64,000 nucleotides of DNA from contig CAZLQM010000003.1 in assembly GCA_964561945.1 (NCBI GenBank), positions 1,954-65,953 on the forward strand, in the 5' to 3' direction. The notes beneath the pieces were generated by a model, which worked only from the letters and a program-made list of their open reading frames with translations, did no database searches and was not told the origin of the DNA. Shown here piece after piece: positions 1 to 64,000 of the stretch (position 1 is its first letter; every line of letters begins with the position of its first letter). The DNA is from an uncultured Gammaproteobacteria bacterium. GTDB lineage: Bacteria > Patescibacteriota > Microgenomatia > CAYXHB01. Made by a program: the position numbers and the translations under genes.

Positions 1-316
1 AATGTAAGCATCAACTTCTTCAAATGGAACCCAGATAAAACTTCCAAGGCGACTTTTGAGAGAGTGAGCTGTGTGTTCAAATTCGTGGGTTGGAGAAGTA
101 AAGAAAACCATGTCTACGATGTGTGTGGCGATGATAAGAGAAAATAATGCCGGTCCATGGAACAAGTCTGAGCCTGCGATGATAGTTAGCTGGCCGTTAG
201 TTGATTTGGCATCATGTTCTTGAGGCTGATGAAGAAGCTTGAGAAGATTGGGATCAAATTCGGGGGGCATAGATATTCATTATAAGGGATGAGGAAAAAT
301 TTGATACTATTGAGTT

Positions 317-1177
317 ATGATTTTTGATGGAAGGGCGTACGCAGGTTTGATAATTGAAAAGCTGAAAGAAAGAAGAGAGATGCTAAGTGTGGAGCCTCAC
401 TTGGTGTGGTTGTGTGTAGGTGAAGATGAGGCAAGTGTGATGTATGGAAAGCTAAAAGCGAGAGTGGCTGAGAAATTGGGAATAAAATTTACAAAAGTTT
501 ATTTGGGGAATGAAATTGATGAAGAGGATCTTAAATCAGAAATAAGGAAATATTGTGAAGATAGAGAGGTGCATGGGGTGATGGTTCAGTTACCGGCAAA
601 GGTAAAAGGAAATTTGTATCGGGTATTGGGGGAAATATGGGTAACTAAAGATGTTGATTGTCTTAATCCGTACTCTGTGGGTATGTTGATGGCGGGGAGT
701 GGAGTTAATATGCCTGCGACAGTGGGAGCCGTGGGACAGATTCTTATGTATGCTTTGGGCGAAATTGAAGCGCCAATGTATGATTTGGGTAGTTTATTAA
801 AACAGGGGAAGGTTTTGGAGGGAAAGAGAGTGGTAGTTATTGGCGGAGGATGGGAAGTGGGTAAACCATTGGTGGGGTTGTTATCAAACTGGGGGGCAAG
901 TGTGTTATGGGTCCGATCGAGCGAACGAAATTTGGGTGAAATTGTTAAATTGGGAGATGTGGTAATTAGCGCGACGGGTGAGAAAAATTTGGTTGAAGGA
1001 TCAATGATTAAAGAAGGAGCCATTGTGATTGATGTGGGTTCTCCTAATGGCGATATAGAGTTTACTTCTGTGAGTGATGTGGCAGGGTTTTTGACGCCTG
1101 TGCCTGGTGGAGTGGGTCCTGTAACAGTTGCGTGTTTGATGGAGAATGTAATAAATGCTGTTGAGAAATCTGTTTAG
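317..1177 (+). CDS. folD: bifunctional methylenetetrahydrofolate dehydrogenase/cyclohydrolase
   Basis: 286 aa; FolD-like motifs DVDCLNPYSVGML and TPVPGGVGPVTVACLMEN; Rossmann GGGxxVG. Confidence 0.88.
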   Translation: MIFDGRAYAGLIIEKLKERREMLSVEPHLVWLCVGEDEASVMYGKLKARVAEKLGIKFTKVYLGNEIDEEDLKSEIRKYCEDREVHGVMVQLPAKVKGNLYRVLGEIWVTKDVDCLNPYSVGMLMAGSGVNMPATVGAVGQILMYALGEIEAPMYDLGSLLKQGKVLEGKRVVVIGGGWEVGKPLVGLLSNWGASVLWVRSSERNLGEIVKLGDVVISATGEKNLVEGSMIKEGAIVIDVGSPNGDIEFTSVSDVAGFLTPVPGGVGPVTVACLMENVINAVEKSV

Positions 1178-1230
1178 CGGAGTGACAGAGAGAGGTGTTT
1201 TTAAATGAATTTTATTTGTGGAATGACGAT

Positions 1231-2400
1231 TTAGAGAAGGATGACTAAGGCTCCTAGTAAGGCTATGGTGACGATGGAACCGAGGATGATTGTTGGAGTG
1301 CTAGTGCCTGCTACGGGTAGTGTTGGGCTGAGTTCTGGGGTTGTTTGGGCGATGGTTTTGGGAGTTGGAGTAGGTGTTGGATTAACTCCCGGTGTAGTGG
1401 CTGAGGTTGTTGGCTTGTAGCTAATTTCGTTAGAGGCGGAAGAGACGGCACAACCTTTTTGGGATCTGACTACGAAGTAGAAAGTTTTGGTTAGATCGAG
1501 GCTATTGATTTGGTAGCTGGTGGTTTTGCCGGTATTAGGAACTCCAAAGAGGTAAGTATTGGGTTGGTAGCCGTAACTTACAATATAGTATTCTACGTTA
1601 GCATCGGGCTGAGTCCATGTTAAGGTAACGCTTGAATCGCCAGATTTAGTTGCAGTTAGCATGGTTGGTGCAGGTGGAGCTGTGTCATAGCAACCAGGAG
1701 GCGTGGTGGGAGGAGTGGCGGTAGGTGGAACTGGTGTAGCAGAAGCTCTGGTGGTAGGAGTGGCAGTTGGAGTTAGAGTTATGGTGGCTGTTGGTGTTGG
1801 AGGGTGGGTTGGGGAGACAGTCCCTGTGGGGGTTGGAGTGGCTGTTAAGCTACGTGTGGGAGTGGGGGTATTGGTGGGTCTGCTGGTTGGAGTGGGTGTT
1901 GAGGTAGTTGTGGTACATTGGAAAGGTGCGTAACGTATTTTTTTGGGGTTGATGTCGACAGAGGCTTGGGTGCCTGTATTAAATACCTCTACATAGAGGA
2001 CCCCTGTGCTGAGATTATTGGTATCCGTAGTGATGGTTCCTGTTATTGGATTGTTACAGATGTTAGTGTGGGTTTTCTTTTGTTGGGTTTGGAGATCTCG
2101 GACTATGATATCTTTACAAGGATTAAAGCCGATATTGGAAGGTAGGGTAATACTGTAATTAAGAGTTACTTTGGAAGATTGGGTATCGCAACGTGGAGTG
2201 ACAACTATTTGCGTGGTATGAGCTTCGGTTGGGGTGGGAGCGATTTTTTGGCGTTTATTGAGGACGTAAGAGATGACTAGAGCAGAAATTCCCAAAATAA
2301 GTAGGATGAGAATTCCGATAGTGAGTTGAAGTCGAGTTTTACGAGTAATCATAATTGGACACTTACTATTAGGATTGCAGGTTTTACGTGGGGTTGTCAA
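1231..2400 (-). CDS. surface/secreted protein with N-terminal signal anchor, Thr/Pro-rich linkers and a fibronectin-III-like segment
   Basis: 389 aa; N-terminal hydrophobic helix; long PT/TPT repeats; FN3-like stretch SSVTLTWTQPDANVEYYIVSYGY. Confidence 0.5.
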   Translation of the reverse strand: MTTPRKTCNPNSKCPIMITRKTRLQLTIGILILLILGISALVISYVLNKRQKIAPTPTEAHTTQIVVTPRCDTQSSKVTLNYSITLPSNIGFNPCKDIIVRDLQTQQKKTHTNICNNPITGTITTDTNNLSTGVLYVEVFNTGTQASVDINPKKIRYAPFQCTTTTSTPTPTSRPTNTPTPTRSLTATPTPTGTVSPTHPPTPTATITLTPTATPTTRASATPVPPTATPPTTPPGCYDTAPPAPTMLTATKSGDSSVTLTWTQPDANVEYYIVSYGYQPNTYLFGVPNTGKTTSYQINSLDLTKTFYFVVRSQKGCAVSSASNEISYKPTTSATTPGVNPTPTPTPKTIAQTTPELSPTLPVAGTSTPTIILGSIVTIALLGALVILL

Positions 2401-2545
2401 TTGGCTAGTTGTTTAGTAGAATATGTTCATTACTCACACTTAGTTAGTACTCTCTGCTAGCTTGCTAGTTTTTGCTAAGTGGCGGAATAAGAGAGGCACA
2501 TAAATAATTTGTGTCTCCTGTTTGTCCGCAAATAGGAGTTTTTTT

Positions 2546-3295
2546 ATGACTGAAGAAGTATCATTAAACGAATTACTTGAAGCAGGATGTCATTTTGGGC
2601 ATCAGGCTCGTAGGTGGAATCCGAGAATGAAGCCCTATCTTTATGCCAAACGTGATGGTTTACATGTGTTTGATTTGGTTAAAACTAAGGAAGGATTGGA
2701 ATCTGCGATGAAATATTTGTCTGAAGCGTCTAAGGAAGGTAAGAGAATTGTATTTATTGCAACCAAAAGACAAGCTCAAGATATTGTAAAGGAAGCCGCC
2801 ATGCGGGCAGGTGTAGGGTATGTGACTGAGCGTTGGCTTGGAGGAATGTTGACTAATTATGATCAAATGCGCCGAAGCATGACGCGAATGAAAAAAATGA
2901 AAACGCAAAAAGAACAAGGTCAGCTCAAGCAATATACAAAGAAAGAACAATTGTTAATAGAAAGAGACATTGTTAAGATGGAAAAGAACTTAGGTGGCAT
3001 GGCAGTGTATGAATCTCAGCCTGAAGTTTTGGTGGTAGTGGATACGAGAAGAGAAAAAGTAGCGGTTGATGAAGCAAGGAGTATTAATATTCCTGTGGTT
3101 GGAATTGTGGATTCTAATGCTGATCCCTCGATGGTTGATTATGTGATTCCTGCAAATGATGATGCAGTTAAATCAGTGTTTTTGTTGGTTAATAAATTGG
3201 CTGATGCAATAATTGCAGGAAAAAATAAAGTTGAAGAAAAAAAAGAAGTTGTGGATAAAGAAAAGAAAGATAGTAAAGTAAAAAAAGAAAAATAA
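2546..3295 (+). CDS. rpsB: 30S ribosomal protein S2 with Lys-rich C-terminal tail
   Basis: S2 N-terminus LLEAGCHFGHQARRWNPRM; AGGAG RBS 7 nt before ATG at 2546 (the ORF track starts at an upstream TTG, 2522); rpsB-tsf-frr synteny. Confidence 0.9.
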   Translation: MTEEVSLNELLEAGCHFGHQARRWNPRMKPYLYAKRDGLHVFDLVKTKEGLESAMKYLSEASKEGKRIVFIATKRQAQDIVKEAAMRAGVGYVTERWLGGMLTNYDQMRRSMTRMKKMKTQKEQGQLKQYTKKEQLLIERDIVKMEKNLGGMAVYESQPEVLVVVDTRREKVAVDEARSINIPVVGIVDSNADPSMVDYVIPANDDAVKSVFLLVNKLADAIIAGKNKVEEKKEVVDKEKKDSKVKKEK

Positions 3296-3296
3296 T

Positions 3297-3767
3297 ATGG
3301 CAAAATCATCACTTGAGTTAATTAAGAAATTGCGTGAAGAAACCGGAGCTGGGGTGGTGGATTGTAGAACTGCTTTGGAGGAAAATGACGGAGATATAGC
3401 TAAGGCAAAGGAATTTTTGGTAGCCAAGGGTTTGGAAAAGGCAGCTAAGAAAGCTGATCGAGTGGCAAACTCAGGATTAGTTTTTGCGTATATTCATGGA
3501 GGTGGAAAAGTTGGAGCTATGGTAGAGATTGCTTGTGAAACGGATTTCGTAGCTAAGACAGATGAATTTAATCATTTGGCGAAGGAAATTGCGATGCAAG
3601 TTGCTTCGATGGATGCTAAGGACTTGGAAGAATTGTTAGCTCAGTCATATATTAGAGATAGCAAAATGACGATTGATGGATTAGTAAAATCTGCTGTGGC
3701 TAAGATTGGTGAAAATATAATGATTAAGAGATTTGTGCGGTATGGATTGGGTGAAGAGATTGAATAA
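3297..3767 (+). CDS. tsf: translation elongation factor Ts (short form)
   Basis: N-terminal UBA-like ELIKKLREETGAGVVDCRTALEE; directly follows rpsB. Confidence 0.85.
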   Translation: MAKSSLELIKKLREETGAGVVDCRTALEENDGDIAKAKEFLVAKGLEKAAKKADRVANSGLVFAYIHGGGKVGAMVEIACETDFVAKTDEFNHLAKEIAMQVASMDAKDLEELLAQSYIRDSKMTIDGLVKSAVAKIGENIMIKRFVRYGLGEEIE

Positions 3768-3811
3768 TTTGAGTGATTCTTTTTGGAGTGAGTTTTTGGT
3801 AGACTATAGTT

Positions 3812-4366
3812 ATGGACGCGACAAATATTAAGTCACGAATGAAGGCAACTGTTGATGCAGTGGCTGATGAGGTGAGTCGGATTAGAGTAGGTCGAGCAAC
3901 TCCTTCTATCGTAGAGAATATTGTTGTGCCTGCTTATGGAGGAACTCAGATGTTACGAGTTATGGAGCTTGCAAGTATTAATATTGAAGATACTCAGACT
4001 ATCGTAGTACGACCTTGGGATCAAAGTGTAATTGGTGAAATTGCTAAAGCGATTAACAATAGTGGATTGGGTTTGAATGGAGCAATTGATGGAGAGATTG
4101 TGCGAATCAGAATTCCTGAGTTGACGGAAGATCGAAGGAAAGAATTTGTTAAATTATTAGGAGTAAAAATTGAGAATGGGAAGATTGCAATTCGGCAAGT
4201 GAGGCATGATGTGATGGCAGATGTAAAGAAAGACTTTGAATCCAAGGCGATTGGAGAGGATGAGAAATTTCGAATTGAGAAAGATGCTCAGAAAATTACT
4301 GATGATGCTATCGCTGAGATTGATGCAATTGCCAAAGCTAAGGAAGAAGAATTGATGAAGGTGTAG
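3812..4366 (+). CDS. frr: ribosome recycling factor
   Basis: 184 aa; RRF-like sequence and position after tsf. Confidence 0.85.
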   Translation: MDATNIKSRMKATVDAVADEVSRIRVGRATPSIVENIVVPAYGGTQMLRVMELASINIEDTQTIVVRPWDQSVIGEIAKAINNSGLGLNGAIDGEIVRIRIPELTEDRRKEFVKLLGVKIENGKIAIRQVRHDVMADVKKDFESKAIGEDEKFRIEKDAQKITDDAIAEIDAIAKAKEEELMKV

Positions 4367-4514
4367 TTTGTGTAATGTGGAGTGGAGAGGGTAAATAGTG
4401 GTGAAGTGTGTAGATTTTTTGAGGTTTTTTTAGAAGAGAGACTTGGACTTGTTGTTTGATTAGTTGAACGGGGATGGATTTGGTGTTTGTCATAATGTGG
4501 GTTTATTGGATACA

Positions 4515-5660
4515 ATGGGAAAGATTATGTTGACATTTGTAGTGTTTTTTTTGATTTTATCAATATTAGTGATTATCCACGAACTTGGTCATTATTGGGT
4601 GGCGAAAAAAAATGGAATATATGTAGAAGAGTTTGGGTTTGGGTTACCCCCTAGGTTGTTTGGAATTAAATGGGGAGAAACGTTGTATTCGTTGAATTGG
4701 CTACCGTTTGGAGGGTTCGTAAGGCTATATGGTGAGGATGCTGAAGGGGAAGGAGAGTACGAAGTTGATGGTAAGGTGATTCCTAAGAGGAGAGCTTTTT
4801 ATGCGCAGAAGCCGTGGAGGAAAGCATCTGTGATCGTGGCTGGTGTGGTAATGAATATAATTTTGGCGGTGGGATTGTTTGCGGGAGCTTATTCGTTTAC
4901 GGGAATTCCGCAGTTAACTGACCGCGTCCAAGTGATCGATATAACGGATAGTAGTCCTGCTAAAGAAGCCGGATTGATGGCTCGAGATGTAGTAGTTGAG
5001 ATTGTGCCTGAGGGACAAGAGGCTGTGAAGGTTAATTCGGTTAAAGAATTTGTGGATGTGGTGGGAGCTAATAAGGGGAATTTGATTGGGGTAAATGTAA
5101 TAAGAGAAGTAGATGGGCAAGAAATTGAGGCTATGGTTAATGTGATTCCACGGGTTGATCCTCCAGCAGGTGAGGGATCGCTTGGGGTGGTGGTTTCGCA
5201 GGAAGTTATAAATAAATTTTATCCTTGGTGGCAGATGCCATTTTTGGGAGCTTGGGAGGGAATGAAAGAAGCCTTTGCATGGGCCGTAATGATCTTGCAA
5301 ATGTTGGGGACGATGGTGATGACAATTTTGCGAGGAAATGTACCACAAGGAGTAGCGGGACCTGTGGGTATTTATCAAGTTACAGGAGACGTGGTTAACT
5401 ATGGTTGGTTGGCTGTTGTTAGGTTCTTGGGTGTGTTATCGTTGAATTTGGCGGTGATGAATATTTTGCCGTTGCCTGCTTTGGATGGAGGTAGATTGTG
5501 GTTTGTAATTTATGAGGCAATTACAGGTAAGAGAGTTAAGCCTGCTTGGGAGAGAAGGATTCATGGAGCGGGAATGATTTTGTTATTAAGTTTGATCGTA
5601 TTGGTCACAGTGTCGGATGTGGCACGATTGTTTAGTTTTGATTTGCAGAGGATTTTTTAG
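4515..5660 (+). CDS. rseP: RIP zinc metalloprotease (site-2 protease, M50 family) with PDZ domain
   Basis: HELGHYW zinc motif; multiple TM helices; internal PDZ-like region; the ORF track starts at TTG 4464, ATG at 4515 more likely. Confidence 0.75.
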   Translation: MGKIMLTFVVFFLILSILVIIHELGHYWVAKKNGIYVEEFGFGLPPRLFGIKWGETLYSLNWLPFGGFVRLYGEDAEGEGEYEVDGKVIPKRRAFYAQKPWRKASVIVAGVVMNIILAVGLFAGAYSFTGIPQLTDRVQVIDITDSSPAKEAGLMARDVVVEIVPEGQEAVKVNSVKEFVDVVGANKGNLIGVNVIREVDGQEIEAMVNVIPRVDPPAGEGSLGVVVSQEVINKFYPWWQMPFLGAWEGMKEAFAWAVMILQMLGTMVMTILRGNVPQGVAGPVGIYQVTGDVVNYGWLAVVRFLGVLSLNLAVMNILPLPALDGGRLWFVIYEAITGKRVKPAWERRIHGAGMILLLSLIVLVTVSDVARLFSFDLQRIF

Positions 5661-5794
5661 GTTAGGAAAGTAAATTTTGCGTAAAAATTGGAGTGTGTTA
5701 ATAATAGAGTTTTAAGTATTTACATGATATTATAGGCTTAATATCGACATCTGCGCTGATAGGTTTTGACAAAATTACACGAGAGGAGAGACCT

Positions 5795-6139
5795 GTGGAT
5801 AATAAGAGTGATACTTTAATTGATTTGCATGGACAAAAAAATGAATTGGATATGGAATTGGGAGCAATTTATCATGAGAATTTGCGATTACTTGATTTAT
5901 CTTTACTTCCGATTCAAAGCGTGGTGGATTATTTAGATAAGATTATTGACCTACTTACGGAAAAGTGGACAGTAGTCGAAAAGATTGCTGTTTGGTATGA
6001 AGCAGATGAAGAAATATCTACTGTATGTAAAGAAACGTTAGCGTTGATGAATGATGCTAGTGAAACAAGAGCTGTTTACCAAGGTGTATTGGCTGGAGGC
6101 TACAAATTGGCCAAAAATCCGAAGGGAGAGGGCGGTTAG
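5795..6139 (+). CDS. hypothetical protein
   Basis: 114-aa ORF; no recognisable motif. Confidence 0.3.
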   Translation: MDNKSDTLIDLHGQKNELDMELGAIYHENLRLLDLSLLPIQSVVDYLDKIIDLLTEKWTVVEKIAVWYEADEEISTVCKETLALMNDASETRAVYQGVLAGGYKLAKNPKGEGG

Positions 6140-6449
6140 TGAGTTGTTGAATAACTTTTAGCCTTAGTTTCTCTTTGTAGTAATTGTAATTTGAGATTTA
6201 GGTGGTTGGTCTTCGTGACTGGCCGCTTTTTTTGATTAATTTTATGTTGAAGATAATTGTCTTATAGTGGATAATGATGGTGCTTGATTTTGGGAGGGGT
6301 AAGCCTTTATACTAGTCATGTTATTTATAAATTTCGTGTTTGCACTGATTTTGGATGTTTCTGCTTGCCGGAGTTGGAGGAATTTGATTTTGGCGAGTTG
6401 AGAGCTCGAAAAGAAAGTAAAGGCGCGGATTTGGAAGGAGGTGTTTTTT

Positions 6450-6644
6450 ATGGCAGTTGTTATAAAACGCAAAGCCAATGATACAGATGACAAAATGATC
6501 GCGGAATTCCGCAAAATGGTTATCGAAAACAATTTAATTGAATACTATAAAAGTAAAATGTTTCATTTGAAGCCATCGGCTCAAAAGAATATTTTAAATA
6601 ACAGTAGGAAACGTGGTAAAACACAGCCTCGTCGGAGTAAGTAA
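6450..6644 (+). CDS. rpsU: 30S ribosomal protein S21
   Basis: MAVVIKRKAND...RKRGK basic C-terminus typical of S21; GGAAGGAGG RBS upstream of ATG 6450. Confidence 0.7.
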   Translation: MAVVIKRKANDTDDKMIAEFRKMVIENNLIEYYKSKMFHLKPSAQKNILNNSRKRGKTQPRRSK

Positions 6645-6650
6645 ATTAAT

Positions 6651-7088
6651 ATGGCTTTGATAGATACGTTAAGCGAGGATATGCGACAGGCAATGAAGGC
6701 TGGAAACAAGCCATTGCTTGGAGTGTTGCGGTTGTTGGTGAGTGAGTTGAAGTATCGATTGATAGATAAGAGTGATTTGACGAAGGATGATGAGATTGCT
6801 TTTCTTATGTCTGAAGCAAAGAAAAGACGAGATTCAATCGAAGCCTATAAAAGTGTTAGCCCCGAGAGAGCAGATGCCGAGAGAGAAGAATTACGAATAA
6901 TTGAAACATATCTGCCAACCCAGCTGAGTGATGCGGAAATATTAGAAGTAGTCAAATCTGTTAAGAGTGAAAATCCAAGTTTGGCGATGGGGCCACTTAT
7001 GGGCAAAGTAATGGGTCAAATTAAACAGAATGGTGGATTAGTAGGTGGATCGCGAGTGAAATTAATGGTTGAAGAGATATTTAAATAA
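6651..7088 (+). CDS. yqeY: GatB/YqeY domain protein
   Basis: AMKAGNK...LGVLRLLVSELKY pattern of the YqeY family; follows rpsU as in many bacteria. Confidence 0.7.
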   Translation: MALIDTLSEDMRQAMKAGNKPLLGVLRLLVSELKYRLIDKSDLTKDDEIAFLMSEAKKRRDSIEAYKSVSPERADAEREELRIIETYLPTQLSDAEILEVVKSVKSENPSLAMGPLMGKVMGQIKQNGGLVGGSRVKLMVEEIFK

Positions 7089-7097
7089 AGAGTCTTT

Positions 7098-7493
7098 ATG
7101 TATAGTATTGATATAAAAAGTGATAGTAGATATCCTATTGATAGGGACAGAATTCGAGGAGCAATTGAAGATGTATTGCAAAAAGAAGGGATAAAAACTG
7201 ATGTGGAAGTAAGTGTGTTTGTGGTGGGAAAACGCAAAATGCATGGATTAAATTTGGAGTGGAGAGGGCTAGACTATGCGACTAACGTACTGTCTTTTTG
7301 TCAGGGCGAAACTAAAGATGGTAGTGGTGAGTACGCATATCCTAATAATCAGGTGTTGTATTTGGGTGATGTAGTGGTGTGTTACCCTGTGGCGCGCGAA
7401 CAAGCGCGGGAGTCGTGGTTGATGGTAGATGACTGGATTGAGACTCTCGTACGACACAGCATGGAGCATTTGTTAGGTAGGCATCATGTTTAG
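7098..7493 (+). CDS. ybeY: rRNA maturation endoribonuclease YbeY
   Basis: 131 aa; C-terminal HSMEHLLGRHH histidine cluster (H..H..H metal site). Confidence 0.8.
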   Translation: MYSIDIKSDSRYPIDRDRIRGAIEDVLQKEGIKTDVEVSVFVVGKRKMHGLNLEWRGLDYATNVLSFCQGETKDGSGEYAYPNNQVLYLGDVVVCYPVAREQARESWLMVDDWIETLVRHSMEHLLGRHHV

Positions 7494-7571
7494 GTTTTTG
7501 GTGAGGTTGGAGCTTGAGAAGAATTTATTTTTGCTTGCAATATAAGGATATTGAGGTTAGATTTAGAGTCA

Positions 7572-9218
7572 ATGGCTTTTTATCTTAAGTATCGTCCACA
7601 GTTGATAAGTGAACTTGATTTACCTGAAGTAAGAGAATCGTTACTTGGGTTACTTAAGTCAAAGTCTTTGCCTCATGCATTGTTATTTACGGGAATTCGG
7701 GGAACAGGTAAAACAAGTAGCGCGCGTATCTGGGCAAAGGCGATAAATTGTGAGAAGAGAGGTAGGGATTATGAGCCATGTAATAAGTGTGCTAATTGCG
7801 AGTCGATTACAAGCGGACGGAGTGTGGATGTGGTGGAGATGGACGCGGCCTCGAATCGCAAGATTGATGATATTCGGGATTTGCGTGAAAAAATTAGATT
7901 GGCTCCAACTGCGTTGAAGTATAAGATTTACATCATTGATGAGGTGCACATGTTGACGAATGAAGCCTTTAATGCGTTGCTTAAGACGTTGGAAGAGCCG
8001 CCTATAAATGTTTTGTTTGTGTTATGTACTACGGAGATTGATAAGTTGCCTGCAACGATTGTGTCGCGGTGTGTGAGAGTTAATTTTCGAATGGCAGGAT
8101 TAGAAGAGATCGCTAATTCTCTAGCGCGAGTAGCTAAAGGAGAAAAAATAAATATTGATAAGGAAGGAATTGATTTGATTGCCAAGTTGGGCGAGGGGAG
8201 TTTTCGCGATGCGACGAAAATGTTGGAGGAGATTGCTTGGATGGAGGGTAAGATTACGCAAGAAAGAGTTGAGGAGTTTTTTCATATAATCGGTGGGGAG
8301 ATGGAGACTTTGGGGCAGTTGATAAATTCCAAGGATGGATTGGGGATAATGAGTTTTGTGGAGTCTCGAGTCAGTGGCGGTGGGGATATAAAATTGTTAG
8401 CCGGTAGGGTCTTGGATTATTTGCATGTAGAATGGAAGAAGGCTTTGGAAGGTAAGAGTAGTTTAAATTATAGCGCCGGTGAAATAGGAAGTCTGATTGA
8501 TCGAGTGGATGAGTATTGGTGGAGATTTAATACGGCGCTTAAGGCCCAGTTGCCTTTGGAATTGGCTTTGGTTAATTGGTTAGAGGATCAAAATGATGGA
8601 AGTAATACAAATAAAAAAGTGAATGAAAAAAAAGTGATTAATCTTGAGATAAAAGGACAAACTCAAGATGTTAAGAAATCAGTCAAGGTTGAAGAACCAA
8701 AGGTCGAAGTGAAGAGAGCCCAATCGAAAGAAGTGATACCAGATGAATCTAAAACAGGTGCGAGCGTTGAAAGTATTGTGTTGGTTTGGGATGAGATTCT
8801 GGGGAAAGTGCGACAAAGGAATATTTCAGTCGAGGCATTTTTGCGTGCAGCTAGACCTGTGCGATTAAATAACAATCGATTAGTTTTAGAATTGGCGTAT
8901 TCGTTTCATCGGGATAAATTACTCGAAGAAGCAAATCGGAGGCTGGTGGAAGAGGTGGTAAGTAATTTGGTGGGGTTAAATTTGGGTATTGAGTGTGAAT
9001 TAAATATAAAATCAAGTTCGCTTGGTAAAGAAAAGGTAGTGGAAATTAAACCCGTATTTGTACCTTCGGCTGTGCGGAGTGTCCCAAGTGAGAATGCGGT
9101 TAGTTCTAAGAAATATGGTGGTGGATTTGGGCGGAGAACCATATCATCACAGTCTCCAGTGCCGACTGAGGAAGATGATGCGTTGGTGGAGTTTGCGGAG
9201 GAGTTATTTGGAAAGTGA
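7572..9218 (+). CDS. dnaX: DNA polymerase III subunit gamma/tau
   Basis: KYRPQ start; Walker A GIRGTGKTS; zinc module CNKCANCESI; dnaX-ybaB-recR synteny; the ORF track starts at TTG 7551. Confidence 0.9.
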   Translation: MAFYLKYRPQLISELDLPEVRESLLGLLKSKSLPHALLFTGIRGTGKTSSARIWAKAINCEKRGRDYEPCNKCANCESITSGRSVDVVEMDAASNRKIDDIRDLREKIRLAPTALKYKIYIIDEVHMLTNEAFNALLKTLEEPPINVLFVLCTTEIDKLPATIVSRCVRVNFRMAGLEEIANSLARVAKGEKINIDKEGIDLIAKLGEGSFRDATKMLEEIAWMEGKITQERVEEFFHIIGGEMETLGQLINSKDGLGIMSFVESRVSGGGDIKLLAGRVLDYLHVEWKKALEGKSSLNYSAGEIGSLIDRVDEYWWRFNTALKAQLPLELALVNWLEDQNDGSNTNKKVNEKKVINLEIKGQTQDVKKSVKVEEPKVEVKRAQSKEVIPDESKTGASVESIVLVWDEILGKVRQRNISVEAFLRAARPVRLNNNRLVLELAYSFHRDKLLEEANRRLVEEVVSNLVGLNLGIECELNIKSSSLGKEKVVEIKPVFVPSAVRSVPSENAVSSKKYGGGFGRRTISSQSPVPTEEDDALVEFAEELFGK

Positions 9219-9737
9219 GGGATTATTTGATATTTTGTGGACTAATGGGTTATGGCAATTGAAATTCGAGGACAAAGGGATTTAAGAATAGTTGTGAGTG
9301 AGGCAGAAAGTCAGCCCGTAACTGATAGATTAGAGATTTCATTTTTGGATTTAGAATTAAGAAATAGGTCTCGAGGAGGAAGTAGGGTAGAGATTCCAGC
9401 ACCTTCAAGACGAGGAACTGGACATCGGGGAACTTGGGCGCGGGAATGGGGAGAGATATTAGATTAGGGATTGGAAGGTGAGGGATTTTGGTTGTTAATG
9501 TGGACATATGTGGTGAATGAGCACGATACCTGAGTTACGTCGAAATCGAGGATATTTACTTAATCCGCTTGAGCATGGGTTTCGGCCTGAGAGGTTGCGG
9601 CAGGAAGCGACTTCTAATAGTAGCCAAAGAATTGATACTCAGATTGCTAAGCAAGATGATGGAGGAATTAGAGCTATTAATTTCCCCATGAGAGTTCCAG
9701 TTGAAATTAGTGCTGATGACTAATACAATAGGCTAAT

Positions 9738-10022
9738 ATGTTGGATAAATTAAAGCAGGCGGGTCAGATGGCCAAAGCTATGAATGAAGCTCGCAAGTTA
9801 CAAAAAGCCTTGGAAGGAGAAAAGGTTGAGATTGAAGACAATGGAGTTAAGGTCGTGGTTAATGGGGTGCCAAGGATTTTGGATTTTTCGGTGAATGGAG
9901 TTAGTAACAAAGCTGTAATTAATGTATTGAATAAGGCGATAGAGAAGGCTCAGATGGCTTATGCTACGAAAATGCGGGAAATGCCTGGGATTGAAGATAT
10001 GATGAAAAACTTCATGAAGTAA
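9738..10022 (+). CDS. ybaB: nucleoid-associated protein YbaB/EbfC
   Basis: 94 aa; YbaB-like sequence between dnaX and recR. Confidence 0.85.
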   Translation: MLDKLKQAGQMAKAMNEARKLQKALEGEKVEIEDNGVKVVVNGVPRILDFSVNGVSNKAVINVLNKAIEKAQMAYATKMREMPGIEDMMKNFMK

Positions 10023-10053
10023 TAAATTTGGTGTTAAGGCATATAATATACCT

Positions 10054-10590
10054 ATGAGCCATGAACCGGATAGTAATTTGGGAGGATTTGTAAAAAATAT
10101 TGCGAAGGATGTAGTGAGTGATTTGGTGTCAATTCCCAAGGAAGCAGCAAGACAAGCTGTGGGTTTGCCAAGTGAGAATTTGGATCACGATAGAGGGATG
10201 GGGAATGGAGATATGGCCCAAGAGAATGAGCGAATTCGTGATGAGTTGGAACAAAAATTAAAATCGTCAGATGAACGGTTGGCCAAATCTCAAGCTGAGT
10301 CAGAAAATTGGGAAAATGAGGCGGTAGAGCGAACGCTTATTTATCAAGACCGTGCAGGTGATAGGGTGGCTAAGGAACAAAGAAATGAGCCTGCGGTTGT
10401 TGGTCCGGCAGTAATTCAGGTACAAGAAAAATTACAACAAACGGCGAATGTGGGAGGTGCAACGCAAGAAAGTCATTTGTTAGCAAAAGAAAATGAAGTG
10501 AAAAAGTCAAATGAAGAGGTGGCACAAGCAGAAAAGGATGAAGTGTATGAATGGTTGTATAAAGCTGTGTGGCAGGGGTATGAAGCTTAA
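10054..10590 (+). CDS. hypothetical coiled-coil protein
   Basis: 178 aa, charged/E-rich. Confidence 0.35.
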   Translation: MSHEPDSNLGGFVKNIAKDVVSDLVSIPKEAARQAVGLPSENLDHDRGMGNGDMAQENERIRDELEQKLKSSDERLAKSQAESENWENEAVERTLIYQDRAGDRVAKEQRNEPAVVGPAVIQVQEKLQQTANVGGATQESHLLAKENEVKKSNEEVAQAEKDEVYEWLYKAVWQGYEA

Positions 10591-10632
10591 GTGATTTCCC
10601 TAATTGGGTAAATGGTTTATGATGGTTGAGTT

Positions 10633-11235
10633 ATGAAAACACCAAGAAGTATATTGCGAGTAAGTGAGGCGTTTGAGCGTTTGCCTGGGATTGGATCTAA
10701 GACAGCTTCAAGACTGGCTTATTATCTTTTGCGAGTGCCTCAGACTCAGTTGGATCAGTTTGCAAGTGCAGTGGTTGCGTTAAAAAAAGATACTCATTTG
10801 TGTAATATTTGTATGAACCTGGATGAGAATGATCCTTGTAGTATTTGTGCAAATAAAAATCGAGATGCAAGTGTAATTTGTGTGGTTGAACAGCCCTTGG
10901 ATATTGTGGCGATTGAAACAACGGGAGTTTATAAGGGTCTGTACCATGTGTTGCATGGAGTGGTTGCTCCGCTTGATCACATTGGACCTGATGAAATTTA
11001 TATTAGCCAATTAGTCCAGAGAGTGAAAACTGGAATTGATGAAGTAATACTTGCACTGAATCCAACGATGGAAGGTGAGGCTACGGCTCTGTATATCCGT
11101 CAAGAAATTGAAAAGATTGGTAATGAAGGCTTGGTGATAACGCGGCTGGCGCAAGGGTTGCCACTGGGGGGAGATGTGGAGTATGCGGATAGTATTACAT
11201 TGGGACGAGCGCTTGAGGGGAGAAGAGGTTATTAG
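10633..11235 (+). CDS. recR: recombination protein RecR
   Basis: N-terminal HhH LPGIGSKTASRLAYYLL; C4 zinc finger CNIC...CSIC; Toprim region. Confidence 0.9.
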   Translation: MKTPRSILRVSEAFERLPGIGSKTASRLAYYLLRVPQTQLDQFASAVVALKKDTHLCNICMNLDENDPCSICANKNRDASVICVVEQPLDIVAIETTGVYKGLYHVLHGVVAPLDHIGPDEIYISQLVQRVKTGIDEVILALNPTMEGEATALYIRQEIEKIGNEGLVITRLAQGLPLGGDVEYADSITLGRALEGRRGY

Positions 11236-11660
11236 TGTGGTATAATGCGTTGATTATGAAGCAAGAAGTGAGAGGTTCAGATGTTCCATATATAAAAAGA
11301 GATCGGGAGTCTGGATTAAATAAAAAAATATATCCTGAAGTCGGGAATCTTCCTGATGCTTGGGCGCGGGCGATAAAGGGATTGGTAGTTGAATTGCCAG
11401 AAACAGAAGAAAGAGAGATTGATGGAGTGGTATATAGGTTTGAAATAAATAAGAATTCTGGAGTTAAACCAGATTATAGTGATGTAAAAACCACTTGGGA
11501 AAGAAAAGGCATAGCACGTCCAAGTCGTGAAGAAATATTTAAGAATACGGTATGCGATCGAGATGGTGGGAGGGTAGCTTTTAATGGTGAGACTTTTAGG
11601 ATAGAGAAAGAAAATCCTGGATTTCATGCACGATGTGCATTGAATGGAAGAGCTAAATAA
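11235..11660 (+). CDS. hypothetical protein
   Basis: 141-aa ORF overlapping the recR stop. Confidence 0.35.
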   Translation: MWYNALIMKQEVRGSDVPYIKRDRESGLNKKIYPEVGNLPDAWARAIKGLVVELPETEEREIDGVVYRFEINKNSGVKPDYSDVKTTWERKGIARPSREEIFKNTVCDRDGGRVAFNGETFRIEKENPGFHARCALNGRAK

Positions 11661-11736
11661 TAATTCGTATTGGATATAGACATTTGGTAGTTTTTGAGGC
11701 AAAATAAGGGGCAATCATGAAAGGAGGTGATTGTTA

Positions 11737-11973
11737 ATGGCAAATAGAATAAGTAGAGAGGGGATTGGCGGTTTGAGTGCAACAGATGTTCGGGCAAGGC
11801 AAGTAGAAGAAGCTCTTAATGCAGGTATGTATGGTCGAGATATAAAAAACGCGACTGTTGGAGTAGACGGGATAACATTTAGAGGAAAAGGAGGAGAAAG
11901 ATTTGCGACGGTAAGCCCAACAAGTTCAACGGGTGAAGTAATATTTAATTCGGATCCAACAAATAGGAGATAG
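11737..11973 (+). CDS. hypothetical small protein
   Basis: AAAGGAGGTGA RBS 9 nt before ATG 11737. Confidence 0.35.
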   Translation: MANRISREGIGGLSATDVRARQVEEALNAGMYGRDIKNATVGVDGITFRGKGGERFATVSPTSSTGEVIFNSDPTNRR

Positions 11974-12049
11974 GGTGCGGGAATTGTTTTTATAAAGGAG
12001 GCTATGCCTCCTTTGCGGTAAAGTTGGTAAAGTATGATAGATTATTAAT

Positions 12050-12484
12050 ATGGGTGATGGAATTAATGGGGTTGGAGATATAGCTAAAGATTTTGTAAAA
12101 CAAATTGGTGATTTGCCTAAGGAAATTGTGGCGGATGTTTCTGATCAGGTGATGGGAACGGATTCTAATCAGAAAGATGTTGAACAGGGACAATCAGATG
12201 GTAATTCGCAAACAGGTGGAACTAAGAGTCAGAATGACTTGGCAACGCAGGCACGGACTGAGGAACTGCGGATGAGATTGAAGTCGATGATTGAAGGGGA
12301 GATTGAGCAACACCATCAGGTAAGGATGGATAATCAAAAACAGCGAGATGAGGATTGGGAAGTGAGGATGGTGCAAGATGAACAAAGAGAACAAGAAGAA
12401 AGAGCAAAAGCTCAGGATCGAGTAGCACAGATGATTTATCAGGAGAGAGCAGGATCCGGAGAAACAGGAAAGAGGAAAGGATAG
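12050..12484 (+). CDS. hypothetical charged (Q/E/D/R-rich) protein
   Basis: 144-aa ORF. Confidence 0.3.
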   Translation: MGDGINGVGDIAKDFVKQIGDLPKEIVADVSDQVMGTDSNQKDVEQGQSDGNSQTGGTKSQNDLATQARTEELRMRLKSMIEGEIEQHHQVRMDNQKQRDEDWEVRMVQDEQREQEERAKAQDRVAQMIYQERAGSGETGKRKG

Positions 12485-12565
12485 TCATGTTTGACAAAGA
12501 AGTGAGTATCGCTAACAATAGCGATTAATTAAAGTGAGTTTTTTATGTCACAACAATAAAATAAT

Positions 12566-13309
12566 ATGGAGATTTATGCATTAGATTTGAATAAAATAAA
12601 AGACAAGAAAATAGTTGTATTTGGAGTTCATGGAGATGATTGGTTGGAAATTAGTGGGACGCTTAATCAATTATCGCAAGGAAATGAAGTAATTGGAGTT
12701 GTGAGTAGCGATGGACGAATGGAAGGGCATGAATTTGAGATAAATGGAGATGAATTTGTAACTAAAAAAATAGAAGAGACACGGAAGTACATTGAGAAAC
12801 TGGGAATGAAAAAATGTTTGTTTTGGATGTATCCAGATTGGGATTTGGTAAATCGTAAGAATCATATAACTAAAAAGATTGTTAAATTAATGCTTAAAGA
12901 ACGACCTGACATGGTTATAAATCTCGATCCATGGGGCAAATACGAAGGTTATGAATTGCCTGATGGGCGGGTGTTGGCGTGGTTGGTGATGGAGGGGGTT
13001 AAGTTATCTATGAGTCCTCGATGGGTGCAGTTGCATCGATTGGGGAGGCGAATGTTGCAACCTGAGCCACAGATGTGGTTGATGAATCCTAATCAAGTTA
13101 ACGCGGTAGTCGACGTGAGTGATAAGTGGGACACGTTAAGGGGATTGTTAGAATTATTTGAGTCAAAATTTGATGAGTATGTATCTAAAGATAAATTTCT
13201 CAAAAAATGGGACGAGAAGAGTGAATCGAATGGGAAGTTGATTGATGCATTGAAGGGTGAGGTTTTTCGGATAATGAATTATGAAAATGAATGGAATGAA
13301 GATAAGTAA
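12566..13309 (+). CDS. hypothetical protein (weak PIG-L/LmbE-like deacetylase resemblance)
   Basis: 247 aa; N-terminal VVFGVHGDDWLEISGT resembles the AHPDDE motif region of LmbE-like enzymes. Confidence 0.3.
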   Translation: MEIYALDLNKIKDKKIVVFGVHGDDWLEISGTLNQLSQGNEVIGVVSSDGRMEGHEFEINGDEFVTKKIEETRKYIEKLGMKKCLFWMYPDWDLVNRKNHITKKIVKLMLKERPDMVINLDPWGKYEGYELPDGRVLAWLVMEGVKLSMSPRWVQLHRLGRRMLQPEPQMWLMNPNQVNAVVDVSDKWDTLRGLLELFESKFDEYVSKDKFLKKWDEKSESNGKLIDALKGEVFRIMNYENEWNEDK

Positions 13310-13311
13310 AT

Positions 13312-14721
13312 ATGAAGTTATTTAATTCATTGAATCGCCAAGTTGAAGAATTGGAAATGGGTGATGGAGAAATGGGAGTTTATACTTGTGGTCCGACTGT
13401 TTATAGTTATGTGACAATTGGTAATTGGCGGACTTATACGCTTGGGGATTTGGTCGTACGTGTTTTACGAATGAATGGAAAGGAAGTTAATTATGTGATG
13501 AATATTACTGATGTGGGGCATTTGACTGGTGATAATTTGGGTGATGCGAATACGGGTGAGGATCGACTGGAGAAGGCGGCAATTAAGGAAAATAAAACAG
13601 CTTGGGATGTGGCAGCTCATTACACGAATGATTTCCTTTATTGGTATGAGAAGCTTAATTTGAGTAAACCGAGTGTTTTTTGTAAGGCTACGGATTATAT
13701 TGAGGAGCAGATTAATCTAATAAAACAATTGGAGGAGCGAGGATTGACTTATTTAATTGGAGATGGGGTTTATTTCGATGTGCGCAAGTATGAAGAGATG
13801 GGGTTTGAATACGGTAAGTTATCGACATTGGATCAGATTCAGGCTGGAGCTCGAGTTGAGGTTAATCAGGAGAAAAAAGATGCGCGTGATTTTGCGTTAT
13901 GGAAATTTTCGCAAGCTGAAGAAAAGAGACACATGGAATGGGATAGTCCTTGGGGGAAAGGGTTTCCTGGGTGGCATATTGAGTGCAGTGCGATGAGTAT
14001 GAAGTATTTGGGTGAGCAGTTTGAGGTTCATGTGGGTGGTGAGGATTTGCGTAGTACGCATCACCCTAATGAAATTGCTCAGTCGCAGGGTGCGACGGGG
14101 AAAGAACCTTTTGTGAAGTATTGGGTGCATGGAGCTTTTCTTTTAGTTGATGGAGGGCGAATGGGGAAGAGTCTGGGTAATGCTTATAATATGGTTGATG
14201 TGGTGGATCGTGGTTATGATCCGTTGGCTTTGAGATATTTTTATTTTACTGGTCATTACCGTAAGCAATTGAATTTTAGTTGGGATGGGTTATCGGCCTC
14301 TGCGACTACCTTGCGTAGATTAAGAGAAAAAATAGCAGAGTTGCGAAAGGGGAACTTGGAGATGAAAGAAAATTTTAAAGGTCAGTTGGAGGAGTGGAAT
14401 CAAAAATTTATGAGTGCTGTAAACGATGATTTGGATATGCCTAGGGCAATTGCGATTGTATGGGATCTGGTGAGGTCTGATGAGGTGGCGAGTGTTAAAT
14501 ATGAATTGGTGGTTAATAATTGGGATAAAGTATTAGGTTTGGATTTGGACAAGGAAATGGTGATAGAGATTGATAGTGTGGTTGAGGAGTTGGTGAAAAA
14601 ACGTGACGAGGCGCGGGTGAATAAAGATTGGCAAAAGTCTGATGCGATTAGAGATCAATTGATGGAGTTGGGATATGAAGTTGAGGATGGGGCGGAAGGG
14701 ACGAGAGTGGTTAAGAAGTAG
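13312..14721 (+). CDS. cysS: cysteine--tRNA ligase
   Basis: 469 aa; class I aaRS; RMGKSLGN (KMSKS-type) motif; Zn-binding Cys/His near active site. Confidence 0.9.
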   Translation: MKLFNSLNRQVEELEMGDGEMGVYTCGPTVYSYVTIGNWRTYTLGDLVVRVLRMNGKEVNYVMNITDVGHLTGDNLGDANTGEDRLEKAAIKENKTAWDVAAHYTNDFLYWYEKLNLSKPSVFCKATDYIEEQINLIKQLEERGLTYLIGDGVYFDVRKYEEMGFEYGKLSTLDQIQAGARVEVNQEKKDARDFALWKFSQAEEKRHMEWDSPWGKGFPGWHIECSAMSMKYLGEQFEVHVGGEDLRSTHHPNEIAQSQGATGKEPFVKYWVHGAFLLVDGGRMGKSLGNAYNMVDVVDRGYDPLALRYFYFTGHYRKQLNFSWDGLSASATTLRRLREKIAELRKGNLEMKENFKGQLEEWNQKFMSAVNDDLDMPRAIAIVWDLVRSDEVASVKYELVVNNWDKVLGLDLDKEMVIEIDSVVEELVKKRDEARVNKDWQKSDAIRDQLMELGYEVEDGAEGTRVVKK

Positions 14722-15664
14722 TTTGGGCGGATTGGAGATTGCGGTAGTAGTTGAGGGTGTCAGTTAGTGTTTGAACAAGAGGAATATGGGGTTGCCAGTT
14801 AGTGGCTTGGCGGAATTTGGCGCTGTTACCAATAGCAATGGGAATGTCGATGGGGCGGAGTTTGTTAGGATCTTGATGGATGGAAAGGTCAACGGTTGAG
14901 AGATGGGTAAGTTGGGTGAAGATGTCTTGAATAGCAATGCCGTGGTCGCTTGAGATGTTATAAACTTCTCCTTGGGGCAAATTAGAAGTCAGAGCTAGGT
15001 AGTAAGCACGGACCATGTCACGGACATCTGTATAATCACGAATAGAGGTGAGATTGCCGACTGATATTTGATTGGTCGTAGCAGGAGTTTGTTCGATTGT
15101 GACAATTTGAGAAGCCATGTCAGGGACAAAGAAGCCTGTAGATTGTCCTGGGCCGGCGTGGGGAAAGGGACGAAGAATTGTAACGTTGAGATTATGGCTG
15201 TATGAAAATTGGTAGCTGAGTCGATCGGCAGAGAGTTTGCTAACGGCGTAGGTGTTGATAGGATTGAGGCTTGATGATTCGTCGATACTTGAAGAATTGT
15301 TGGTTTGGCCATAGACCTCAGAGGAGCTAACGTAGATGATTTTGGGTGAATAGGATTTTTGGTTGAGGATTGATTGGTAGATGTTGAGAGTGCCTGTGAG
15401 ATTGGTCTGGAAGAGTTTGGTAACATCGGTATTCCACGATTGAGAAACAGCAGCTAAGTGAATGATAAATTCAGGTTTGTGAGCGGTGATAATTGAATTG
15501 ATTGCTTGGGAATCTGTGATATCACACTCAAGATATGTAATGGGATGAGGTTTGGTTTGGGGAGTTTGGAGAACGAGACCAATTATTTGATATTCGGGAA
15601 TAAGCAAAGGAATTAAGTGATTGGCAACGAAACCGAGTGCGCCTGTGATTAGTACTTTGGGCAT
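14711..15664 (-). CDS. NAD-dependent epimerase/dehydratase, likely GDP-4-keto-6-deoxy-D-mannose reductase/epimerase partner of Gmd
   Basis: N-terminal ITGALGFVANHL Rossmann motif; immediately downstream of gmd in the same operon. Confidence 0.7.
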   Translation of the reverse strand: MPKVLITGALGFVANHLIPLLIPEYQIIGLVLQTPQTKPHPITYLECDITDSQAINSIITAHKPEFIIHLAAVSQSWNTDVTKLFQTNLTGTLNIYQSILNQKSYSPKIIYVSSSEVYGQTNNSSSIDESSSLNPINTYAVSKLSADRLSYQFSYSHNLNVTILRPFPHAGPGQSTGFFVPDMASQIVTIEQTPATTNQISVGNLTSIRDYTDVRDMVRAYYLALTSNLPQGEVYNISSDHGIAIQDIFTQLTHLSTVDLSIHQDPNKLRPIDIPIAIGNSAKFRQATNWQPHIPLVQTLTDTLNYYRNLQSAQTTS

Positions 15665-15666
15665 GA

Positions 15667-16674
15667 TTAAGTAAATCTTTTGAGATCTTCATCGACCATC
15701 AATTTGATCAAATCCGCAAAAGATGTACGAGGTTCCCAACCAAGTTCTTTCTTGGCTAGTGAATAGTCGCCGGTGAGTTCTTTGATTTCGGTGGGACGTT
15801 TGAGGTCGTTATCGGAGATGACGTAGTCTTGGTAATTGAGCCCTACGTGGTCAAAGGCAATCTGACAAGCATCGCGGACACTGTAGGCGCGTTTGGTGCC
15901 GATAACGTAGTCCTTGGGTTCTTTTTGTTGGAGCATGAGCCACATGGCTTCGACGTATTCTTTGGCGTAACCCCAGTCGCGCATAGCATCAAGGTTGCCA
16001 AGGTGGAGTTTGTAATCGGGAGTAACAAGCAGGTGCCCAAGTTCGTTGATGGGGATGTTTTTGGATTTGTTTCTGATGATGGCAGCCCCTGCTGTGATTT
16101 TGCGGGTGACGAAGTGGAGTCCACGGCGTGGGCTTTCGTGGTTAAACAAAATACCTGCGCAAGCAAACATATTGTATGATTCGCGGTAGCAACGGATCAT
16201 CATATGAGCATAGGCTTTGGCGATGCCGTAGGGATTATTAGCGTCTATAGGTGTAGACTCGTTAGCGAAGGGGGCTTGGATGTTGCCAAAGATTTCGCGA
16301 GTGGAGGCTTGGTAGACACGGGCACGAGGAGCAAGGTGGCGAACTCCTTCGAGGACACGGACAACGCCCAAGGCGGTGACCTCGCCTGTGTAATAAGGAT
16401 GGTTCCAGCTGTCAGCTGGAACTGATTGGGCAGCAAGGTTGTAGATTTCATCAGGTTGGAAAGTGCGTAAGATGTGGTTGATTGTTTCGGAATCAGTGAG
16501 ATCGGCAGCTACGAGGTCAATCTTGCCTAGGAGGTGAGCGATGTTTTCTTTGTAATTGATGCCGGAGCTACGGCGAATAGTGCCTGTGACGTGGTAGTTT
16601 TTTTGAAGTAATAGATCAGCTAAATATGATCCATCTTGAGAAGTTGCACCAATAATGAGAGCTTTTTTTGCCAT
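15667..16674 (-). CDS. gmd: GDP-mannose 4,6-dehydratase
   Basis: MAKKALIIGATSQDGSYLADLLLQKNYHV canonical Gmd N-terminus; 335 aa. Confidence 0.9.
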   Translation of the reverse strand: MAKKALIIGATSQDGSYLADLLLQKNYHVTGTIRRSSGINYKENIAHLLGKIDLVAADLTDSETINHILRTFQPDEIYNLAAQSVPADSWNHPYYTGEVTALGVVRVLEGVRHLAPRARVYQASTREIFGNIQAPFANESTPIDANNPYGIAKAYAHMMIRCYRESYNMFACAGILFNHESPRRGLHFVTRKITAGAAIIRNKSKNIPINELGHLLVTPDYKLHLGNLDAMRDWGYAKEYVEAMWLMLQQKEPKDYVIGTKRAYSVRDACQIAFDHVGLNYQDYVISDNDLKRPTEIKELTGDYSLAKKELGWEPRTSFADLIKLMVDEDLKRFT

Positions 16675-16735
16675 GAAATTATTGGTTTACCTTAGCATAT
16701 GCAAACTTATATTGGCAAATGAACGATCTAAAGAC

Positions 16736-16765
16736 TTTGACTGGTACTTAAATAAGACTTATAAT
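16736..16765 (+). promoter_or_regulatory. near-consensus sigma70-type promoter TTGACT-N17-TATAAT
   Basis: TTGACT (16736-41) and TATAAT (16760-65) with a 17-nt spacer, followed by AAGGAG RBS and ATG 16827. Confidence 0.55.
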
Positions 16766-16826
16766 ATGCGCAAGGGTTCAACAGCTGTTGAGCTTATCAG
16801 TAAGAACGTTGACAAGGAGAACTGGA

Positions 16827-17069
16827 ATGGCAAAAAAGCTGGATAATGAGCAATGCAGTGCATGGGTAATTATGCATATTGGTGAGGCGGGCGCATTACT
16901 TCCCTGCCGTACTTGGGGGAATGGAAAATGTCTTTTGGAAGCAAGACGTGAAGCAGGCATAGATGCGGATGTTCACCATGGTGAATGTTTGGGCGATACA
17001 GATGACGGTCCGCTTCCGGTGCAGGAGACTCGGAAAGCTTTTGATTGGCCATGGAGACGTAAAAGTTAG
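16827..17069 (+). CDS. small Cys-containing hypothetical protein (80 aa) in its own transcription unit
   Basis: strong promoter, AAGGAG RBS 8 nt before ATG, intrinsic terminator downstream; locally elevated GC. Confidence 0.4.
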   Translation: MAKKLDNEQCSAWVIMHIGEAGALLPCRTWGNGKCLLEARREAGIDADVHHGECLGDTDDGPLPVQETRKAFDWPWRRKS

Positions 17070-17084
17070 TTACGGTTTTACTGG

Positions 17085-17120
17085 TACCCCCCCGTTTCTT
17101 GTGAGACGGGGGGATTTTTT
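17085..17120 (+). terminator. rho-independent terminator (CCCCCCG...CGGGGGG stem followed by a T-run)
   Basis: 7-bp GC stem, ~12-nt loop, then ATTTTTTTGTT. Confidence 0.6.
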
Positions 17121-17122
17121 TG

Positions 17123-18319
17123 TTAATCTTTTTTGTAATATTTTTTGTTTTTAAGTTGGTCGGGGAGATATGATTTGGCATCATACATTTGGTAGCCTTT
17201 GCCGTAATCAAGATCCTTCATGAGTTTGGTAGGAGCATTACGGAGATGTAATGGAATAGGCAGGTTAGCAAATGTTTGGACGTCGTTGACAGCTTGGGAA
17301 TATGCATTATATGAACTGCGGTCTTTGGGTGATTGACACATATAAACCACAGCATGTGCGAGATTGATGGCACATTCGGGATAGCCAATAATTTCGCAAG
17401 ATCGGAAGACTTGGTTGGCAAGCAGGAGGGCATTTGAATTGGCAATGCCGATATCTTCAGATGCAAAAATAACGATGCGTCGGGCGATAAAAAGTGGATC
17501 TTCGCCTGCTTCGACCATGCGAGCAAGATAATAAAGAGCTGCATCGGTTTGGGAGGCGCGCATGGATTTGATGAAGGCACTGATTGTGTTGTAGTGTTCG
17601 TCGCCTTGGCGATCGTAGTAGAGAGACTCACGTTGAGCAGCTTCTAGGATATCTGATTTGGTTATCTTGTGTTTGTTGTTAGCAAGTTCATGGGCGAGTT
17701 CGAGGATGTTAAGAGCTGTTCGAGCGTCTTGGTTAGCAAGGGAGATGATAAGGTTAGTGTCTTGGGCGGTGAGAGTTTTGGGAGGTAAGCCTAGGCCTTG
17801 GAGTTTGTTGGTAAGTGCAGTTTGGATAAGTTGAGCTAAAGGTTCTTCGGTGAGAGGTTTGAGGGTGAGGACGCGACAACGGGAGAGTAGGGCGTTATTG
17901 ATTTGGAAGCTGGGATTTTCTGTGGTAGCTCCGATGAGGATTAGAGTTCCTGATTCGACGTGTGGTAAGAGATAATCTTGTTGGGATTTGTTGAAGCGGT
18001 GGATTTCGTCGACGAAAAGGATGGTAAGTTGATTAGAGGTTTGGCTACTGGCTACGGCTTGGCGGATGTCTTTGACGCCAGAAGTTACAGCTGAGAGGTG
18101 AATTAGATTGCCGTTGAGACTGCGAGCTAAGATCCAAGCTAGAGTGGTTTTGCCGGTGCCCGGCGGTCCCCAGAAAATGAGGGAAATAGGTTTTGAGCTA
18201 TGGATGATGGAGTGAAGGATTTTGCCTGGGGCGGTGAGATGGTCCTGACCAAGAACTTGGTCAAGAGTTTGGGGGCGCATGCGATCAGCTAGAGGTGTGT
18301 AGGTGTTTGTGGTTTGCAT
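17123..18319 (-). CDS. rarA: replication-associated recombination protein A (AAA+ ATPase)
   Basis: Walker A FWGPPGTGKTTLA; RarA/MgsA C-terminal domain. Confidence 0.85.
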   Translation of the reverse strand: MQTTNTYTPLADRMRPQTLDQVLGQDHLTAPGKILHSIIHSSKPISLIFWGPPGTGKTTLAWILARSLNGNLIHLSAVTSGVKDIRQAVASSQTSNQLTILFVDEIHRFNKSQQDYLLPHVESGTLILIGATTENPSFQINNALLSRCRVLTLKPLTEEPLAQLIQTALTNKLQGLGLPPKTLTAQDTNLIISLANQDARTALNILELAHELANNKHKITKSDILEAAQRESLYYDRQGDEHYNTISAFIKSMRASQTDAALYYLARMVEAGEDPLFIARRIVIFASEDIGIANSNALLLANQVFRSCEIIGYPECAINLAHAVVYMCQSPKDRSSYNAYSQAVNDVQTFANLPIPLHLRNAPTKLMKDLDYGKGYQMYDAKSYLPDQLKNKKYYKKD

Positions 18320-18348
18320 TATTTGATTAAGCTGATTATATTTGAATT

Positions 18349-18744
18349 ATGGCTCATAAGATATTAGTAGTAGAAGATGAGGCTTTATTAGGTCAAAGTG
18401 TACAGGAAGTGTTGGAGGAGAGTGGATTTGACGTATCTTGGGCTAGGGATGGAGTGGAAACTTGGCGTAAATTGAAAGAGATGGATGAAGTTGATTTGAT
18501 TTTACTCGATATTATGCTACCTGGAGATGAGGATGGATATGCAATTTTGCGTAGGCTGAAGATGAATAATAGTGAGTACAAAGATGCACTGGTGGTGATG
18601 ATGACGAACTTGGGTCAGATTGGAGAGATGGATCGTGCTATGGAATTGGGGGCTGATGATTATGTTATTAAGGCAAATGTAGATTTAGATAGACTGGTAG
18701 ATTTGGTTAAAGAAAAATTAGCGATTGTGAAGGCAAAGAGGTAG
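18349..18744 (+). CDS. stand-alone response regulator receiver domain (CheY-like)
   Basis: 131 aa; LVVEDE...LDIMLPGDEDG...K receiver motifs; no output domain. Confidence 0.75.
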   Translation: MAHKILVVEDEALLGQSVQEVLEESGFDVSWARDGVETWRKLKEMDEVDLILLDIMLPGDEDGYAILRRLKMNNSEYKDALVVMMTNLGQIGEMDRAMELGADDYVIKANVDLDRLVDLVKEKLAIVKAKR

Positions 18745-18774
18745 ATTGAAGATGGGTTGTGGTTGTGATATATT

Positions 18775-19083
18775 TTGGGCATGAGTATGCATGACGAAGA
18801 GGATTCAATGTCTAATTTTGTTGGGGGTATTGCGATGGCAATATTAGATGAAAATATAAAAAATGGTGGAACTTTATATATTCCTTCGATGGGGATTAGG
18901 ATAAATAATCAAATGGGTTGGAAAGTAGATGAAGAAGGGAAAATATGGGGGACGAGTGATTCGGTTACTTTTGAAGTTACTGATCGTAATGATTTACGGC
19001 TTAAGGGTGAGGCTACTGATGAAGTGATTGAGTATGAACGGTTGAGAAGTATTGAAAGAAATAGGATAGAAAAGGATAAATAG
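18775..19083 (+). CDS. hypothetical protein
   Basis: 102-aa ORF. Confidence 0.3.
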   Translation: MGMSMHDEEDSMSNFVGGIAMAILDENIKNGGTLYIPSMGIRINNQMGWKVDEEGKIWGTSDSVTFEVTDRNDLRLKGEATDEVIEYERLRSIERNRIEKDK

Positions 19084-19111
19084 GAGGTGAAGGAATTTTG
19101 GATTTATTTGG

Positions 19112-20395
19112 TTAAATGCTTTTGGGGGCTTGGGTGAGGGTGGTGTCGCCTTTGATAGTTTGGCTACCTTTGCGAGGAAGAGTAAAGGTAAAAGTTGTAC
19201 CTTTGTCTGAAGATGTAAATGAAATCTCGCCTCCTGAAGCATTGATGATCATTTTGACAAGATATAGGCCTAGGCCTGTGCCCTCAATATCTTGGGAAAC
19301 TACATTGGAGGCTCGATAGAAACGACTGAAGATTTGGGGTTGGTCTTCTATGGGGATTCCCATGCCTGCGTCTTGGATATTGAAAATTATGTCATTATCT
19401 TTGCGAGTAATTGAGATTTGGATGGTGCTTTTGGGTGGGGAATATTTACTGGCATTAGAGAGTAAATTGAGGATAACCTCACGAATGAGCATGGGATCAA
19501 CGTTGAGCGTTTTGGGGACTTTGGTGGTGATTTCAAGAGAAATTTTTTGGTGTTTGGATTTGAAATTGTGGGATAGTTCTGATTGGATGTCTTGGAGTAA
19601 TTCTTCCAAATTAGTGGGGCGGGGAGTGACTGAGACTCTGCCGGATTCAAGTCGAGAAATATTGAGGAGATCGTTAACTAGGCGGATTTGGCGGATGGTG
19701 CTTTGGGACAGATGGGAGACAATTTCTAATTGTTTGGGATTGAGAGGACCGGTTTGGGTTTTGCGGAGTCTTTCGATTAGCCATTTGGAAGCGGTTAAAG
19801 GAGTGCGTAATTGATGGGAAGCAAGAGATACGAATTCTGACTTCATTTGGTCGGATAGTTGCTCTTCAGTGACGTCACGTCCGTAGATGTTGACTTGTGA
19901 TTTGGAAATTGGGACTATGAGAAGAGAGATGATCTGGGTTTGGAGTTGGAATTGATAAGTTCTGTAAAGATTGGATTTGAGGGATTGAGTGATGGTTTCT
20001 TGGAGGTCTTTGGGAATGGTGTGTTTGTGATGTTTAGCCCAAAAGGTGAGGAGCTCTTTGCCTGGGGGATTGGAATAGGTTATTTGCATATCGTTAACTT
20101 TGAACATGGGATAAGGATATTTGGAGACGAGGTCTATTTTGGTGGTATTGTGTTTGGATTGGGTTTGGGGGGATTGTTTGAAATACAAAATTAGTAAGAT
20201 AGTTATGGCGCTGATGGTGAGGAGATTCATGGCTACGAGGAAACCAAAAAGAAGTTGGGCTCCTTGGGCGGTGAGCATAGCTCGGTAAGCATTAGAAAGT
20301 TGGATGTTAATAGCGATATGATAAGCCCAGAGTGAGGTGAGAATTGCTATTTGCCAGGAATATTTGCGGATAAATTTGAGGAATTTGTGAGTCAT
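19112..20395 (-). CDS. membrane sensor histidine kinase
   Basis: N-terminal TM helices; HisKA H-box ASHQLRTPLT; HATPase N/G boxes NLLSNASKYSP and GTGLGLYLVK. Confidence 0.8.
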   Translation of the reverse strand: MTHKFLKFIRKYSWQIAILTSLWAYHIAINIQLSNAYRAMLTAQGAQLLFGFLVAMNLLTISAITILLILYFKQSPQTQSKHNTTKIDLVSKYPYPMFKVNDMQITYSNPPGKELLTFWAKHHKHTIPKDLQETITQSLKSNLYRTYQFQLQTQIISLLIVPISKSQVNIYGRDVTEEQLSDQMKSEFVSLASHQLRTPLTASKWLIERLRKTQTGPLNPKQLEIVSHLSQSTIRQIRLVNDLLNISRLESGRVSVTPRPTNLEELLQDIQSELSHNFKSKHQKISLEITTKVPKTLNVDPMLIREVILNLLSNASKYSPPKSTIQISITRKDNDIIFNIQDAGMGIPIEDQPQIFSRFYRASNVVSQDIEGTGLGLYLVKMIINASGGEISFTSSDKGTTFTFTLPRKGSQTIKGDTTLTQAPKSI

Positions 20396-20490
20396 GGGAG
20401 ATTTAGATGAACTTAAGCTAGTTGGCTTATATTATGAGGATTTGTAGGCGTAACTGCAATTATTAGCGGGTTTTGATGTGGGGAAGTGAG

Positions 20491-21123
20491 TTAATTAGAG
20501 GAGTTTTGGTTTAAAGATTGTTGGTAATTCTCGATTAATTCTAAGATCCTTGGCATGATTATTTCGTGTGGTTTGATGTGAGGAGCGGTAATGCTGTCAG
20601 GATCGAAAAGTCCAAATTCATGAAGTTCTGCCAATGTTTGTAAATTTATGCCTGCGAGCATGAGATATTTTTCGTGTATTGTACCTCTTAGTTGTTGGGC
20701 GAGGATTTCTTGTTCGATATATACCAAGGTTTTACTATTAAAAACATGAGGTTCGTGGCTTTTAAGGGCATCAATTCCATATGCGCCACTACCACGAAAA
20801 ATTCTCATAGTTCTATTAAAAGCGGTGTGAGCCAATTCACTTGGTGGTTCATCTGGACTGGAGGTGCGGAGGTTTTGGAAGAAAGCGTTGAAGCAGTCTG
20901 CAAAATTGCCACCGGCAAGACGCTCTTTTATGGCTGCTAGATAATTTCCGTTGGTGGGACGATCTATACCGAACAATGATTTGAAAGCTGAGGTTTCCCA
21001 TGCGATAGCTCCAGCTTCGGCCATGACGCTACCTCTGTCACTACCGACATTGTCTGTGAGACTAATTCCAATAGTGCTTTTGTTGATGTGTTGAAGAATA
21101 TGAACAATTTCGTGATCTAACAA
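20491..21123 (-). CDS. HExxH-motif protein; the frame stays open upstream to 21426, so probably the C-terminal part of a larger frameshifted gene
   Basis: HEIVHILQH near the annotated TTG start; about 100 further in-frame sense codons upstream with no ATG/GTG/TTG. Confidence 0.4.
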   Translation of the reverse strand: MLDHEIVHILQHINKSTIGISLTDNVGSDRGSVMAEAGAIAWETSAFKSLFGIDRPTNGNYLAAIKERLAGGNFADCFNAFFQNLRTSSPDEPPSELAHTAFNRTMRIFRGSGAYGIDALKSHEPHVFNSKTLVYIEQEILAQQLRGTIHEKYLMLAGINLQTLAELHEFGLFDPDSITAPHIKPHEIIMPRILELIENYQQSLNQNSSN

Positions 21124-21401
21124 TGGTAAGGCACCTGTCGGGCTGAGCGAATTTAGTTTTCGAGATAAACTTTGGGGAATTAGTAACCTACGTGTTTTGG
21201 GAAGGTATCCTACGGTTTGGCGTTTGGAACTGATTTCAACTTGGACGTCGGAGATTTGATAGTTTTTGAGGACTTGTTCGGCTAAGTTTTTGAATTCATC
21301 AGCATTTATGGTGAGTGTATCTAGGATTTCGGGTGGTATATTTGAGAGAATACCTATAGTGTCGGGATTTGGAGGTTGCTCTAATGTATTGATTAATAGT
21401 T

Positions 21402-22382
21402 CTATTTGAGGAGCAAAACCCCAAAGTCATGGTTTGGTTCGTTGGTTGCAGATCCGTGGATGAATTTATCTCGTCGTGATATTTGACGTGAAGAGGTTTG
21501 GTGAGTGTTGTTTGTTAATTCTAGTGGAAGGGGGATATCTGCGGTGAGACATTGTCGTGCATAAATATCAGCATAATTACCTGATTCCGCCAAGAGAACG
21601 TTAATTCTTCTTCTATGAATGTTGAGCATGGTTATTTTGGCAAGAGAGGTAACAGTGTCATCACCTTTGAGTTCTTTGGTTTTTGCTTTGTTTATGCGTT
21701 TGAGAGATTTGAGCTGGTTGATTTTTTGGATTAGTTCATCTGGATTACGAATGACAGAAAATCTATGAGGAAGAGGGATATTATTTGTTTGGAAATTGTT
21801 CTGTTCTAAGTTTTTGATAAATTCTTCTTGTGCGTGTTTTTCGCTATCACCTTCGAGTTGGGATAATTGTTTAATTTGGTTTTGGGTTAATTGAGCATAG
21901 TCGTATCTACTTAAGAATTGACTGATATCTTGGATGTTAGCAAAGTCTAATTTATCAATTGGTTGATTTAATGTTTGTGACAATTGTTGTTTGCCTTGAT
22001 CGGTTAGGAAGTATTCTAGGAAAAAATTAGAAGCTTGGATGGTTATAGCATAGGTTGATTCTAGGCTGGGAGTTTGAAGTGTTTCTCCGGTGGGGAACGT
22101 ATGAGTAAGGTATCCAAGGGGTATGGCTTCTTGGGTATCAGAATTAATTGAGGTTGACCCACATGTAAGTTCATGCTCAAATGTGAGGACTTGATCTTTT
22201 TCTTCTGGAGTTAGAGAGAACTTGGGTTCTTGAGATAGGGTTTCTAGGTAAGATTCGATTGCAATTGCTGGACGTTCTGGGTAAGGGTAGTAACGAGATT
22301 CGGGGTGCACTATGTGATTATATAATATTATGTATCTTTGTGATAAGTTGACTAATTTCTGGTTGGAGTTGATTATGTTCAT
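21402..22382 (-). CDS. hypothetical protein (probable N-terminal part of the frameshifted gene)
   Basis: 326 aa; ends inside a GGGGTTTT homopolymer region where the downstream frame is open. Confidence 0.4.
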   Translation of the reverse strand: MNIINSNQKLVNLSQRYIILYNHIVHPESRYYPYPERPAIAIESYLETLSQEPKFSLTPEEKDQVLTFEHELTCGSTSINSDTQEAIPLGYLTHTFPTGETLQTPSLESTYAITIQASNFFLEYFLTDQGKQQLSQTLNQPIDKLDFANIQDISQFLSRYDYAQLTQNQIKQLSQLEGDSEKHAQEEFIKNLEQNNFQTNNIPLPHRFSVIRNPDELIQKINQLKSLKRINKAKTKELKGDDTVTSLAKITMLNIHRRRINVLLAESGNYADIYARQCLTADIPLPLELTNNTHQTSSRQISRRDKFIHGSATNEPNHDFGVLLLK

Positions 22383-23679
22383 TTAGAGATTTGGTAGGAA
22401 TGAGCATTTTGAGATATCGTTTACCCGGTTTAATTAATGCGTTAGGATTTGGCGTTTCATAAAGGAAGTATTGATAAGGAGTCAATTTAGGAAAAAGTGG
22501 GTTAGGATGGTTGGATGTCTTTGAAGGTGGAGCACTTGGGTCTTGAATAGAGTAAATGCCTGATTTGATAATATTTGGTTTTATTGGTTGGGCGTATGAA
22601 TTATAAAAAATTAAATATGAGAGAGTTGGGGGGTCGAAATTTATTGAATTAATTTTATCGAGTTGATTTGTGGTAAGTTTATAGGGAATTTGGAGGTGTT
22701 CAAGAATGTGGAGATATTGGAGGGGGATTGTGTTTTTATTGATTTGAATGGCAGTTAAAATCGGAGTCATATCTGTTAAGCGAGCATTAATCTCGATGAT
22801 ATATATTTGGTTATCTGATGTTTTGATAGCATCAATCCCAAAGATTCCTAAATATCCGTATTGAAACATTATTTTTCCTGCTACTTGAGCTTGATTTTGG
22901 AGGAATTGAATATCTTGTTTGGTAAAATCATTTGGAGACCATTGTCCTCCACAAAATTGTGATGATCCTAATTTCGTTGTGTTGCAGAGTTCTGGTTGGG
23001 AAATTATTTGTTTTTGGATGCCAGAGGTTAGAGTACCGTAGTTGCTGGTGTTGCAAGCTTGAATACTTATTGAGCTTCCTTGAATAAATTTGGAGATGAT
23101 GAGAGGATTATTTTGAGTTTGAGTACTTAGATTATTGAGTGAGTTTTGGAATTCTTGGTAGCTATTGATTATATAAGTTCCTCTTCCTCCACTTAACATT
23201 GAATGTTGGATAACAAATTTGCCATATTTAGAATTTAAAGTTTTGAATTTTTGCAGGGGTGATTGGATTAGATTCGGGAGATATATAAATTCAAAAGGGG
23301 GAAATTTGAGATTGGGAATGGTTTGTCTAACTTTTGATTTGTTTTCGAATTTTTTATATATTTTGTAGTTGTTTTGGAGTATTGGAATATTTAATTTTAG
23401 GGGAGTTGGCTTGTATAGAATAACAGCTGTAATTGCAAGTTTGTGGAGCATTTTTGTGATTTGAGGGTTTAGAAATATTGTTTCTGTTTTGGCGTTAGAT
23501 GTGTTTACTAGATGATGAACTTTATCGAGATTGGGGTATTGGGATATCCAGTTTGCAGGTTTGGTGGTGATAATGGAATAGTTGTTAAGAATTGTTTCTA
23601 GTCCAGTACGGTCTGAGAATTTGAGACCAACTCCAACGATTTTGTGTTTTTGTAATTGCAGAAGAGAGGGGAGGTACAT
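22318..23679 (-). CDS. ATP-grasp family protein (putative peptide/amide ligase)
   Basis: 453 aa; GIFGIDAIK...IYIIEINARLT resembles the ATP-grasp C-terminal catalytic motif. Confidence 0.5.
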   Translation of the reverse strand: MYLPSLLQLQKHKIVGVGLKFSDRTGLETILNNYSIITTKPANWISQYPNLDKVHHLVNTSNAKTETIFLNPQITKMLHKLAITAVILYKPTPLKLNIPILQNNYKIYKKFENKSKVRQTIPNLKFPPFEFIYLPNLIQSPLQKFKTLNSKYGKFVIQHSMLSGGRGTYIINSYQEFQNSLNNLSTQTQNNPLIISKFIQGSSISIQACNTSNYGTLTSGIQKQIISQPELCNTTKLGSSQFCGGQWSPNDFTKQDIQFLQNQAQVAGKIMFQYGYLGIFGIDAIKTSDNQIYIIEINARLTDMTPILTAIQINKNTIPLQYLHILEHLQIPYKLTTNQLDKINSINFDPPTLSYLIFYNSYAQPIKPNIIKSGIYSIQDPSAPPSKTSNHPNPLFPKLTPYQYFLYETPNPNALIKPGKRYLKMLIPTKSLNEHNQLQPEISQLITKIHNII

Positions 23680-23759
23680 ACATTAATAGAATTGGTAAGT
23701 TTTATTTTGTTGGTGATTTGGAATTGGGGTATTGTATCAAAACTTGAGTGGATGATTAA

Positions 23760-24317
23760 CTAAGTTTTGAGATGGGTGATTTGGTTGATGAGCATGGTTC
23801 GGTCCCAGAGTTCGATTTGGTTGGCTGTGGCCAATTCTTTGGCGGCACGGGTGAAGTAACTGTTGGTTACGACGATGCCTCGATCGGCCTTGTAGTAACC
23901 TTTGGCACCAATTGTTTGTTGTATAGCTTCGATGCCGACGGTTTGGTCGTAGCGTTTGGCTTGGACGACGATAGTTTGGCCGTCGCGTTCGAGGAGTAGA
24001 TCGCATCCAAAATCGCCAGTGTCACCGATGTTAGTGCTTTTAAATTTAAGTTGTTGGAAAAGCCAGTGAAGATAGTCTTCGAATCGAGATCCTTCCATAC
24101 GGTCAATATCGCGGATACCTGAACGGATGAGCTTGAGGTGTCTGCGGATGTGGATGGTGACTTGTAGGATAATTACAATTAAGGGAACAATCCAAAGTGG
24201 CCAGAGGCGTGGAAGTGTGTATGTAAAGAATACTTTGATATATTGATTTATATTAAGATTGGTTAAGTCAGAGAATGATTGATTTATTTGAGATGTGTAG
24301 TTTTCAATTGTGGGCAT
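23760..24317 (-). CDS. membrane-anchored restriction-endonuclease-like (Mrr_cat, PD-(D/E)xK) domain protein
   Basis: N-terminal TM helix; DTGDFGCDLLLERDGQTIVVQAKRY matches the Mrr catalytic core pattern (D...D/E.K, QxKRY). Confidence 0.55.
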   Translation of the reverse strand: MPTIENYTSQINQSFSDLTNLNINQYIKVFFTYTLPRLWPLWIVPLIVIILQVTIHIRRHLKLIRSGIRDIDRMEGSRFEDYLHWLFQQLKFKSTNIGDTGDFGCDLLLERDGQTIVVQAKRYDQTVGIEAIQQTIGAKGYYKADRGIVVTNSYFTRAAKELATANQIELWDRTMLINQITHLKT

Positions 24318-24445
24318 AGTGAGTGTGATGTTAAAAATAGGATTACTTAATATTGACTATATCAATTAGTTGGGGTGGACGTGAAGATAGAGTGGTTTAA
24401 CTTCAAATTCTGATTGAAGTTTGGGAATTTTAAATTGCGAAGTAA

Positions 24446-25579
24446 TTATTTGGGTGGAGTATTGAGATCGTAGAGGATTTTGAGATTTTTAAGAAATGAG
24501 GGGTTATTAGGGGAGATTGGTTGTGTGAATTGTTGGAGTTCTTGGAGACTGGCTTTGCCGTTCCAAGCATAATTTAGAAGATCTGGATCGTTGAGTATTT
24601 GTTGAATGACTGATAGAGTCCATTGAAAATATAGGTCTTTGGTTAGAGCTCCGGGTTGAGTAGTGTCGGAGAGGCCTCTTTTGGCTCTAAAAGTTAGATT
24701 CCAGAGAGTATTTTTATTATGGGTAAAGGTTTGAAGATATTTAAAGGTTTGTGAGAATGAATGTTCTAGGGCAAAGTTGATGGTGATAAGTGATAGGGCT
24801 GTTTTGCGTAAATGGGTTTGGGGGTTGTTAGCACGGCTAGTAATTATGGCGATGCCTTCTTCATCTTGGAAGTAGCGGGCGGTACCGTACTTAAATATTT
24901 GGTAGGGATTTTTATTCCCATTAGATAATCGGAGGAGATGTGTACCAATTTCGTGTTCGAGAGAGATATTTAATTTATTTTGGGTGCGACGAATAAGATG
25001 TGGAATTTTGATTTTGCCAAGACGAGTAATGGAGAGAATATTTTTGGTATTTTTGTGGACGCTGATAGGAGCGGTGAGATTGTATTTTCGGAGAACTTGA
25101 TTGGTGGTTTGAATAATTTGATCAAGGGTCAAATTGGGATTTGAGGTGCGGGGTTTTTTGGGAAGTTGGAGGACATAGAGAGCGTCTTTGATAAATTGAG
25201 GTTCGGGGTGACCGTAAATTTTAATTGATAAATTAGTAAACTGACTTGGTTCTTGGCCTATTTGATTAATTAAATCAAGGACAAGTAGGCATTCTTGGAG
25301 TCTGTTTAAATAGAGTTTCCCAATATCAGTATTTGGGATTTTGGGGAGAAGATTATTTATATCTTGGCGGTATTGGTCTAAGTTGGCTTTGAGTGGGCGA
25401 TACTGAAATTGAGGATTGTAGGTAAAGTTTGATTGGAAGAATTTGCGTTTTTCTTCAAGTAGGTTTATTGGGCGGGTGGCTTTGATTATTGATATGTGAG
25501 ATACGAATTTTTTTAGAAAATTATCTAGCTTGGTATAAATGGGATCAATTGGCATATGGTGATTATATATTATTCTCAT
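24446..25579 (-). CDS. DUF1704-like zincin (QEGLA-motif family, tyrosine/phenylalanine carboxypeptidase-like)
   Basis: HEIGTHLLR HExxH motif plus FQDEEGIAI resembling the QEGLA signature; this family commonly pairs with ATP-grasp ligases. Confidence 0.45.
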   Translation of the reverse strand: MRIIYNHHMPIDPIYTKLDNFLKKFVSHISIIKATRPINLLEEKRKFFQSNFTYNPQFQYRPLKANLDQYRQDINNLLPKIPNTDIGKLYLNRLQECLLVLDLINQIGQEPSQFTNLSIKIYGHPEPQFIKDALYVLQLPKKPRTSNPNLTLDQIIQTTNQVLRKYNLTAPISVHKNTKNILSITRLGKIKIPHLIRRTQNKLNISLEHEIGTHLLRLSNGNKNPYQIFKYGTARYFQDEEGIAIITSRANNPQTHLRKTALSLITINFALEHSFSQTFKYLQTFTHNKNTLWNLTFRAKRGLSDTTQPGALTKDLYFQWTLSVIQQILNDPDLLNYAWNGKASLQELQQFTQPISPNNPSFLKNLKILYDLNTPPK

Positions 25580-25602
25580 TGGAGAGCGTGTGTGATAAGT
25601 CT

Positions 25603-26574
25603 ATGATTTATAATTCAATCGATATGTTTAATATTTGGCAGGAATTACCTAGGCCTTTGGTTGTAATGGCACCGATGGAAGGGGTGACTGATATTGCTTT
25701 TCGGCAGTTGATTGATGAGATTGGTCGGCCAGATTTGAAGTTTAGTGAGTTTGTAAATGCGACGGGGATGTTTTCGCGAGGGAGTAGGAGTGTGATGATG
25801 AGTTTGGAGTATGAGCAGAGTGAGAAGCCTTTGGTGGCTCAGTTGTGGGGAACTAATATTGATGATTTTCGTAAAGCAGCTGGATTAGTAGCAGAGAAGG
25901 GTTTTGATGGAGTAGATATAAATATGGGATGTCCAGTGCGCAAGATCATTAATAAGGGAAGTTGTAGTGCATTGATTAAAAATAAGTCATTAGCGCAAGA
26001 GATAATTAAGGCGGTTAAAGAGGGTGTGGGTGGGCGGATTCCTGTGTCGGTAAAAACTAGAATTGGGTTTGATCAAATCGTGACCGATGAGTGGATTAGT
26101 TTTTTGCTTGAGTGTGGGATTGATGTGTTGACAGTTCATGGACGGACTACGGATGAGATGTCGAGTGTGCCGTGTCATTGGGATGAAATTGGCAGAGCGG
26201 TGGAAATACGTAATCAAATGGGTGTTAATACCTTGATCATTGGGAATGGAGATGTAGAGAGTTTGGATCAGGTGAAGCAAAAGGTCAGTGAGTATGGAGT
26301 GGATGGAGTTATGATTGGTAGGGGAGTGTTGCATAATCCTTGGGTGTTTGAGGGGAGTAAGTTCGAGGATCACACTAAGGAAGAAAAGATAAATTTGTTG
26401 CGTAGACACGCAGAGTTATTTTTTAGGTATTGGCCAAATGATGAGTGTCCTTTTGTGGTGCTGCGAAGATTTTTTAAGATTTATTTGCGAGGATTTGTTA
26501 ATGCTAATGAGTTGCGAGATCAAGTGATGAGTGCAAGAAGTTGGGAAGAGGTAGAAAGAATATTAGGGGAGTGA
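25603..26574 (+). CDS. dus: tRNA-dihydrouridine synthase
   Basis: VVMAPMEGVTDIAFRQL and NMGCPVRKI motifs of the Dus family; ATG 25603 avoids overlapping the upstream convergent gene (the ORF track starts at TTG 25489). Confidence 0.85.
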   Translation: MIYNSIDMFNIWQELPRPLVVMAPMEGVTDIAFRQLIDEIGRPDLKFSEFVNATGMFSRGSRSVMMSLEYEQSEKPLVAQLWGTNIDDFRKAAGLVAEKGFDGVDINMGCPVRKIINKGSCSALIKNKSLAQEIIKAVKEGVGGRIPVSVKTRIGFDQIVTDEWISFLLECGIDVLTVHGRTTDEMSSVPCHWDEIGRAVEIRNQMGVNTLIIGNGDVESLDQVKQKVSEYGVDGVMIGRGVLHNPWVFEGSKFEDHTKEEKINLLRRHAELFFRYWPNDECPFVVLRRFFKIYLRGFVNANELRDQVMSARSWEEVERILGE

Positions 26575-26605
26575 TAAGTGAGAATTTAAATATTAAAATA
26601 GATGT

Positions 26606-27358
26606 GTGGCAAATTTTATACCTTTTAAAAAATATTTTCTTTATTGTTTGAAGAAATATAGTGAGAAATATGATTTCCAATCGCCTTTTTTGGATATTGG
26701 CTGTGGTATTGGTGATGTAAGTTTGTTTTTAGGACAAAATGGCTATAGTGGAGAAGCAATAGATTTGTCTATTGATGCTTTGGATAAAGCAAAATGTATT
26801 TTATTTGATTATCAGGTAAGAGTACATGAAGTAGATTTTATGGATCATAAAGGTAAATATAATTTAATTATTTTTTTTGATGTGATGGAGCATATTGAAG
26901 ATGATATGAAAGCTCTGAAGAAAATATATAAACTTTTAAATAAAGGAGGGTATTTGATAATTACAACACCAAGTAATAAGCGTGAGTGGGGTTGGGATGA
27001 TCGATTTTACGGTCATTATAGAAGGTATTCAATTGAGGAAGTTAGAAATAAGTTGCATAAAAGTAAGTTTGGAATTTTTGAAATTATCGATGTGTCATTT
27101 CCTGTGTTTTGGATGATGAGGAAGTTTTTTGTTTTTTTAGGTTTGAAGAGAAATTCTAGCGTTTATAAGAAAGAGTTTCAAAAACGTACAGTTGATAGTA
27201 CAGCAAATGATGCGTGGAAAATTCCTGTCATCTCAACTCTGATTAATAGAGAGTCTATAGTTTGGAGAGTTATTTATTTTATACAATATACTTTTTTTAA
27301 GAAATTTACAGTTTTAGGTAGCGAAATTATGATTATTGCTAAGAAATATGAGAATTAA
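26606..27358 (+). CDS. class I SAM-dependent methyltransferase
   Basis: LDIGCGIGD motif I. Confidence 0.7.
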   Translation: MANFIPFKKYFLYCLKKYSEKYDFQSPFLDIGCGIGDVSLFLGQNGYSGEAIDLSIDALDKAKCILFDYQVRVHEVDFMDHKGKYNLIIFFDVMEHIEDDMKALKKIYKLLNKGGYLIITTPSNKREWGWDDRFYGHYRRYSIEEVRNKLHKSKFGIFEIIDVSFPVFWMMRKFFVFLGLKRNSSVYKKEFQKRTVDSTANDAWKIPVISTLINRESIVWRVIYFIQYTFFKKFTVLGSEIMIIAKKYEN

Positions 27359-28322
27359 AGTGAATCGGGCGTGTATATTGTGTGATGGGCGGAAATTTGT
27401 GAATTTGTATTCGAGTTATGATTATTTGACATGTAAATCTTATTTGGTTGAAAAATGTTCTAAGTGTGAATTGGTGAGAACTAAAATTAATGGAAAAGTA
27501 AGTGTGAGCCAAATATATCCGGTGGAATATTATGGTAATAAAGGGTCTAGATTTGGAGTTTTTTTGGAAATATTAGTTAAGTATTTTAGGTATCAAAGAG
27601 CAAATTTTATAGATTATGTAGTAAGGATTAATTCTAAGTCAATTTTAGATTGTGGCTGTGGAAGAGGAATTATGCTTGATCATCTTAAAAATAGAGGTTG
27701 GAGTGTGTGTGGTACTGAAATTGATTCTGTTTTAGTTGATGCTTTGAAAAGTAAAGGGATTGATGTATTTGAGACTGATAGTGTTAGTTCTTTAGGAAAT
27801 AAACCAAGATTTAAGGTTGTGTCGTTATTTCATGTTTTGGAACATTTATCAAATCCTAAGGTTGAGCTTGGTTATATTTATAATTTACTTGAAGATGATG
27901 GGTTATTAGTGGTAGAAGTACCGAATTTGGGAAGTTTCCAAGCAAAAATATCAAGAGGAAAGTGGTTTCATTTAGATGTACCAAGACATATAAGTCATTT
28001 TGAGTTAAAGACTTTGAAAGCTTTAGTTGAATCTACTGGCTTTGAAATATGTTCGATAACTACTCACTCATGGGAATATGGGTATTTTGGATTGTTGCAA
28101 AGTTTACAGAATATTTTGTCTTCGGATGGTCAGTCAAATGCTTTTTATAATAATTTGCATGTTAACAAGGGGAAAAGTATTAATAATCGCAAGAATTTGG
28201 TTTTTGGGTTGATACTGTCTTTTATTTTGTTACCTATTGTTTTTGTTTTGGAGAGTATCTTTTCGTTGGTTGGACGAGGTGGGGCGCTTCGGTTGGTTGC
28301 TAAAAAGAGGGAAATTAAATAA
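27336..28322 (+). CDS. class I SAM-dependent methyltransferase with N-terminal Cys4 zinc ribbon and C-terminal TM helix
   Basis: CILCDG...CSKCE; ILDCGCGRG motif I; hydrophobic tail. Confidence 0.7.
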   Translation: MLRNMRIKVNRACILCDGRKFVNLYSSYDYLTCKSYLVEKCSKCELVRTKINGKVSVSQIYPVEYYGNKGSRFGVFLEILVKYFRYQRANFIDYVVRINSKSILDCGCGRGIMLDHLKNRGWSVCGTEIDSVLVDALKSKGIDVFETDSVSSLGNKPRFKVVSLFHVLEHLSNPKVELGYIYNLLEDDGLLVVEVPNLGSFQAKISRGKWFHLDVPRHISHFELKTLKALVESTGFEICSITTHSWEYGYFGLLQSLQNILSSDGQSNAFYNNLHVNKGKSINNRKNLVFGLILSFILLPIVFVLESIFSLVGRGGALRLVAKKREIK

Positions 28323-29036
28323 TTTAAGTTTATGGAGTTTGAATTGTATTCCTACACGTAAGATTCCCAGCCCATATTTTAGACTACGTCTAAAGTTAAT
28401 TGAGGAAGCGTCAGGGTGGTAGCTGGTGGGACAGGAAATTTCTCCTATTCTGAATCCATGATAAATTGATTGAGCTAGTAGTTCGTTATCAAAAATGAAG
28501 TCATCTGAGTTAGCAGAAAAGTTAATTTTTTTAAGAACGTCACTTGTGTATGCTCTGAAACCTGTGTGATATTCGGATATTTTGTAATTAAATATTATGT
28601 TGGAATATAGGGTTAACAATCTATTAAATAGATATTTCCACCATGGCATTTGTTTGATTCGTAGAGTTTGATCTCCTATTATTCTGGAAGCAAGAATAAT
28701 GTCGTAGTGGCCAGAAATAAGCATTGCTGCCATGGCGGTTGTTAAAAGGGGTGAGTATTGGTAGTCAGCGTGAATCATAATTATGATATCCGCATTTTGT
28801 TTAAGTGCCGTTTGATAGCAAGTTTTTTGGTTGGCGCCATAACCTTGGTTTTGGGAGTGGCAGATATATTGAACTGGAAGTTTTCTTGCTATTCGAGCAG
28901 TCTTGTCCTGACTGTGATCATCAACTACAATAATTTTGTCTACAATGTTATTAGGTATTTCATCAATAGTTTTCTTGAGAGTTTTTTCTGCATTATATGC
29001 GGGCATGACGACAATAATTTTTTGGTTCTTTAGCAT
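28230..29036 (-). CDS. family 2 glycosyltransferase
   Basis: IIVVMPAYNAEKTL...IIVVDDHSQD GT2 signature (DxD). Confidence 0.8.
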   Translation of the reverse strand: MLKNQKIIVVMPAYNAEKTLKKTIDEIPNNIVDKIIVVDDHSQDKTARIARKLPVQYICHSQNQGYGANQKTCYQTALKQNADIIIMIHADYQYSPLLTTAMAAMLISGHYDIILASRIIGDQTLRIKQMPWWKYLFNRLLTLYSNIIFNYKISEYHTGFRAYTSDVLKKINFSANSDDFIFDNELLAQSIYHGFRIGEISCPTSYHPDASSINFRRSLKYGLGILRVGIQFKLHKLKLFNFPLFSNQPKRPTSSNQRKDTLQNKNNR

Positions 29037-29044
29037 ATAATTAA

Positions 29045-30589
29045 ATGTTCATTATAAATTCTAAACTAAAACTAATTGTTGTTTATTTAATAATAATATT
29101 GGCAGGTTTTGTCTTTGTTGGGAAAACGCAATTGCATACAGATATCTTATACTTTTTGTATGTTTTTAAGTCAATTATTGTTAACAATTTGCGATTAAGT
29201 GTTGACATATTTGATGTTAATACACCTATTACTTATTTGTTTAATTTACCGGTTGTTTTGTTAAATCTTAAGTTAGGAATGCCATTGGAAGTAACGTTTA
29301 AGATTTATTCGTTAATACTAGTATTAACAGTTTATTTTGGATTTTACAGAACCCTGTTTAGGGATCTAAAAATTATAATTTGGGATAATAAATCAGAAGA
29401 ATTTACCGGAGTTGTTTTCTTGACTTTGGTTTTGTTTACGGGACAAGATTTTATGCAAAGAGATTTTTGGGGAGTATATTTGACAATTCCATTTATTTTT
29501 TTGTCATATAGAAATTTGATTTTAGATAGAAAGCCATATTTTTGGGAAATTATTTTTGTAGTTTTGTTAGGAACTGTTGGTTTGGGGTTTAAACCGGTGT
29601 ATATAATAATGGTTTTATTTTGTGAAGTTTATTTTTTAATCATGACTTCTGGTAGAAGTCTTTTACGTAGAGAATTGTGGATTCTAGCTGGTGTGGGGAT
29701 TGTAGAATTGGTTGCTATGTATGTCTTTTATCCTGGTTTACTTCAAGAGTTCTGGTTAGGCACGCGATATTATCACGGTTTTGTAAGTCGGGGTGTGTGG
29801 GTGAACTGGGAGATGTGGTTTGGTATAGTGTTATTTTTATATTTGTTTTTGAAATCAGTTTTAAATAAAAAGTATAAATTTAATTTGTTTTTGAGTATTT
29901 TGATATTAAGTTTGTTAAGTACGGCTTATTTACAAGGAAAGGGATTCTGGCACCATTTTTGGGGAATTAGAATTATCTTGGGGATTTCGGCGGTGAGAAT
30001 AATTTATTCCCTGAAAGGGAATTGGAAGAAAATCTCAATAAAACTGTTTTTAAGTAAACTTATATTAATATTGATTTTGTATTTAATTTCTGTGGTGTGG
30101 TTATTTCAATGGATAGTAGCAATGCAACCTTTGTTGTCAGTGTCCAGTGAAGTATATGTTCAAAATGTAGAGTATTTTAAGTTGAAACTAAATTATAATG
30201 AAAGATTTGCAGTCGTTAGTACTGTATTATATCCATTTTCATTATTAGAGGAGTATACGGGGGCATTAAATGTTATGAGGTATAGAAATTTGTGGATGTT
30301 ACCTGGGATGTATTTTGGTACAGATTCGGATATATATAGAAATGTAAATCAAATGAATGTTGATGAATTAGGAGTTTATGAGAGTGTGATAGGAGATTTG
30401 ATAAATAAAGAACCGAAAATTATTGTAATTGATAATTGTAATCAGAAAAGTGGTTGGGTTAATAGATCTTTTGATTATTATAAATATTTTGGCCAATCAA
30501 AAGAATTTGATTTATTGTTATTAACTTTATATACGAAGGATACTTCTGTGTATGGGTGTTATGATGTTTGGGAACGTCGCTTGTTGTAA
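29045..30589 (+). CDS. polytopic membrane protein (possible GT-C-like glycosyl/oligosaccharyl transferase)
   Basis: 514 aa, more than 10 predicted TM helices; lies within the glycan-modification cluster. Confidence 0.4.
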   Translation: MFIINSKLKLIVVYLIIILAGFVFVGKTQLHTDILYFLYVFKSIIVNNLRLSVDIFDVNTPITYLFNLPVVLLNLKLGMPLEVTFKIYSLILVLTVYFGFYRTLFRDLKIIIWDNKSEEFTGVVFLTLVLFTGQDFMQRDFWGVYLTIPFIFLSYRNLILDRKPYFWEIIFVVLLGTVGLGFKPVYIIMVLFCEVYFLIMTSGRSLLRRELWILAGVGIVELVAMYVFYPGLLQEFWLGTRYYHGFVSRGVWVNWEMWFGIVLFLYLFLKSVLNKKYKFNLFLSILILSLLSTAYLQGKGFWHHFWGIRIILGISAVRIIYSLKGNWKKISIKLFLSKLILILILYLISVVWLFQWIVAMQPLLSVSSEVYVQNVEYFKLKLNYNERFAVVSTVLYPFSLLEEYTGALNVMRYRNLWMLPGMYFGTDSDIYRNVNQMNVDELGVYESVIGDLINKEPKIIVIDNCNQKSGWVNRSFDYYKYFGQSKEFDLLLLTLYTKDTSVYGCYDVWERRLL

Positions 30590-31419
30590 ATTATTTCTCC
30601 AACAGTTATTAAGCTGAATATAAATAAACTTAATAAAACTCCGGCAATTATATCGATAACATAGTGATGGGATAGGTAGACAGCAGAGATGGAAATGGCA
30701 ACTGGAAGGAGAATTATAGGAAGAGTTTTTTTGCCGAAGAACTTGATAATCATTAGAGCAAAGTAAGTTGGGTAGGCTGCGTGGAGTGAAGGCATGGCCG
30801 CGACATGGTTGATCGAGAATTCGAGTATTTGCTTGGCATCAAGGATTTTGGGTGAAGGAAGTTCTAAATATCCATAGTAATCTGCCCACCAAGGTGGAGC
30901 GGCTGGGAATAAGAAATAAATAGTGAAGCCTAGATAAGATAATAAGATTAAGCCAAACATGAATTGCCAGAAGTATTTGTGATTGGTTTCCCAGAGGATA
31001 ATTCCGATGACTGCTGGAACCCAGTAAAAGGAAGTATAAAAAATTGCAGCAATTACTGTGATAATCTGGGGATCTGAGTAGTTAGTGGCCCAGTTTTGAA
31101 GTTGAATGGTAGGGATGGGAGTACCAAATAATTTTTGTTCGAGATTGATAAGGTCGGTGATATGGATTTGGTGAGGATTAAGTTGTTGGATGAAGTTGCG
31201 AAGAAATTCGTAGGCAAAGAGAACTGCAGTGAATGGTAGTGTGGCTAGTACGAAGCGCCATCGGTTCCAAATAAAGATCATGATAAGGAGGATAAAACTG
31301 GTGCCGATATTGGCAATTCTTAAGTATAAAAGGAAATATATATAAAGGATGACAAGGGTAATACATTGGAAAGCGATAATAAGTTTTTGGTTGGAGTTAG
31401 GAGGAGATTGAATAGACAC
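30559..31419 (-). CDS. PAP2-superfamily membrane phosphatase/phosphotransferase
   Basis: PSLHAAY (PSGH-like) and SHHYVIDIIAG (SRxxxxxHxxxD-like) motifs; multiple TM helices. Confidence 0.6.
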   Translation of the reverse strand: MSIQSPPNSNQKLIIAFQCITLVILYIYFLLYLRIANIGTSFILLIMIFIWNRWRFVLATLPFTAVLFAYEFLRNFIQQLNPHQIHITDLINLEQKLFGTPIPTIQLQNWATNYSDPQIITVIAAIFYTSFYWVPAVIGIILWETNHKYFWQFMFGLILLSYLGFTIYFLFPAAPPWWADYYGYLELPSPKILDAKQILEFSINHVAAMPSLHAAYPTYFALMIIKFFGKKTLPIILLPVAISISAVYLSHHYVIDIIAGVLLSLFIFSLITVGEIIYNKRRSQTS

Positions 31420-31500
31420 TCTAGTTATGATGATTGAAAAAAAGTGATTTGTTAAGAAGCGGATTGGAAAATGTAGAGATATGAAGGTAAAAATGATATA

Positions 31501-31989
31501 TTGATTATTGTGAAAAAGTTTTTTGAACGAGTTAATGAGCGTTTTCTAAAAGTAGCAGATGCGGTGAGTTTTGGGATGGGAACACCCACGAATATTTTTT
31601 TCTGGATACTGGCGATCGTGATTTGGTTCGTGTTGGGATATTGGCGGAGTGATTTGTTTGTAAGGGGGAGCTTTTTGCCGGACTGGTTTACCTCAAATGC
31701 TTGGAATTTTCCTCTTAATACTATTACGACGTTGGCGGAGTTATATATTGGGTTTTTGGTGGCGGCAGCGACAAATCGCTCTGAACGTAAGTTGCGCAAA
31801 ATAATTATAACAATTAAAACTACCCTAGATAAGGTAGAGACTCTTAATCGACAACAGACTGAGATGCTGACGATGTTAATGAAAGATCAGAAACGTGAAC
31901 TAGCCAAAGAAAATGAAATGCTTAGGCAGGTAAAGGGTTTGACGCAAAGTATGGAGACTGATAATGTAGGGGGAGATGGAAATGAATGA
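31501..31989 (+). CDS. hypothetical membrane protein
   Basis: 162 aa; two TM helices then a charged coiled-coil tail. Confidence 0.3.
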   Translation: MIIVKKFFERVNERFLKVADAVSFGMGTPTNIFFWILAIVIWFVLGYWRSDLFVRGSFLPDWFTSNAWNFPLNTITTLAELYIGFLVAAATNRSERKLRKIIITIKTTLDKVETLNRQQTEMLTMLMKDQKRELAKENEMLRQVKGLTQSMETDNVGGDGNE

Positions 31990-32590
31990 TGGGAAAGTAG
32001 ATGAGGTACAGATTGAAAAAATGATTGAAGTTTTGGGTGAGAATGGAATTAAGGCGATGGTGGTCAAGACAAAAGAAGATGCAAAAACTAAAGTATTGGA
32101 ATTGATCCCTAAGGGCAGTGAAGTGATGACGATGACAAGTGTGACTTTGGATCAGATTGGTATTGCGAGTGTAATTAATGATGGTGATGATTATGTTTCG
32201 GTTAGGAAAAAATTATCTGCGATGGACCGATCCATTCAAGGTAGAGAAATGCAAGCAATGGGTGCAGTTCCTGAGTGGGTGGTGGGAAGTGTGAATGCAT
32301 TGACGTTAGAAGGTGAGGTGGTGTTTGCATCAAACACCGGAAGTCAGATGGCAGCCTACGTGTATGGAGCTGAACATGTGGTTTGGGTGGTGGGAATACA
32401 GAAAATAGTTGAGAATATGGAAATGGCGATGAAACGTTTGTATGAACATGTATTGCCGTTGGAGTCAGAAAGAGCTCATAAAGCTTATGGAGTAGATGGA
32501 AGTTATATAAGTAAGGTTTTGACTATTAAGCGTGAGGTTAGAAAGAATCGAATTAATTTGATTATTGTGAGGGAAAGTTTGGGGTTTTAG
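31976..32590 (+). CDS. hypothetical protein (tentative LUD/YkgG-like domain)
   Basis: 204 aa; weak resemblance only. Confidence 0.3.
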   Translation: MEMNDGKVDEVQIEKMIEVLGENGIKAMVVKTKEDAKTKVLELIPKGSEVMTMTSVTLDQIGIASVINDGDDYVSVRKKLSAMDRSIQGREMQAMGAVPEWVVGSVNALTLEGEVVFASNTGSQMAAYVYGAEHVVWVVGIQKIVENMEMAMKRLYEHVLPLESERAHKAYGVDGSYISKVLTIKREVRKNRINLIIVRESLGF

Positions 32591-32607
32591 AAATTGGAGG
32601 AGATGAG

Positions 32608-32823
32608 TTATCTTTTGGGTTCTTTGGGTTCAATAGTTTCAAATCCAAAGTATTTTTGTGTTTTATTTGATATTTTCGATAAAGTTTTATCAGTTATGTT
32701 ATTGGGTGCTGGTGGTTTATTTGATTTATATGGAGTTTCGCCTAAAATTTTTGCTGATTCGTGAAAACTATCGTCCCTTTTTGATTCTGTTTTAGGATTT
32801 TGTGGATGTGGAAGTTCGGACAT
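32608..32823 (-). CDS. hypothetical small protein
   Basis: 71-aa ORF. Confidence 0.25.
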   Translation of the reverse strand: MSELPHPQNPKTESKRDDSFHESAKILGETPYKSNKPPAPNNITDKTLSKISNKTQKYFGFETIEPKEPKR

Positions 32824-32931
32824 GGTTTTATTATAGCAAATTATAAATAAAGATGTTTTAAATGTTGAAATTATAAGAGCATGAGTTTTATGGGAATTAA
32901 AGTAAGAATTTGTGTAGTAAAATAGCTAGAT

Positions 32932-34029
32932 ATGGCTTTGTCTATTGGGATTGTGGGATTGCCTAACGTGGGTAAATCAACTTTGTTTAATGCGCTGTTG
33001 CAAAAGCAACAAGCGTTGGCTGCAAATTATCCGTTTGCGACGATTGATCCGAATGTGGGAGTGGTGGAGTTACCGGATGAGAGATTGGGTCATTTGGCAG
33101 AAGTAATTGCGGGAGATAAAAATGCAAAACCGCCATTGGTTCGTGCTGTGGTAAATTTTGTTGATATTGCGGGTTTGGTTAAGGGAGCGAGTGAAGGAGA
33201 GGGTTTGGGGAATAAATTTTTGGCAAATATTCGGGAGACTGATGCTATTTGTCATGTTTTGCGGGATTTTAGTGATGATAATGTGATCAGAGCTGGAGCT
33301 GTAAGTCCTGTGGAGGATTTGGATATAATTAGAACGGAGTTAATGTTGGCGGATTTGGCTACGCTTGAGAAGCAAAGAGAACCAAAAGGTAAAAGTACCA
33401 AGGAAGAAGCAATTCGTTGGAGTGGAATAGTAAAATTGAAAGCTGGGATTGAAGGTGGAATGAGAGCTGCTGATGTGGATCTGGATGAAGATGAGATCAA
33501 ATTAACTCGAGATTTGTTTTTGTTGAGTTTTAAACGAGAATTATTTGTGATAAATGTAGATGAGAATGATTTGGGAAGTGCTAAAGATATCAGGGATGCT
33601 TTTGTGGATAAAGCTAAAGTCGAGGAACATCAAGTTGTAGTAATTTGTGCAAAAATTGAGTCTGAGTTGGTAGAGCTTGATGGAGAAGAGCGCAAGGAAT
33701 ACATGGAGACTTTGGGTATAAATGAGTCAGGATTGGATCAATTGGCTCGCGCTGGATATGAAACATTGGGATTAATGTCTTTTTTGACTGCGGGTGAGAT
33801 TGAGTGTCGAGCTTGGACCGTGAAGCGTGGAGCTAGTGCGGTAGAGGCTTCTGGTGTAATTCATACCGATTTTATGAATAAGTTTATTAAGGTTAAGATT
33901 TGTGCGTATGATGATTTTATAGCTTATGGAGGTTGGAAGGGTGCGGCAGAGAAAGGCAGGGTGCGGATGGAAGGACGCGATTATGTAATGAAAGATGGAG
34001 ATGTAGTTGAGTTTATGATTGGGAGCTAG
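32932..34029 (+). CDS. ychF: ribosome-binding ATPase YchF
   Basis: G1 motif [12 protein letters not shown]; C-terminal TGS domain; 365 aa. Confidence 0.9.
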
Positions 34030-34395
34030 GATAATTGGTTTTGTGAATGTGGTAAAAGTGTTGGAGTTATATTAGCAGCTTTAGGTTTGGGATATTTTTT
34101 GTGGCCGGTTGATAAAGTAGTAATCAATTCAGATTATAGATATGAAAGTGTTTTTGAAATATTAGTGGGTGGATGTTTTCAAACTTGTGTGGGTTTAAGT
34201 GACTGCACAGTGTAGAGAGGATAAATATTATTGTGAGGAGGGGAGATGTTATGGAGTATTGATTGGGACATGTGTTGGTCCAAAAGATGATAAATTGGAT
34301 TTTGTAAGTTTTTTGCGAGCTAAATTTGGAATACCGCAGTAATTGATAATTAAGGGGATGATTTTTGGGCTAGGCTTTGGTATACTAGGCGGGCA

Positions 34396-34746
34396 ATGGC
34401 TAAAAAAGCAGTGACTAAGGTTGATAAGAATAAGGCAGTAAAATCAGAGGCAGTGTCTGTGATGGTGGCTTATGAAGTGAGTTTGGTGGTAAGTCCTGAA
34501 GTTGAGGAAGATGGACGTTTGAAATTGGTTGAATGGTTAAGAAATACGGTTGTAGCCTTGGGTGGTCAAGTTGATAAGACTGAGGAAGCTGGCAAGAAGG
34601 TTTTGGCTTATCCAATTAAGAAATTTAATGAAGCTTGGTATTATTTTTTTGATGTTCATATGCCGAGTAGTAAAGCTAAGGACTTGAATACAAAGATTTC
34701 TTTCGAAGAGCAAGTGATACGGCATTTAGTCGTGCGCGCTGATTAG
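34396..34746 (+). CDS. rpsF: 30S ribosomal protein S6 (core may start at ATG 34462; a 22-aa Lys-rich N-terminal extension if it starts at 34396)
   Basis: MVAYEVSLVVSPEV and KVLAYPIKKFNEAWYYFFDV match the S6 core; rpsF-ssb-rpsR operon. Confidence 0.75.
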   Translation: MAKKAVTKVDKNKAVKSEAVSVMVAYEVSLVVSPEVEEDGRLKLVEWLRNTVVALGGQVDKTEEAGKKVLAYPIKKFNEAWYYFFDVHMPSSKAKDLNTKISFEEQVIRHLVVRAD

Positions 34747-34769
34747 TTAATTTGTTATAGTAAAAAAAT

Positions 34770-35330
34770 ATGTCTTCTCGTTCACTTAATAGAGCACAAT
34801 TAATGGGTAATCTGACTCGGGATCCTGAGTTGCGTTATACACCTGCTGGAACTGCTGTTTGTTCGTTTGGGTTAGCGACTAACCGATCTTGGATGACAGA
34901 TTCGGGTGAAAGGAAAGAAGATGTTGAGTTTCATAGAATTGTGGCGTGGGCTAAATTGGCTGAGTTATGTGCTCAGTTGTTGCATAAAGGTCGACAAGTT
35001 TATGTAGAAGGTAGATTGCAGACGCGTCAATGGACTGGTCAGGATGGTGTGGCTCGATCGACAACTGAAGTAGTAATCGATGACATGATCGTGGCAGGAG
35101 ATCGACGGTCTGGGGGAGAAGAAAGCAACATGGGTGGTGTTGACTATGATGAACAGTCACAAGGTGGAGCTGCTTATGGAAGTGGTGGCGGATACGTGGA
35201 TGATTTTGCAAATGATACGAGTAATGAGGATGTAGATGAGAAGCCGGCAACTAAAAAGACAGCTACCAAAAAACCAGAGGATAAGAAAAAGACTGAAAAA
35301 GAAGAGTTAGATAAAGATTTGCCATTTTAA
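34770..35330 (+). CDS. ssb: single-stranded DNA-binding protein
   Basis: OB-fold N-terminus; Gly-rich disordered middle; acidic C-terminal tip DLPF. Confidence 0.9.
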   Translation: MSSRSLNRAQLMGNLTRDPELRYTPAGTAVCSFGLATNRSWMTDSGERKEDVEFHRIVAWAKLAELCAQLLHKGRQVYVEGRLQTRQWTGQDGVARSTTEVVIDDMIVAGDRRSGGEESNMGGVDYDEQSQGGAAYGSGGGYVDDFANDTSNEDVDEKPATKKTATKKPEDKKKTEKEELDKDLPF

Positions 35331-35339
35331 TTAGTTTGT

Positions 35340-35570
35340 ATGTTAAAAGTTAAACGCAAGGCAGTTCCTGTCAAGGATCCGTTCACGACAAGTGGCACCA
35401 AACCTTCATATCGGGATGTGGCTACTTTGTCTACTTTTTTGCGGACGAGGGGAGGGTTGTCATCTCGATTTTTTAATGGAGTGACTGCCAAGACTCAGAG
35501 GCAAATTGGTAGAGCAGTTAAGCGGGCTAGACATTTGGGTTTGTTGCCGTTTGTTAATAGTATCGATTAA
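35340..35570 (+). CDS. rpsR: 30S ribosomal protein S18
   Basis: SYRDVATLSTFLRTRGGL...RHLGLLPF. Confidence 0.9.
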   Translation: MLKVKRKAVPVKDPFTTSGTKPSYRDVATLSTFLRTRGGLSSRFFNGVTAKTQRQIGRAVKRARHLGLLPFVNSID

Positions 35571-35611
35571 TTTCTTTTTTTGGTTGTGTCTGTTACGTAT
35601 TTTTCCTTATA

Positions 35612-36436
35612 ATGGGAATTATGTCTGACATGGTTAAAAAGGAAATTGAATTTCGGTTGCCGATTGTGGTGCCTGAAAAATTTGAGATATTGGTTGAGTC
35701 GGGTGATATCGTTAAGAAAAATCAAGTAATTGCCAAGGTTGGTGAGCCTCGAGTGCAAGTCTGGAATGTGGCTCGTGATTGGAATGTTGAGATTGGTGAT
35801 ATGGCGAGTTTACTAATGATTAACGAAGGTGCACGAGTTTTAGAAGGAATGGTGGTAATGAAATATGTTGATAAAAAGAATCATAGATATGAGTTGGTTG
35901 CTCCTTTCGATGGCAAATTGGAAGTTGATTATGAAAATGGGGAAGTGCGATTGATTGAAGATCCAAAAGTCAAAGAAATTTTGGCTAATCATGATGCAAA
36001 GATTGAATTGACTGAGGGTGTATGGGAATTGGTGTTTGAAGCGTGGGCTGTGAGTTTTGATTTTGGATGGGGTAAGAGTGCGGTTGGGAAGTTGGGTTTG
36101 GCAGGAGCTGATGTAGATGTGGTGACTTTGCCGTGGTTGAATCGAAGTTATCAAGGAGTGGCGTTGGTTGTCCCGTATATAACTCAACATTTATGGCATA
36201 AGGCAAATGCATTGGGTGTGGTGGCGGTGATTAGTGGGAATTTACCGTCAAACTATGAGTTATGGTTTGATGAAAATAGGGATGATGCTTGTTTGTTGGC
36301 GTACGGAGGAGATGAGTCAAAGTGGGAGGAGTTATTGAAATTATTATCATCAAGAGTGGGAGATTATGTTTATGTTTTGGGTGATAGTAAGCAATTGATT
36401 GTTGATAAGAAAAATAAACGACTGAAGAAAAGTTAG
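35612..36436 (+). CDS. hypothetical protein with N-terminal barrel-sandwich (biotin-lipoyl-like) fold features
   Basis: 274 aa. Confidence 0.3.
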   Translation: MGIMSDMVKKEIEFRLPIVVPEKFEILVESGDIVKKNQVIAKVGEPRVQVWNVARDWNVEIGDMASLLMINEGARVLEGMVVMKYVDKKNHRYELVAPFDGKLEVDYENGEVRLIEDPKVKEILANHDAKIELTEGVWELVFEAWAVSFDFGWGKSAVGKLGLAGADVDVVTLPWLNRSYQGVALVVPYITQHLWHKANALGVVAVISGNLPSNYELWFDENRDDACLLAYGGDESKWEELLKLLSSRVGDYVYVLGDSKQLIVDKKNKRLKKS

Positions 36437-36474
36437 AGTATGGACATTGTTAATGGTATGTTATCCTAATTGAT

Positions 36475-37812
36475 ATGTCTGAAAATATAGACGCTGTTGG
36501 GGGTGCCAAAGTTGCGAAGGTGAGAGTGATTCCGTTAGTAAAATTGAGAAGAATTTTTTTAGGTTTGGGAGTGGTGGTTTTGTGTTTTTTGGGAGGATAT
36601 TCACTGGGACGACAAGATGCGATTCCGTTATTAAATAAGCAACCTAGTTTGAGTCAAAGTTTGGGAGTAATCGGCACGTCGGGAAGTGGTTTGGGTTTGA
36701 CTGGGAAGGTTAGTGCCAATGATGTAGATATGCAGTTGTTCTGGGATGTTTGGAATCAATTAAAACAGAGATATTTGGATCAGAGTAAAGTAGATCAGAG
36801 TAAGATGGTTTATGGGGCTATTAAGGGAATGGTGGCAGCTTTGGAGGATCCTTATACTGTTTTTTTGACTCCTGATGAGAATAAGCGATCACAGGAAGAT
36901 TTGCAGGGTAGTTTTAGCGGGGTTGGAATTCAATTGGGATATAAGGATGATCCAGAAACAACAGTTGAGGAGCGGTGGTTGGCGGTGATTTCTCCACTTG
37001 AGGGGACCCCTGCGTATGCAGCGGGAATTAAGGCTGGTGAGTTAATAATCAAAATCGATGGAAAAGTTACAAGCGGAATGAGTGTGCCTGAGGCGGTTGA
37101 ATTAATTCGTGGGGAGAAAGGTACGAATGTGACATTGACGTTATTGCCCGAAGTGGGGCAGGAGACTCGAGATGTGGTGGTGGTAAGGCAAGAGATAGAT
37201 GTGCCAAGTGTGACAATGGAGTATGTTGAGTCAAATGGTAAGAGAGCAGCGAGGTTGAAGGTAAGCAGGTTCGGAGAGAAAACAACAGAAGAGTTAATTG
37301 AATCGGCGCGCAAAATATTTGCTGAGTATAAGTCTGGAAAGATAAGTGGTGTGGTGCTGGATCTGCGTGGTAATCCTGGTGGTTATTTTACCAAGGCTAT
37401 AGATATGGTGGGATTGTTCGTGGAGAGCGGTGTAGCTGTGCAACAGGAAGATGCGCAGGGTAGAAGGGAGCCATATCGAGTGGATGGTAAGAATCCTTTA
37501 CTTAAAGATGTGCCTCTGGTGGTGTTGATTGATCAAGGAAGTGCTTCATCGTCTGAGATTACAGCTGGAGCTTTGCGGGAAATGAGACAAGCTAAGTTGA
37601 TTGGTAAAACATCCTTTGGTAAAGGAACGGTACAGGCAGCTGAAGATTATCCTAATGGTGCGGGGATTCATATTACGATTGATCGGTGGTTATTGCCGTC
37701 GGGAGCTTCAATTCACAAAGTTGGAGTTAAGCCTGATGTGGAAGTGGATTATAAAGCGGGAGAAAATGGAGCATTAGATACGCAGTTGGAGAAAGCGTTG
37801 GAAGTGTTGTAG
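36475..37812 (+). CDS. ctpA: carboxyl-terminal processing peptidase (S41 family) with PDZ domain
   Basis: N-terminal TM; PDZ region; catalytic region DLRGNPGG...GKTSFGKGTVQ. Confidence 0.8.
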   Translation: MSENIDAVGGAKVAKVRVIPLVKLRRIFLGLGVVVLCFLGGYSLGRQDAIPLLNKQPSLSQSLGVIGTSGSGLGLTGKVSANDVDMQLFWDVWNQLKQRYLDQSKVDQSKMVYGAIKGMVAALEDPYTVFLTPDENKRSQEDLQGSFSGVGIQLGYKDDPETTVEERWLAVISPLEGTPAYAAGIKAGELIIKIDGKVTSGMSVPEAVELIRGEKGTNVTLTLLPEVGQETRDVVVVRQEIDVPSVTMEYVESNGKRAARLKVSRFGEKTTEELIESARKIFAEYKSGKISGVVLDLRGNPGGYFTKAIDMVGLFVESGVAVQQEDAQGRREPYRVDGKNPLLKDVPLVVLIDQGSASSSEITAGALREMRQAKLIGKTSFGKGTVQAAEDYPNGAGIHITIDRWLLPSGASIHKVGVKPDVEVDYKAGENGALDTQLEKALEVL

Positions 37813-37967
37813 GAATTTTGGTTCGATGATGTGGGTGAAGAAAATTATGGTGTTTTGTAGTTTGAATAATTAAATTAAGAATATGGACTACGACTGTGAG
37901 CAGAAATGTTGGGTAGATTTTTTGTTTTAAATACTGAAGACAGGGACAATCTTAATGTTGAGTATTA

Positions 37968-38657
37968 TTATTCTGATGTTTTGATGCGGAAGATATAGCC
38001 AGAAGTGAATTGGGTTTTGAGTTTGGAGGAGAGGGTCCCCGTAATGGTAATAGTGTCTTGAGTGTTTAGATCTGTGAGTTTGAGCGGGGAGTTGGGAGCG
38101 GTGATTTCGCGAATGGGAGTCGATGAGGAGAATTTGAGTGTGTACGTAGTTTCATCAGATGAGAGTTGGATTTCGGAGTTGAGGATTTTGGTGATGGTTC
38201 CAGTGATGGATTCGCGTTCGGGAAGGTCTGGAGTGGGAATGACTTGGATTTCGTTGGCATTAACTATGGTTTGAGTGTTGGCAAGAGTGCCTTTGATTAG
38301 AAGGAAATCTTGGATGGCGATATCATTGCGTTTGATTTCTTTGCGACCTGGGATTTTGAGATAAGTGGTAGCACCTGTAGATGCTACTGAGTATTCTTGT
38401 TCGTCAACGAGAATGGTTATGGATTGTTCAGTTAGGTTGGTAACTTGGCCGATGATACCAACTGGTCGATCTTCGATTTGGTCAAGTTTGGCTGCAACTT
38501 TTTCGCGGACAGCTTCGCGGATTTGATCGATGGTTCCAGAAGGTGTTGATTCTCGTGCAGGAGTAATAGCGTAGATGGGTGATGCAATTAATAAGGTGAA
38601 GAAGATGGCGGTGATCAAGATTGTGGGCTTCATAGTTTTAGTTAGTGCTGTAAACAA
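37968..38657 (-). CDS. secreted hypothetical protein
   Basis: N-terminal signal peptide; 229 aa. Confidence 0.35.
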   Translation of the reverse strand: MFTALTKTMKPTILITAIFFTLLIASPIYAITPARESTPSGTIDQIREAVREKVAAKLDQIEDRPVGIIGQVTNLTEQSITILVDEQEYSVASTGATTYLKIPGRKEIKRNDIAIQDFLLIKGTLANTQTIVNANEIQVIPTPDLPERESITGTITKILNSEIQLSSDETTYTLKFSSSTPIREITAPNSPLKLTDLNTQDTITITGTLSSKLKTQFTSGYIFRIKTSE

Positions 38658-39090
38658 CAGTTTGGTCGATGCGTTTGGATTGTCCTTGAGGATCGATTGA
38701 GAAGAAAGTTAGATAATTGCTACCTTGAGTAAGTTTGATTTCGGTTTCAAATTCACCTTTTTCATTGGGCATTGTGGAAAGAGTATTGTTTTCGTTGATG
38801 ATTACAACCTGATCGTTTTTGGAAGTGAACCCGCGGATGATTAAGTTATCGTCGTTAACTAGTGCGTGAGGATAGGGATTAACAATGGTTAAACTTGATT
38901 GGTCTTGTGGAGGGGCATCGGTGGGTTCGTTAGATTTGGGAGTAGGTGAGTCTTGAGTTATGGTTGTAGGTTCAGGGGAGACGGTGGCTTGGTCTTTGAG
39001 TGAGCGAGTTGCGGTTACGATGCCATACATAACGATTATGCCTACAGCAAAACCCACAACGATAGGAATGATCATTTCTTTGTTCATCAT
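38638..39090 (-). CDS. membrane-anchored hypothetical protein
   Basis: N-terminal TM helix, Pro/Thr-rich linker; overlaps the downstream gene start. Confidence 0.35.
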   Translation of the reverse strand: MMNKEMIIPIVVGFAVGIIVMYGIVTATRSLKDQATVSPEPTTITQDSPTPKSNEPTDAPPQDQSSLTIVNPYPHALVNDDNLIIRGFTSKNDQVVIINENNTLSTMPNEKGEFETEIKLTQGSNYLTFFSIDPQGQSKRIDQTVVYSTN

Positions 39091-39186
39091 TGGGAGAATA
39101 TCATGATGGAATGGTGGTGTCCAGAGTTTGAGGTCAAAGTAGATGGGACTTGAGATTTGGCTCGTAGGTGTTTAGAATGCCAGTAC

Positions 39187-39843
39187 ATGGATATTGTTTA
39201 TTTAGGTCATTCTTGTTTTAAATTACGGGGTAAAAATGCAGTAGTAATAACTGATCCATATGATAGTGAGATGGTAGGTTTGAAGTTGTCTAAACAACAA
39301 GCTGATATTGTAACCGTGAGTCATGATCATGGTGATCATAATTATCTTGAAGCTGTTAAGCCTAAGAGTGAGGATCATGTAGTAGTATTTGATACTCCTG
39401 GTGAATTTGAGTCTAAGGGGGTTGATGTGCGGGGTTGGAGGACATATCATGATGACAAACAAGGTGAATTGCGAGGTAAGAATATTGTTTATTTAATTGA
39501 AGTAGATGGAATTAGAATCGTACATTTGGGTGACTTGGGACATATGATTAGCGATGAAATTATCGATGCTTTGGGAGATGTGGGGGTATTAATGGTTCCA
39601 GTGGGTGGACATTACACAATTGATGCGGTAATGGCGATGAGCATTGTTAAGAAGCTTGAACCACGAATTGTAGTCCCAATGCATTATTATGATGCGGGAA
39701 TGAATGGTGAGAAGTTTGGTGAATTGGCACCGTTGTCGGTTTTTATGAAAGAAGCTGGGGTTGAAGTTGAGCCTGTAGAGAAGCTTAATTTGCAAGTTGG
39801 ATCTTTGCCGTTAGACACGACTTATGTTGTGTTGCAATCATAG
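39187..39843 (+). CDS. MBL-fold metal-dependent hydrolase (UPF0173-like)
   Basis: HDHGDH metal-binding motif; the ORF track starts at TTG 39157, ATG 39187 more likely. Confidence 0.7.
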   Translation: MDIVYLGHSCFKLRGKNAVVITDPYDSEMVGLKLSKQQADIVTVSHDHGDHNYLEAVKPKSEDHVVVFDTPGEFESKGVDVRGWRTYHDDKQGELRGKNIVYLIEVDGIRIVHLGDLGHMISDEIIDALGDVGVLMVPVGGHYTIDAVMAMSIVKKLEPRIVVPMHYYDAGMNGEKFGELAPLSVFMKEAGVEVEPVEKLNLQVGSLPLDTTYVVLQS

Positions 39844-39849
39844 TTGATT

Positions 39850-41163
39850 ATGGCGGGCGTTAAGATCCCTCCACACAGTGAGGATGTAGAGGTGTCGGTG
39901 CTGGGAGCGGTGTTGATTGATAAGGATACTTTTATAGATTTAGCCGGTTGGTTGAAGAGTGAACATTTTTATAATGTGGGGAATAGTGCGATTTATGAAG
40001 TTATGTTGGAGTTATATGAAAACCGACAGCCGATTGATGTGGTGACTGTGAGCGAAGGACTAAAGAAAAACAAAAAACTCAAAGCCGTGGGGGGATTGAG
40101 TTATTTGACTGAGTTGACGACTAAGGTGCCTGTTGCTGCAAACGTAGTTGAGTACGGCAAAATTATTCGTGATTATTCGATTAAGCGAAATCTGATTGCT
40201 GTGGCTGGCAAATTAGCTGATGCAGGATTTAATGATAGCGTGGCGGCGAAAGAGTTATTGGATCAGGCGGAGTCTGATGTCTTTAGTTTATCTGATCAGG
40301 GTACAACTAAGTCGTTTATTTCGGTACGTGAGGTATTATCTGGGAGTTTTGATCGGTTGGATGAATTGCAGAAACATGCAGATGGATTGCGGGGTGTGCC
40401 GACTGGATTTACAGATTTGGATGATGCATTAGCTGGGATGCAGGACTCGAATTTGTTGATTTTGGCAGCTCGACCTGGAACGGGTAAAACATCATTGGCT
40501 TTGAATTTGGCGCATTATGTGGCGGTTGAGAAACATATTCCCGTGGGGATATTTTCGTTGGAAATGAGTAGTGAGGAACTGACTGACAGGTTGCTGGTGT
40601 CTCAAGCAGATATAGACGCCTGGAAGTTAAAGACGGGACGGCTGGGAAGCGATGATTATGCGAGGTTGACTGATGCGATGGGAGTATTGGCCGAGGCTCC
40701 TTTGTATATTGATGATACGCCTGGTTTGTCGATATTAGAAATTAGGACTCGGGCAAGACGATTAAAAATGTCTACAGGTGTGAGGTTGATTTTGGTAGAT
40801 TATTTGCAGCTAGTTCATGCCTCGCGCAAGACTGATAGTCGGGTACAAGAAGTGGGAGAAGTTTCGCAGGGGTTGAAAAATATTGCTCGAGAATTGAAGA
40901 TACCTGTGCTGGCGGCGGCACAGTTGTCACGCGCAGTGGAACAGAGAGGTACCAAGAAGCCTCAGTTGTCTGACTTGCGTGAATCAGGCTCGATTGAGCA
41001 AGATGCCGACGTGGTGATGTTTCTGTGGCGAGAAAATGATGATGATTTGGAGCGAGTTAATCTGTCGATTGAGAAGCATAGGAATGGACCACTGCGAACT
41101 GTGCCGTTATTCTTCCGTGGAGATAGGATTAGGTTTTATGGGATGGATACTAAGCATAAGTAG
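39850..41163 (+). CDS. dnaB: replicative DNA helicase
   Basis: Walker A ARPGTGKTSLALNLA; DnaB N- and C-terminal domain pattern; ~437 aa. Confidence 0.9.
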   Translation: MAGVKIPPHSEDVEVSVLGAVLIDKDTFIDLAGWLKSEHFYNVGNSAIYEVMLELYENRQPIDVVTVSEGLKKNKKLKAVGGLSYLTELTTKVPVAANVVEYGKIIRDYSIKRNLIAVAGKLADAGFNDSVAAKELLDQAESDVFSLSDQGTTKSFISVREVLSGSFDRLDELQKHADGLRGVPTGFTDLDDALAGMQDSNLLILAARPGTGKTSLALNLAHYVAVEKHIPVGIFSLEMSSEELTDRLLVSQADIDAWKLKTGRLGSDDYARLTDAMGVLAEAPLYIDDTPGLSILEIRTRARRLKMSTGVRLILVDYLQLVHASRKTDSRVQEVGEVSQGLKNIARELKIPVLAAAQLSRAVEQRGTKKPQLSDLRESGSIEQDADVVMFLWRENDDDLERVNLSIEKHRNGPLRTVPLFFRGDRIRFYGMDTKHK

Positions 41164-41430
41164 AAGAGTTGTACATTGACTTGAACTTGTCGATTATTTT
41201 TATACACAGAGAGAGATCTTTAGCTTTGTTCTGAATGACGTTTTAAGCCTTGAGGAAAATAATCATGACTTTTTGATTTGATAAGAATTGTGTTAAGGAA
41301 GTGCAGGATGACGAAGATTGTGAGTGGGATGATGGGGTTAGTAGACAAATAGGGTTTGGCGTCGTTTTAAATATAATTTAGATTATTTAATAAGGATAGG
41401 TATGTTGAATGATTTGATTTTTAGACAAAA

Positions 41431-41462
41431 AAAGCCCGCGGCTACTCAGCCGCGGGTGGTGG
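41431..41462 (-). terminator. rho-independent terminator (GCCCGCGGCT/AGCCGCGGGT stem) for the 41470..41733 gene
   Basis: perfect 10-bp GC stem; an A-run on + means a T-run after the stem in the minus-strand transcript. Confidence 0.6.
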
Positions 41463-41469
41463 GTGGAAT

Positions 41470-41733
41470 TTATTTTCTCCCGAAGAGTATGGCATTGGCT
41501 TTGTGCGTTGATTCTTGGATAAACATTTTTCCGATGAGAGATGCAATCTCGTAATCGCTTGTGCCAATGTCCTCGAACGTCGAGTGAGAGGCTGTCATAA
41601 AGTACAGCATCTTATCAAGATGTTTGAGTTGTTTTTTGGAGTTTTTGGCTTTTCGTAGTTTAATGAGTTGCTTTTGCGCGATTTCTCTAAATTCAGTGTG
41701 TTGTTTTTTGAGCCATTCGTCAAAGTAGGTCAT
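41470..41733 (-). CDS. hypothetical small protein (87 aa) driven by conserved regulatory element E1
   Basis: AAGGAGAG RBS; conserved promoter/operator element upstream; terminator downstream. Confidence 0.45.
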   Translation of the reverse strand: MTYFDEWLKKQHTEFREIAQKQLIKLRKAKNSKKQLKHLDKMLYFMTASHSTFEDIGTSDYEIASLIGKMFIQESTHKANAILFGRK

Positions 41734-41786
41734 TGCTCTCCTTAAGTTTTAAAGGTTCCACCTGTGACTCTATGATTGAAGAGCCA

Positions 41787-41835
41787 ATCCTGATTAGGAC
41801 GGATATATTATAGGATAAAAGATATAGAAAGTCAA
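41787..41835 (-). promoter_or_regulatory. conserved promoter (TTGACT-N16-CTATAAT) plus palindromic operator ATCCTaatcAGGAT and hairpin-GGTGGAAC leader (copy E1)
   Basis: same element found upstream of 60772..61341 and 61586..62125. Confidence 0.55.
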
Positions 41836-41844
41836 AATTATAGG

Positions 41845-42360
41845 TTGAGAATTGTTGGGGAGTTGTGGCATAGTCTTATAATGGCAAAAATAGTGGGGTT
41901 TATATTTTTGGTTGGGGTGATAGTTGGAGGATGGTTTTATCTGCGGAGTGAGAGGGTTTTGTCGGAGGTTGAAAGGGATGATTTGATAAAAAATGCACGA
42001 GAGTATTTATCCAGTAATCCAATAGTCGAGAATAGCAACAATCGTGTGAAATTAGATCAGTATTGGGAACAATCACATTTGGGGAGAGATGAGTCGAGAA
42101 GATTTGATAGTGAATGGATTGATGGTAATGATCCTCTAGTTTATCCGATGGGCGGAGATAAATGGGGAGTGGTGTGGAAGGGAATGCCTGGATGTAAGCT
42201 GGTAGAGCCTTTGGAACTTGGATATGAACCTGTGTTGGTGGATGAGAGCGGTAAAGTTTGTGGGACTTGGTGGCAAATAACTGTGGAGATTGATAATAAG
42301 ATAGAGCAGAGGAGTCTTGTGATTCGGGAAATAGGATATGGTGAGGATTTGGAGTTGTAG
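41845..42360 (+). CDS. hypothetical protein with N-terminal TM helix
   Basis: 171-aa ORF. Confidence 0.35.
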   Translation: MRIVGELWHSLIMAKIVGFIFLVGVIVGGWFYLRSERVLSEVERDDLIKNAREYLSSNPIVENSNNRVKLDQYWEQSHLGRDESRRFDSEWIDGNDPLVYPMGGDKWGVVWKGMPGCKLVEPLELGYEPVLVDESGKVCGTWWQITVEIDNKIEQRSLVIREIGYGEDLEL

Positions 42361-42422
42361 AGAGAGCAAAAAGTAAAAAGCACCATACTTGTCGAGTATG
42401 GTGCTGGAGTATATATGTGGGT

Positions 42423-42791
42423 TTATCCGCGGTGAATCCACCAGCCGATTAAACCGTTGATTTGGATGGGGTCTATGCGTCCACCATGAATGGTGAATTC
42501 AAGCTCTCCGCGGGATGAGGAATTAATTCTCATATAAACACCTGACTGGGTGTTTTCTATGAAAAGTTCGCCCGCTGGGTTAGTGTAAACCTTTAAGCGA
42601 CGATGATTGTCGATGTAGCAAACTGGGAAAGGAGAATCATCATATGTTTCTTCCTTCTTTTCTTCAGCCAGGTAGAATTCCTCGTCGCTCATAACCATCT
42701 CCTTTGGGTGTAAAGTGCGATTTTCGTTAAAACGAAGACTTCTGGTGTTCAGAAGTTGAGTGATTATAGTGTAGTCATATCCAGAAGTCAA
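42423..42791 (-). CDS. hypothetical protein
   Basis: 122-aa ORF. Confidence 0.3.
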   Translation of the reverse strand: MTSGYDYTIITQLLNTRSLRFNENRTLHPKEMVMSDEEFYLAEEKKEETYDDSPFPVCYIDNHRRLKVYTNPAGELFIENTQSGVYMRINSSSRGELEFTIHGGRIDPIQINGLIGWWIHRG

Positions 42792-42914
42792 TTGTTATAG
42801 GTTAGTTGATGGAATTTAATCTTTGATATGTTTTGGATGGTGAGATATAGAGAAGTTAAATGATTTAAAGTCTAGGTTTGTTTCATTGTTTAGGAGGCTG
42901 GCGTGGAGAATTAA

Positions 42915-43250
42915 TTATTTTTTTGACAAAAAAATCCACGACTCGGGAGAGTCGTGGAAGATAGTCGATCGGAGAAAATTAGCTGTTCCACCCTTTGCAG
43001 GTTCTGGACGCAACTTGTCTTTTAGCCTGTTGAGTTCCTGAAGTTTTTTAGGAAGTGTTTCAATTGGCTCCAAACCATTAAGTATCGTCAGTTCGTTGAT
43101 TGTGACTTCGCCTGTTTGAATAGCTTCGGTTATTTCAAGAATAGTTTTTTCTGCGTAAGTCTGATCCTTTAGCGCTTGGTTACCGTCTTCAGCCTGTAGC
43201 CATCGGATTTTTGCATTGATATCGTCGAGTGCTCTAGATCCAATTACCAT
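42915..43250 (-). CDS. hypothetical protein
   Basis: 111-aa ORF; a terminator-like hairpin (CCACGACTC/GAGTCGTGG) lies within its 3' end. Confidence 0.3.
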   Translation of the reverse strand: MVIGSRALDDINAKIRWLQAEDGNQALKDQTYAEKTILEITEAIQTGEVTINELTILNGLEPIETLPKKLQELNRLKDKLRPEPAKGGTANFLRSTIFHDSPESWIFLSKK

Positions 43251-43391
43251 TATTATTCTCCTTGTGAAAGTACTATCTGAGTTTGGTTAGATTACTAAAC
43301 TAATCCCAGAAGCTGGGATGAAGTAAAGTTCAATAGGTATTTATTGTGCGTTTGTTTGACGAAATCCGAACCTTTTTTGAACGGAACTGAC

Positions 43392-43470
43392 GGCGCGCTT
43401 CGCGCGCCAAACTGAACACTCGGGCGGGCAAAAAGGAAGGGGGTTAGGGGGAAGGAATTTTTGCCCGCCC
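43392..43470. repeat. GC-rich structured element: palindrome GGCGCGC-TTC-GCGCGCC plus a 13-bp-stem hairpin GGGCGGGCAAAAA/TTTTTGCCCGCCC with a mirror-repeat loop
   Basis: read directly; GC content far above the surrounding ~40%. Confidence 0.6.
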
Positions 43471-43519
43471 TCGCTTTCCGCCGCCGCCGAATTTCGTGCC
43501 AACGAAGTTGGTGCGCCGC

Positions 43520-44497
43520 CTATTTATCAAATTTCAAAAAATATTCTTTCGGTTTGGACTCTCGCTCTATTATATCATTCCAACTCGGTTTTACATCTGA
43601 AACTCTTTTGATTTTTCCCTCATGCCAACAAAAGGGATTCACTACTCGCGATTTACAAAAAACTTTTCCATTGTAATTATTCGGATCGTTTCTGAAACCG
43701 ATTTTATTATTCATTCTATCAAACAATAAACTTAATTGTGAATCTGTCTTAATGTGCGGCTCTATTTTTTCCAAAACAATTTTATCGGTAGTATACAAAT
43801 CGGTTTCAGAAATATAGTTTTTTGAAAGTGCATAACGAAGATAATCGCCAACAGTTCGAAACATAACCGCAGAGAGCGGTCCAGCATAATAATCTGTGTT
43901 TAGCTTCAAAAATAACTCAGCGTATTTTTCAGCACTTTCAAAATCTTTAAAAATCCACTTTCCATTTTCCGCTAAAAGATTATCAGTAAAATATTTTCCA
44001 TTTTCTATTTCTCTAAAAACAGTAGCGGTTCTTAACGAGTAATCAATTCTATCCGCACATAAATCCGGCAAATCTTTTTCTTTTAGCGGAAAATTTTTGT
44101 CGTCTAAAATGTAATCTAAATCCAAATTGTATTTTTTGAGTATTTCGGGAATTTCTGATTTTCTAACAAATTCGTCAAAAACATTATCTTGATGATTATG
44201 TTCTTTTTCAGAGCCAGCGTCTAAAACATAATCTATACAATGAGAAAAAGCCGAGTGCGAAACATCGTGAATAAGTCCGGCAATTTGTTCTTCAATCGGG
44301 CGCACCGTACATTTTAAAAGCAAATAAACGCCGATTGAATGTTCAAAACGAGAATGTGCGGTTCCGGGAAAATGAGGCTCAAAATAGCCAGCTTGGTCTA
44401 CTTCCTTTAATCGCTGAAAAGTTTTGGAATTTATCAATTCCAAGATTATCGGTTCCTCAATTTCAAAATTTCCATATACTCGGTCTGTGTATTTCAT
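43520..44497 (-). CDS. HD-domain phosphohydrolase of the SAMHD1/dGTPase-like dNTP triphosphohydrolase type
   Basis: HSRFEHSIGVYLL, HDVSHSAFSH and ADRIDYSLR correspond to the three signature motifs of dGTPase/SAMHD1-like HD enzymes. Confidence 0.6.
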   Translation of the reverse strand: MKYTDRVYGNFEIEEPIILELINSKTFQRLKEVDQAGYFEPHFPGTAHSRFEHSIGVYLLLKCTVRPIEEQIAGLIHDVSHSAFSHCIDYVLDAGSEKEHNHQDNVFDEFVRKSEIPEILKKYNLDLDYILDDKNFPLKEKDLPDLCADRIDYSLRTATVFREIENGKYFTDNLLAENGKWIFKDFESAEKYAELFLKLNTDYYAGPLSAVMFRTVGDYLRYALSKNYISETDLYTTDKIVLEKIEPHIKTDSQLSLLFDRMNNKIGFRNDPNNYNGKVFCKSRVVNPFCWHEGKIKRVSDVKPSWNDIIERESKPKEYFLKFDK

Positions 44498-44500
44498 AAT

Positions 44501-44887
44501 TTATTTTAATCTTTTAACAAGTTCTGCCGGCGAAGAAATTATTTCTCTAAATAAAACATGACGACATAATTCTTCGTCGCCCGTTAGTGCATAAATTGGT
44601 TTTCCAGTCGCTACTGCATAGCCGATTTCCAAAGTCGTACTATTTCCAGCATATCCGTCTTTGTTAAAAACAAAAACCACATCGGCCATTTGTATTTTGT
44701 AAAAATGGTCATGAGTTAGCCCAAGAGCAACAAATTTTTTGTAATCGTCTGATAATTCCGCCCATTCATCTTGTCCGGAATGTAAATATGGTTCAAACAC
44801 AACAACGCCGAACTCTTTTAGTTTTTTGCCAAATTCTCGCATTTCTGGTTTAAAGCGGCGACTGCCGCAAAGGACTACTGTTTTCAT
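44501..44887 (-). CDS. nucleoside 2-deoxyribosyltransferase / DNPH1 (Rcl)-like N-glycosidase family protein
   Basis: VVLCGSRRF and ADVVFVFNKDGYAGNSTTLEIGYAVATGKPIYAL align with the DNPH1 motifs YFCGSIRG and ADVVVAEVTQPSLGVGYELGRAVA..KPILCL, including the catalytic Glu. Confidence 0.55.
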   Translation of the reverse strand: MKTVVLCGSRRFKPEMREFGKKLKEFGVVVFEPYLHSGQDEWAELSDDYKKFVALGLTHDHFYKIQMADVVFVFNKDGYAGNSTTLEIGYAVATGKPIYALTGDEELCRHVLFREIISSPAELVKRLK

Positions 44888-44892
44888 AATGT

Positions 44893-45099
44893 TTATTTTA
44901 TTAACTCTTCTATTGAAACGCCCAGCGCTTTGGCAATTTTTGCCATAGTTTGGACGCTTGGCTTATTAACAGTGCCGCCTTCGACTTTCATAAGCGTTGT
45001 ATATTTAATATCCGCTTTCTTGGCTAAATCGTCTTGGGTCAAGCCAAGTTTAGCCCGTGCTTTCTTTATATTTTCGCTGATTGTTTTTCCACTTGTCAT
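44893..45099 (-). CDS. XRE-family helix-turn-helix transcriptional regulator
   Basis: 68 aa; LGLTQDDLAKKADIKYTTLMKVEGG HTH_3 pattern; first gene of the 3-gene operon. Confidence 0.75.
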   Translation of the reverse strand: MTSGKTISENIKKARAKLGLTQDDLAKKADIKYTTLMKVEGGTVNKPSVQTMAKIAKALGVSIEELIK

Positions 45100-45146
45100 A
45101 TAAATAAAGTTTTGGTAGTATTATAGTATATAAGGTTATTACCTTT

Positions 45147-45161
45147 CCGCGCTTCGCGCGG
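45147..45161. repeat. GC-rich palindrome CCGCGC-TTC-GCGCGG, related to the one at 43392
   Basis: shares the GCGCTTCGCGC core with the left-flank element. Confidence 0.55.
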
Positions 45162-45197
45162 CCGAATCGGTCGGCAAAATTCCTGAAAGTTTGATTG

Positions 45198-45284
45198 TGG
45201 TGCCGGGGGCGGGAATCGAACCCGCACCTAGTTGCCTAGACAGGTTTTTGAGACCTGCGCGTCTGCCAGTTCCGCCACCCCGGC
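45198..45284 (-). tRNA. tRNA-Leu (anticodon CAA), type II with long variable arm, CCA encoded
   Basis: reverse complement folds as acceptor GCCGGGG/CCCCGGC, anticodon stem CAGGT/ACCTG with loop CUCAAAA, variable-arm stem CTAG/CTAG, T-arm GCGGG-TTCGATT-CCCGC. Confidence 0.85.
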
Positions 45285-45423
45285 TTGGGTAAAAATGTTG
45301 TTAATTTTTAAACTTAGAAACTAAAAAGTTTTTTGACTGCACTTGAAATGATAAGATGTTGGGTGCGTGCTTTTGAGCGTATTTTATTATACAATAGGTT
45401 GGTTGGAAATATAAAACAAAAAT

Positions 45424-46008
45424 ATGATTGGTGTAACTGAATTACGTGCTGGGACAGCGTTTCGATTGGATAATCAGTTATGGGTAGTGGTGAAGTATGA
45501 GCATGTCAAAATGGGTCGAGGAACGGCAACGATTAAGATCAAAGCTCGTAATTTGGAAAGCGGATCAGTGGTAGAAAAATCGTTTATATCGGGAGCTAAG
45601 GTAGAAGAGGCAAATACCATGCGCAGAGAAATGACTTTTTTGTATGCGGATGGAGATAATGTGGTGATGATGGACCCGCAGTCTTATGAGCAATTTATGA
45701 TACCGCAAAGCCTCTTGGAGGATGAGATGGTTTATTTGAAAGAAGGAGAAAACGTAGTTGTGCTTATGGTAAATGAAGAGGATGGAGCAAGAGCTTTGAC
45801 GATAGATTTGCCACCGAAGATGACCTTTGTGGTGGCTGAGGCAGATCCTGGAGTTAAGGGAGATAGCGCTGCTAATATGTTAAAAAAGGCTAAACTTGAG
45901 AACGGCATGGAAGTTAAAGTGCCGTTGTTTATCAAAGTTGGAGAAAGAATCAGAATTGATACTCGAACTGGTAACTATGTGGAACGAGCCAATGATGAGG
46001 GCAAGTAG
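45424..46008 (+). CDS. efp: translation elongation factor P
   Basis: 194 aa; KOW-like N-terminus ...VKMGRGTATIKIKARNLESG. Confidence 0.9.
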   Translation: MIGVTELRAGTAFRLDNQLWVVVKYEHVKMGRGTATIKIKARNLESGSVVEKSFISGAKVEEANTMRREMTFLYADGDNVVMMDPQSYEQFMIPQSLLEDEMVYLKEGENVVVLMVNEEDGARALTIDLPPKMTFVVAEADPGVKGDSAANMLKKAKLENGMEVKVPLFIKVGERIRIDTRTGNYVERANDEGK

Positions 46009-46061
46009 TTATTTTTTTTGAGTAAGATTAATTTGTGTTAGGATGAGCTAGGATAAATATT

Positions 46062-46763
46062 ATGATGGGCAATTTATTATTTGTTTTGAGTTGGATTGCA
46101 GTATTGGTGGTCGGACCTTTTTTGATTTGGCGTAGGATTAGGGATGAATATAACGATGAAGATGTAGTTAAATTACTGTTAATTCTTATTGTTTTTAGCC
46201 TGGTTGGGGCAAAGGGTTTTGGGGTGATTGGGTGGTTGGCAATAAGTGGCTGGAAAGTAGGGAGTAATTGGTGGATGGATAGTAGACTAGATATTTGGGG
46301 TGGAGTAATGGCTGGAATGGTAGGGATGTGGTGGTATCACTTGGATCGTGCTCGAGGTTTGACGGGGGATGTTGAGGATGCAATAGCTGAAGGATATTGG
46401 TGGGTGTTAGTGATTTTGGCGTTGGGGCGAGAAGTCGCTAGATTAATGGAGGGAAACTGGGCTGGGTTGGGGTGGGTGTTGATTTGGTTGGTGGGATTAG
46501 GAGCTTTTTATTGGGTACGAGGGAAATATCGTCAGTTTAGTTGGTATCCAAGTGGTAAGGTGGGATTTGTGTTTTGGTGTTCGATGATTTTTGTTGGATT
46601 GGGGTACAGTGTGTGGGCATTTATGAGTGGGAATATATTGTTAGGATTTGGGAGGTTTGTGTTTGGTTTTGGGACCACGATTTTTGGGTTAATTGGTTGG
46701 TATCGCAGATCTGGACGCAAGGTGCGTAAGGATTTTGGGTGGTTACCTGGAGTAAGATTTTAG
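46062..46763 (+). CDS. polytopic membrane protein, distant Lgt-like (prolipoprotein diacylglyceryl transferase family?)
   Basis: Gly/Trp-rich TM protein immediately upstream of lspA; motif conservation weak. Confidence 0.35.
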   Translation: MMGNLLFVLSWIAVLVVGPFLIWRRIRDEYNDEDVVKLLLILIVFSLVGAKGFGVIGWLAISGWKVGSNWWMDSRLDIWGGVMAGMVGMWWYHLDRARGLTGDVEDAIAEGYWWVLVILALGREVARLMEGNWAGLGWVLIWLVGLGAFYWVRGKYRQFSWYPSGKVGFVFWCSMIFVGLGYSVWAFMSGNILLGFGRFVFGFGTTIFGLIGWYRRSGRKVRKDFGWLPGVRF

Positions 46764-46765
46764 CC

Positions 46766-47173
46766 ATGAAGAATGTTTTGGATAGGTATGGATTGATTGT
46801 TGTAGGATTATTAGTTTTTGGGTTGGATCGATGGACTAAGTTTTATATATTAAACAATGGTTGGGAATATGTGATGAACGAGGGCGGAGTTTGGGGATTG
46901 CATCAAGGTTTGGACTGGCGATGGGTGAGTTTGGTAGTAATTGCTGGATTGGTGGTTTATGTGATGAGGCAGAAAATGAGTTTGAAATATCAAATTGGCT
47001 ATGGAATGGTAATTGGTGGAGGATTGGGAAATCTATATGATAGATTAACTCTGGGGGCGGTAATTGATTGGATTGGGTTGGTGGATTGGTTTGCATGGTT
47101 TAATATAGCTGATATGGCGATTAATGTTGGATTGGGGTTAATAATTTTTTGGACTTTTTATGGAAAACGATAA
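46766..47173 (+). CDS. lspA: lipoprotein signal peptidase II
   Basis: LDRWTKFY, NEGGVWG and VIDWIGLVDWFAWFNIADMAINVG match the LspA conserved boxes; the ORF track starts at GTG 46739, ATG at 46766. Confidence 0.8.
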   Translation: MKNVLDRYGLIVVGLLVFGLDRWTKFYILNNGWEYVMNEGGVWGLHQGLDWRWVSLVVIAGLVVYVMRQKMSLKYQIGYGMVIGGGLGNLYDRLTLGAVIDWIGLVDWFAWFNIADMAINVGLGLIIFWTFYGKR

Positions 47174-47924
47174 TGATTTGTTAATAGTGTTTAATAAATA
47201 TTTTCCAATTGATCAGGAGATAAAAATAGTTGAGGAGAATGATGAAATGCTTGTTATAAATAAACCTGTTGGCGTGGTGGTAAACGATGCTGTGAGTGCC
47301 AGGGGAATGACAGTACAGGCATGGATGGAAGAGAGATACGATTTTGGATCAGGTCCTGAAGTTGCGCCTGAGAAGTATAAAGACTGGGATGGTGTTAATT
47401 ATCTTGCTTTTTGGGAGAGAGATGGTATGGTGCATCGGCTAGATAAAGAAACTAGTGGATTGTTAGTTTTGGCCAAAAATCCTGACAAATTTGTAGAGTT
47501 GTTAAAAATTTTTCGGGAGCGTGAAGTACGCAAAACTTATTATGCATTGGTGCATGGTGTCCCTGTCAATTTGGAAGGGGAGATTGATGCACCCGTGGGA
47601 AGATTGCCTTGGAATAGGGTGAGATTTGGAGTGTTTCCTGGGGGTAGACAAGCGTTAACGAGTTATAAAGTGATAAATATTTGGAAAAAGGTAGCAATTG
47701 AAGGAGTGGCGGGGAGATATGATTTTGCGTTGGTTGAGGTCAAACCCCACACTGGGCGGACTCATCAGATTAGAGTGCATATGCAGTTGTTGGGAACTCC
47801 GATTGTGGGAGATGAGTTGTATAGTGGGCGGAAATTATTGCGAGCAGGGCGGAAACTGTGGAAGCGAATGTGCTTGGTGGCGGGGAAGTTGGAGATGGAG
47901 GGGAAGATATGGGAGATGGTTTAG
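47160..47924 (+). CDS. RluA-family pseudouridine synthase
   Basis: HRLDKETSGLLVLAKN catalytic-Asp motif. Confidence 0.8.
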   Translation: MENDNDLLIVFNKYFPIDQEIKIVEENDEMLVINKPVGVVVNDAVSARGMTVQAWMEERYDFGSGPEVAPEKYKDWDGVNYLAFWERDGMVHRLDKETSGLLVLAKNPDKFVELLKIFREREVRKTYYALVHGVPVNLEGEIDAPVGRLPWNRVRFGVFPGGRQALTSYKVINIWKKVAIEGVAGRYDFALVEVKPHTGRTHQIRVHMQLLGTPIVGDELYSGRKLLRAGRKLWKRMCLVAGKLEMEGKIWEMV

Positions 47925-48029
47925 TGGCTTAAGGTACAATTTTGAAATTTATTCATATGAATGAACGGTTATATTTTTTATTGTTTATAGTTGCTAATAG
48001 GGGAAGCGTGGGGTGGATGGGTATGATAA

Positions 48030-48512
48030 TTAGGGTTTACATATTCCACTGATACAGCTTATCGGGGAGCAACACGTTGATGATCCTCCACAAGTTTCTC
48101 CAACTTTTTGGCAGGGGACGGGGGTTGGGGTAGGTACAAACTTAGGTGTAGGTATTGTTGATGCTGGTGGGGGAGTAAAGATTGAGCCTGGGGCTTGGAA
48201 GACTGAGATACCAAGGAAGTACTGGACAAGGAGAGCAATGGTGTAGGTTAGTGAGAGAACTGCAAAGCCAAAGAGGCAGTTGGTGATTTTGGTTCTGGAT
48301 GAGCTGACGGTGTTAGTATCACCACCTGAGTTAATCCATTGGACTCCGTAGATGATAATACACATAAAGAGTATAAGAGCTCCGATGATGAGTGACCAAC
48401 CTATGGCTTGAGAAATTAAGCCAAAGACATCAGTAATTTGGAAGGAGGTTTGAAGTTTTGGGTTACGTAGTTCAACATCAAGATTAGAGACTATGGTTGC
48501 GTAGAGCCACAT
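48030..48512 (-). CDS. pilin-like (VirB2/TrbC-like two-TM N-domain) protein with Cys-rich C-terminal tail; short paralog
   Basis: first 143 aa identical to 48600..49922; tail CCSPISCISGICKP. Confidence 0.45.
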   Translation of the reverse strand: MWLYATIVSNLDVELRNPKLQTSFQITDVFGLISQAIGWSLIIGALILFMCIIIYGVQWINSGGDTNTVSSSRTKITNCLFGFAVLSLTYTIALLVQYFLGISVFQAPGSIFTPPPASTIPTPKFVPTPTPVPCQKVGETCGGSSTCCSPISCISGICKP

Positions 48513-48521
48513 ACGCTAATG
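48081..48521. repeat. direct repeat copy 1 (~440 bp, identical to 49491..49930)
   Basis: read directly; covers the 5' end and start codon of the pilin-like paralogs. Confidence 0.8.
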
Positions 48522-48599
48522 TTAGAAGTTTGGAGATTTTAACTCAAGGAGAGAAAAATGTGATTGTAGTTGGGTTGGAGAAGAAAGTGGATAATTAAT

Positions 48600-49922
48600 T
48601 TAAGGTAGTGGAGTAGGGGTTGGTGTGGGTGTTGGGGGTGGAGGAAGGACTGGTAATGTAGTTGGATCAGCTTGTGGTCCTGCATTAGCATCGCAGTTTT
48701 GGTATGCATTGGATACCATGCCTGGACTAAACTCTTCATTGTCATCAGCGTAATAAATGACTTCGTCTATGTATCCTTGAAATTCTCCTCCCCAATCGCT
48801 GGTGTTAGTATAACCACCAATTGTTAGTGGATTGTTTAATGGGGTGCTGAATGCCGGATTTATTGTTGATGTACTAGTTTGTAGACCATTTATATATGTG
48901 TTAATTGTATTTGTAGTTCTGTTGAAGGTTAACATGACATGTGTCCATGCTGGTGGGGTGGTAGAAATTGATGTTTCTTCAATTTTAAATATTCCACCAT
49001 AATTTGTGTAAGAAATTCTAAAATTTCCATTTGCTATTATACTTCCTTTATCTTCTAACTTTGGTACATCAGGCTTAATCCAAGCACCCATAGCCATAAA
49101 GTTCATACTAGTTTCGTTGATTCCAGTTCCGACAATTTCTCCTCCAGCCACTCCTCCATAATAATACATGCTTCCTCCACAACCACCGGCATTGGGTACC
49201 CATACGTTATTTCCTGTTCCGTATTCTTTTATCAAAGTTTTTGCTTCGGTTTTGGTTATTGGATTAGTAAAGGTTAGTGTTGCTGTAGAACCAGAGATAT
49301 TAATTACTGGTGTATCTTTGTGGTTAAAATAATAAAAGTAACTTGGATTATTTACTGCTGTCGCTGGAGGTGGTAGCGTGCCACCTGCGGGTGGGGGAAC
49401 AATTGGTGGTGGGGGAATAATTACTGGAGCTATGTTGTAACCGCAAGTTGAGACTATAGGGGTACAAGTTAATCCTGTACAACAATTTAGTGATCCTCCA
49501 CAAGTTTCTCCAACTTTTTGGCAGGGGACGGGGGTTGGGGTAGGTACAAACTTAGGTGTAGGTATTGTTGATGCTGGTGGGGGAGTAAAGATTGAGCCTG
49601 GGGCTTGGAAGACTGAGATACCAAGGAAGTACTGGACAAGGAGAGCAATGGTGTAGGTTAGTGAGAGAACTGCAAAGCCAAAGAGGCAGTTGGTGATTTT
49701 GGTTCTGGATGAGCTGACGGTGTTAGTATCACCACCTGAGTTAATCCATTGGACTCCGTAGATGATAATACACATAAAGAGTATAAGAGCTCCGATGATG
49801 AGTGACCAACCTATGGCTTGAGAAATTAAGCCAAAGACATCAGTAATTTGGAAGGAGGTTTGAAGTTTTGGGTTACGTAGTTCAACATCAAGATTAGAGA
49901 CTATGGTTGCGTAGAGCCACAT
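48600..49922 (-). CDS. pilin-like N-domain fused to Cys-rich spacer, LamG/concanavalin-A-like lectin domain and Pro/Thr-rich tail (putative adhesin)
   Basis: two TM helices; CQKVGETCGGS..CC..C..C; LamG-like region with aromatic/Gly-rich beta-strand pattern; PTPTPTPLP tail. Confidence 0.45.
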   Translation of the reverse strand: MWLYATIVSNLDVELRNPKLQTSFQITDVFGLISQAIGWSLIIGALILFMCIIIYGVQWINSGGDTNTVSSSRTKITNCLFGFAVLSLTYTIALLVQYFLGISVFQAPGSIFTPPPASTIPTPKFVPTPTPVPCQKVGETCGGSLNCCTGLTCTPIVSTCGYNIAPVIIPPPPIVPPPAGGTLPPPATAVNNPSYFYYFNHKDTPVINISGSTATLTFTNPITKTEAKTLIKEYGTGNNVWVPNAGGCGGSMYYYGGVAGGEIVGTGINETSMNFMAMGAWIKPDVPKLEDKGSIIANGNFRISYTNYGGIFKIEETSISTTPPAWTHVMLTFNRTTNTINTYINGLQTSTSTINPAFSTPLNNPLTIGGYTNTSDWGGEFQGYIDEVIYYADDNEEFSPGMVSNAYQNCDANAGPQADPTTLPVLPPPPTPTPTPTPLP

Positions 49923-49930
49923 ACGCTAAT
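49491..49930. repeat. direct repeat copy 2 (~440 bp)
   Basis: identical to 48081..48521. Confidence 0.8.
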
Positions 49931-50039
49931 AGTAGAAGTTTGGAGATTGAAACTCAAGAAGAGATTTGAATAGTAATTATTTTTTTCAGCTTCTTCTCAT
50001 ATTGATGTTTTAGAATGACAGATTATATATTGATGTTAT

Positions 50040-51236
50040 ATGAAAATTTTTAATAGGAATTTTTTCTTAGGAATTTTGTTTGGGGTTTTTTTGGCGGGCT
50101 TGTTTGTAAGTGGAGCGGTGGTTGATCGAGTTTGGGGTATTTCTGGGATTGAGAAAGTTGCAAGCTTGGTTGGGGTATCAATTCCATCTAATATGGATAT
50201 GAATAGTAATGGCACTATTACAAAAACTGTATTGAATGAGGAGTCAACTGTGATTGATGTGGCAGAAAAAGTTAGTCCTGCAGTGGTAACTGTGGGGATT
50301 AAGAAAAACCAGAGGATATTGAGGAACGATCCTTTTTTCGATCCGTTTGGATTTTTCCGTCAACAGCAACAGCCATCGATTGACACTCAAAAGATTGAAC
50401 GAGATATTGGTTCGGGATTTGTAGTGTCCAGTGATGGACTAGTAGTGACCAATAAGCATGTTGTGAGTGATGTGAATGCTGGATATGTGGTGATAACTAA
50501 AGATGGTAAGGAGTATGAAGTAGAAAAAATAGATCGTGATCCTTTGAATGACTTGGCAATTTTGAAAATAAATGCAAACGATTTGGCAACAGTAGCGATG
50601 GGGGACTCAGATGTGCTTAAGGTAGGACAGTCTGTAGTGGCAATAGGGACGGCATTGGGAGAATTTCGGCATACTGTAACCACTGGAGTAATTTCGGGTC
50701 TAGGACGAGGAATAACGGCGGGAGATGGTTATTTTCAAATGTCAGAAGAGCTTGATAACGTGATTCAGACTGATGCAGCGATTAATCCTGGTAATTCTGG
50801 TGGTCCGTTGTTAAATAGTTTGGGACAAGTAATTGGTGTAAACGTAGCCATTGCTCAAGGAAGTGAAAATATCGGATTTGCGTTGCCGGTGAATTTGATA
50901 AAAGATGCCTTGGATAGTTTTCAGAATCGAGGTGGGTTTGGAAATAGGGCTTACTTGGGAGTTAGATACTATATGATTAGTGAAAAATCTGCGATTGTAA
51001 ATGAAGTACCTCAAGGAGCTTATTTGGAAGATGTGGTTGAGGGATCTGCTGCCAATGTGGCGGGGCTTGAATCAGGAGATATTCTTGTGAAGTTTGATGG
51101 TAAAACAGTTAAAGATGTTAAAGGTGGATTGGCAGTGCTGATAAATGAAAAAAAGGCTGGAGATAAAGTGAAGATAGAGTATTGGAGAGATGGAGAGACT
51201 AAGAGTGTGGATGTTGAGTTGAAGGCAGGTGAGTAA
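50040..51236 (+). CDS. htrA: HtrA/DegP-family serine protease with PDZ domain
   Basis: trypsin-like catalytic triad regions TNKHVV, DLAILK, GNSGGPLLN; C-terminal PDZ. Confidence 0.85.
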   Translation: MKIFNRNFFLGILFGVFLAGLFVSGAVVDRVWGISGIEKVASLVGVSIPSNMDMNSNGTITKTVLNEESTVIDVAEKVSPAVVTVGIKKNQRILRNDPFFDPFGFFRQQQQPSIDTQKIERDIGSGFVVSSDGLVVTNKHVVSDVNAGYVVITKDGKEYEVEKIDRDPLNDLAILKINANDLATVAMGDSDVLKVGQSVVAIGTALGEFRHTVTTGVISGLGRGITAGDGYFQMSEELDNVIQTDAAINPGNSGGPLLNSLGQVIGVNVAIAQGSENIGFALPVNLIKDALDSFQNRGGFGNRAYLGVRYYMISEKSAIVNEVPQGAYLEDVVEGSAANVAGLESGDILVKFDGKTVKDVKGGLAVLINEKKAGDKVKIEYWRDGETKSVDVELKAGE

Positions 51237-51239
51237 TTA

Positions 51240-52154
51240 TTATTCTTCGTCTTGAATATTATCTTGATCGGGATTGGGTGGGGTGGTTTGGAGAGTTTGG
51301 ACAATAGGTTCGAAGTTGCCTTCAAGAATAGAGCTTAGGTTGTACCATGACTTGCCGATGCGGTGATCTGTGATGCGGTCTTGGGGATAGTTATAGGTAC
51401 GAATTTTTTCGCTACGCATGCCACGACCGATGGCGAGGCGAGCATCGCCGAGTTTTTCGATACGTTCTTGTTCTTTGATTTCCCAAAGTCTGGAGGCAAG
51501 TAATTCCATGGCAATTTCACGGTTGCCGTGTTGGGTGCGATCTTGGTTGCATTCGACAACGACGCCTGTGGGCTTGTGCGTGAGTCGGACGGCAGTGGCA
51601 ACTTTGTTGACGTTTTGGCCGCCAGCACCTGCTGAACGTTTGAAAGCTACAAATTCGATGTCATCGTTTTTTAGTTCGACTTGAGCGGGTTTGATTTCAG
51701 GAAGGATAGCGATGGTGGCGGTAGAAGTGTGGATACGGCCAGATGATTCGGTGGTTGGCACACGTTGAACTCGATGGACGCCTGATTCGTATTGGAGAAG
51801 TTTGTAGACGTCTTTGCCTTTGAACTTGAGGACGTTGCCATCAAGGACTTCGATTTTCCAGCCTTTGATTTGTGCATATCTGGTGTACATATTGAGGAGA
51901 TCTTCGCCCCAGATTTTGGCTTCTTCACCACCTGCTGCACCTCTGACTTCGAGAATGGCAACGTTATTATTTGGTTGATTGGTAGAAGTGGGGGCGCCAT
52001 TGAGGGCTTGGGTGAAGTGAGTTAGTTGTTCTTTGAGAATTTTGATTTCTTCATCAGCAAGACTAGTCATCTCTGGATCTGCAGATTTGAGTTCTTCAAG
52101 CTGGGTAATTTGATTGTTAAGATCTTCAATTTGTTGTTCTAGATAGTTTGACAT
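51240..52154 (-). CDS. prfA: peptide chain release factor 1
   Basis: RVQRVPTTESSGRIHTS (PxT-type codon-recognition region) and GGQ motif. Confidence 0.75.
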   Translation of the reverse strand: MSNYLEQQIEDLNNQITQLEELKSADPEMTSLADEEIKILKEQLTHFTQALNGAPTSTNQPNNNVAILEVRGAAGGEEAKIWGEDLLNMYTRYAQIKGWKIEVLDGNVLKFKGKDVYKLLQYESGVHRVQRVPTTESSGRIHTSTATIAILPEIKPAQVELKNDDIEFVAFKRSAGAGGQNVNKVATAVRLTHKPTGVVVECNQDRTQHGNREIAMELLASRLWEIKEQERIEKLGDARLAIGRGMRSEKIRTYNYPQDRITDHRIGKSWYNLSSILEGNFEPIVQTLQTTPPNPDQDNIQDEE

Positions 52155-52202
52155 AGATTAAGTCTATACTATAAGTTAAAAATGTGAGAATGACAACTGA
52201 AG

Positions 52203-52526
52203 TTAGTTGTTGGATTTGGAGATGGTTTTTTTGGCTTTGCTAAGCATTTCTTTGAGAGAAAGATCTTCAGTTTCAGTTTTGGCAACTGGTTTGGCTTTAG
52301 ATTTTTTGGGAGTGGATAGTGACTCTGCTTGTTTGATTTGAGCTGTAAATTTGTCGACTCGACCAGCAAGATCGATGTAACGAACTTCACCTGTGAAGAA
52401 AGGATGACAAGCGGAGCAGAGCTCGACTTTGATGGCTGGTAAGGTTGAGCCTGTAGTAAATGTATTGCCACAAGCGCAAGTAACGGGAACCTCGTCATGA
52501 TAATTAGGATGGATATTTTGTTTCAT
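52203..52526 (-). CDS. rpmE: 50S ribosomal protein L31 with C-terminal extension
   Basis: MKQNIHPNY...C.C...C..CHPFFTG zinc-ribbon L31 signature; the ORF track starts 7 codons upstream. Confidence 0.85.
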
Positions 52527-52696
52527 AGACCTTGCATATTGTAACATTGAGGGGCTTTTTTTGCTAGGGATGGTAAGAATGGTTTATTGTTTTGTGGATG
52601 TTGTCTTGTTGAATTTGAGGTTTTGAGGGGATTTATAAAAAGGATCAAAGGTGGCACTCGAATAGTTGGGGGATTTATTGTTAGTATATTAGGAGT

Positions 52697-54403
52697 ATGT
52701 TCGTAGAAATTGCCATGGTAGTAATGGTGGCCGCGGTTTTGGGAGTGATTATGGATCGGTTAGGGCAACCCACGATGATTGGATATATAATCGCGGGCTT
52801 ATTGGTGGCAGGTGTGGCTGGGAATTTAACTGAGAGTGAGTTGTTGATTACAATGTTAGAAAACTTAGGTCAAGTTGGAGTAGTTTTGTTGTTATTTTTG
52901 GTGGGGATGGAGTTGTCGGCTCCGAGGGTTAGTGCTGTGGGTAGAGCTGCGTTATTGGTGGGGTTGGGGCAGTTGGTGGTGACAATTAGTTTGGGATGGT
53001 TGATGACGACGTGGATGGGGTATTCGTGGATTAGTGCTTTGTTTATTGCTGTAGCATTGGCGTTTAGTAGTACTGTGGTGGTAGTAAAGCTGTTGAATGA
53101 ACGTGGAGATTTGCACAGTCTGCATGGTCGGATCGCGGTTGGGTTTTTGTTGGTTCAGGATATGGCTGCAGTTTTTTTGTTGGTGTTATTGTCATCTTTG
53201 GGAACGGGGGCATTTGGATGGGAAACTTTGGGACTATTGGCTTTGAAATCAATTTTGATCATTGGAGCAGTGTGGTGGCTGTCTGTCAAAGGAGTCCCTT
53301 TGATAATGGAAAAGTTAAACTTGTCTCCAGAGTTACTATTTTTAACGTCTGTGGCGTGGGGATTGGGACTGGCTGCATTGATGGTATGGTCTCCGATTGG
53401 ATTTACGATTGAAGCAGGAGGTTTTTTGGCTGGTGTTACTCTAGCAAATACGATTCAGCATCATGAGATTATATCGAGATTGCGACCTCTGCGTGATTTT
53501 TTTGTAATGATATTTTTTGTGGTGATGGCGTTTGAGTTGTTTCATACAATAGGGATGGTTAATTGGTGGCAGGTGGTGGCTTTGTCGGTGTTTGTCTTGG
53601 TAGGAAACCCATTGATTGTGGTTATTTTGATGTGGCAATTGGGTTATCGAGCTAGGACAGGATTTTTGGTTAGTTTGGCTGTAGCTCAGATAAGTGAGTT
53701 CAGTTTGATTTTGGTTGGAGTGGCATATTCGATGGGACAGGTAGGCAAAGATACGGTGGGTTTGATTACTTTAGTAGCAATTATTACTTTTGGAGTGAGT
53801 GCTTATTTGATAGTTCACGGGTTTAAATTATGGACTCATTTGGGCCCAATTTTGAAAAAATTTGAAAAAAAACGCGGAATGATCGTAAGTGGGGTAGAGG
53901 AAAAAAAGTGGAAAGATCATATTGTTTTGATTGGGTGTCATCGAAGTGGAAATATGCTGTTGAGTCATTTAGGGAAGTATGATTTGCCAATGGTGATCAT
54001 GGATTTTAATCCTGAGGTGGTTAATATGCTTGAAAAACAGGATAGGGCAGTGGTGTTAGGAGATTTGGATGATGTTGAAGTTTATGAACCTGTAGGGTTA
54101 GCCGATGCAAAAATTGTGATATCAACGGTGTTTGATGCAAGAGGAACAAAGACAATGTTAGAGTACCTCCAAAATCATGGATCAAAGAGAAATCAATTGA
54201 TTGTTGTGACAACTGATTATATTAAAGAAGCTGAAGAGTTTTATAAATTGGGAGCCAGTTATGTTAATTTGCCTCGTTTGGTGAGCGGTTGGCACTTGGG
54301 GCAATTAATTGGTCGGGCGATTAGGAAGAATGATTTTGAACAAGTTAAGATTAAGGGAGAGCTTGAGTATTCGAAGATAATTAAAGAGAGTGTGATGATA
54401 TGA
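52697..54403 (+). CDS. CPA2-family cation:proton antiporter with C-terminal TrkA-N/RCK domain (KefB-like)
   Basis: 12-13 TM exchanger core plus Rossmann-like IVLIGCHRSGNML RCK domain. Confidence 0.8.
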   Translation: MFVEIAMVVMVAAVLGVIMDRLGQPTMIGYIIAGLLVAGVAGNLTESELLITMLENLGQVGVVLLLFLVGMELSAPRVSAVGRAALLVGLGQLVVTISLGWLMTTWMGYSWISALFIAVALAFSSTVVVVKLLNERGDLHSLHGRIAVGFLLVQDMAAVFLLVLLSSLGTGAFGWETLGLLALKSILIIGAVWWLSVKGVPLIMEKLNLSPELLFLTSVAWGLGLAALMVWSPIGFTIEAGGFLAGVTLANTIQHHEIISRLRPLRDFFVMIFFVVMAFELFHTIGMVNWWQVVALSVFVLVGNPLIVVILMWQLGYRARTGFLVSLAVAQISEFSLILVGVAYSMGQVGKDTVGLITLVAIITFGVSAYLIVHGFKLWTHLGPILKKFEKKRGMIVSGVEEKKWKDHIVLIGCHRSGNMLLSHLGKYDLPMVIMDFNPEVVNMLEKQDRAVVLGDLDDVEVYEPVGLADAKIVISTVFDARGTKTMLEYLQNHGSKRNQLIVVTTDYIKEAEEFYKLGASYVNLPRLVSGWHLGQLIGRAIRKNDFEQVKIKGELEYSKIIKESVMI

Positions 54404-55332
54404 AGAAAATTGTTTGGTTATTATTGGGAATAATTGTAATAGGCGTAATTGTGGGGGGTGGATGGTGGTTAATGAGTGAGAAAAAGAAATCAGTTTGGGA
54501 TGGGGAAAGCAGGATAGGAGTAGTGTTGTTTGTGAATAAAGGGGACGGACATGAATTGATGTTGATGTCTTATGAACCCGATGGTGAAGCGGTGTGGACT
54601 TATTTGCCTGCTGATATGCAAATTGGAGTTAGTCGAGGATATGGGAAGTACTCGGCAAGTTCACTGTGGAATTTGTCAGAACAAGAGAATGATCGAAGAT
54701 TGTTAACTGAGTCAGTTACGTTATTATTAGGAGTTCCGTTTGAGTGGTGGGTAAATATAGGTCAGGAGAATTTGAGTTGTAATGATATGAATTGGGAGTG
54801 TATAAAAAGTGGATTAGTTTATGGACGAAATCATTTACGGTTATTAACAAATATGGTGTGGTGGGATAGAATGAAGTTATTGTGGAGAATGAGGGATTTG
54901 GATATAGGTGACGTGGTAAATTTAGACGTTACTAAGGCTGGCAGGTCGAAGAGTGAAGTTGAGGTTGATGGTAAAGAGGTGTTGGTTTATTTAGATGAGT
55001 ACACAGGTTCGAGGTTGGTTGATCGACGAATTAGGAATGAAGCGTTGAGTATACGAATAGTAAATACATTGATGATAAATGGATTAGGGAGTGCAGTTGA
55101 ACGAGTAATTGTTGGAATGGGGGGTAGAGTAGTTTCAGTTGAATCTATTCCTACGGATATTGGGAAGTGTTTGGTTAAAGGAAATGAGAGTATGTTGAAG
55201 TCATTGACTGCTAAGAAAATGATGAGTTTGTGGAATTGTGAACCAAGTGTTGGGGTGGTTGATTCTAAGGCGAATTTAGAGTTTTGGGTGGGGAAAAATA
55301 CGGGTGAATGGTTAGTTGGTAAGGATAAGTAG
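54400..55332 (+). CDS. membrane-anchored hypothetical protein (weak LytR-CpsA-Psr-like features)
   Basis: N-terminal TM helix; 310 aa. Confidence 0.25.
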   Translation: MKKIVWLLLGIIVIGVIVGGGWWLMSEKKKSVWDGESRIGVVLFVNKGDGHELMLMSYEPDGEAVWTYLPADMQIGVSRGYGKYSASSLWNLSEQENDRRLLTESVTLLLGVPFEWWVNIGQENLSCNDMNWECIKSGLVYGRNHLRLLTNMVWWDRMKLLWRMRDLDIGDVVNLDVTKAGRSKSEVEVDGKEVLVYLDEYTGSRLVDRRIRNEALSIRIVNTLMINGLGSAVERVIVGMGGRVVSVESIPTDIGKCLVKGNESMLKSLTAKKMMSLWNCEPSVGVVDSKANLEFWVGKNTGEWLVGKDK

Positions 55333-55338
55333 TCTTAG

Positions 55339-56007
55339 TTAAATTGTTTTGTGGCCTGTTTCTTGAATCATGATTTGGATTTTGTTGGAAGAAGTTTCTT
55401 TGATACAAGCTGAAAAAGTGTGGCCATTTTTGGAAAGTTGGTTAAATCTAAATGCCATGTCGTCTGGTAATTTGCCAATATGCCTGTCTAGATGGTCGAG
55501 AACGGAAATAGTGCGTTTGCTAAAATGCATCTTGATAATATCTCCACAACTTAAACTGGCGATAACTTCTGATGGACCTAAATTAACTAAGTTAACTAAT
55601 TTGGTTACACCTGGTTTCTTGATAAAAAGCTCTTGATTTGCGACAGTTGTTTTGTTGAGAGATGGAGTTTGGATATGATGTTTGAGGTTATTAAGTTTTT
55701 CTAGATTTTTGATGGCTATGGAGTTTTGGGGGTCAATATCAAGGACTTTTTGGTAGGTTTTTTGAGCTTGGTTAAGTTCACCCATTGCAGTATAAGCTCT
55801 ACCGAGACGATTGAGGGTTGCGGTGTCGTTGGGATTAGTAGAAATAATTTTTTTGTTTATATCGATTGCGAGTTTCCAATTTCCTTGGGTGGCGGCTGTT
55901 ATTGCTTGGGTATTTAGGTCGGGTAAGGATTTTGAAGTATTGAGATGGGTATTCATGTATGTTTTTTGTAGAGAGTGACAAAAAATAGTTAAATGAGATA
56001 TAACCAT
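55339..56007 (-). CDS. TPR-repeat protein
   Basis: tandem TPR-like helices in the N-terminal half; likely starts at the internal Met (MNTHLN). Confidence 0.45.
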   Translation of the reverse strand: MVISHLTIFCHSLQKTYMNTHLNTSKSLPDLNTQAITAATQGNWKLAIDINKKIISTNPNDTATLNRLGRAYTAMGELNQAQKTYQKVLDIDPQNSIAIKNLEKLNNLKHHIQTPSLNKTTVANQELFIKKPGVTKLVNLVNLGPSEVIASLSCGDIIKMHFSKRTISVLDHLDRHIGKLPDDMAFRFNQLSKNGHTFSACIKETSSNKIQIMIQETGHKTI

Positions 56008-56075
56008 TTTTGGGTGATGTTTGTCAATGGTTGGTAGTTTTGGATAGATCTTGTAGAGTATAATTAGTTTTTGTT

Positions 56076-56807
56076 ATGTCAGGGCACAGCAAATGGTCAC
56101 AAATTAAGCGACAAAAAGGAATTACAGATCAGAAGCGAGCAAATGTTTTTACCAAGCTGGCTAGGTTTATTACCGTGGCTGTAAAGGAGAGCGGAGGGAT
56201 TGGAGACCCTGATATGAATTATAAGTTGAGGTTAGCGGTGGAAAAGGCAAAGCAGAGTAATATGCCAAAATCTAACATTGATCGGGCAATTGATTTAGGT
56301 ACTGGCAAAGGTGGGGAACATAATATGGAGTATGGAATGTATGAAGGATATGGACCGGGAGGAATAGCGGTGATGGTTGAAACTGTGAGTGATAATCCTG
56401 TGAGGACTTATCAAGACCTGAAACACACTTTTGACAAAAGAGGTGGAAATCTAGCACAAATGGGAGCTGTGGGGTATATGTTTGATCATGTGGGGAAGTT
56501 AGTAATAGATCAAAGTTTGAATGAAGAAAAACAATTAGAGTTAATGGATGTTGAGGGGGTAGTGGATGTTGAAAATGGTGAAGAAAGTACCTTGATATTT
56601 ACAGATGCCAAAGAGTTAAAACAGGTTCAGGATCGGTTGATTGAAATGAAATATAGCATAAGCGAAGCAGGTCTGGTAATGAGACCAAAACAACCGGTCG
56701 CGATTGATGAAGAGATGGTTGAAAGAGTAGGAGAATTTGTGGAGCATTTAGAAGACAATGATGATGTGCAACAGGTTTATATCAATGTAGATTCTCGTTA
56801 TGTCTAA
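56076..56807 (+). CDS. yebC: YebC/PmpR-family transcriptional regulator
   Basis: MSGHSKWSQIKRQKG canonical N-terminus. Confidence 0.85.
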   Translation: MSGHSKWSQIKRQKGITDQKRANVFTKLARFITVAVKESGGIGDPDMNYKLRLAVEKAKQSNMPKSNIDRAIDLGTGKGGEHNMEYGMYEGYGPGGIAVMVETVSDNPVRTYQDLKHTFDKRGGNLAQMGAVGYMFDHVGKLVIDQSLNEEKQLELMDVEGVVDVENGEESTLIFTDAKELKQVQDRLIEMKYSISEAGLVMRPKQPVAIDEEMVERVGEFVEHLEDNDDVQQVYINVDSRYV

Positions 56808-57630
56808 AAGGCAAAGATCGGTGATTACGGCGTTGGTGCTGACTTTTATGTTAGTGTGGGTGAATTTGATTGATAATTTACGGTGGAGGTATGGAATAAT
56901 TGGTTTTTCGACAGTTTTGGCACCGATTATGACTGCGTGGTCGATGAAGGAGGTTTGGGTGGGATTATCACGAGGAATGACATTAATTTTGCCTTTGATG
57001 CTGATGTTGGGGGCTGCGATGTTTACGTTTCTTTTACCTGATGTTGTACCTGGAATTGGAAATTGGTTTTGGGGAGTAGATGTGGGTTTGTGGATTGGAT
57101 GGATATTACGGATTGTGTTTTGGAGTGCGTATGGGTTTGCTGTGTATTTATTATTATTAACGGAGAATATTTTTGCGGTGAGTGCAATTAGAACTATTCC
57201 GTTAGTTCGGGCAGCTTCGGTAGCAGGTTATTTGTTGACTTTGGTGAGTGCTTTTTTCTTGTATTACGCAATTTTGTCATTTAGATTGCCTTATTATTAT
57301 AATTTTTTGTATGTAGGATTAGTCAGTTTTCCATTGATATTACAAAGTTTATGGTCGGTGAGTTTGGGCGAGCGAATTACAAAATCATTGAGTTATGTAA
57401 CTTTTGTGTTGGCTTGGGCATTGATGCAGTTGGTAGCGGTGTTGTCTTTTTGGGATATGAGTGTGGGAGTGATTTCAGTGTTAATGACAGTGTGGTTGTA
57501 TGTGCTGTTGGGAATTTGTCAGCATTGGTTGATTAGGCGATTGTTTGTGCGAACTGTGTGGGAGTATGTGGGATTGGGATGTTTTGTATGCACTGTGGTA
57601 GGGATTTATTACTGGGCATTTTTAACTTAA
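56800..57630 (+). CDS. hypothetical polytopic membrane protein
   Basis: 276 aa; 7-8 TM helices. Confidence 0.35.
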   Translation: MSKRQRSVITALVLTFMLVWVNLIDNLRWRYGIIGFSTVLAPIMTAWSMKEVWVGLSRGMTLILPLMLMLGAAMFTFLLPDVVPGIGNWFWGVDVGLWIGWILRIVFWSAYGFAVYLLLLTENIFAVSAIRTIPLVRAASVAGYLLTLVSAFFLYYAILSFRLPYYYNFLYVGLVSFPLILQSLWSVSLGERITKSLSYVTFVLAWALMQLVAVLSFWDMSVGVISVLMTVWLYVLLGICQHWLIRRLFVRTVWEYVGLGCFVCTVVGIYYWAFLT

Positions 57631-57642
57631 TTTAAAAGCAAG

Positions 57643-58905
57643 ATGAAATTTAAAGTATTGGCAAGTCAGAGAAATGCTCGTGTGGGTGAGATTGAAACGG
57701 ATCACGGTACAATATCTACCCCTGCGTTTGTGCCTGTAGGAACTCAGGCAACGGTCAAGAGTTTGGTAAGTGAAGATTTGGATGATTTGGGAGCAAGTTG
57801 TGTGTTGGCAAATACTTATCATCTGTATCTGCGACCTGGACATGAGGTTATAGAATCCTTGGGTGGATTACATAAATTTATGTCATATGACAAACCGATT
57901 TTTACTGATAGCGGAGGGTTTCAGGTGTTTTCGCTTGGTATTGCAATGGAGCAAGGGATTGGAAAGGTGATTGATTTGTTCGCGGATGATTCGCGGGAAG
58001 AAATGTCGTTGAATAAAAAGATTGAGAATATAAAAGAGCAAACTGCAATTTTGGATCGAAGATCTTTTTGTAAAATTGACGATGAAGGGGCAACTTTTAT
58101 GTCCCATTTGGATGGAACTCTGCATCGTTGGACAGCAGAAAAAAGTATGGAGATACAATCTGCTTTGGGTGCTGATTTGATATTTGCAATGGATGAGTGT
58201 ACTTCGCCGACCCATGATTATGAATATACGAAAAAATCTATGTATCGATCTCATGATTGGGAGAAGAGAAGTTTGGATAAATTTGCTATTTTGCAGTCAT
58301 TGCGGAAAAGCAAAGGTTTGTATGGACAAGGTTTGTACGGGATAATTCAAGGAGGGCAATATCAGGATTTGCGTGAGGAGTCGACTCGGTTCGTGGTAGA
58401 AAATAATTTTGATGGAATTGGAATTGGCGGGGCTTTGGTGTCCAAAAGGATTATGGGCGATGTTTTGGGCTATATAAAGCCATATTTGGACGATAATAGG
58501 CCACGACATTTATTGGGAATTGGGGGAGTGGATGATATTTTGGTAGGGGTGAGTCAGGGAGTCGATACTTTTGATTGTGCGCATCCAACTAGGATTGCAA
58601 GACGAGGACATTTGTTGATTCGGCCAGAATCAGGTGGAAATATAAAGAATAAATGGAGAGTTGCAGTTGCAAGTAGTGATTGGGTAGGTGATAGTGGACC
58701 GATCGATAGGGCGTGTGATTGTTTTGCTTGTCGGAATTACAGTCGGAGTTATATAAAGCATTTATATTGGGCAGCTGAGCTAAGCTATCATCGATTGGCG
58801 ACAATTCATAATTTGCGATTTATGATAAAGCTGATGGAAGATATTAGAGAATCAATATTTGAGAATAAATTTGACCAATTTAAATCAAGGTGGATGGTAG
58901 AATAG
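57643..58905 (+). CDS. tgt: queuine tRNA-ribosyltransferase
   Basis: TDSGGFQVFSL and CxCxxC...H zinc site; ~420 aa with an insertion. Confidence 0.85.
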   Translation: MKFKVLASQRNARVGEIETDHGTISTPAFVPVGTQATVKSLVSEDLDDLGASCVLANTYHLYLRPGHEVIESLGGLHKFMSYDKPIFTDSGGFQVFSLGIAMEQGIGKVIDLFADDSREEMSLNKKIENIKEQTAILDRRSFCKIDDEGATFMSHLDGTLHRWTAEKSMEIQSALGADLIFAMDECTSPTHDYEYTKKSMYRSHDWEKRSLDKFAILQSLRKSKGLYGQGLYGIIQGGQYQDLREESTRFVVENNFDGIGIGGALVSKRIMGDVLGYIKPYLDDNRPRHLLGIGGVDDILVGVSQGVDTFDCAHPTRIARRGHLLIRPESGGNIKNKWRVAVASSDWVGDSGPIDRACDCFACRNYSRSYIKHLYWAAELSYHRLATIHNLRFMIKLMEDIRESIFENKFDQFKSRWMVE

Positions 58906-59650
58906 AGGAGTTTTCACGACATTTGTTTCACATCCTATAATAATTATAGGACTTTAGTGTATTGAAGTAAGTTTTGAGCGATGCATAGGTTTGCATGCGG
59001 AAAATATTTAGTTGTTATTTTAATTAAAATGTAAGTTGACTTCTGTGTCAGGAGAAGTGATAAAAGAGCTAATTTGTGTATGTTATAAGTATTTTTTTTG
59101 AAGAATTTAGAGTCAGGTTTGGTGATATGAGAATAATTAATATTAGGTCTATTCTACTATGGTGGAGAGGTGGATAATGTACGTCGCACAATATAACTTT
59201 TGCGACATAGAACTTAGATGTGAAGAGGAGAAATGATTATTAGAAATTGATTGTTATTTGATTGCTATTATTGTTTTTTGCGACTGTGAGCAAGATATAA
59301 ATTAATTGAATAATCCACTATTTGTTTTAATTAGACGTATTAATAAATACGAATATTATACGAATATTCTAGGGCGTTTAAATTCTGGAAAATCATAAAT
59401 TAGGTCGATTGTTGGTTAATATTAAGATATTTTGGGGTCATAATTTATTATGATATAGATATTTATTGTATTTAGATTTATTTTTGGTGACGTCTATTGA
59501 CTGTCATTTACATATGGTTTTTATTTGTAAGTTGCATTTAATAAAATACAATTTGTGTTTATTAAATATATTGTGTACCTCATGAGTTGGAGTGCTTATA
59601 TATTTTTTAAAATGATGACATGAAACATTGGTTTGTGATACAAATAAATT

Positions 59651-60649
59651 ATGTCGCACAATCCATCGATGCTTCCTCAAGGGAATTTGGAGATGTTGTT
59701 GGGTGATTTTTTTGATTATTTGTTGGTTGAGCGACAGGTGTCTGTGTTGACTGTGAGGAATTATCGACATTATTTGGAACGATTTGCAGGGTGGATTTTT
59801 GAGGCTGGGAGAACTAAGTTCGATGTGGAAGAAATTGATCAAACGTTGATACGTAAATACCGAGTTTGGTTAGCATCGTTTCCTGTAGAAGGTGGAGGAG
59901 TATTGGACGGAGTGACTCAGAGTTATCATGTGATTGCCCTACGCTCTTTTTTGCGATGGTTGATTAAGACTGATCATAAGGTATTGGCGCCTGATCAGTT
60001 GGATTTGCCAAAGGCAAAAAATCGCAGGGTTGAGTTTATGAGTATGGATGAAGTAGAAAGATTGTTGGAAATGCCAATCACCTCTACTCTATCGGGATTG
60101 CGTGATAAAGTTATATTGGAAATGTTATTTAGTACTGGGTTGCGAGTTAGTGAGTTAGTGGGGTTGGATCGAGATCAGATTAATATCGAGCGGAGAGAGT
60201 TTGGGGTCAAAGGAAAAGGTGGGCGTGTAAGAGTGGTGTTTTTGAGTGAGCAAGCGACCCATTGGCTAGAAAGTTATCTGGTAACTCGGGATGATGAATG
60301 GGAACCGCTGTTTATAAACTATCGAGGAAGCGCGCAGAGTGAGTCTGTGGAAGAAGAAATGAAGAAATTCGATCCAGAGTATGGTAAGGCGCGGAGATTG
60401 ACAGCTCGGAGTGTACAGAGAATAGTAAAGTTGTATGCCAAAAAGGCAAAGATTCCGATTACGATAACCCCGCATGTGATTAGGCATTCGTTTGCAACGG
60501 ACTTGTTAACTGCAGGAGCGGATCTTAGAAGTGTACAAGAATTATTGGGACATAAGAATATTGCGACTACACAAATCTATACGCATGTGACTAATCGGCA
60601 ATTGAAAAATGTACATGAGCAGTTTCACAGTAAGGGAAAGGATTTTTGA
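59651..60649 (+). CDS. tyrosine site-specific recombinase (XerC/XerD-like)
   Basis: catalytic box RHSFATDLL...LLGH...TQIYTHV with active-site Tyr; SAM-like N-domain. Confidence 0.8.
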   Translation: MSHNPSMLPQGNLEMLLGDFFDYLLVERQVSVLTVRNYRHYLERFAGWIFEAGRTKFDVEEIDQTLIRKYRVWLASFPVEGGGVLDGVTQSYHVIALRSFLRWLIKTDHKVLAPDQLDLPKAKNRRVEFMSMDEVERLLEMPITSTLSGLRDKVILEMLFSTGLRVSELVGLDRDQINIERREFGVKGKGGRVRVVFLSEQATHWLESYLVTRDDEWEPLFINYRGSAQSESVEEEMKKFDPEYGKARRLTARSVQRIVKLYAKKAKIPITITPHVIRHSFATDLLTAGADLRSVQELLGHKNIATTQIYTHVTNRQLKNVHEQFHSKGKDF

Positions 60650-60653
60650 GGTA

Positions 60654-60750
60654 GACTTCTCTACCCTGCGCTATTATTGGCGTGATTATAGCGTGATAAG
60701 CACACTTGAGTTATGCAAAAAAAGCCCCGTAGCAAGGTTAGCTGCGGGGC
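60654..60750. repeat. ~75-bp repeat plus terminator hairpin (copy 1) at the 3' end of 60772..61341
   Basis: near-identical to 61468..61555; ends with AAAAAAAGCCCCG...CGGGGC. Confidence 0.6.
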
Positions 60751-60771
60751 GATGGATGTTTTCTGGGAGTG

Positions 60772-61341
60772 TTATGCCTGTCTGAATCGGAGATCCATGA
60801 TTTCCTGTTCGGAACTCTCGAGTTGCTCGAGAGTTGTTTCTGCTGCAGAAATCTCACTACGTAGGTGTTTGAGATATTCTGTAAACAGAAGCAGGTTGCC
60901 TCGAGTTTGACGAAGTAGCCTCAAGTATCCCTCCGCTTGTTGTCGATGGTATTTCCGGTTGATTTTTGAAATCAACTCTTCAGAACTCCCAAGCCATTTC
61001 AGTGTGATTCGTCCTTCTTGGAGGTGATATCTGAGACACTCAATCTCAGAGGTCATGTCCTCTATCTGGTAAAAATCTTCTGGTTTGCTGGCTTCATAGC
61101 GAAGTGTATAAAGGATTTCTTTTGCGAGTTCTTGGTGCCACTGGATGCGGCGTTTGCAGATTTCAGCTCTTGATGTACCGAAAAACTCGATAGGTTTACC
61201 CGAGGCTTTGGAGTGCAGCAAAAATTTATTTTCCCACGTTTTAAAATCATCGTGGAAATAAATTTCTTCGCTGCGAAGTGCTGTGAGACCCTCTGAGGCC
61301 ATCATGATATGCTCGGCTTGTGTGTATTTCGGCTGTGGCAT
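60772..61341 (-). CDS. hypothetical protein (189 aa), paralog of the disrupted gene at 61586..62125
   Basis: shares N-terminal AEHIMMASEGLTALRS...FFGTS with the downstream copy; conserved promoter element E2. Confidence 0.45.
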   Translation of the reverse strand: MPQPKYTQAEHIMMASEGLTALRSEEIYFHDDFKTWENKFLLHSKASGKPIEFFGTSRAEICKRRIQWHQELAKEILYTLRYEASKPEDFYQIEDMTSEIECLRYHLQEGRITLKWLGSSEELISKINRKYHRQQAEGYLRLLRQTRGNLLLFTEYLKHLRSEISAAETTLEQLESSEQEIMDLRFRQA

Positions 61342-61417
61342 TTGTTTCTCCTTGGTTTTTAAAGTTCCACCGGTGATTCAACGTAGGCTGAACCAATCCT
61401 TGTTTAGGATGATGGAT

Positions 61418-61445
61418 ATTATAGGTTTTTAAACTCAGAAGTCAA
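61418..61445 (-). promoter_or_regulatory. conserved promoter/operator/leader element copy E2
   Basis: TTGACT...CTATAAT, operator ATCCTAAAcaAGGAT, hairpin, GGTGGAAC, RBS AAGGAGA. Confidence 0.5.
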
Positions 61446-61467
61446 TACTATAAGATGTTATCAAATG

Positions 61468-61555
61468 CAGACTTCTCTACCCTGCGCTATTATTAGCGTG
61501 ATAAGCACACTCAAGTTATGCAAAAAAAGCCCACGGTTTGGGGAAACCGTGGGAT
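61468..61555. repeat. ~75-bp repeat plus terminator hairpin (copy 2) at the 3' end of the pseudogene
   Basis: CCCACGGTTT/AAACCGTGGG stem preceded by an A-run on +. Confidence 0.6.
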
Positions 61556-61585
61556 AGGTGGATGTCTCTTTGGGAAAAACTAAAG

Positions 61586-62125
61586 CTAAAGCTGGCGGAA
61601 GCGGATCTGATCGATCTTTTCTTCTGATATCCCCAGCTCATCAAGCGTGGTGCGAGCTTTTTGAGCAAAATCCTCGAGCTTGTTGAGGAGTTGAGTGAAT
61701 TTGTAAAGATCTTCTGAGAGTTGTGAAAGCTCAATCCACGTCATTAGAGCATAGTGTTTGTAATGTTGGAGCCTGAGAGATTGAATTTTAGCCTCTGAAA
61801 GCCCCATGTCTTCAAGTGTCAATCGAGCTGCCTTGAGATGAAAGCGGAGATGCTTGACAGCCCCTTCTGAGAAATACTGAGGAATGTTTTCCTGCAAGTA
61901 TTTGGCAAAATAATGTGCTTGGGCAGTGTGCCATCGAATGTAGTGCTTGAAGATTTCGGTCTATGAGGTGCCAAAGGCTTCAATTGGTTTTTCTGAAAGC
62001 CTTTGATGTCTCCAAAATTCGTCTTCCCAAATTTTAAAGTTTTGAGAAACGATTTCTAGGCTACGCAAAGCAGCAAGGCATTGCCTTGCCATCATCTCAT
62101 GCTCATTAGGTGTATAAGCCGTCAT
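61586..62125 (-). pseudogene. paralog of 60772..61341 interrupted by an in-frame TAG (61958..61960) at a position that is Arg in the intact copy
   Basis: ORF-track pieces 61586..61897 and 61961..62158 are in the same frame and align colinearly with the intact paralog. Confidence 0.55.
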
Positions 62126-62204
62126 TGCGTTTTTCCTCCTTGAGATGTCAAAGTCCACCGATAATTCAACAAGTGTTGAACTAATCCTGAATTAGGATAC
62201 GTGT

Positions 62205-62232
62205 ATTATAGGATTGTGGGTTAGTTTGTCAA
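62205..62232 (-). promoter_or_regulatory. conserved promoter/operator/leader element copy E3
   Basis: TTGACA...CTATAAT, operator ATCCTAATTCAGGAT, hairpin TTCAACA/TGTTGAA, GGTGGAC, RBS AAGGAGG. Confidence 0.5.
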
Positions 62233-62330
62233 TGTTATAAGGTACGGGGAAAGCAGACTTTTTTATTTTTTGTGTTATTTTTAGCGCGATTATGACGTGA
62301 TATTTTATGAAGAATATAAGTTTTGGGTTA

Positions 62331-64000
62331 TTAGTTTAGCTCTAGTTGTGTATCGTTGATGATTTCGCCTTCGAGGACGGCTGCGGTAGTGACGAAGTCG
62401 TTAGGGCGAGGTCTCATGAGGATGACCCCTTGGGTGGCTCTTCCTAGGGTGGGGACGTTTTTGATGGGGAGTTTGATGACTTGGGCTGATTTGGTGGTGA
62501 TTAAGAGTTCAAGTGAGTCTTGGTTGACTAATCTGGCGGCGACAATGTGGCCTGTTTTAGCTGTGACGTTAGCTATTTTGACTCCCTGACCTCCCCTGCC
62601 TTGGAGTGGAAATTGACTGATTACAGTTTGTTTGCCTAGACCATTTTCCATGACGACGAGAATGGTGGGTTTAGGATTAAGTGTTTCCATGCCAGAGGAG
62701 ATAACTTCGCAACCGACAACATAGTCATCGGGTGACGAGAGCTTCATGCCGATGACACCCATGGTGTCGCGACCTGTGGCTCGTATGTCTTCTTCGGAGA
62801 AGCGGATGGATTTGCCGTTATAGGAAACTAGGAGGAGATGGTCTTTGCCTTGTGTAGCTAATGCGCGGACTAGTTTGTCGTCATCTTTGAGGTTAATGGC
62901 AATTAAACCATTGACACGAATATTGGCGTATTCGGAGAGGGCGGTTTTTTTAACTGTGCCTTTACGGGTTGTAAGAAGTACATACTGGGATTTGTTTTGG
63001 AATTGTTCATTATTAAGAGTTAATAGTGATTGGACTGTTTCGGTGCTTTCGATGTTGAGCAGATTGACTAAACTTGAACCTTTGGAGGTACGAGAGCCTT
63101 CGGGAAGTTCCCAGACTTTGAGTTTGAATACTTTGCCTTTGTCGGTGAAGAAAAGAATATGATCGTGAGTTTCGGCAGAGATTATATGGGCGATATCGTC
63201 TTCGGCTTTGGTGGTCATGCCAGAAACGCCTTTGCCACCGCGTTTTTGTTGACGGAAGGCTTGGGGCTGGAGACGTTTGACGTAGCCTGAATTGGTGATG
63301 GCAATGACGGTTTTTTCGCGAGGGACAAGATCCTCTTCGTTGAAGTCGCCCAAAGGATGAGGGACGATTTTAGTCCGGCGTTCGTCGCCGAAGTCTTTGA
63401 TAAGTTGTTTAACTTCGTCTGAGATAACGGTAATTATTTTTTCGGGGTGCATGAGTAAGTCTTCGAGATGGCGAATTGTAGCCATAATTTCGTTGTATTC
63501 GTCTTCAATTTTTTTGCGTTCAAGACCTGAGAGTTTGCGTAGTTGCATGTCAAGGATGGCAACAGATTGGATTTCAGATAAACCAAATTTGGACATTAAG
63601 TTGTTTTTGGCTTCATCAGTGTCTTTGGAGGCACGAATGGTTTTAATGATTTCGTCAATATGATCAAGGGCTATTTTGAGTCCTTCGAGGATATGAGCTC
63701 TATATCGGGCATTACGCAGGTCAAATTGTGAACGACGGACAATAATGACTTGACGATGTTTGACGTATTCGGTAAGGATTTGTTTGAGGGAAACAGTTTG
63801 GGGGGTCCCATCGACGAGAGCAACGATGTTGGCTGGGAAATTGGTTTGGAGTTGGGTGTGCTTATAGAGTTGGTTAAGCACGGCCTTGGGTTTGGCGTCT
63901 TTCTTGAGCTCAATGACGACTCTGATACCTTGGCGGTCAGATTCGTCGCGTAAATCACTGATGCCATCGACTTTTTTGTCTCGGACAAGTTCGGCGATTT
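62331..64000 (-). CDS. gyrA: DNA gyrase subunit A (3' portion; gene continues beyond the window end)
   Basis: IRVVIELKKDAKPKAVLNQLYKHTQLQ and the following C-terminal beta-pinwheel repeats; no start codon inside the window. Confidence 0.9.
   Translation of the reverse strand, partial: IAELVRDKKVDGISDLRDESDRQGIRVVIELKKDAKPKAVLNQLYKHTQLQTNFPANIVALVDGTPQTVSLKQILTEYVKHRQVIIVRRSQFDLRNARYRAHILEGLKIALDHIDEIIKTIRASKDTDEAKNNLMSKFGLSEIQSVAILDMQLRKLSGLERKKIEDEYNEIMATIRHLEDLLMHPEKIITVISDEVKQLIKDFGDERRTKIVPHPLGDFNEEDLVPREKTVIAITNSGYVKRLQPQAFRQQKRGGKGVSGMTTKAEDDIAHIISAETHDHILFFTDKGKVFKLKVWELPEGSRTSKGSSLVNLLNIESTETVQSLLTLNNEQFQNKSQYVLLTTRKGTVKKTALSEYANIRVNGLIAINLKDDDKLVRALATQGKDHLLLVSYNGKSIRFSEEDIRATGRDTMGVIGMKLSSPDDYVVGCEVISSGMETLNPKPTILVVMENGLGKQTVISQFPLQGRGGQGVKIANVTAKTGHIVAARLVNQDSLELLITTKSAQVIKLPIKNVPTLGRATQGVILMRPRPNDFVTTAAVLEGEIINDTQLELN

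Follow-up and report, generated by a model that had tools for sequence, protein, structure and literature searches.

The four consecutive minus-strand genes at positions 20491–25579 of the 64-kb stretch of DNA analysed here (the window), which comes from a bacterium of the candidate phyla radiation, form a composite region rather than a four-gene system, and their sequences tip the balance slightly towards a reading in which this fast-changing locus ligates amino-acid tails onto some substrate and trims them. We infer the chemistry, its direction of action and the substrate. The gene 3 product, an ATP-grasp ligase, would spend ATP on joining one or more amino acids to a carboxylate, most likely a protein or peptide C-terminus, and the gene 1 product, a MATCAP-family enzyme, would take such residues off again. 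The logic of this core pair would be like that of RimK with ribosomal protein S6 as its substrate, or of TTL and MATCAP with tubulin; RimK, itself an ATP-grasp ligase, extends a protein C-terminus by amino acids, and RimK and TTL offer a precedent for such ligation (PMC4431377). Gene 4 encodes a long zincin that resembles a paralogue and comes from a large, unnamed family related to MATCAP, and gene 2 appears to be part of a conserved backbone (Dus ... Mrr, histidine kinase, RR, RarA) that merely places it between the partners.

An initial annotation had described four minus-strand genes here from a set of motifs, all of which were found where it had placed them. Downstream of gene 4 the minus-strand run goes on with a histidine kinase and RarA. 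Gene 4 opens with a GTG 7 nt past the gene 3 stop, a sequence scan returned no terminator-like sites between the genes, and promoter and terminator scans of the locus gave hits at chance level only. The locus shows no signature of an island or a mobile element. The GC skew is extraordinary (+0.41) and genome-wide, and that of the four-gene region is in line with that of the remaining genome.

Gene 1 (24446–25579, minus strand, 377 aa) encodes a MATCAP-family gluzincin of the DUF1704/QEGLA type, a predicted carboxypeptidase. It matches the Pfam MATCAP model (PF08014, formerly DUF1704) at E=3.5e-31 (108.9 bits, cutoff 27) over profile positions 2–330 of 365, in agreement with the initial description of a DUF1704-like protein with HEIGTH and FQDEEGIAI. 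These motifs contribute H209, E210 and H214, and the EEG residues E240, E241 and G242, all of which are among the invariant columns in five homologues. A profile made from gene 1 and four homologues finds human MATCAP at 8.5e-43 (structures 7z5g and 7z6s). HExxxH and EEG are the catalytic motifs of TMCP1/2, for which C-terminal Tyr/Glu carboxypeptidase activity is documented (PMC10499314). Assignment of gene 1 to the proteobacterial QEGLA equivalog was rejected: the NCBIfam TIGR02421 ‘QEGLA’ model matches at E=1.3e-40 (139.9 bits), under its equivalog cutoff of 338.65, and gene 1 reads DEEGIA rather than the exact QEGLA motif, with the superfamily shared. The sequences of two sister genomes point to residue 9, a Met, as a possible true start of gene 1.

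The pairing of ATP-grasp ligases with QEGLA/DUF1704 zincins, which the initial annotation had given as established for these families, is borne out by the 31 MATCAP loci that we retrieved, mostly from Patescibacteria. An ATP-grasp gene is present in 26 and lies directly upstream of MATCAP in 15, and four loci carry a single-ORF fusion of ATPgrasp_ST and MATCAP (805–827 aa; E down to 1e-62 for ATPgrasp_ST and down to 1e-55 for MATCAP). In one sister genome (L006), as in further loci, MATCAP is flanked by RimK-type genes. An Omnitrophota locus (L041) has MATCAP followed 30 nt later by an ATP-grasp gene of the gene 3 type (E=6.5e-20) and then by a CstA peptide/pyruvate transporter, and another locus (L003) has a gene-3-type ligase with a PLP enzyme and a methyltransferase. 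The neighbourhood formed by DUF1704/MATCAP (TIGR02421 ‘QEGLA’), ATPgrasp_ST (PF14397) and 7TM_transglut (PF14402) is presumably already recognised, as Pfam/TIGRFAM annotations indicate; no paper describing it was found in the literature searched. No homologue of 7TM_transglut, ATPgrasp_ST or RimK occurs anywhere in the window.

Gene 3 (22318–23679, minus strand, 453 aa) is predicted to encode a divergent ATP-grasp carboxylate-amine ligase. Its recognition as an ATP-grasp enzyme from the motif IYIIEINARLT stood, with a match to ATP-grasp_3 at E=2.3e-11 (44.5 bits, cutoff 23.2), and it has its metal-binding residues in place as D283, E296 and N298 (EINAR), which do not vary across the four-member family alignment. 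The ‘FVIQ’ strand carries Q, invariant in this small family, instead of the K/R of most ATP-grasp enzymes. Gene 3, the L041 ligase and P0001 all have NCBIfam PRK06524 (NF005096) as their best-matching model, though for gene 3 the match is far under the cutoff (E=3.4e-19, 68.3 bits, cutoff 684). The nearest solved relatives are the L-amino-acid ligases LdmS (7r8p/7r8q) and RizA, by a local and weak PDB sequence match of 56 aligned residues and by TM-scores of ~0.3 for a low-confidence model (pLDDT 52), whose top fold matches are all ATP-grasp enzymes. By these comparisons gene 3 is a divergent ATP-grasp enzyme, closest to PRK06524 and the L-amino-acid ligases.

TTL (PF03133) scores 21.0 bits on gene 3 against a cutoff of 20.1 in a partial match (profile positions 40–107 of 292), and both the ATP-grasp_3 and ATP-grasp models outscore it. 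Gene 3 has no RimK Pfam match, and phmmer gave no link between it and the RimK genes of L006. An ATPgrasp_ST/TIGR02291-like assignment was rejected (PF14397 at 21.1 bits against 31.4; no TIGR02291 match), so that the HMM check proposed in the initial annotation upheld the families of genes 1–3 and overturned its TIGR02291-like guess for this ligase. A MATCAP-superfamily gene is found in only two of the four known contexts of gene-3-type ligases.

Gene 4 is read in two minus-strand frames. The N-terminal frame (21402–22310, ~300 aa, mainly helical) ends at a premature TAG, and the C-terminal frame (20491–21426) contains a MATCAP-like gluzincin domain. The two overlap only at 21405–21426, which includes the homopolymer pair GGGGTTTT (G4T4) at 21415–21422. 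Three-frame translations place the downstream frame at −1 from the upstream one, and one extra G would restore ...DFGGFAPQI... across this one-base frame break; no canonical slippery heptamer was found on inspection of the site. An intact 610-aa homologue (P0003; 32% identity, 97% coverage) aligns continuously through the junction, with the N-terminal frame corresponding to its residues 1 to ~300, and a separately deposited assembly (L001, ERZ795033; 99.97% identical) is gapless and identical at the break site. The split is a genuine break within one gene, as the initial annotation had held in describing a HEIVHILQH frame divided by a frameshift; the length of the gene, given there as ~640 aa, measures ~605 aa from the GTG at 22310. 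The first ATG/GTG/TTG of the C-terminal frame, at 21123, comes immediately before HExxH, leaving no start upstream of the catalytic domain. Given the one-base break, gene 4 is probably inactive or only recently inactivated. There is no second lesion, and the window copy retains every residue that is invariant in the family (H, E, H, E, G, R, Y and E).

The C-terminal frame carries HEIVH (HExxH, where MATCAP has HExxxH), AEAGA with a putative third ligand, FNRTMRIFRGSG and YIEQE. This fragment matches NCBIfam QEGLA at E=3.6e-4 and Pfam MATCAP at E=0.015 (14.8 bits, cutoff 27), none of the 67 members of the gene 4 family matches MATCAP at E<=0.01, and the N-terminal frame has no Pfam or NCBIfam match and no known domain. 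Comparison of the 67-member family profile with MATCAP in hhalign gave 92.1% (E=6.2e-7, 220 columns) with collinear motifs: HExxH pairs with HExxxH, EAGA with EEGLA and RLFRxGG with RxKRG. On this profile evidence the C-terminal half of gene 4 is a remote MATCAP homologue, which sustains its earlier designation as a second zincin. An AF2 model of gene 4, built from a two-sequence alignment, has a pLDDT of 42.

The family to which gene 4 belongs comprises at least 420 clusters at 50% identity, with proteins of ~610 aa, and those of its members that were scanned match no Pfam or NCBIfam model. Its genes lie mostly among housekeeping genes such as YchF, DnaX and PBP1. An ATP-grasp gene adjoins a gene 4 homologue in one of 12 metagenome loci, and on the P0003 contig the two are ~9.5 kb apart. 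In locus L048 the order is 7TM_transglut, ATPgrasp_ST, RimK, GNAT, gene-4-like, RimK, with the gene-4-like member occupying the MATCAP position of an ATP-grasp operon.

Gene 2 (23760–24317, minus strand, 185 aa) encodes a single-pass membrane protein with a C-terminal Mrr_cat domain. The Pfam Mrr_cat model (PF04471) matches at E=3e-30 (105.1 bits, cutoff 21) over profile positions 1–113 of 115, and the protein carries a D...QxK motif of the PD-(D/E)xK type (GDFGCD...VVQAKRY). A hydrophobic segment at residues 33–59, called from Kyte-Doolittle 19-residue windows >1.6 (maximum 2.03), lies N-terminal to the nuclease domain, consistent with the initial description of a TM-anchored Mrr_cat-like protein. 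The two sister genomes retain MATCAP, Mrr_cat, the histidine kinase, RR and RarA, and both lack genes 3 and 4, contrary to the initial expectation of a co-conserved four-gene unit. Gene 2 is 91% and 73% identical to its counterparts there, comparable to RarA and the histidine kinase, and in both sisters Mrr_cat adjoins the histidine kinase across gaps of 50–66 nt. Mrr_cat follows MATCAP in these two genomes and is absent from the other 29 of the 31 MATCAP loci. Gene 2 is probably a conserved syntenic neighbour that stands outside the ligase/peptidase module.

Between MATCAP and the histidine kinase lies a slot that is filled by the ATP-grasp gene and gene 4 in the window, by two RimK-type ligases in sister L006, where Mrr_cat comes directly after them in the same orientation, and by a MATCAP-like protein of 772 aa, encoded on the opposite strand, in sister L005, which has MATCAP without any ATP-grasp gene on its 12-kb contig. 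Across these three related genomes the slot turns over fast, yet it always holds ATP-grasp or MATCAP-like genes.

These observations can be read in other ways. Genes 3 and 4 might be a lineage-specific insertion at a variable site, with gene 4 decaying as a pseudogene and with MATCAP and Mrr_cat as incidental neighbours. The absence of both genes from the sisters, the broken frame of gene 4, the housekeeping surroundings of most of its homologues and the chance-level promoter and terminator scans would all fit, but the restriction of the variable slot to ATP-grasp and MATCAP-like genes in all three genomes makes random insertions unlikely, a gene-3-type ligase also follows MATCAP in an unrelated phylum (L041), and gene 4 keeps every family-invariant residue. 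We consider the absence of any functional unit improbable for these reasons. The initial annotation had raised a conflict system as one reading of the region; in a four-gene system of this or a defence type, a membrane Mrr_cat nuclease would be the effector, coupled to the ligation and removal of peptide tags. The Mrr_cat domain does resemble nuclease domains found in ZorD, LmuA and type IV restriction enzymes, and in the window the gene sits between MATCAP and the ATP-grasp gene in their orientation, much as in L006 it follows the RimK pair in theirs. PADLOC, however, matched the Mrr domain of gene 2 alone (ZorD C-terminus, type IV REase) and returned nothing for genes 1, 3 and 4 or for P0003; the linkage of Mrr_cat to MATCAP is confined to the sisters (0 of 29 other loci), where the histidine kinase is its neighbour; its housekeeping-like conservation differs from that of fast-evolving defence genes; and neither an island signature nor a distinct GC skew sets the region apart. 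A four-gene defence role thus seems very improbable.

A reading that we judge unlikely, yet deserving of some weight, is that the locus serves small-peptide metabolism, with gene 3 a free L-amino-acid ligase whose product is a dipeptide or another short peptide, and MATCAP-type enzymes hydrolysing or recycling such products. It draws on the nearest solved or curated relatives of gene 3 (LdmS, RizA and BL00235), on the CstA transporter that follows the L041 pair and on the L003 surroundings, which look like small-molecule biosynthesis. The characterised MATCAP-family enzymes, on the other hand, all act on protein C-termini (PMC10499314), and the resemblance of gene 3 to L-amino-acid ligases is a weak one, over 56 residues and at a TM-score of ~0.3 from a low-confidence model. 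Neither the fusions nor the 7TM_transglut triads help in choosing between protein tails and small peptides. Several observations also count against tail editing, which we nonetheless prefer: gene 2 separates genes 1 and 3; gene 3 is not of the RimK/ATPgrasp_ST type that usually partners MATCAP, has Q for K/R, and has characterised relatives that make free dipeptides; gene-3-type ligases accompany MATCAP in two of four contexts, L005 has no ATP-grasp gene on its 12-kb contig and gene 4 homologues are mostly not beside one; and both structure models are of low confidence (pLDDT 42 and 52).

A broader proposal, to which we give slightly less than even credence, is that gene 4 represents an undescribed, widespread family of ~610-aa HExxH gluzincins, remotely homologous to MATCAP and with a unique N-terminal region of ~330 aa, that act as alternative ‘erasers’ in ATP-grasp tail systems, as in L048, and that, taken with the ATPgrasp_ST–MATCAP fusions, the TTL/MATCAP pairing descends from an ancient prokaryotic module. 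MATCAP was reportedly recognised as a tubulin detyrosinase in 2022, and we know of no experimental study of its bacterial relatives. Ultra-small bacteria habitually link the MATCAP fold to ATP-grasp ligases, at times within one fused protein; the type of partner ligase is interchangeable, and a second large, unnamed MATCAP-like family exists. The locus and its relatives thus offer candidates with which to seek the substrates on which bacteria write and erase amino-acid tails, and with which to trace how the tubulin tyrosination cycle arose.

Among known systems, Mrr-type (type IV) restriction endonucleases share with gene 2 the full-length Mrr_cat domain and its D...QxK, but gene 2 lacks a DNA-recognition N-terminal domain, consists of only 185 aa with a single TM helix and is kept like a core gene in its lineage. 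LdmS (SAOUHSC_02373; 7r8p/7r8q), RizA and PRK06524 provide the best sequence and fold matches of gene 3 and its relatives, whereas gene 3 itself falls far under the family cutoffs (68 versus 684 bits). The window shares with the triad of DUF1704/MATCAP, ATPgrasp_ST (TIGR02291-like) and 7TM_transglut the combination of a MATCAP gluzincin with an ATP-grasp ligase; it differs in having no 7TM_transglut, ATPgrasp_ST or RimK, in a ligase from a different branch, in the intervening Mrr_cat gene and in a second, long MATCAP-like gene. RimK belongs to the same ATP-grasp superfamily as gene 3 and its relatives flank MATCAP in L006 and elsewhere, although gene 3 has no RimK match in Pfam and phmmer does not link it to the RimK genes of L006. 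Finally, while no tubulin substrate is evident here and gene 3 is probably not a TTL-family member (its 21-bit match is partial and generic ATP-grasp models score higher), the tubulin tyrosination cycle of TTL and MATCAP/TMCP1-2 draws on the same two enzyme superfamilies in the same writer/eraser logic, and gene 1, with its HExxxH and EEG motifs conserved, matches the human MATCAP structures (8.5e-43).

Open reading frames listed across 17-30 kb of the window include an uninterrupted series of minus-strand genes that starts at 25579 with gene 1 (25579-24446, 377 aa) and continues downstream through gene 2 (24317-23760, 185 aa), gene 3 (23679-22318, 453 aa) and the two open frames of gene 4 (22310-21402, about 300 aa, with a further in-frame ATG at 22382; and 21426-20491, about 310 aa) to a histidine kinase (20395-19112, 427 aa) and RarA (18319-17123, 398 aa). 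The initial annotation had described the first four as a cluster of two zincins, a membrane nuclease-like protein and an ATP-grasp ligase, and all of the motifs that it quoted were found. HMM searches likewise bore out three of the families that it named: genes 1, 2 and 3 are MATCAP, Mrr_cat and ATP-grasp proteins with intact catalytic motifs. Gene 4 is MATCAP-like and frame-broken. No terminator-like sites occur between the cluster genes, in a promoter/terminator scan that performed at chance level overall and is hence uninformative. Beyond Dus, at 26606-30589, translations inspected by eye show two methyltransferase-like ORFs, a family-2 glycosyltransferase-like ORF and a large polytopic membrane protein; this block has low GC (0.29-0.36) and resembles a surface-glycan cluster.

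Gene 1 matches the MATCAP model (Pfam accession PF08014, formerly DUF1704) at E=3.5e-31 (108.9 bits; cutoff 27), and the NCBIfam QEGLA model at 1.3e-40, under the equivalog cutoff. A profile built from gene 1 and four homologues matched solved human MATCAP (7z5g and 7z6s) with E=8.5e-43. The residues that are invariant in the alignment (H209, E210, H214 and E240-E241-G242) correspond to the defining motifs of TMCP/MATCAP carboxypeptidases, HExxxH and EEG (PMC10499314). Gene 2 is an Mrr_cat protein (E=3e-30) with a single hydrophobic segment (residues 33-59) N-terminal to the nuclease domain.

Gene 3 is a carboxylate-amine ligase whose specificity is uncertain. It matches ATP-grasp_3 at 2.3e-11 and PRK06524 at 3.4e-19. 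It is not a RimK or ATPgrasp_ST enzyme and probably not a TTL enzyme either: the ATPgrasp_ST match is below threshold and the TTL match is short and marginal. The four members of its family all share D283, E296 and N298 (FGID...EINAR), and all have a Gln in the 'FVIQ' strand at the place of the Lys/Arg found in most ATP-grasp enzymes. Among solved sequences, LdmS (7r8p) comes closest, with a local match alone at 4.7e-6, followed by CPSase at 1e-3. An AlphaFold2 model (pLDDT 52, core 70-90) retrieves only ATP-grasp enzymes, with the L-amino-acid ligases LdmS and RizA ahead of PurP, Ddl and PurK, at low TM-scores; the predicted fold thus supports 'ATP-grasp', the model being too poor for more. 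No relatives were found in a single-protein scan of the genome contigs. Ligases of this type also occur in two contexts where MATCAP is absent: a Dojkabacteria locus where its neighbours are a PLP enzyme and a methyltransferase (the protein after the ligase was considered as a gene 4 relative and is unrelated), and a second locus in which the ligase is followed by a Nudix-like fragment, recognized by eye only and lying after protein P0002.

The two frames of gene 4 overlap only at 21405-21426 in three-frame translation, a stretch that includes GGGGTTTT at 21415-21422. P0003, an intact 610-aa homologue (32% identity, 97% coverage), aligns without a break over the junction (DKF..G....FxPI), so gene 4 is a single gene with a one-base deficit; adding one G restores ...DFGGFAPQI.... 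The break is reproduced in a separately deposited assembly, since the ERZ795033 contig matches 23718-20871 with 99.97% identity and no gap, though the two may share reads. We judge programmed frameshifting unlikely because inspection of the zero frame (GAC TTT GGG GTT TTG) gave no canonical slippery heptamer (X XXY YYZ), and transcriptional slippage would need longer runs. The first start codon of the C-terminal frame lies at 21123, directly before HExxH, and in the absence of an earlier start the catalytic domain cannot be made alone.

Word-indexed homologue searches returned just 2, 1 and 5 matches, probably limited by the skewed amino-acid composition, and it took an exhaustive profile search to expose the gene 4 family. 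That search identified 420 representatives (50% identity clusters) at E<=1e-3 and 233 at E<=1e-30, nearly all of 590-640 aa and matching end to end. An alignment of 67 members has invariant H415, E416 and H419 (HExxH), E449 (EAGA), G484, R520, Y543 and E545, along with G282 in the N-terminal half, and the window protein retains every one of these residues. Pfam gave no meaningful match for any of the 67 members and NCBIfam none for four representatives; this family is the most novel element of the locus.

Compared with a MATCAP alignment, the gene 4 family profile scores 92% probability and E=6.2e-7, and the 220 collinear columns of the match pair HExxH with HExxxH, EAGA with EEGLA and RLFRxGG with RxKRG. 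On this evidence gene 4 is a distant MATCAP-like gluzincin whose N-terminal region, about 330 aa long, is unique. The relation became clear only with the 67-sequence profile: direct comparison with gene 1 gave a BLASTP E-value of 0.16, and a shallow hhalign run gave 5% probability. A PDB sequence search with gene 4 profiles returned no significant match, and the AlphaFold2 model (pLDDT 42, from a two-sequence alignment) is too poor for fold-level claims.

The locus was compared with two sister genomes. In L005, whose gene 1 counterpart is 70% identical, the order is Dus, pilin, MATCAP, a 772-aa gene on the opposite strand, Mrr_cat, histidine kinase, RR and RarA; in L006 (48% identical) it is Dus, MATCAP, RimK, RimK, Mrr_cat, histidine kinase, RR and RarA. 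Mrr_cat is 91% and 73% identical to its sister counterparts, equal in conservation to RarA (89% and 71%) and the histidine kinase (85% and 70%) and above MATCAP, and most plausibly belongs to the conserved backbone beside the histidine kinase. Genes 3 and 4 have no homologue in either sister, and Mrr_cat accompanies MATCAP only in these two genomes among the MATCAP loci retrieved. The proposal of a co-conserved four-gene unit therefore does not hold. Its reading as a conflict system fares no better, since PADLOC matched Mrr_cat at the domain level alone and none of the other genes.

The 772-aa protein (L005:5520-7838, minus strand, MAG GCA_964444295.1), located between MATCAP and Mrr_cat, carries HEIMAH...NEGLA and has a weak MATCAP match (3.5e-5). 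Its membership of the gene 4 family is doubtful (0.2% and 55% probability), and it constitutes a third kind of long MATCAP-like protein. It may correspond to gene 4 in inverted orientation, with a composition since rewritten by the skew. With this protein counted as MATCAP-like, the variable slot is filled by ATP-grasp or MATCAP-like genes alone in all three genomes.

A broader survey of 32 MATCAP loci from GTDB genomes, mostly Patescibacteria (31 phmmer-detected and tabulated), sustains the ATP-grasp/zincin theme of the initial annotation. An ATP-grasp gene lies inside the retrieved locus in 26/31 cases, ATPgrasp_ST is directly upstream of MATCAP in 15 loci, and 7TM_transglut is present in 16; a gene 4 homologue is present in none. 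Four loci encode Pfam-confirmed single-ORF fusions of 805-827 aa (L012:5582-8062, L013:2224-4644, L014:4511-6925 and L015:4559-6973), in which an N-terminal ATPgrasp_ST and a C-terminal MATCAP peptidase place writer and eraser domains in a single polypeptide; these come from Gracilibacteria, Peribacteria and other Patescibacteria MAGs. The linkage between MATCAP and ATP-grasp is thus strong and supported by fusions, and the partners of MATCAP turn over in a lineage-specific manner. The MAGs behind seven loci (L010, L011, L019, L021, L029, L033 and L034) are titled 'uncultured Gammaproteobacteria' or 'Pseudomonadales' in public records despite clearly Patescibacteria-like gene content and relatives, probably through automated mislabelling.

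An Omnitrophota locus (L041) encodes MATCAP followed after 30 nt by a gene-3-type ATP-grasp protein (E=6.5e-20), a 536-aa protein and CstA. The 536-aa protein (L041:9554-11164, plus strand) has no Pfam or NCBIfam match and contains a stretch, 'FFVKPHEGGGGLGGFRI', reminiscent of an ATP-grasp strand. On one short contig (L054:1176-3388), and in this case only, MATCAP directly follows an MreB/Mbl actin-like gene after a 30-nt gap, a curious adjacency because the eukaryotic MATCAP targets a cytoskeletal protein.

Homologues of gene 4 were located in 12 metagenome loci, found via a 12-sequence subset of the 67-sequence alignment, and mostly have housekeeping neighbours (YchF, DnaX, PBP1 in three, a tRNA synthetase). 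L048 is an exception, with the order 7TM_transglut, ATPgrasp_ST, RimK, GNAT, gene-4-like, RimK and PBP1, in which the gene-4-like gene occupies the usual MATCAP position. In L048, L051 and L053 (3/12), the homologue has a class A penicillin-binding protein gene (Transgly + Transpeptidase) directly downstream or one gene away, and the L042 homologue adjoins a beta-lactamase/DD-carboxypeptidase-like gene and a GH18 gene. These neighbours may hint at a link of the family to the cell envelope.

The most conspicuous feature of the window lies outside the four-gene cluster: a genome-wide GC skew. The plus strand of 1-64000 contains 18052 G versus 7629 C (skew +0.41), far above typical bacterial values, and 2-kb bins range from +0.3 to +0.6 independent of gene orientation. 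Third codon positions have a skew of +0.65 to +0.84 in plus-strand genes and -0.54 to -0.82 in minus-strand genes, which enriches the encoded proteins in Q, N, T, P, I and K on the minus strand and in G, V, E, D and R on the plus strand. Extreme skew recurs in L001, L002, L004, L005 and L006 (other assemblies of the organism and the sister MAGs GCA_964444295.1 and GCA_964464795.1), and the other Patescibacteria loci lack it; a literature search found no report of such skew. Against a background of about 0.45, skew falls locally to 0.10-0.28 at 42000-46000, which contains a tRNA gene (45201-45284, minus strand), and at 60000-64000. These segments could be recently acquired or recently inverted.

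We propose that the ATP-grasp enzyme would add amino acids to a C-terminal carboxylate and that MATCAP-type enzymes would take the added residues off, modelled on RimK acting on S6 (PMC4431377) and on TTL with MATCAP acting on tubulin (PMC10499314). Gene 3 may instead make free dipeptides. A literature search found nothing on bacterial DUF1704, QEGLA or MATCAP proteins, nor on bacterial MATCAP with ATP-grasp.

Pfam and TIGRFAM annotations describe a neighbourhood of DUF1704 with ATP-grasp and, in some cases, 7TM_transglut. In comparison, the window has a ligase from a different branch, lacks 7TM_transglut, has its two partners split by an unrelated gene and contains a further long MATCAP-like paralogue.

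Follow-up and report, generated by a model that had tools for sequence, protein, structure and literature searches.

Three different minus-strand genes in a 64,000-nt stretch of DNA from an uncultured bacterium (the whole stretch that was analysed, hereafter the window) stand behind copies of one promoter and leader element, which raises the question of whether this element acts as DNA, through a protein that binds an operator shared by the genes, or as RNA, through the structure of the messages that begin with it. The window is chromosomal DNA of an ultrasmall member of the Patescibacteria (CPR) and carries dnaB, gyrA, a xerC/D-like gene, efp, lspA, a release factor gene, yebC and tgt; the closest named relatives of its DnaB are from Woesebacteria and Microgenomates, and the relatives of its gyrA are all from Patescibacteria. 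The copies lie where an initial annotation of the sequence had placed them, at 41.8 kb (E1), 61.4 kb (E2) and 62.2 kb (E3), all three on the minus strand, and a fourth copy is absent from the 64-kb window.

Aligned over ~150 columns (mean identity 74%), the three minus-strand loci present their parts in a constant order. An A/T-rich flank, C(C/T)TATA(A/G), ends 2 nt before a −35 box TTGAC(T/A), followed by a spacer of 16–17 nt and by CC-TATAAT; 6–7 nt further on, the leader comprises a hairpin, P1, of the form (A/G)UCCU-loop-AGGAU (loop of 4–5 nt), a 22-nt second hairpin, P2, immediately after it, 2 nt, and the box GGTGGA(A)C, and an A/U-rich stretch of 10–11 nt after the box leads to the Shine–Dalgarno (SD) sequence AAGGAG(G) and the ATG. 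Against the sigma70-type consensus (TTGACA/16–18 nt/TATAAT), E1 matches at 11/12 positions (17-nt spacer), E2 at 11/12 (16 nt) and E3 at 12/12 (16 nt), and all are predicted to be near-consensus promoters of this type; the spacers had previously been given as 15–16 nt. P1 starts 7–8 nt 3′ of the −10 box in every copy, about where transcription would be expected to start. The parts of the three modules are as follows:

E1 promoter, 41807-41843, minus strand: CTATAA flank, −35 box TTGACT at 41835-41830, 17-nt spacer, −10 box TATAAT at 41812-41807
E1 hairpin P1, 41787-41800, minus strand: GUCCU-AAUC-AGGAU, 7 nt after the −10 box, at about +1
E1 hairpin P2, 41765-41786, minus strand: UGGCUCU...AGAGUCA, abutting P1 with no linker, with compensatory changes relative to the other copies
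E1 5′ box GGUGGAA, 41756-41762, minus strand: predicted to pair with 41468-41462 (base-pair probability 0.88-0.89)
E1 SD AAGGAG, 41738-41743, minus strand: ATG at 41733
E1 gene, 41470-41733, minus strand: 87 aa, with one 'TFEDIGTSDYEI' repeat unit
E1 putative anti-SD CUCUUC, 41482-41487, minus strand: within the gene's final codons, with GGAGAG as predicted partner
E1 3′ box UUCCACC, 41462-41468, minus strand: 5 nt before the terminator stem
E1 intrinsic terminator, 41427-41456, minus strand: 9-bp GC stem and T-run
E2 promoter, 61418-61452, minus strand: CTTATAG flank, −35 box TTGACT at 61445-61440, 16-nt spacer, −10 box TATAAT at 61423-61418
E2 hairpins P1 and P2, 61374-61410, minus strand: P1 at 61410-61396 (AUCCU-AAACA-AGGAU), P2 at 61395-61374
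E2 5′ box GGUGGAA, 61365-61371, minus strand: SD AAGGAG at 61353-61348, ATG at 61341
E2 gene, 60772-61341, minus strand: 189 aa, three ~58-aa helical repeats
E2 3′ UTR, 60751-60769, minus strand: putative anti-SD CUCC at 60769-60766, 3′ box UCCAUC at 60756-60751 with a G.U to the 5′ box (base-pair probability 0.94-0.99)
E2 intrinsic terminator, 60717-60749, minus strand
E3 promoter, 62205-62239, minus strand: CTTATAA flank, −35 box TTGACA at 62232-62227, 16-nt spacer, −10 box TATAAT at 62210-62205
E3 hairpins P1 and P2, 62162-62198, minus strand: P1 at 62198-62184, P2 at 62183-62162
E3 5′ box GGUGGAC, 62153-62159, minus strand: SD AAGGAGG at 62141-62135, ATG at 62125
E3 gene, 61586-62125, minus strand: paralog of E2, in-frame TAG at 61963-61961
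E3 3′ UTR, 61557-61580, minus strand: putative anti-SD GUUUUUCCC at 61580-61572, 3′ box UCCACC at 61562-61557
E3 intrinsic terminator, 61522-61553, minus strand

The pattern TCCTAA-N1-4-AGGATT occurs three times in the window against 0.04 expected, and E1–E3 score 79.6–82.1 bits (E ~1e-18) with a covariance model derived from the copies, the next match in the 64-kb window being at E = 0.11 and consisting of a −10 box only. GGTGGAM taken alone is not rare by count (22 occurrences against 16 expected); its significance comes from its position. The distance from AGGATT to GGTGGA is exactly 23 nt in all three copies.

Further copies were retrieved from a sister species (GCA_964444295.1, ~80% nucleotide identity), which has one E3 ortholog downstream of gyrA (L056; its copy of the element is denoted L056o) and two more copies (L140), c1 and c2, between dnaB and a gene for a 159-aa protein, where c1 precedes a 62-aa gene and c2 an 82-aa Cys-rich gene. 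The c1 copy occupies the position of E1 and has its upstream flank and terminator in common with E1, though not its coding sequence; at the E1/c1 place, no module is present in those dnaB-syntenic relatives that are more distant. In a single distant relative, L144, the E2/E3 protein has an ortholog of 34% identity, whose gene again converges with a xerC-like one; the layout of the promoter is retained there, as are P1 (GUCC...GGAC) and a 7-bp P2 of entirely different sequence, and the GGUGGA box is absent from its leader. Beyond these, the covariance model R1, run over 83 loci (0.94 Mb, mostly gyrA neighbourhoods of other Patescibacteria), recovered the sister species and the population of the window and nothing else, a match in L137 (E = 0.29) being discarded as it lies inside a coding region. 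The loose pattern TCCTAA..AGGATT..GGTGGA gave 50 matches in viral contigs, all by chance and inside coding sequences, and a stricter motif pattern gave none in genome_contigs and three chance matches in metagenome_contigs; such pattern scans missed the sister species because its P1 loop reads GACT/GACC. The material discussed below, all of it computational, hence comprises eight modules in two sister genomes (E1–E5, with E4 and E5 described below, L056o, c1 and c2) and the one distant relative.

Covariation was assessed in the six distinct copies E1–E3, L056o, c1 and c2. Population variants of the window (L001, L002, L142 and L143) are 99.4–99.9% identical to it and uninformative for this purpose, and P2 of L144 could not be aligned by MAFFT, so the covariance model was kept to the closer copies. 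In P2, 92.6% of the cells are paired and both sides have changed in 5 of the 9 pairs, a score that was reached by none of 500 shuffles and that slid registers came nowhere near. The stem sequence of P1 is invariant in the six copies, its loop has 4 or 5 nt of variable sequence, and its closing pair is A-U, G.U (E1) or G-C (L144). The palindrome had been described as ATCCT-N4-5-AGGAT; the loop has 4 nt in E1 and 5 nt in E2 and E3, and E1 reads GTCCT..AGGAT, not ATCCT, which gives a G.U pair as RNA but is mismatched as DNA. From one sister species to the other, stems, box and SD persist, whereas divergence has affected the loops, the promoter's spacer and the upstream DNA. Kept stems with variable loops, compensatory changes in P2 and a P1 at ~+1 fit a transcribed structure better than a dimeric operator, and they support reading the leader as RNA rather than as an operator, in keeping with one of the two proposals of the initial annotation, a cis-regulatory RNA leader. 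Further copies and covariation had been named there as things to look for: the copies were found in the sister genome and the covariation in P2, with no fourth copy in the window. Recognition of its DNA or RNA form by a protein is another possible reason for the invariance of P1, and may coexist with the closed loop proposed below. Searched with Rfam at gathering thresholds, the whole window yielded only tRNA-Leu, and in E-value mode (E ≤ 1–10) the regions 61300-62300 and 41380-43420 gave only noise (10–23 bits against cut-offs of 48–70). A three-way junction, with GGUGGA paired to a UCCAUC that lies upstream of P1, was considered and rejected, as it is predicted for E2 only and its partner, at or before the likely start, is not conserved.

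Neither reading of the initial annotation anticipated that the GGTGGA box has a 3′ partner, and the new element in this analysis is that a complement of the 5′ box and a putative anti-SD stand before each of the terminators of E1–E3. The terminators, one at the end of each module, are intrinsic and strong. The complement reads UCCACC in E1, E3 and L056o and UCCAUC in E2, and lies 1–5 nt before the terminator stem (0 nt for the 3′ box that E5 has of its own); UCCAYC is complementary to the GGUGGA of the 5′ box, with a G.U in E2. Its background in the window is 0.001 per position, and it is absent before the five other terminators detected there, those of E4 and E5 included.

The folded RNAs were whole predicted transcripts of 332–691 nt, with start and end placed from the sequence; in general, minimum free energy (MFE) predictions often pair the ends of long RNAs. 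The box pair forms in the MFE folds of E1, E2, E3 and L056o (probability 0.88–1.0 for E1–E3), and in the same folds the SD region pairs with a pyrimidine stretch just 5′ of the 3′ box, through GGAGAG:CUCUUC in E1, GGAG:CUCC plus AUGCC:GGCAU in E2, G-GGAAAAAC:GUUUUUCC-C in E3 and GGAGAAAC:GUUUCUCC in L056o. For c1, a box helix of 9 bp (UUGGUGGAA:UUCUACCAA) and an SD helix of 8 bp (AGGAGAUU:AAUCUCCU) with contiguous 3′ arms are predicted at a probability of ~0.94–1.0 over most pairs. Two modules that neighbour E1 were folded likewise:

E5 module, 42935-43319, minus strand: diverged, with the same architecture; P1 at 43319-43303, then P2
E5 5′ box AGAUAGU, 43278-43272, minus strand: gene at 43250-42915
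E5 putative anti-SD UUCUCC, 42976-42971, minus strand: 3′ box ACUAUCU at 42965-42959, abutting the terminator at 42958-42935
E4 module, 42380-42800, minus strand: related promoter CCTATAACAATTGACTT-N17-TATAAT and a P1/P2 leader with other sequences

Both have hairpins at the P1 position whose sequences differ from those of E1–E3, and P2 of E4 shows compensatory changes between the orthologs of the two sister species. In E5 the predicted clamp joins AGAUAGU, after P2, to ACUAUCU, abutting the terminator, and GGAGAA to UUCUCC, with a pairing probability of ~1.0; E4 has a weak SD:CUCC contact only, the box pair being absent from its predicted fold. Two-end pairing is accordingly seen in the full-transcript folds of E1, E2, E3, L056o, c1 and E5, and although the flanks of GGAG, and in E5 the whole box, vary between modules, the complementarity at fixed positions is kept, as far as the sequences tell.

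The position of the 3′ partner was also assessed independently of full folds. The last 40 nt before the terminator are the best duplex partner, transcript-wide, of the segment from the box to the AUG in E1, E3, L056o, c1 and E5, where 0 of 162–504 distant windows were as good, and for the same modules these 40 nt rank in the top 0.5–1.9% against windows of the whole 64 kb. The two-helix duplex of E2 is weak when taken alone (top 29% of background), c2 has a degenerate box and no predicted long-range helix, and L144 is without a terminal lock, as is E4. Cognate combinations of 5′ and 3′ ends were better than 113 of 120 permutations, a modest result because boxes and SDs are common to the copies. 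The predicted probability that GGAG is unpaired is 0.001–0.09 at full length, compared with 0.13–0.45 without the last 45 nt and the terminator; the exceptions are E3, in which the helix covers GGAAAAAC and GGAG only partly, and c2. Since the box helix is invariant among E1–E3, its covariation rests on c1 (register shift, G.U), E2 (G.U) and E5. In sum, the predicted complementarity between 5′ and 3′ UTRs that would mask the SD is strong in E1, E3, L056o, c1 and E5, weaker in E2, and absent from c2, E4 and L144.

The proteins encoded by the modules are hydrophilic and 62–189 aa long, and neither the c1 product (62 aa) nor that of c2 (82 aa, Cys-rich) is hydrophobic. Their close homologs are confined to the population of the organism itself, and they have no family in Pfam, NCBIfam or PHROGs, which agrees with the uncharacterised status that the initial annotation gave them; it had overlooked the in-frame TAG in the E3 paralog, which is also present in an independent assembly. 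Distant relatives of the 189-aa E2 protein, retrieved by a full HMMER search, form an uncharacterised family in which ~58-aa helical repeats with the motif TLEDIGTSEEEL stand in tandem. The AlphaFold (AF2) model of the E2 protein is all-helical (pLDDT 94), and Foldseek found no fold match for it in the PDB (best E = 0.08, TM < 0.3). BLASTP finds no match between the E1 and E2 proteins, and the E1 gene had been taken to be unrelated; hhalign nevertheless aligns the E2-type repeat family with the E1 protein over one full repeat (probability 77%, E = 2e-5), so that E1 is a distant, single-repeat paralog of E2 and E3. The same profile comparison gave no homology between the c1 protein and the repeat family. 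Two remote members of the E2-type family, L145 and L148, have plain short leaders, and the leader is therefore not tied to the protein family. A repeat R (95–97% identical) separates the tandem paralogs E2 and E3, whose proteins are 37% identical, while their coding sequences do not align as DNA. As the leader is ~80% identical where the coding sequences no longer align, recent duplication alone is no explanation of the element; the initial annotation's conclusion on this point survives, without its argument that E1 stands beside an unrelated gene.

The reading that we prefer, with a probability of roughly 0.55, is a lineage-specific closed-loop mRNA frame, in which 5′ hairpins and an SD-masking pairing of the 5′ and 3′ UTRs would surround small, fast-evolving ORFan genes. 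According to this model, the near-consensus sigma70-type promoter would fire 6–8 nt after TATAAT, at a putative start site, and give a monocistronic transcript that begins with P1. P1 and the abutting P2 would stack into a double hairpin at the very 5′ end, possibly a shield against 5′-end-dependent RNases. The single-stranded GGUGGA(A) and the SD region ~15 nt on would pair with two adjacent segments of the 3′ end, the anti-box UCCAYC, 0–5 nt before the intrinsic terminator hairpin, and the anti-SD. Because both 5′ segments would then be paired to the 3′ end, the completed transcript would be looped, its SD masked and both its ends structured. Clamped in this way once the 3′ UTR is transcribed, the SD would leave a stable but poorly initiating message, which could be translated only in the co-transcriptional window or upon an unlocking event. 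The 3′ arm of E1 and that of E5 extend in part over the final codons, so that a ribosome reaching termination would open the lock by itself. In B. subtilis, mRNAs are repressed and destabilised by anti-SD-like sequences that lie far downstream, and these are normally selected against and depleted in genes (PMC12697547); by analogy, the proposed mechanism fits repression and destabilisation by distant anti-SD sequences (PMC12697547). The analysis itself demonstrates conserved sequence, covariation in P2, 3′ partners that are complementary and suitably placed, and thermodynamic predictions; from these we infer the transcription start site, the pairing in vivo and the effect on translation and decay. 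The predicted 5′-3′ pairing just before the terminator is a rare way to lock a bacterial mRNA.

The proposed closed-loop frame resembles hok/aapA, icaR and hbs mRNAs and is a member of no described family. The leaders of ompA, ermC and aprE are 5′-terminal stem-loop stabilisers of mRNA, and the modules resemble them in having a hairpin within a few nt of the 5′ end and differ in having two abutting hairpins, with a putative stabilising effect, and a box that is predicted to pair with the 3′ end. Pairing between 5′ and 3′ UTRs has been documented for icaR (PMC3868564), hbs (PMC5737220) and aapA3 (PMC6733600). As in hok/Sok and aapA/IsoA (PMC6733600), the mRNA would be closed by pairing of the 5′ UTR with an anti-SD-containing segment near the 3′ end, and there are several copies per genome with module-specific sequences. 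Unlike those systems, which encode hydrophobic peptides of <60 aa, the modules encode soluble helical or Cys-rich proteins of 62–189 aa; a scan for consensus promoters found no antisense RNA gene, and metastable 5′ hairpins that mask the SD are not evident. The sequences here are unrelated to those of hok and aapA. In S. aureus icaR, UCCCCUG in the 3′ UTR pairs with the SD (PMC3868564), and here too a pyrimidine-rich anti-SD in the message's own 3′ UTR is predicted to pair with the SD region. However, icaR is a single gene with a 3′ UTR of >100 nt, whereas here a set of genes has 3′ UTRs of ~20–50 nt and a second conserved helix, between box and anti-box, beside the terminator. The 14-bp interaction that joins the 5′ UTR to the 3′ UTR of B. 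subtilis hbs modulates RNase Y cleavage (PMC5737220), and the modules would share with hbs the form of a small, strongly expressed monocistronic mRNA with a structured 5′ UTR and a (here predicted) 5′-3′ UTR helix that would bear on RNase access; the hbs helix, in contrast, belongs to a single gene of unrelated sequence, protects a cleavage site and leaves the SD unmasked.

Other explanations make different use of the same parts. The genes would form a small regulon if a repressor bound the palindrome ATCCT-N4/5-AGGAT (+1 to +15), perhaps along with GGTGGA, and such binding could act alongside the RNA structure; we consider a DNA operator of this kind unlikely. Its best arguments are that the P1 stem does not change in six copies whose P2 varies freely, that a palindrome overlapping the start is in the typical position of an operator, and that an XRE-type HTH gene is nearby (44893-45099). 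However, the gap from TCC to GGA is 6 nt in E1, L056o, c1, c2 and L144 and 7 nt in E2 and E3, so the spacing is not fixed, the closing position can be A-T, G/T (a mismatch in DNA) or G-C, other palindromes occupy the same place in E4 and E5 of the same genome, and P2 and the 3′ complement would be left without a role. The XRE gene, suggested earlier as the regulator, belongs to an island of 2.4 kb with no counterpart at the syntenic place of the sister genome, where the element is kept. With a spacing that varies by 1 bp, a G.U (E1) or G-C (L144) closing pair and other hairpins in E4 and E5, the shared operator or regulon of the initial annotation is weakly supported at best. The conserved single-stranded GGUGGA and the conserved P1 upstream of several genes might instead belong to an aptamer or protein site (P1, P2 and box) that controls the SD in cis, as a riboswitch or by autoregulation, to which we attach very little weight: no Rfam match appears even at E ≤ 1–10, the two simple hairpins have variable loops and no conserved junction or pseudoknot of the kind that makes a riboswitch core, and the conserved box is matched by a complement at the 3′ end, the pair being replaced in E5 by a different complementary one. 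Moreover, the downstream genes are ORFans that differ between copies and are unrelated to metabolism, and the distant members of the protein family that have no leader speak against autoregulation tied to the protein.

The likeness to hok and aapA, with an SD-sequestering long-distance interaction, several copies, small ORFans and gene content that varies in close relatives (PMC6733600), brings up a type I toxin-antitoxin-like system, in which a toxin mRNA made inert by the 5′-3′ lock would be activated by 3′ processing and opposed by an antisense RNA antitoxin. This is quite improbable, as the products are hydrophilic, confidently helical proteins of 62–189 aa rather than short membrane peptides, E3 tolerates a nonsense codon while its paralog persists, and a scan, which sees consensus promoters only, found no sigma70-like plus-strand promoter in E2 or E3 and one weak, non-conserved 9/12 site in E1. 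That the element has no special function, being left over from duplication or gene conversion of promoter regions with coincidental pairings, would suit the tandem E2/E3 paralogs separated by repeat R, and the distant paralogy of E1, through which all modules may descend from one ancestor. We hold it to be hardly probable, because the leaders are ~75–80% identical where the E2 and E3 coding sequences cannot be aligned as DNA and BLASTP cannot detect E1 with E2, because stems, box and SD are kept between sister species while loops, spacer and upstream DNA diverge, and because the compensatory P2 changes and the position-specific 3′ partner already point to selection. Finally, GGTGGAA...TTCCACC could be inverted repeats that flank the SD and coding sequence for a recombinase (such as the adjacent XerC/D-like one), allowing cassette exchange or inversion. 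The change of coding sequence inside a conserved promoter, leader and terminator frame between the sister species at the E1 locus would be accounted for, and the E2/E3 and L144 modules do adjoin a tyrosine recombinase gene; yet the repeats are only 6–7 bp, are complementary in E2 and c1 only through G.U (a mismatch in DNA), give the SD:anti-SD helix no rationale at the DNA level, and in E1 and E5 are not beside a recombinase gene, which makes the idea barely credible. The recombinase beside E2 and E3 is moreover best described as XerD/XerC (246/240 bits), not as an invertase or an integron integrase (122 bits against a cut-off of 265), and inspection of repeat R found no attC-like R″/R′ cores; an integron cassette array made of R and the recombinase was rejected on these two grounds.

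If the closed-loop frame is real, it would rank as the first cis-regulatory architecture of an mRNA to be described in Patescibacteria, and it would offer a simple sequence rule for finding further cases, namely a 5′ box that is the complement of a pre-terminator box. Gene regulation in this group is, to our knowledge, almost unknown. The design, an anti-SD and a second clamp helix immediately before the terminator combined with a 5′-terminal double hairpin, is apparently kept on purpose, and recurs with compensatory variation in at least five genes within 21 kb (E4 having a weak SD contact only) and in the sister species. More tentatively, and in our opinion doubtfully, the modules may be a reusable closed-loop cassette of a CPR/Patescibacteria lineage, built from the conserved promoter, the double hairpin at the 5′ end, the box/anti-box and SD/anti-SD pairs and the terminator, whose conserved UTRs serve both as translational lock and as homology arms for the exchange of ORFs between modules, the lock perhaps bringing the terminating ribosome next to the start site. 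The ORFs so embedded, whether fast-evolving or swapped, would be those of the 'TLEDIGTSEEEL' repeat proteins, the 62-aa protein and the Cys-rich 82-aa protein, and the cassette, if true, would give ultrasmall episymbionts an expression system dedicated to variable proteins, possibly ones that interact with the host. The analysis also draws attention to an uncharacterised helical-repeat protein family and to a locus at which coding sequences change inside a fixed regulatory frame.

At the E1 locus, promoter flank, hairpin leader and terminator are common to both sister species, but their coding sequences are unlike:

41470-41733, minus strand: E1 gene, between dnaB and the divergent 159-aa gene
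L140 11402-12132: counterpart beside dnaB in the sister genome (GCA_964444295.1)

The window carries one gene here, of 87 aa, whereas two modules are present in the sister species, one with a gene of 62 aa and the other with a Cys-rich gene of 82 aa, and no gene was found at this place in two more distant relatives (L136 and L137).

The promoter region of the neighboring gene, which is read from the opposite strand, overlaps with the flank upstream of the E1 promoter:

41845-41883, plus strand: upstream region of the 159-aa gene, divergent from E1, with the ATG at 41881

A -10-like CATAGT ends 6 nt upstream of this ATG and the region lacks an SD; thus, judged from the sequence, the mRNA of the 159-aa gene may be leaderless.

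The diverged module E5 lies close by, in a stretch that differs between the two genomes:

42770-45200: 2.4-kb stretch adjoining tRNA-Leu(CAA) at 45198-45284

In the sister genome (L140), ~70 nt take the place of this stretch, which encodes E5, an HD-domain protein, a nucleoside 2-deoxyribosyltransferase-like protein and an XRE-type HTH protein. The stretch has the appearance of a small variable island next to a tRNA gene. Over 42915-42958 (minus strand), the E5 reading frame continues across the hairpin and T-run (42934-42928) of its own terminator to a first stop at 42917-42915; since this stop codon lies downstream of the T-run, termination at the T-run would give a stop-less mRNA. Between E5 and the HD-domain gene, a non-coding segment (43380-43520, minus strand) is conspicuously richer in G+C than its surroundings (~40%); two long, perfect hairpins lie within it, GGGCGGGCAAAAA...TTTTTGCCCGCCC and GGCGCGCGAAGCGCGCC.

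Of the tandem paralogs E2 and E3, the latter is interrupted:

61961-61963, minus strand: in-frame TAG inside the E3 gene (61586-62125)

The corresponding codon is AGA in E2 and CGA (Arg) in the sister-species ortholog, and an independent assembly of the window's own population shows the E3 gene cut by the identical stop into ORFs of 54 and 103 aa. Because the terminal stop of E3 is likewise TAG, the in-frame TAG is a genuine nonsense codon. E3 therefore looks like a recent pseudogene, with its promoter, leader and predicted 3' lock (pairing of the 5' box and SD with a segment before the terminator) still intact.

Both paralogs are followed by a direct repeat, R, of ~50-75 nt:

60651-60727 and 61467-61532: repeat R after the E2 and E3 terminators, 95-97% identity within the window
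L056 ~7584-7632 and ~8370-8420: repeat R on both sides of the single module at the sister species' E3-ortholog locus

The stop codon immediately ahead of repeat R belongs to a convergent XerC/D-like recombinase gene (59651-60649); the pairing of module gene and recombinase gene is seen again in a distant relative (L144). Repeat R could be a recombination site, or have served as substrate in the tandem duplication.

The 189-aa protein (gene 60772-61341) and proteins P0129-P0152 form an uncharacterised family, built of tandem helical repeats of ~58 aa that carry the motif TLEDIGTSEEEL, and no model for this family was found in Pfam or NCBIfam. The 189-aa protein, modelled with AF2 (pLDDT 94, pTM 0.84), gave no significant fold match in the PDB.

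The recombinase gene is separated from tgt by an AT-rich stretch in which no convincing ORF was found:

58906-59650: AT-rich stretch, 750 nt
58913-58941, plus strand: promoter-like site TTCACG-N17-TATAAT at its start

This promoter-like site was rated good and is present in the sister genome too.

What the first reader, a model, noticed from the sequence alone, without database searches (positions are those of the whole stretch)
43380..45290. Candidate undescribed nucleotide-destroying module: XRE regulator + DNPH1/deoxyribosyltransferase-like N-glycosidase + SAMHD1/dGTPase-like HD hydrolase, next to tRNA-Leu
Three tightly packed minus-strand genes (gaps of 5 and 3 nt) form an operon. They sit between two GC-rich palindromic elements and immediately beside tRNA-Leu(CAA), a classic integration hotspot. 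The HD protein carries the three SAMHD1/dGTPase-type motifs (HSRFEHSIGV, HDVSHSAFSH, ADRIDY), which predicts dNTP triphosphohydrolase activity (dNTP to deoxynucleoside plus triphosphate). The 128-aa partner aligns well with the DNPH1/Rcl and nucleoside 2-deoxyribosyltransferase family (VVLCGSRRF; ADVVFVFN...LEIGYAVATGKPIYAL), whose members cleave the N-glycosidic bond of deoxynucleosides or deoxynucleotides. Acting in sequence, the pair would irreversibly convert dNTPs to free base plus deoxyribose. dGTPase-family enzymes are established phage-defence effectors through dNTP depletion (established knowledge). A fixed operon pairing with a DNPH1-like glycosidase under an XRE switch is, as far as I know, undescribed (inference). 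The island context argues for an accessory conflict system rather than housekeeping salvage.
Basis: partly seen in the sequence, partly recalled or inferred. Interest (0 to 1): 0.85.

Follow-up and report, generated by a model that had tools for sequence, protein, structure and literature searches.

The report
Mobile-cassette cargo: dNTPase plus deoxyribosyltransferase-like enzyme

Summary
OBSERVATION CONFIRMED. The minus strand carries XRE (44893-45099), an NDT-superfamily protein (44501-44887) and a SAMHD1/EF1143-like HD hydrolase (43520-44497). The gaps are 5 and 3 nt. The genes lie between tRNA-Leu(CAA) and a GC-rich hairpin element.

FAMILY CALLS HOLD, WITH ONE LIMIT. They are supported by Pfam, PDB sequence search and AlphaFold/Foldseek. 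The 128-aa protein is an NDT/DNPH1-superfamily member, not specifically DNPH1.

PAIRING IS NOT FIXED.
- Of 32 distinct close NDT genes, 8 are followed by HD, 9 by a NUDIX hydrolase and 14 by something else.
- Only 6 of 72 distinct HD genes keep an intact NDT upstream. Several more keep NDT remnants.

MOBILE CONTEXT IS STRONGLY SUPPORTED.
- The cargo proteins are 70-96% identical across hosts whose DnaB is 45-48% identical.
- HD and NDT genes sit within 110 nt downstream of co-oriented tRNA genes about 10 times more often than other ORFs.
- Complete copies are bounded by 100-195-nt inverted repeats and adjoin a large serine recombinase unit.
- The window copy has lost the recombinase and one repeat.

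DEFENCE ROLE IS UNPROVEN.
- PADLOC does not hit either enzyme, and there are no close phage relatives.
- The same frame carries NUDIX, MazG, queuosine-salvage, AlkD-like and MGMT-like genes, and once an Mrr type IV restriction enzyme.
- Unregulated solo copies are common.

MOST LIKELY ROLE: nucleotide-pool salvage or sanitation carried as mobile cargo. dNTP-depletion defence remains a live rival.

The parts
45198..45284 (-). tRNA-Leu(CAA). Its 3' end ...GGCACCA directly abuts the left end of the inserted element.
   Evidence: ARAGORN; Rfam RF00005, 58 bits; junction sequence.
45142..45197 (-). Left-end remnant (A'): CAATCAAACTTTCAGGAATTTTGCCGACCGATTCGGCCGCGCGAAGCGCGGAAAGG, with two short GC hairpins. 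It matches the outer ~50 nt of the inverted repeat that flanks the serine-recombinase unit in related loci. The rest of that unit is deleted here.
   Evidence: The same sequence follows GCACCA of tRNA-Lys in L044 and of a B-element terminus in L015 and L063. 114-124-nt inverted repeats flank the recombinase gene and start inside tRNA-Val or tRNA-Ala 3' ends in L065 and L010. The junction shows microhomology, AAAGGTA versus AAGGGTA.
45100..45141 (-). XRE upstream region (TAATAACCTTATATACTATAATACTACCAAAACTTTATTTAT). It contains a TATAAT and is the presumed promoter/operator.
   Evidence: Identical sequence lies upstream of XRE in L063. The simple sigma-70 scan did not flag it, so promoter function is inferred.
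44893..45099 (-). XRE/Cro-C1-type HTH regulator, 68 aa, HTH domain only.
   Evidence: PF01381, E=7.7e-15. PADLOC HTH_VI, control-protein and CapH models, E 1e-10 to 1e-11. 91-97% identical copies head other cargo sets in L063, L065 and L067.
44501..44887 (-). NDT/DNPH1-superfamily ('DrHyd') protein, 128 aa. Candidate nucleophile is E87 and candidate acid is D60. The G8-S9-R10-R11-F12-K13 loop is invariant.
   Evidence: PF05014, 34.5 bits against a cut-off of 28.8. In the alignment to NDT 6evs, E87 falls on the catalytic Glu and D60 on the ND motif. AlphaFold pLDDT 83; best folds are NDTs, 7m5h, DNPH1 and YtoQ, TM 0.6-0.72. Invariant columns. dN/dS 0.02-0.09.
43520..44497 (-). SAMHD1/EF1143-type HD-domain phosphohydrolase, 325 aa; putative dNTP triphosphohydrolase. 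Key residues: R50, H53, H77, D78, H81, H86, D149, R150, Y153.
   Evidence: PF01966, 25.7 bits against a cut-off of 22. phmmer: SAMHD1 1e-15, 2HEK 3e-15, EF1143 9e-12, with the motif residues aligned. AlphaFold pLDDT 88; Foldseek finds EF1143 (3irh), TMq 0.77, E 2e-11. dN/dS 0.05-0.11.
43347..43519 (-). Right-end element (B'), read 5'->3' on the minus strand:
- hairpin 1 (CCAAC/GTTGG, 43499-43511);
- a 13-bp GC stem enclosing a 23-nt polypyrimidine loop (43422-43470);
- palindrome GGCGCGCGAAGCGCGCC (43392-43408);
- terminal motif ...GTTCCGTTCAAAAAAGGTTCGGATTTCGTCAAACAAACGCA ending at 43347.
In complete copies an inverted second copy lies upstream of XRE. That copy is missing here.
   Evidence: 98% identical to L063 and 94% to L065, and 100% over the outer 44 nt to L015, while HD synonymous sites differ at 52%. 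Inverted pairs flank the cargo in L001, L009, L056, L063, L067, L077 and others. 34 such hairpins were found in 1.45 Mb against 0-1 in shuffles. B' is unique in the window. No Rfam family matches.

Best explanation
The region is a truncated, probably immobilised copy of a Patescibacteria-specific mobile cassette inserted directly after the CCA end of tRNA-Leu.

ELEMENT LAYOUT. Complete relatives read: tRNA | [inverted repeat - large serine recombinase - inverted repeat] | [inverted repeat - XRE - cargo - inverted repeat]. The window keeps only ~50 nt of the recombinase unit's repeat, the XRE-led operon and the right-hand repeat.

CARGO (family level shown; activity inferred). The cargo is two separately selectable nucleotide-pool enzymes.
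- An EF1143/SAMHD1-type HD hydrolase, which most likely converts dNTPs to deoxynucleoside plus triphosphate.
- An NDT/DNPH1-superfamily enzyme that uses Glu87 to break the N-glycosidic bond of a deoxynucleoside or, more likely given its invariant basic loop, a nucleotide. It would then release or exchange the base.
- The 68-aa XRE protein presumably represses its own operon.

PAIRING. The pairing is facultative, however. Each enzyme is maintained alone in many genomes under strong purifying selection, and the NDT-like gene is found with a NUDIX hydrolase as often as with HD.

ROLE (inferred). The repeat-bounded XRE cassettes also carry NUDIX, queuosine-salvage and AlkD-like genes, and MazG, MGMT-like and ASCH genes lie next to HD in other loci. 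The most likely selected role is therefore salvage or sanitation of scavenged, possibly non-canonical, nucleotides in organisms that cannot make nucleotides de novo. A dedicated abortive or depletion-type defence system is less likely.
For: ENZYME FAMILIES..

FACULTATIVE PAIRING
- Of 32 distinct close NDT genes, 8 are followed by HD, 9 by NUDIX and 14 by something else. 6 of 72 distinct HD genes have an intact NDT upstream.
- Remnants of the NDT 3' end or the XRE 3' end lie between tRNA and HD or NDT in L066, L073, L085, L058 and L016.

HORIZONTAL SPREAD
- In the same loci DnaB is 45-48% identical while the cargo is 70-90% identical.
- Neighbours differ between loci.

LONG-TERM SELECTION. dN/dS is 0.02-0.11, with dS 0.6 to above 2.

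tRNA ASSOCIATION
- 17/68 HD and 8/56 NDT genes lie within 110 nt downstream of a co-oriented tRNA, against 21/1150 other ORFs (p=8e-13 and 3e-5).
- At least 12 isoacceptors are involved.

ELEMENT ARCHITECTURE..

RECOMBINASE. A large serine recombinase is present in 13 loci.

SALVAGE/SANITATION CO-CARGO. NUDIX, MazG, Q_salvage, DNA_alkylation, MGMT DNA-binding and ASCH.

NO DEFENCE-MODEL HITS. PADLOC does not hit HD or NDT.

NO REGULATOR NEEDED. Solo copies without XRE lie directly behind tRNA genes. This argues that the enzymes are not toxic effectors needing tight control.
Against: - No enzymology exists. The substrate of either enzyme is inferred from family membership only.
- The element family also carries bona fide defence or selfish nucleases in the same slot: Mrr type IV REase in L074 (E=1e-90), HNH in L075 and T5orf172 in L056.
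- A SocA/Panacea pair lies downstream in L001.
- The XRE resembles restriction-modification control proteins and CapH.
- The cassette was found in only 45 of 185,579 species representatives, with a pattern-seeded and therefore insensitive search. Rarity plus mobility is typical of defence cargo.
- The Tyr that NDT and DNPH1 carry in strand 1 is absent (V5), so the chemistry may differ.
- tRNA-adjacency counts are dereplicated only by protein sequence and are not phylogenetically independent.
- Mobility has not been observed. No excised or empty site was recovered.
Confidence: 0.45

Rival explanations
1. This is a dedicated anti-phage (or anti-MGE) module. Under XRE control, the HD dNTPase and the NDT-like glycosidase irreversibly destroy dNTPs (dNTP -> dN -> base + deoxyribose) and starve invading DNA of precursors.
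For: - SAMHD1/dGTPase-type dNTP depletion is an established antiviral strategy (established knowledge; discussed in PMC9478638, found).
- NDT-like (DrHyd) domains are known defence effectors, for example the retron Ec86 effector (PMC13276650; PMC9503650).
- The cassette is mobile, patchy, tRNA-associated and XRE-led, and the XRE hits PADLOC control-protein and CapH models.
- In L074 a type IV restriction enzyme occupies the slot between XRE and HD.
- A different NDT-like family (138 aa) also sits between XRE and HD in L077 and L088.
Against: - Neither enzyme matches any PADLOC model. NCBIfam dGTPase equivalogs score far below their cut-offs.
- The pairing is present in a minority of loci.
- Many HD and NDT copies lack XRE and sit 8-100 nt behind tRNA genes, presumably constitutively expressed.
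- The co-cargo is mostly salvage or repair enzymes.
- There are no defence genes in the window flanks.
- dS is near saturation, so the genes have been kept for a long time in each lineage. This is not the rapid turnover typical of defence islands.
Confidence: 0.27
2. The NDT-like protein is a DrHyd-type NAD+/ADP-ribose-processing enzyme, and its partners (NUDIX or HD) process the products. This would make the module a toxin-like or signal-degrading system rather than a deoxynucleotide pathway.
For: - DrHyd superfamily members act as NADases or ADP-ribosyl cyclases in conflict systems, and NUDIX enzymes process ADPr derivatives (PMC9503650).
- The retron Ec86 NDT-like effector depletes NAD+ (PMC13276650).
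- NUDIX is the most frequent immediate neighbour of the NDT-like gene: 18 loci, median gap 7.5 nt.
- The many invariant basic residues would suit a pyrophosphate-containing substrate.
Against: - Solo, apparently unregulated copies are common. That is hard to reconcile with an NADase toxin.
- The closest structural matches are true deoxyribosyltransferases and DNPH1, not ADP-ribosyl cyclases.
- No sensor or immunity partner recurs.
Confidence: 0.08
3. The module is an ordinary, vertically inherited housekeeping salvage operon at a conserved dnaB / tRNA-Leu / efp locus.
For: - Strong purifying selection.
- Housekeeping genes surround it in the window.
Against: - The same genes lie behind at least 12 different tRNAs and in unrelated neighbourhoods.
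- The cargo is much more conserved than DnaB in the same genomes.
- It is bounded by repeat elements shared at 94-100% identity with distant genomes.
- It has lower GC than its flanks.
- It is rare among species representatives.
Confidence: 0.03
4. The enzymes serve the mobile element itself or tRNA biology. For example, they could condition the nucleotide pool for element transfer or replication, or act on tRNA-derived modified nucleotides. On this view the tRNA adjacency reflects function rather than insertion preference.
For: - The link to tRNA 3' ends is striking.
- A queuosine-salvage gene lies in the same cassette frame in L009.
- The non-coding end element is more conserved than synonymous sites.
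Against: - The tRNA identity varies freely.
- The enzymes persist after the element's recombinase and repeats have decayed. This indicates a benefit to the host rather than to the element.
Confidence: 0.1

Closest known systems
EF1143 (Enterococcus faecalis) / SAMHD1 family of HD-domain dNTP triphosphohydrolases
   Same: - HD metal site and the additional catalytic His/Arg/Tyr residues are aligned: R50, H53, H77, D78, H81, H86, D149, R150, Y153.
- Whole-chain fold match, TMq 0.75-0.77 to 3irh, 2o6i and 2hek.
   Different: - Only 16-20% identity.
- 325 aa against 370-630 aa, so about 100 or more residues are missing, possibly the allosteric or oligomerisation parts.
- Thr replaces the Asp equivalent to SAMHD1 D319; the D319 numbering is from memory and was read off the alignment region.
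- Activity is untested.
Dgt-type 'dGTPase' anti-phage defence genes (Tal et al. 2022; PADLOC/DefenseFinder models)
   Same: Same superfamily and the same proposed chemistry (dNTP depletion).
   Different: - Not recognised by PADLOC.
- NCBIfam dGTPase equivalogs score 13-18 bits against cut-offs of 393-494.
- A different clade, EF1143/SAMHD1-like rather than Dgt.
Nucleoside 2'-deoxyribosyltransferases (PF05014) and DNPH1/Rcl, MilB/BlsM N-glycosidases
   Same: - Passes the PF05014 gathering score.
- Catalytic Glu (E87) and Asp (D60) align.
- Same fold.
- A basic loop after strand 1, as in the phosphate-binding DNPH1 and MilB (PMC10603095; correspondence inferred).
   Different: - No sequence-level hit to any DNPH1 chain.
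- No aromatic residue at the strand-1 Tyr position.
- The phosphate-binding Ser six residues before the Glu (S98 in DNPH1) is Gly81 here.
- Only 128 aa.
Tycheposons: tRNA-targeting, cargo-carrying integrative elements of Prochlorococcus (bioRxiv 10.1101/2020.12.28.424599)
   Same: - Cargo cassettes accumulate directly downstream of tRNA genes.
- Some tycheposons use a large serine recombinase.
- The cargo is niche-adaptive metabolism or defence.
- Decayed, integrase-less remnants build islands.
   Different: - Here the units are bounded by long (100-195 nt) structured inverted repeats, not by partial-tRNA direct repeats.
- One near-identical left end abuts several tRNA identities at the shared GCACCA.
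- There is no replication module.
- The units are 2-4 kb.
- Mobility has not been demonstrated.
Mobile insertion cassettes / MITE-like elements (transposase-less units with terminal inverted repeats carrying passenger genes); named from my own knowledge
   Same: Passenger genes lie between long terminal inverted repeats with no recombinase inside.
   Different: - The repeats are unusually long and structured, with a GC stem and a polypyrimidine loop.
- No target-site duplication was found.
- The neighbouring candidate mobilising enzyme is a large serine recombinase with its own, different inverted repeats.

Membership tests
HD superfamily (PF01966) | H...HD...D metal-binding motif and a profile score above the Pfam gathering threshold. 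| tested here: met
   25.7 bits against a cut-off of 22. H53, H77-D78 and D149 are present and invariant in 39 homologues.
SAMHD1/EF1143-type dNTP triphosphohydrolase | Sequence and fold similarity to characterised members across the catalytic lobe, with the extra catalytic residues (Arg before the first His; HDxxHxxxxH; DRxDY). | tested here: met
   phmmer: SAMHD1 1e-15, EF1143 9e-12, with the motifs aligned. Foldseek: 3irh, E 2e-11, TMq 0.77.
SAMHD1/EF1143-type dNTP triphosphohydrolase | dNTP -> dN + PPPi activity, allosteric nucleotide activation and a tetrameric assembly. | not testable with these tools
   Needs enzymology. The protein is about 100 or more residues shorter than characterised members.
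Defence dGTPase (Dgt family; PADLOC / NCBIfam dGTPase) | A match to the family HMMs at their thresholds. | tested here: not met
   No PADLOC hit at E<=0.1. NF002329 scores 18 bits against a cut-off of 494.
Nucleoside 2-deoxyribosyltransferase family (PF05014) | A profile score above the gathering threshold, and the catalytic Glu nucleophile plus Asp. | tested here: met
   34.5 bits against a cut-off of 28.8. E87 aligns to the Glu and D60 to the ND motif of NDT 6evs. E87 is invariant and D60 is at least 90% conserved.
Nucleoside 2-deoxyribosyltransferase family (PF05014) | Strand-1 Tyr (Y7 in NDTs; Y24 in human DNPH1). | tested here: not met
   Strand 1 reads K2-T3-V4-V5-L6-C7-G8 with no aromatic residue. 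The residue numbering for Y7 and Y24 is taken from the PDB entry titles. The HMMER alignments do not cover this segment, so the correspondence is by inspection.
DNPH1/Rcl 2'-deoxynucleoside 5'-phosphate N-hydrolase | Sequence relationship to DNPH1, and the phosphate pocket (S98, six residues before the catalytic Glu, and S128' from the partner subunit; PMC10603095). | tested here: inconclusive
   No DNPH1 chain is found by phmmer or hmmsearch at E<=10. Fold similarity only, TMq 0.60-0.68. Position E-6 is G81, while S83, T84 and T85 and the invariant S9-R10-R11 loop could bind phosphate (inference).
DrHyd-type NADase / retron NDT-like effector | NAD+ glycohydrolase activity, and association with a sensor or retron partner. 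| not tested
   No RT, msr/msd or sensor gene lies in any neighbourhood examined. Activity cannot be tested here.
Type II toxin-antitoxin (XRE antitoxin + toxin) | The toxin gene is not maintained without its antitoxin, and the antitoxin has a toxin-binding extension. | tested here: not met
   Most NDT and HD genes lack an adjacent XRE. The XRE is 68 aa, HTH domain only.
tRNA-targeting integrative element (tycheposon-like) | Insertion adjacent to tRNA genes, with a site-specific recombinase at one end. | tested here: met
   tRNA adjacency is enriched about 9-18-fold. A large serine recombinase unit lies between tRNA and cargo in L065 and L010, and beside the cargo in L001, L009 and L063. The recombinase is absent from the window.
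tRNA-targeting integrative element (tycheposon-like) | The element is flanked by direct repeats consisting of a partial copy of the target tRNA. | tested here: not met
   Only GCAC(CA) is shared between the tRNA 3' end and the element's far end. The flanks are long inverted repeats instead.
Integron gene cassette | A promoterless ORF with an attC site next to an IntI tyrosine recombinase and attI. | tested here: not met
   No tyrosine recombinase lies in any locus neighbourhood clustered. The cassettes carry their own XRE and upstream region and are bounded by inverted copies of one element.

The most novel reading that the evidence does not exclude
Patescibacteria harbour a so-far undescribed family of small cassette elements.
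- They insert at the GCACCA 3' end of many different tRNA genes.
- They are bounded by ~100-195-nt structured inverted repeats: a GC stem presenting a CCUCC-rich loop. These repeats are kept more strictly than synonymous sites.
- They are moved or inverted by an adjacent large serine recombinase unit.
- They ferry XRE-controlled 'base-editing of the nucleotide pool' enzymes (HD dNTPase, NDT-like glycosidase, NUDIX, MazG, Q-salvage). These protect the cell from phage or foreign non-canonical nucleotides, which would be a defence by nucleotide destruction or sanitation that no current defence catalogue contains.
Probability: 0.15. Interest if true: 0.8.

Novelty: new variant of a known kind. Interest (0 to 1): 0.5.

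Why it matters
Patescibacteria cannot synthesise nucleotides and live on scavenged ones, so how they edit or clean their (d)NTP pools is largely unknown.

- A widely exchanged, extremely constrained dNTPase and an NDT-like glycosidase are concrete, testable candidates for that task, or for dNTP-based restriction of phages.
- The comparative data also expose a recurring insertion system behind tRNA genes, with unusual structured inverted repeats and a large serine recombinase. This could explain how streamlined CPR genomes acquire accessory genes and could yield a new site-specific recombination system.
- The specific claim of a fixed HD-NDT defence pair is not borne out. That saves effort that would otherwise go into testing the pair as a unit.

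Tried and rejected
- Fixed-pair hypothesis. Rejected by neighbourhood counts.
- Rosetta-stone fusions of the NDT-like domain with HD or NUDIX. A search of 1.84 billion representatives found 4720 relatives. The ten multi-domain hits I scanned showed only NeuB and Fic fragments or tandem NDT repeats.
- Phage origin. There are no close relatives in IMG/VR or GenBank phages, and no exact match of the end motif. PHROGs gave only weak hits.
- Empty-site or strain comparison at dnaB/tRNA-Leu/efp. Exact-protein look-ups of EF-P and of a variant returned only short contigs. These break inside tRNA-Leu (window 45232/45254) or inside the B element (43485), so no empty site could be seen.
- B element as a genome-wide REP-like repeat. 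Rejected: the other GC-rich stretches in the window are coding, and B is unique there.
- B element as a known RNA family. No credible Rfam hit, and single-sequence folding is not better than shuffles: z = -0.8 and -0.1.
- RNAalifold on a MAFFT alignment of 13 copies. It recovered only part of the central stem because the alignment is not structure-aware. Evidence for conserved structure therefore rests on the exact-stem scan with five different stem sequences and its shuffle control.
- 'Recent HGT' as the reason for high identity. Revised: dS is 0.6 to above 2, so the transfers are old and the identity reflects strong constraint.
- Literature. No paper describes an HD + NDT module or these elements.

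Full report
1. WHAT IS IN THE SEQUENCE

The three minus-strand ORFs are exactly as described:
- XRE, 44893-45099, 68 aa.
- An NDT-like protein, 44501-44887, 128 aa.
- An HD protein, 43520-44497, 325 aa.

The gaps are 5 and 3 nt. tRNA-Leu(CAA) lies at 45198-45284 on the same strand. The module is AT-richer than its surroundings, 31-37% GC against about 42%.

Two GC-rich elements flank it.
- Downstream of HD lies a 173-nt block (43347-43519) with three hairpins. One is a 13-bp stem around a 23-nt homopurine/homopyrimidine loop.
- Between XRE and the tRNA lies a 56-nt block (45142-45197) with two short hairpins.
- Both blocks contain the 13-mer CGCGCTTCGCGCG. It occurs nowhere else in the 64 kb; 0.01 matches are expected by chance.

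2. FAMILY PLACEMENT

HD protein.
- It passes the PF01966 threshold.
- It is found by phmmer against SAMHD1 (1e-15), Aquifex 2HEK (3e-15) and E. faecalis EF1143 (9e-12).
- The SAMHD1 catalytic positions align: R50/H53, H77-D78, H81, H86 and, through 2HEK, D149-R150-x-D-Y153.
- An AlphaFold model (pLDDT 88) matches EF1143, 2HEK, BT4208 and SAMHD1 over the whole chain, TMq up to 0.77.
- It is not a Dgt-type dGTPase. NCBIfam equivalogs score 13-18 bits against cut-offs of 393-494, and PADLOC has no hit.

128-aa protein.
- It passes the PF05014 threshold, 34.5 against 28.8 bits.
- Its sequence relation to solved structures is weak. The best hit is a bacterial NDT at E=0.05-0.17, and no DNPH1 chain appears even at E<=10.
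- The model (pLDDT 83) matches NDTs first, then the uncharacterised 7m5h, then DNPH1/Rcl and YtoQ, TMq 0.6-0.72.
- E87 aligns with the catalytic Glu and D60 with the ND-motif Asp. E87 is invariant and D60 is at least 90% conserved.
- The strand-1 Tyr of NDT and DNPH1 is absent.
- An invariant G-S-R-R-F-K loop follows strand 1. By analogy with the phosphate pockets of DNPH1 and MilB (PMC10603095), this suggests a phosphorylated substrate. That step is inference.

XRE is an HTH-only regulator. It resembles restriction-modification control proteins and CapH in PADLOC.

3. COMPARATIVE GENOMICS OVERTURNS THE 'FIXED PAIR'

Both proteins have hundreds of relatives at 76-100% identity. These are annotated from many Patescibacteria lineages: Kaiser-, Nealson-, Kerfeld-, Lipton-, Blackburn-, Ryan-, Zambryski- and Uhrbacteria, Saccharibacteria, Berkelbacteria and Levyibacteriota. 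I fetched 45 NDT-seeded genome loci and 80 HD-seeded metagenome loci and analysed them together with eight loci found by exact-protein look-up.

tblastn and ORF clustering show the following.
- Of 32 distinct close NDT genes, 8 are followed by HD, 9 by a NUDIX hydrolase (often as NDT-NUDIX-NDT2) and 14 by something else.
- Of 72 distinct HD genes, 6 keep an intact NDT upstream.
- The exact XRE(+5)NDT(+3)HD arrangement recurs in at least five lineages: the window, the L001 group, L011/L079, L063, and L010 and L012/L081 with a truncated XRE.
- Many solo-HD loci keep remnants. These are truncated NDT genes (L007/L040, L044, L089, L091/L105) or just the last codons of NDT in front of the HD start (L066, L073, L085, L058).
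- This HD clade therefore descends from an NDT-HD unit from which NDT and XRE were repeatedly lost.
- Conversely, the slot between XRE and HD can hold other genes:
  - a different NDT-like protein (L077, L088);
  - MazG-like (L097, L107);
  - an Mrr type IV restriction enzyme (L074; PADLOC E=1e-90);
  - an HNH nuclease (L075);
  - a T5orf172 protein (L056).

Each enzyme is thus selectable on its own.

4. HORIZONTAL BUT OLD, AND STRONGLY CONSTRAINED

In loci that share a housekeeping gene with the window, DnaB is 45-48% identical, while the HD or NDT of the same locus is 70-78% identical. Other shared genes are 24-43% identical against 74-90% for the cargo. The neighbourhoods are unrelated.

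The copies are not recent. dS is 0.6 to above 2 and dN/dS is 0.02-0.11. The genes have therefore been transferred among Patescibacteria and then kept under very strong purifying selection. That argues for a lasting benefit to the host.

5. THE ISLAND CONTEXT IS REAL AND HAS A DEFINED ANATOMY

(a) tRNA association.
- 17 of 68 distinct HD genes and 8 of 56 NDT genes start within 110 nt downstream of a co-oriented tRNA. For other ORFs in the same loci the figure is 21 of 1150 (Fisher p=8e-13 and 3e-5).
- At least 12 isoacceptors are involved.

(b) Inverted repeats around the cargo. Complete copies are bounded by long inverted repeats of the element that follows HD in the window.
- L001: 140 + 44 nt.
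- L009: 99 nt, perfect.
- L063 and L015: similar inverted copies on both sides.

The repeats come in several sequence types. These share a terminal motif (...GTTC(G/T)(A/G)A(C/T)TT...CAAACA(A/C)C(G/A)C(A/C)) and a GC stem presenting a CT-rich loop, TTCCTYCCCC..CCCCYTCC. An exact-stem scan finds 34 such hairpins in 1.45 Mb against 0-1 in shuffles. They have five different stem sequences and occur almost always as inverted pairs around an XRE-led cargo.

(c) Recombinase unit. Between the tRNA and this unit, related loci carry a large serine recombinase (Resolvase + Recombinase + Zn_ribbon). It is flanked by its own 114-124-nt, 99-100% identical inverted repeats, and the outer arm begins inside the tRNA 3' end (L065, L010).

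(d) Shared left end. The outer ~50 nt of that repeat is the sequence between tRNA-Leu and XRE in the window. It always follows GCACCA: tRNA-Leu in the window, tRNA-Lys in L044, and the terminus of a B element in L015 and L063.

The window copy is therefore a deletion derivative. It reads: tRNA-Leu | 50-nt stub of the recombinase unit :: XRE upstream region ... HD | right repeat. The join shows an AAAGGTA/AAGGGTA microhomology. There is no recombinase anywhere in the 64 kb.

The closest described analogue is the tycheposon. These are tRNA-targeting cargo elements, a minority of which use large serine recombinases (bioRxiv 10.1101/2020.12.28.424599). Tycheposons are flanked by partial-tRNA direct repeats, not by long structured inverted repeats.

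Mobility itself was not observed. Contigs of this strain and of ~81%-identical relatives break inside tRNA-Leu or inside the B element. That fits a repeated or variable junction but proves nothing.

6. AN UNEXPLAINED FEATURE

The non-coding right-end element is 98% identical between the window and L063 over 152 nt. The adjacent HD genes differ at 52% of synonymous sites. Where hairpin 1 does differ, it changes by two compensatory pairs, CCAAC/GTTGG against CCAGT/ACTGG.

Two readings are open. The element may be under direct nucleotide-level and structural constraint, as a recombination site or a structured RNA. Or it may spread and homogenise independently of the cargo. No Rfam family matches.

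7. FUNCTION

Shown:
- family membership of both enzymes;
- conservation of the catalytic residues;
- facultative linkage;
- mobile context;
- strong selection.

Inferred:
- HD hydrolyses dNTPs to dN + PPPi.
- The NDT-like enzyme breaks or exchanges the N-glycosidic bond of a (deoxy)nucleotide or nucleoside.
- XRE autoregulates.

Points towards salvage or sanitation of scavenged nucleotides:
- The companion genes in the same cassette frame or position are NUDIX, MazG, queuosine-salvage (PF10343), an AlkD-like DNA-alkylation repair enzyme behind a 97%-identical XRE in L067, an MGMT-like DNA-binding protein and ASCH.
- Unregulated solo copies lie behind tRNA genes.
- These organisms lack de novo nucleotide synthesis (established knowledge for CPR bacteria; for example PMC7304191, listed).

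Points that keep dNTP-depletion defence alive:
- the Mrr enzyme in the same slot;
- the control-protein-like XRE;
- the rarity and mobility of the cassette;
- the known defensive use of both superfamilies.

I put salvage/sanitation cargo at about 0.45 and dedicated defence at about 0.27. The remainder is split among NAD/ADPr chemistry, an element- or tRNA-related role, and the now very unlikely vertical housekeeping operon.

8. NOVELTY AND SCORE

The enzymes are new members of known families. The XRE-NDT-HD combination is not described in the literature I could search. It is, however, one facultative arrangement among several.

It is a tRNA-3'-end-associated, inverted-repeat-bounded cassette system with a large serine recombinase in Patescibacteria.

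Overall verdict: new variant of a known kind, interest 0.5.

Noticed in passing
window 43347-43519; L063 1483-1634 and 3330-3464; L065 6866-7017; L015 117-270 and 1975-2103: The non-coding GC-rich end element is 94-100% identical between genomes whose adjacent HD genes differ at about half of synonymous sites. Hairpin 1 differs by two compensatory base pairs. The element seems to be under its own constraint, or to spread independently.
   Followed up: partly
L065 5191-5304 / 6755-6868; L010 6042-6165 / 7649-7772: A large serine recombinase gene (416 aa) is enclosed by 114-124-nt, 99-100% identical inverted repeats, and the outer arm starts inside the 3' end of a tRNA gene (tRNA-Val, tRNA-Ala). 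It could be an IS-like unit or an invertible segment. The window keeps only a ~50-nt stub (45142-45197).
   Followed up: partly
133 related loci (L001-L133): HD and NDT genes start within 110 nt downstream of co-oriented tRNA genes of at least 12 isoacceptors about 9-18 times more often than other ORFs. Some spacers are only 8 nt (L110, L116), which suggests tRNA-mRNA co-transcription.
   Followed up: partly
L015 204-240 compared with L063 1560-1606: In the L015 variant of the end element, the central hairpin loop is in the opposite purine/pyrimidine orientation relative to the conserved outer 45 nt. This may be a 'flipped' hairpin or a different design.
   Followed up: no
L074 4526-5437: A full-length Mrr-type type IV methyl-directed restriction enzyme (PADLOC E=1e-90) lies between XRE and HD, exactly where NDT sits in the window. 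L075 has an HNH nuclease in that slot and L056 a T5orf172 protein.
   Followed up: partly
L067 869-3074: An XRE 97% identical to the window's XRE, inside the same type of inverted repeats, heads a different cargo: an AlkD-like DNA_alkylation repair enzyme, a Zn_ribbon_2 protein and a small membrane protein.
   Followed up: yes
L009 1478-3903: A cassette XRE-NDT-NUDIX-queuosine salvage protein (PF10343, E=3e-70) lies between perfect 99-nt inverted repeats, next to a serine recombinase.
   Followed up: yes
window 41200-43340: Four small ORFs lie between dnaB and the element: 41470-41733 (-), 41845-42360 (+), 42423-42791 (-) and 42915-43250 (-). None hits Pfam, NCBIfam, PADLOC or PHROGs, and none has a relative in the fetched loci. 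They may be further accessory DNA at this tRNA-proximal site.
   Followed up: partly
window 45232 / 45254 / 43485 (ends of contigs L137, L140, L143, L141, L135): Independent assemblies of this strain and of ~81%-identical relatives break inside tRNA-Leu or inside the GC-rich element. This is consistent with a repeated or strain-variable junction.
   Followed up: partly
L028 6723-6800 and 7821-7898: ARAGORN reports two tRNA-like genes with an abnormal 2-nt 'anticodon' (gt) just upstream of an NDT-NUDIX-NDT cassette. They may be intron-containing or degenerate tRNAs; compare the group I introns in Patescibacteria tRNA genes (PMC13011429, listed).
   Followed up: no
window 38000-50000: GC skew is very strong and positive (0.3-0.7) on the plus strand wherever genes are on the plus strand. 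It collapses to about zero or negative only across the minus-strand insert (43200-45200).
   Followed up: no
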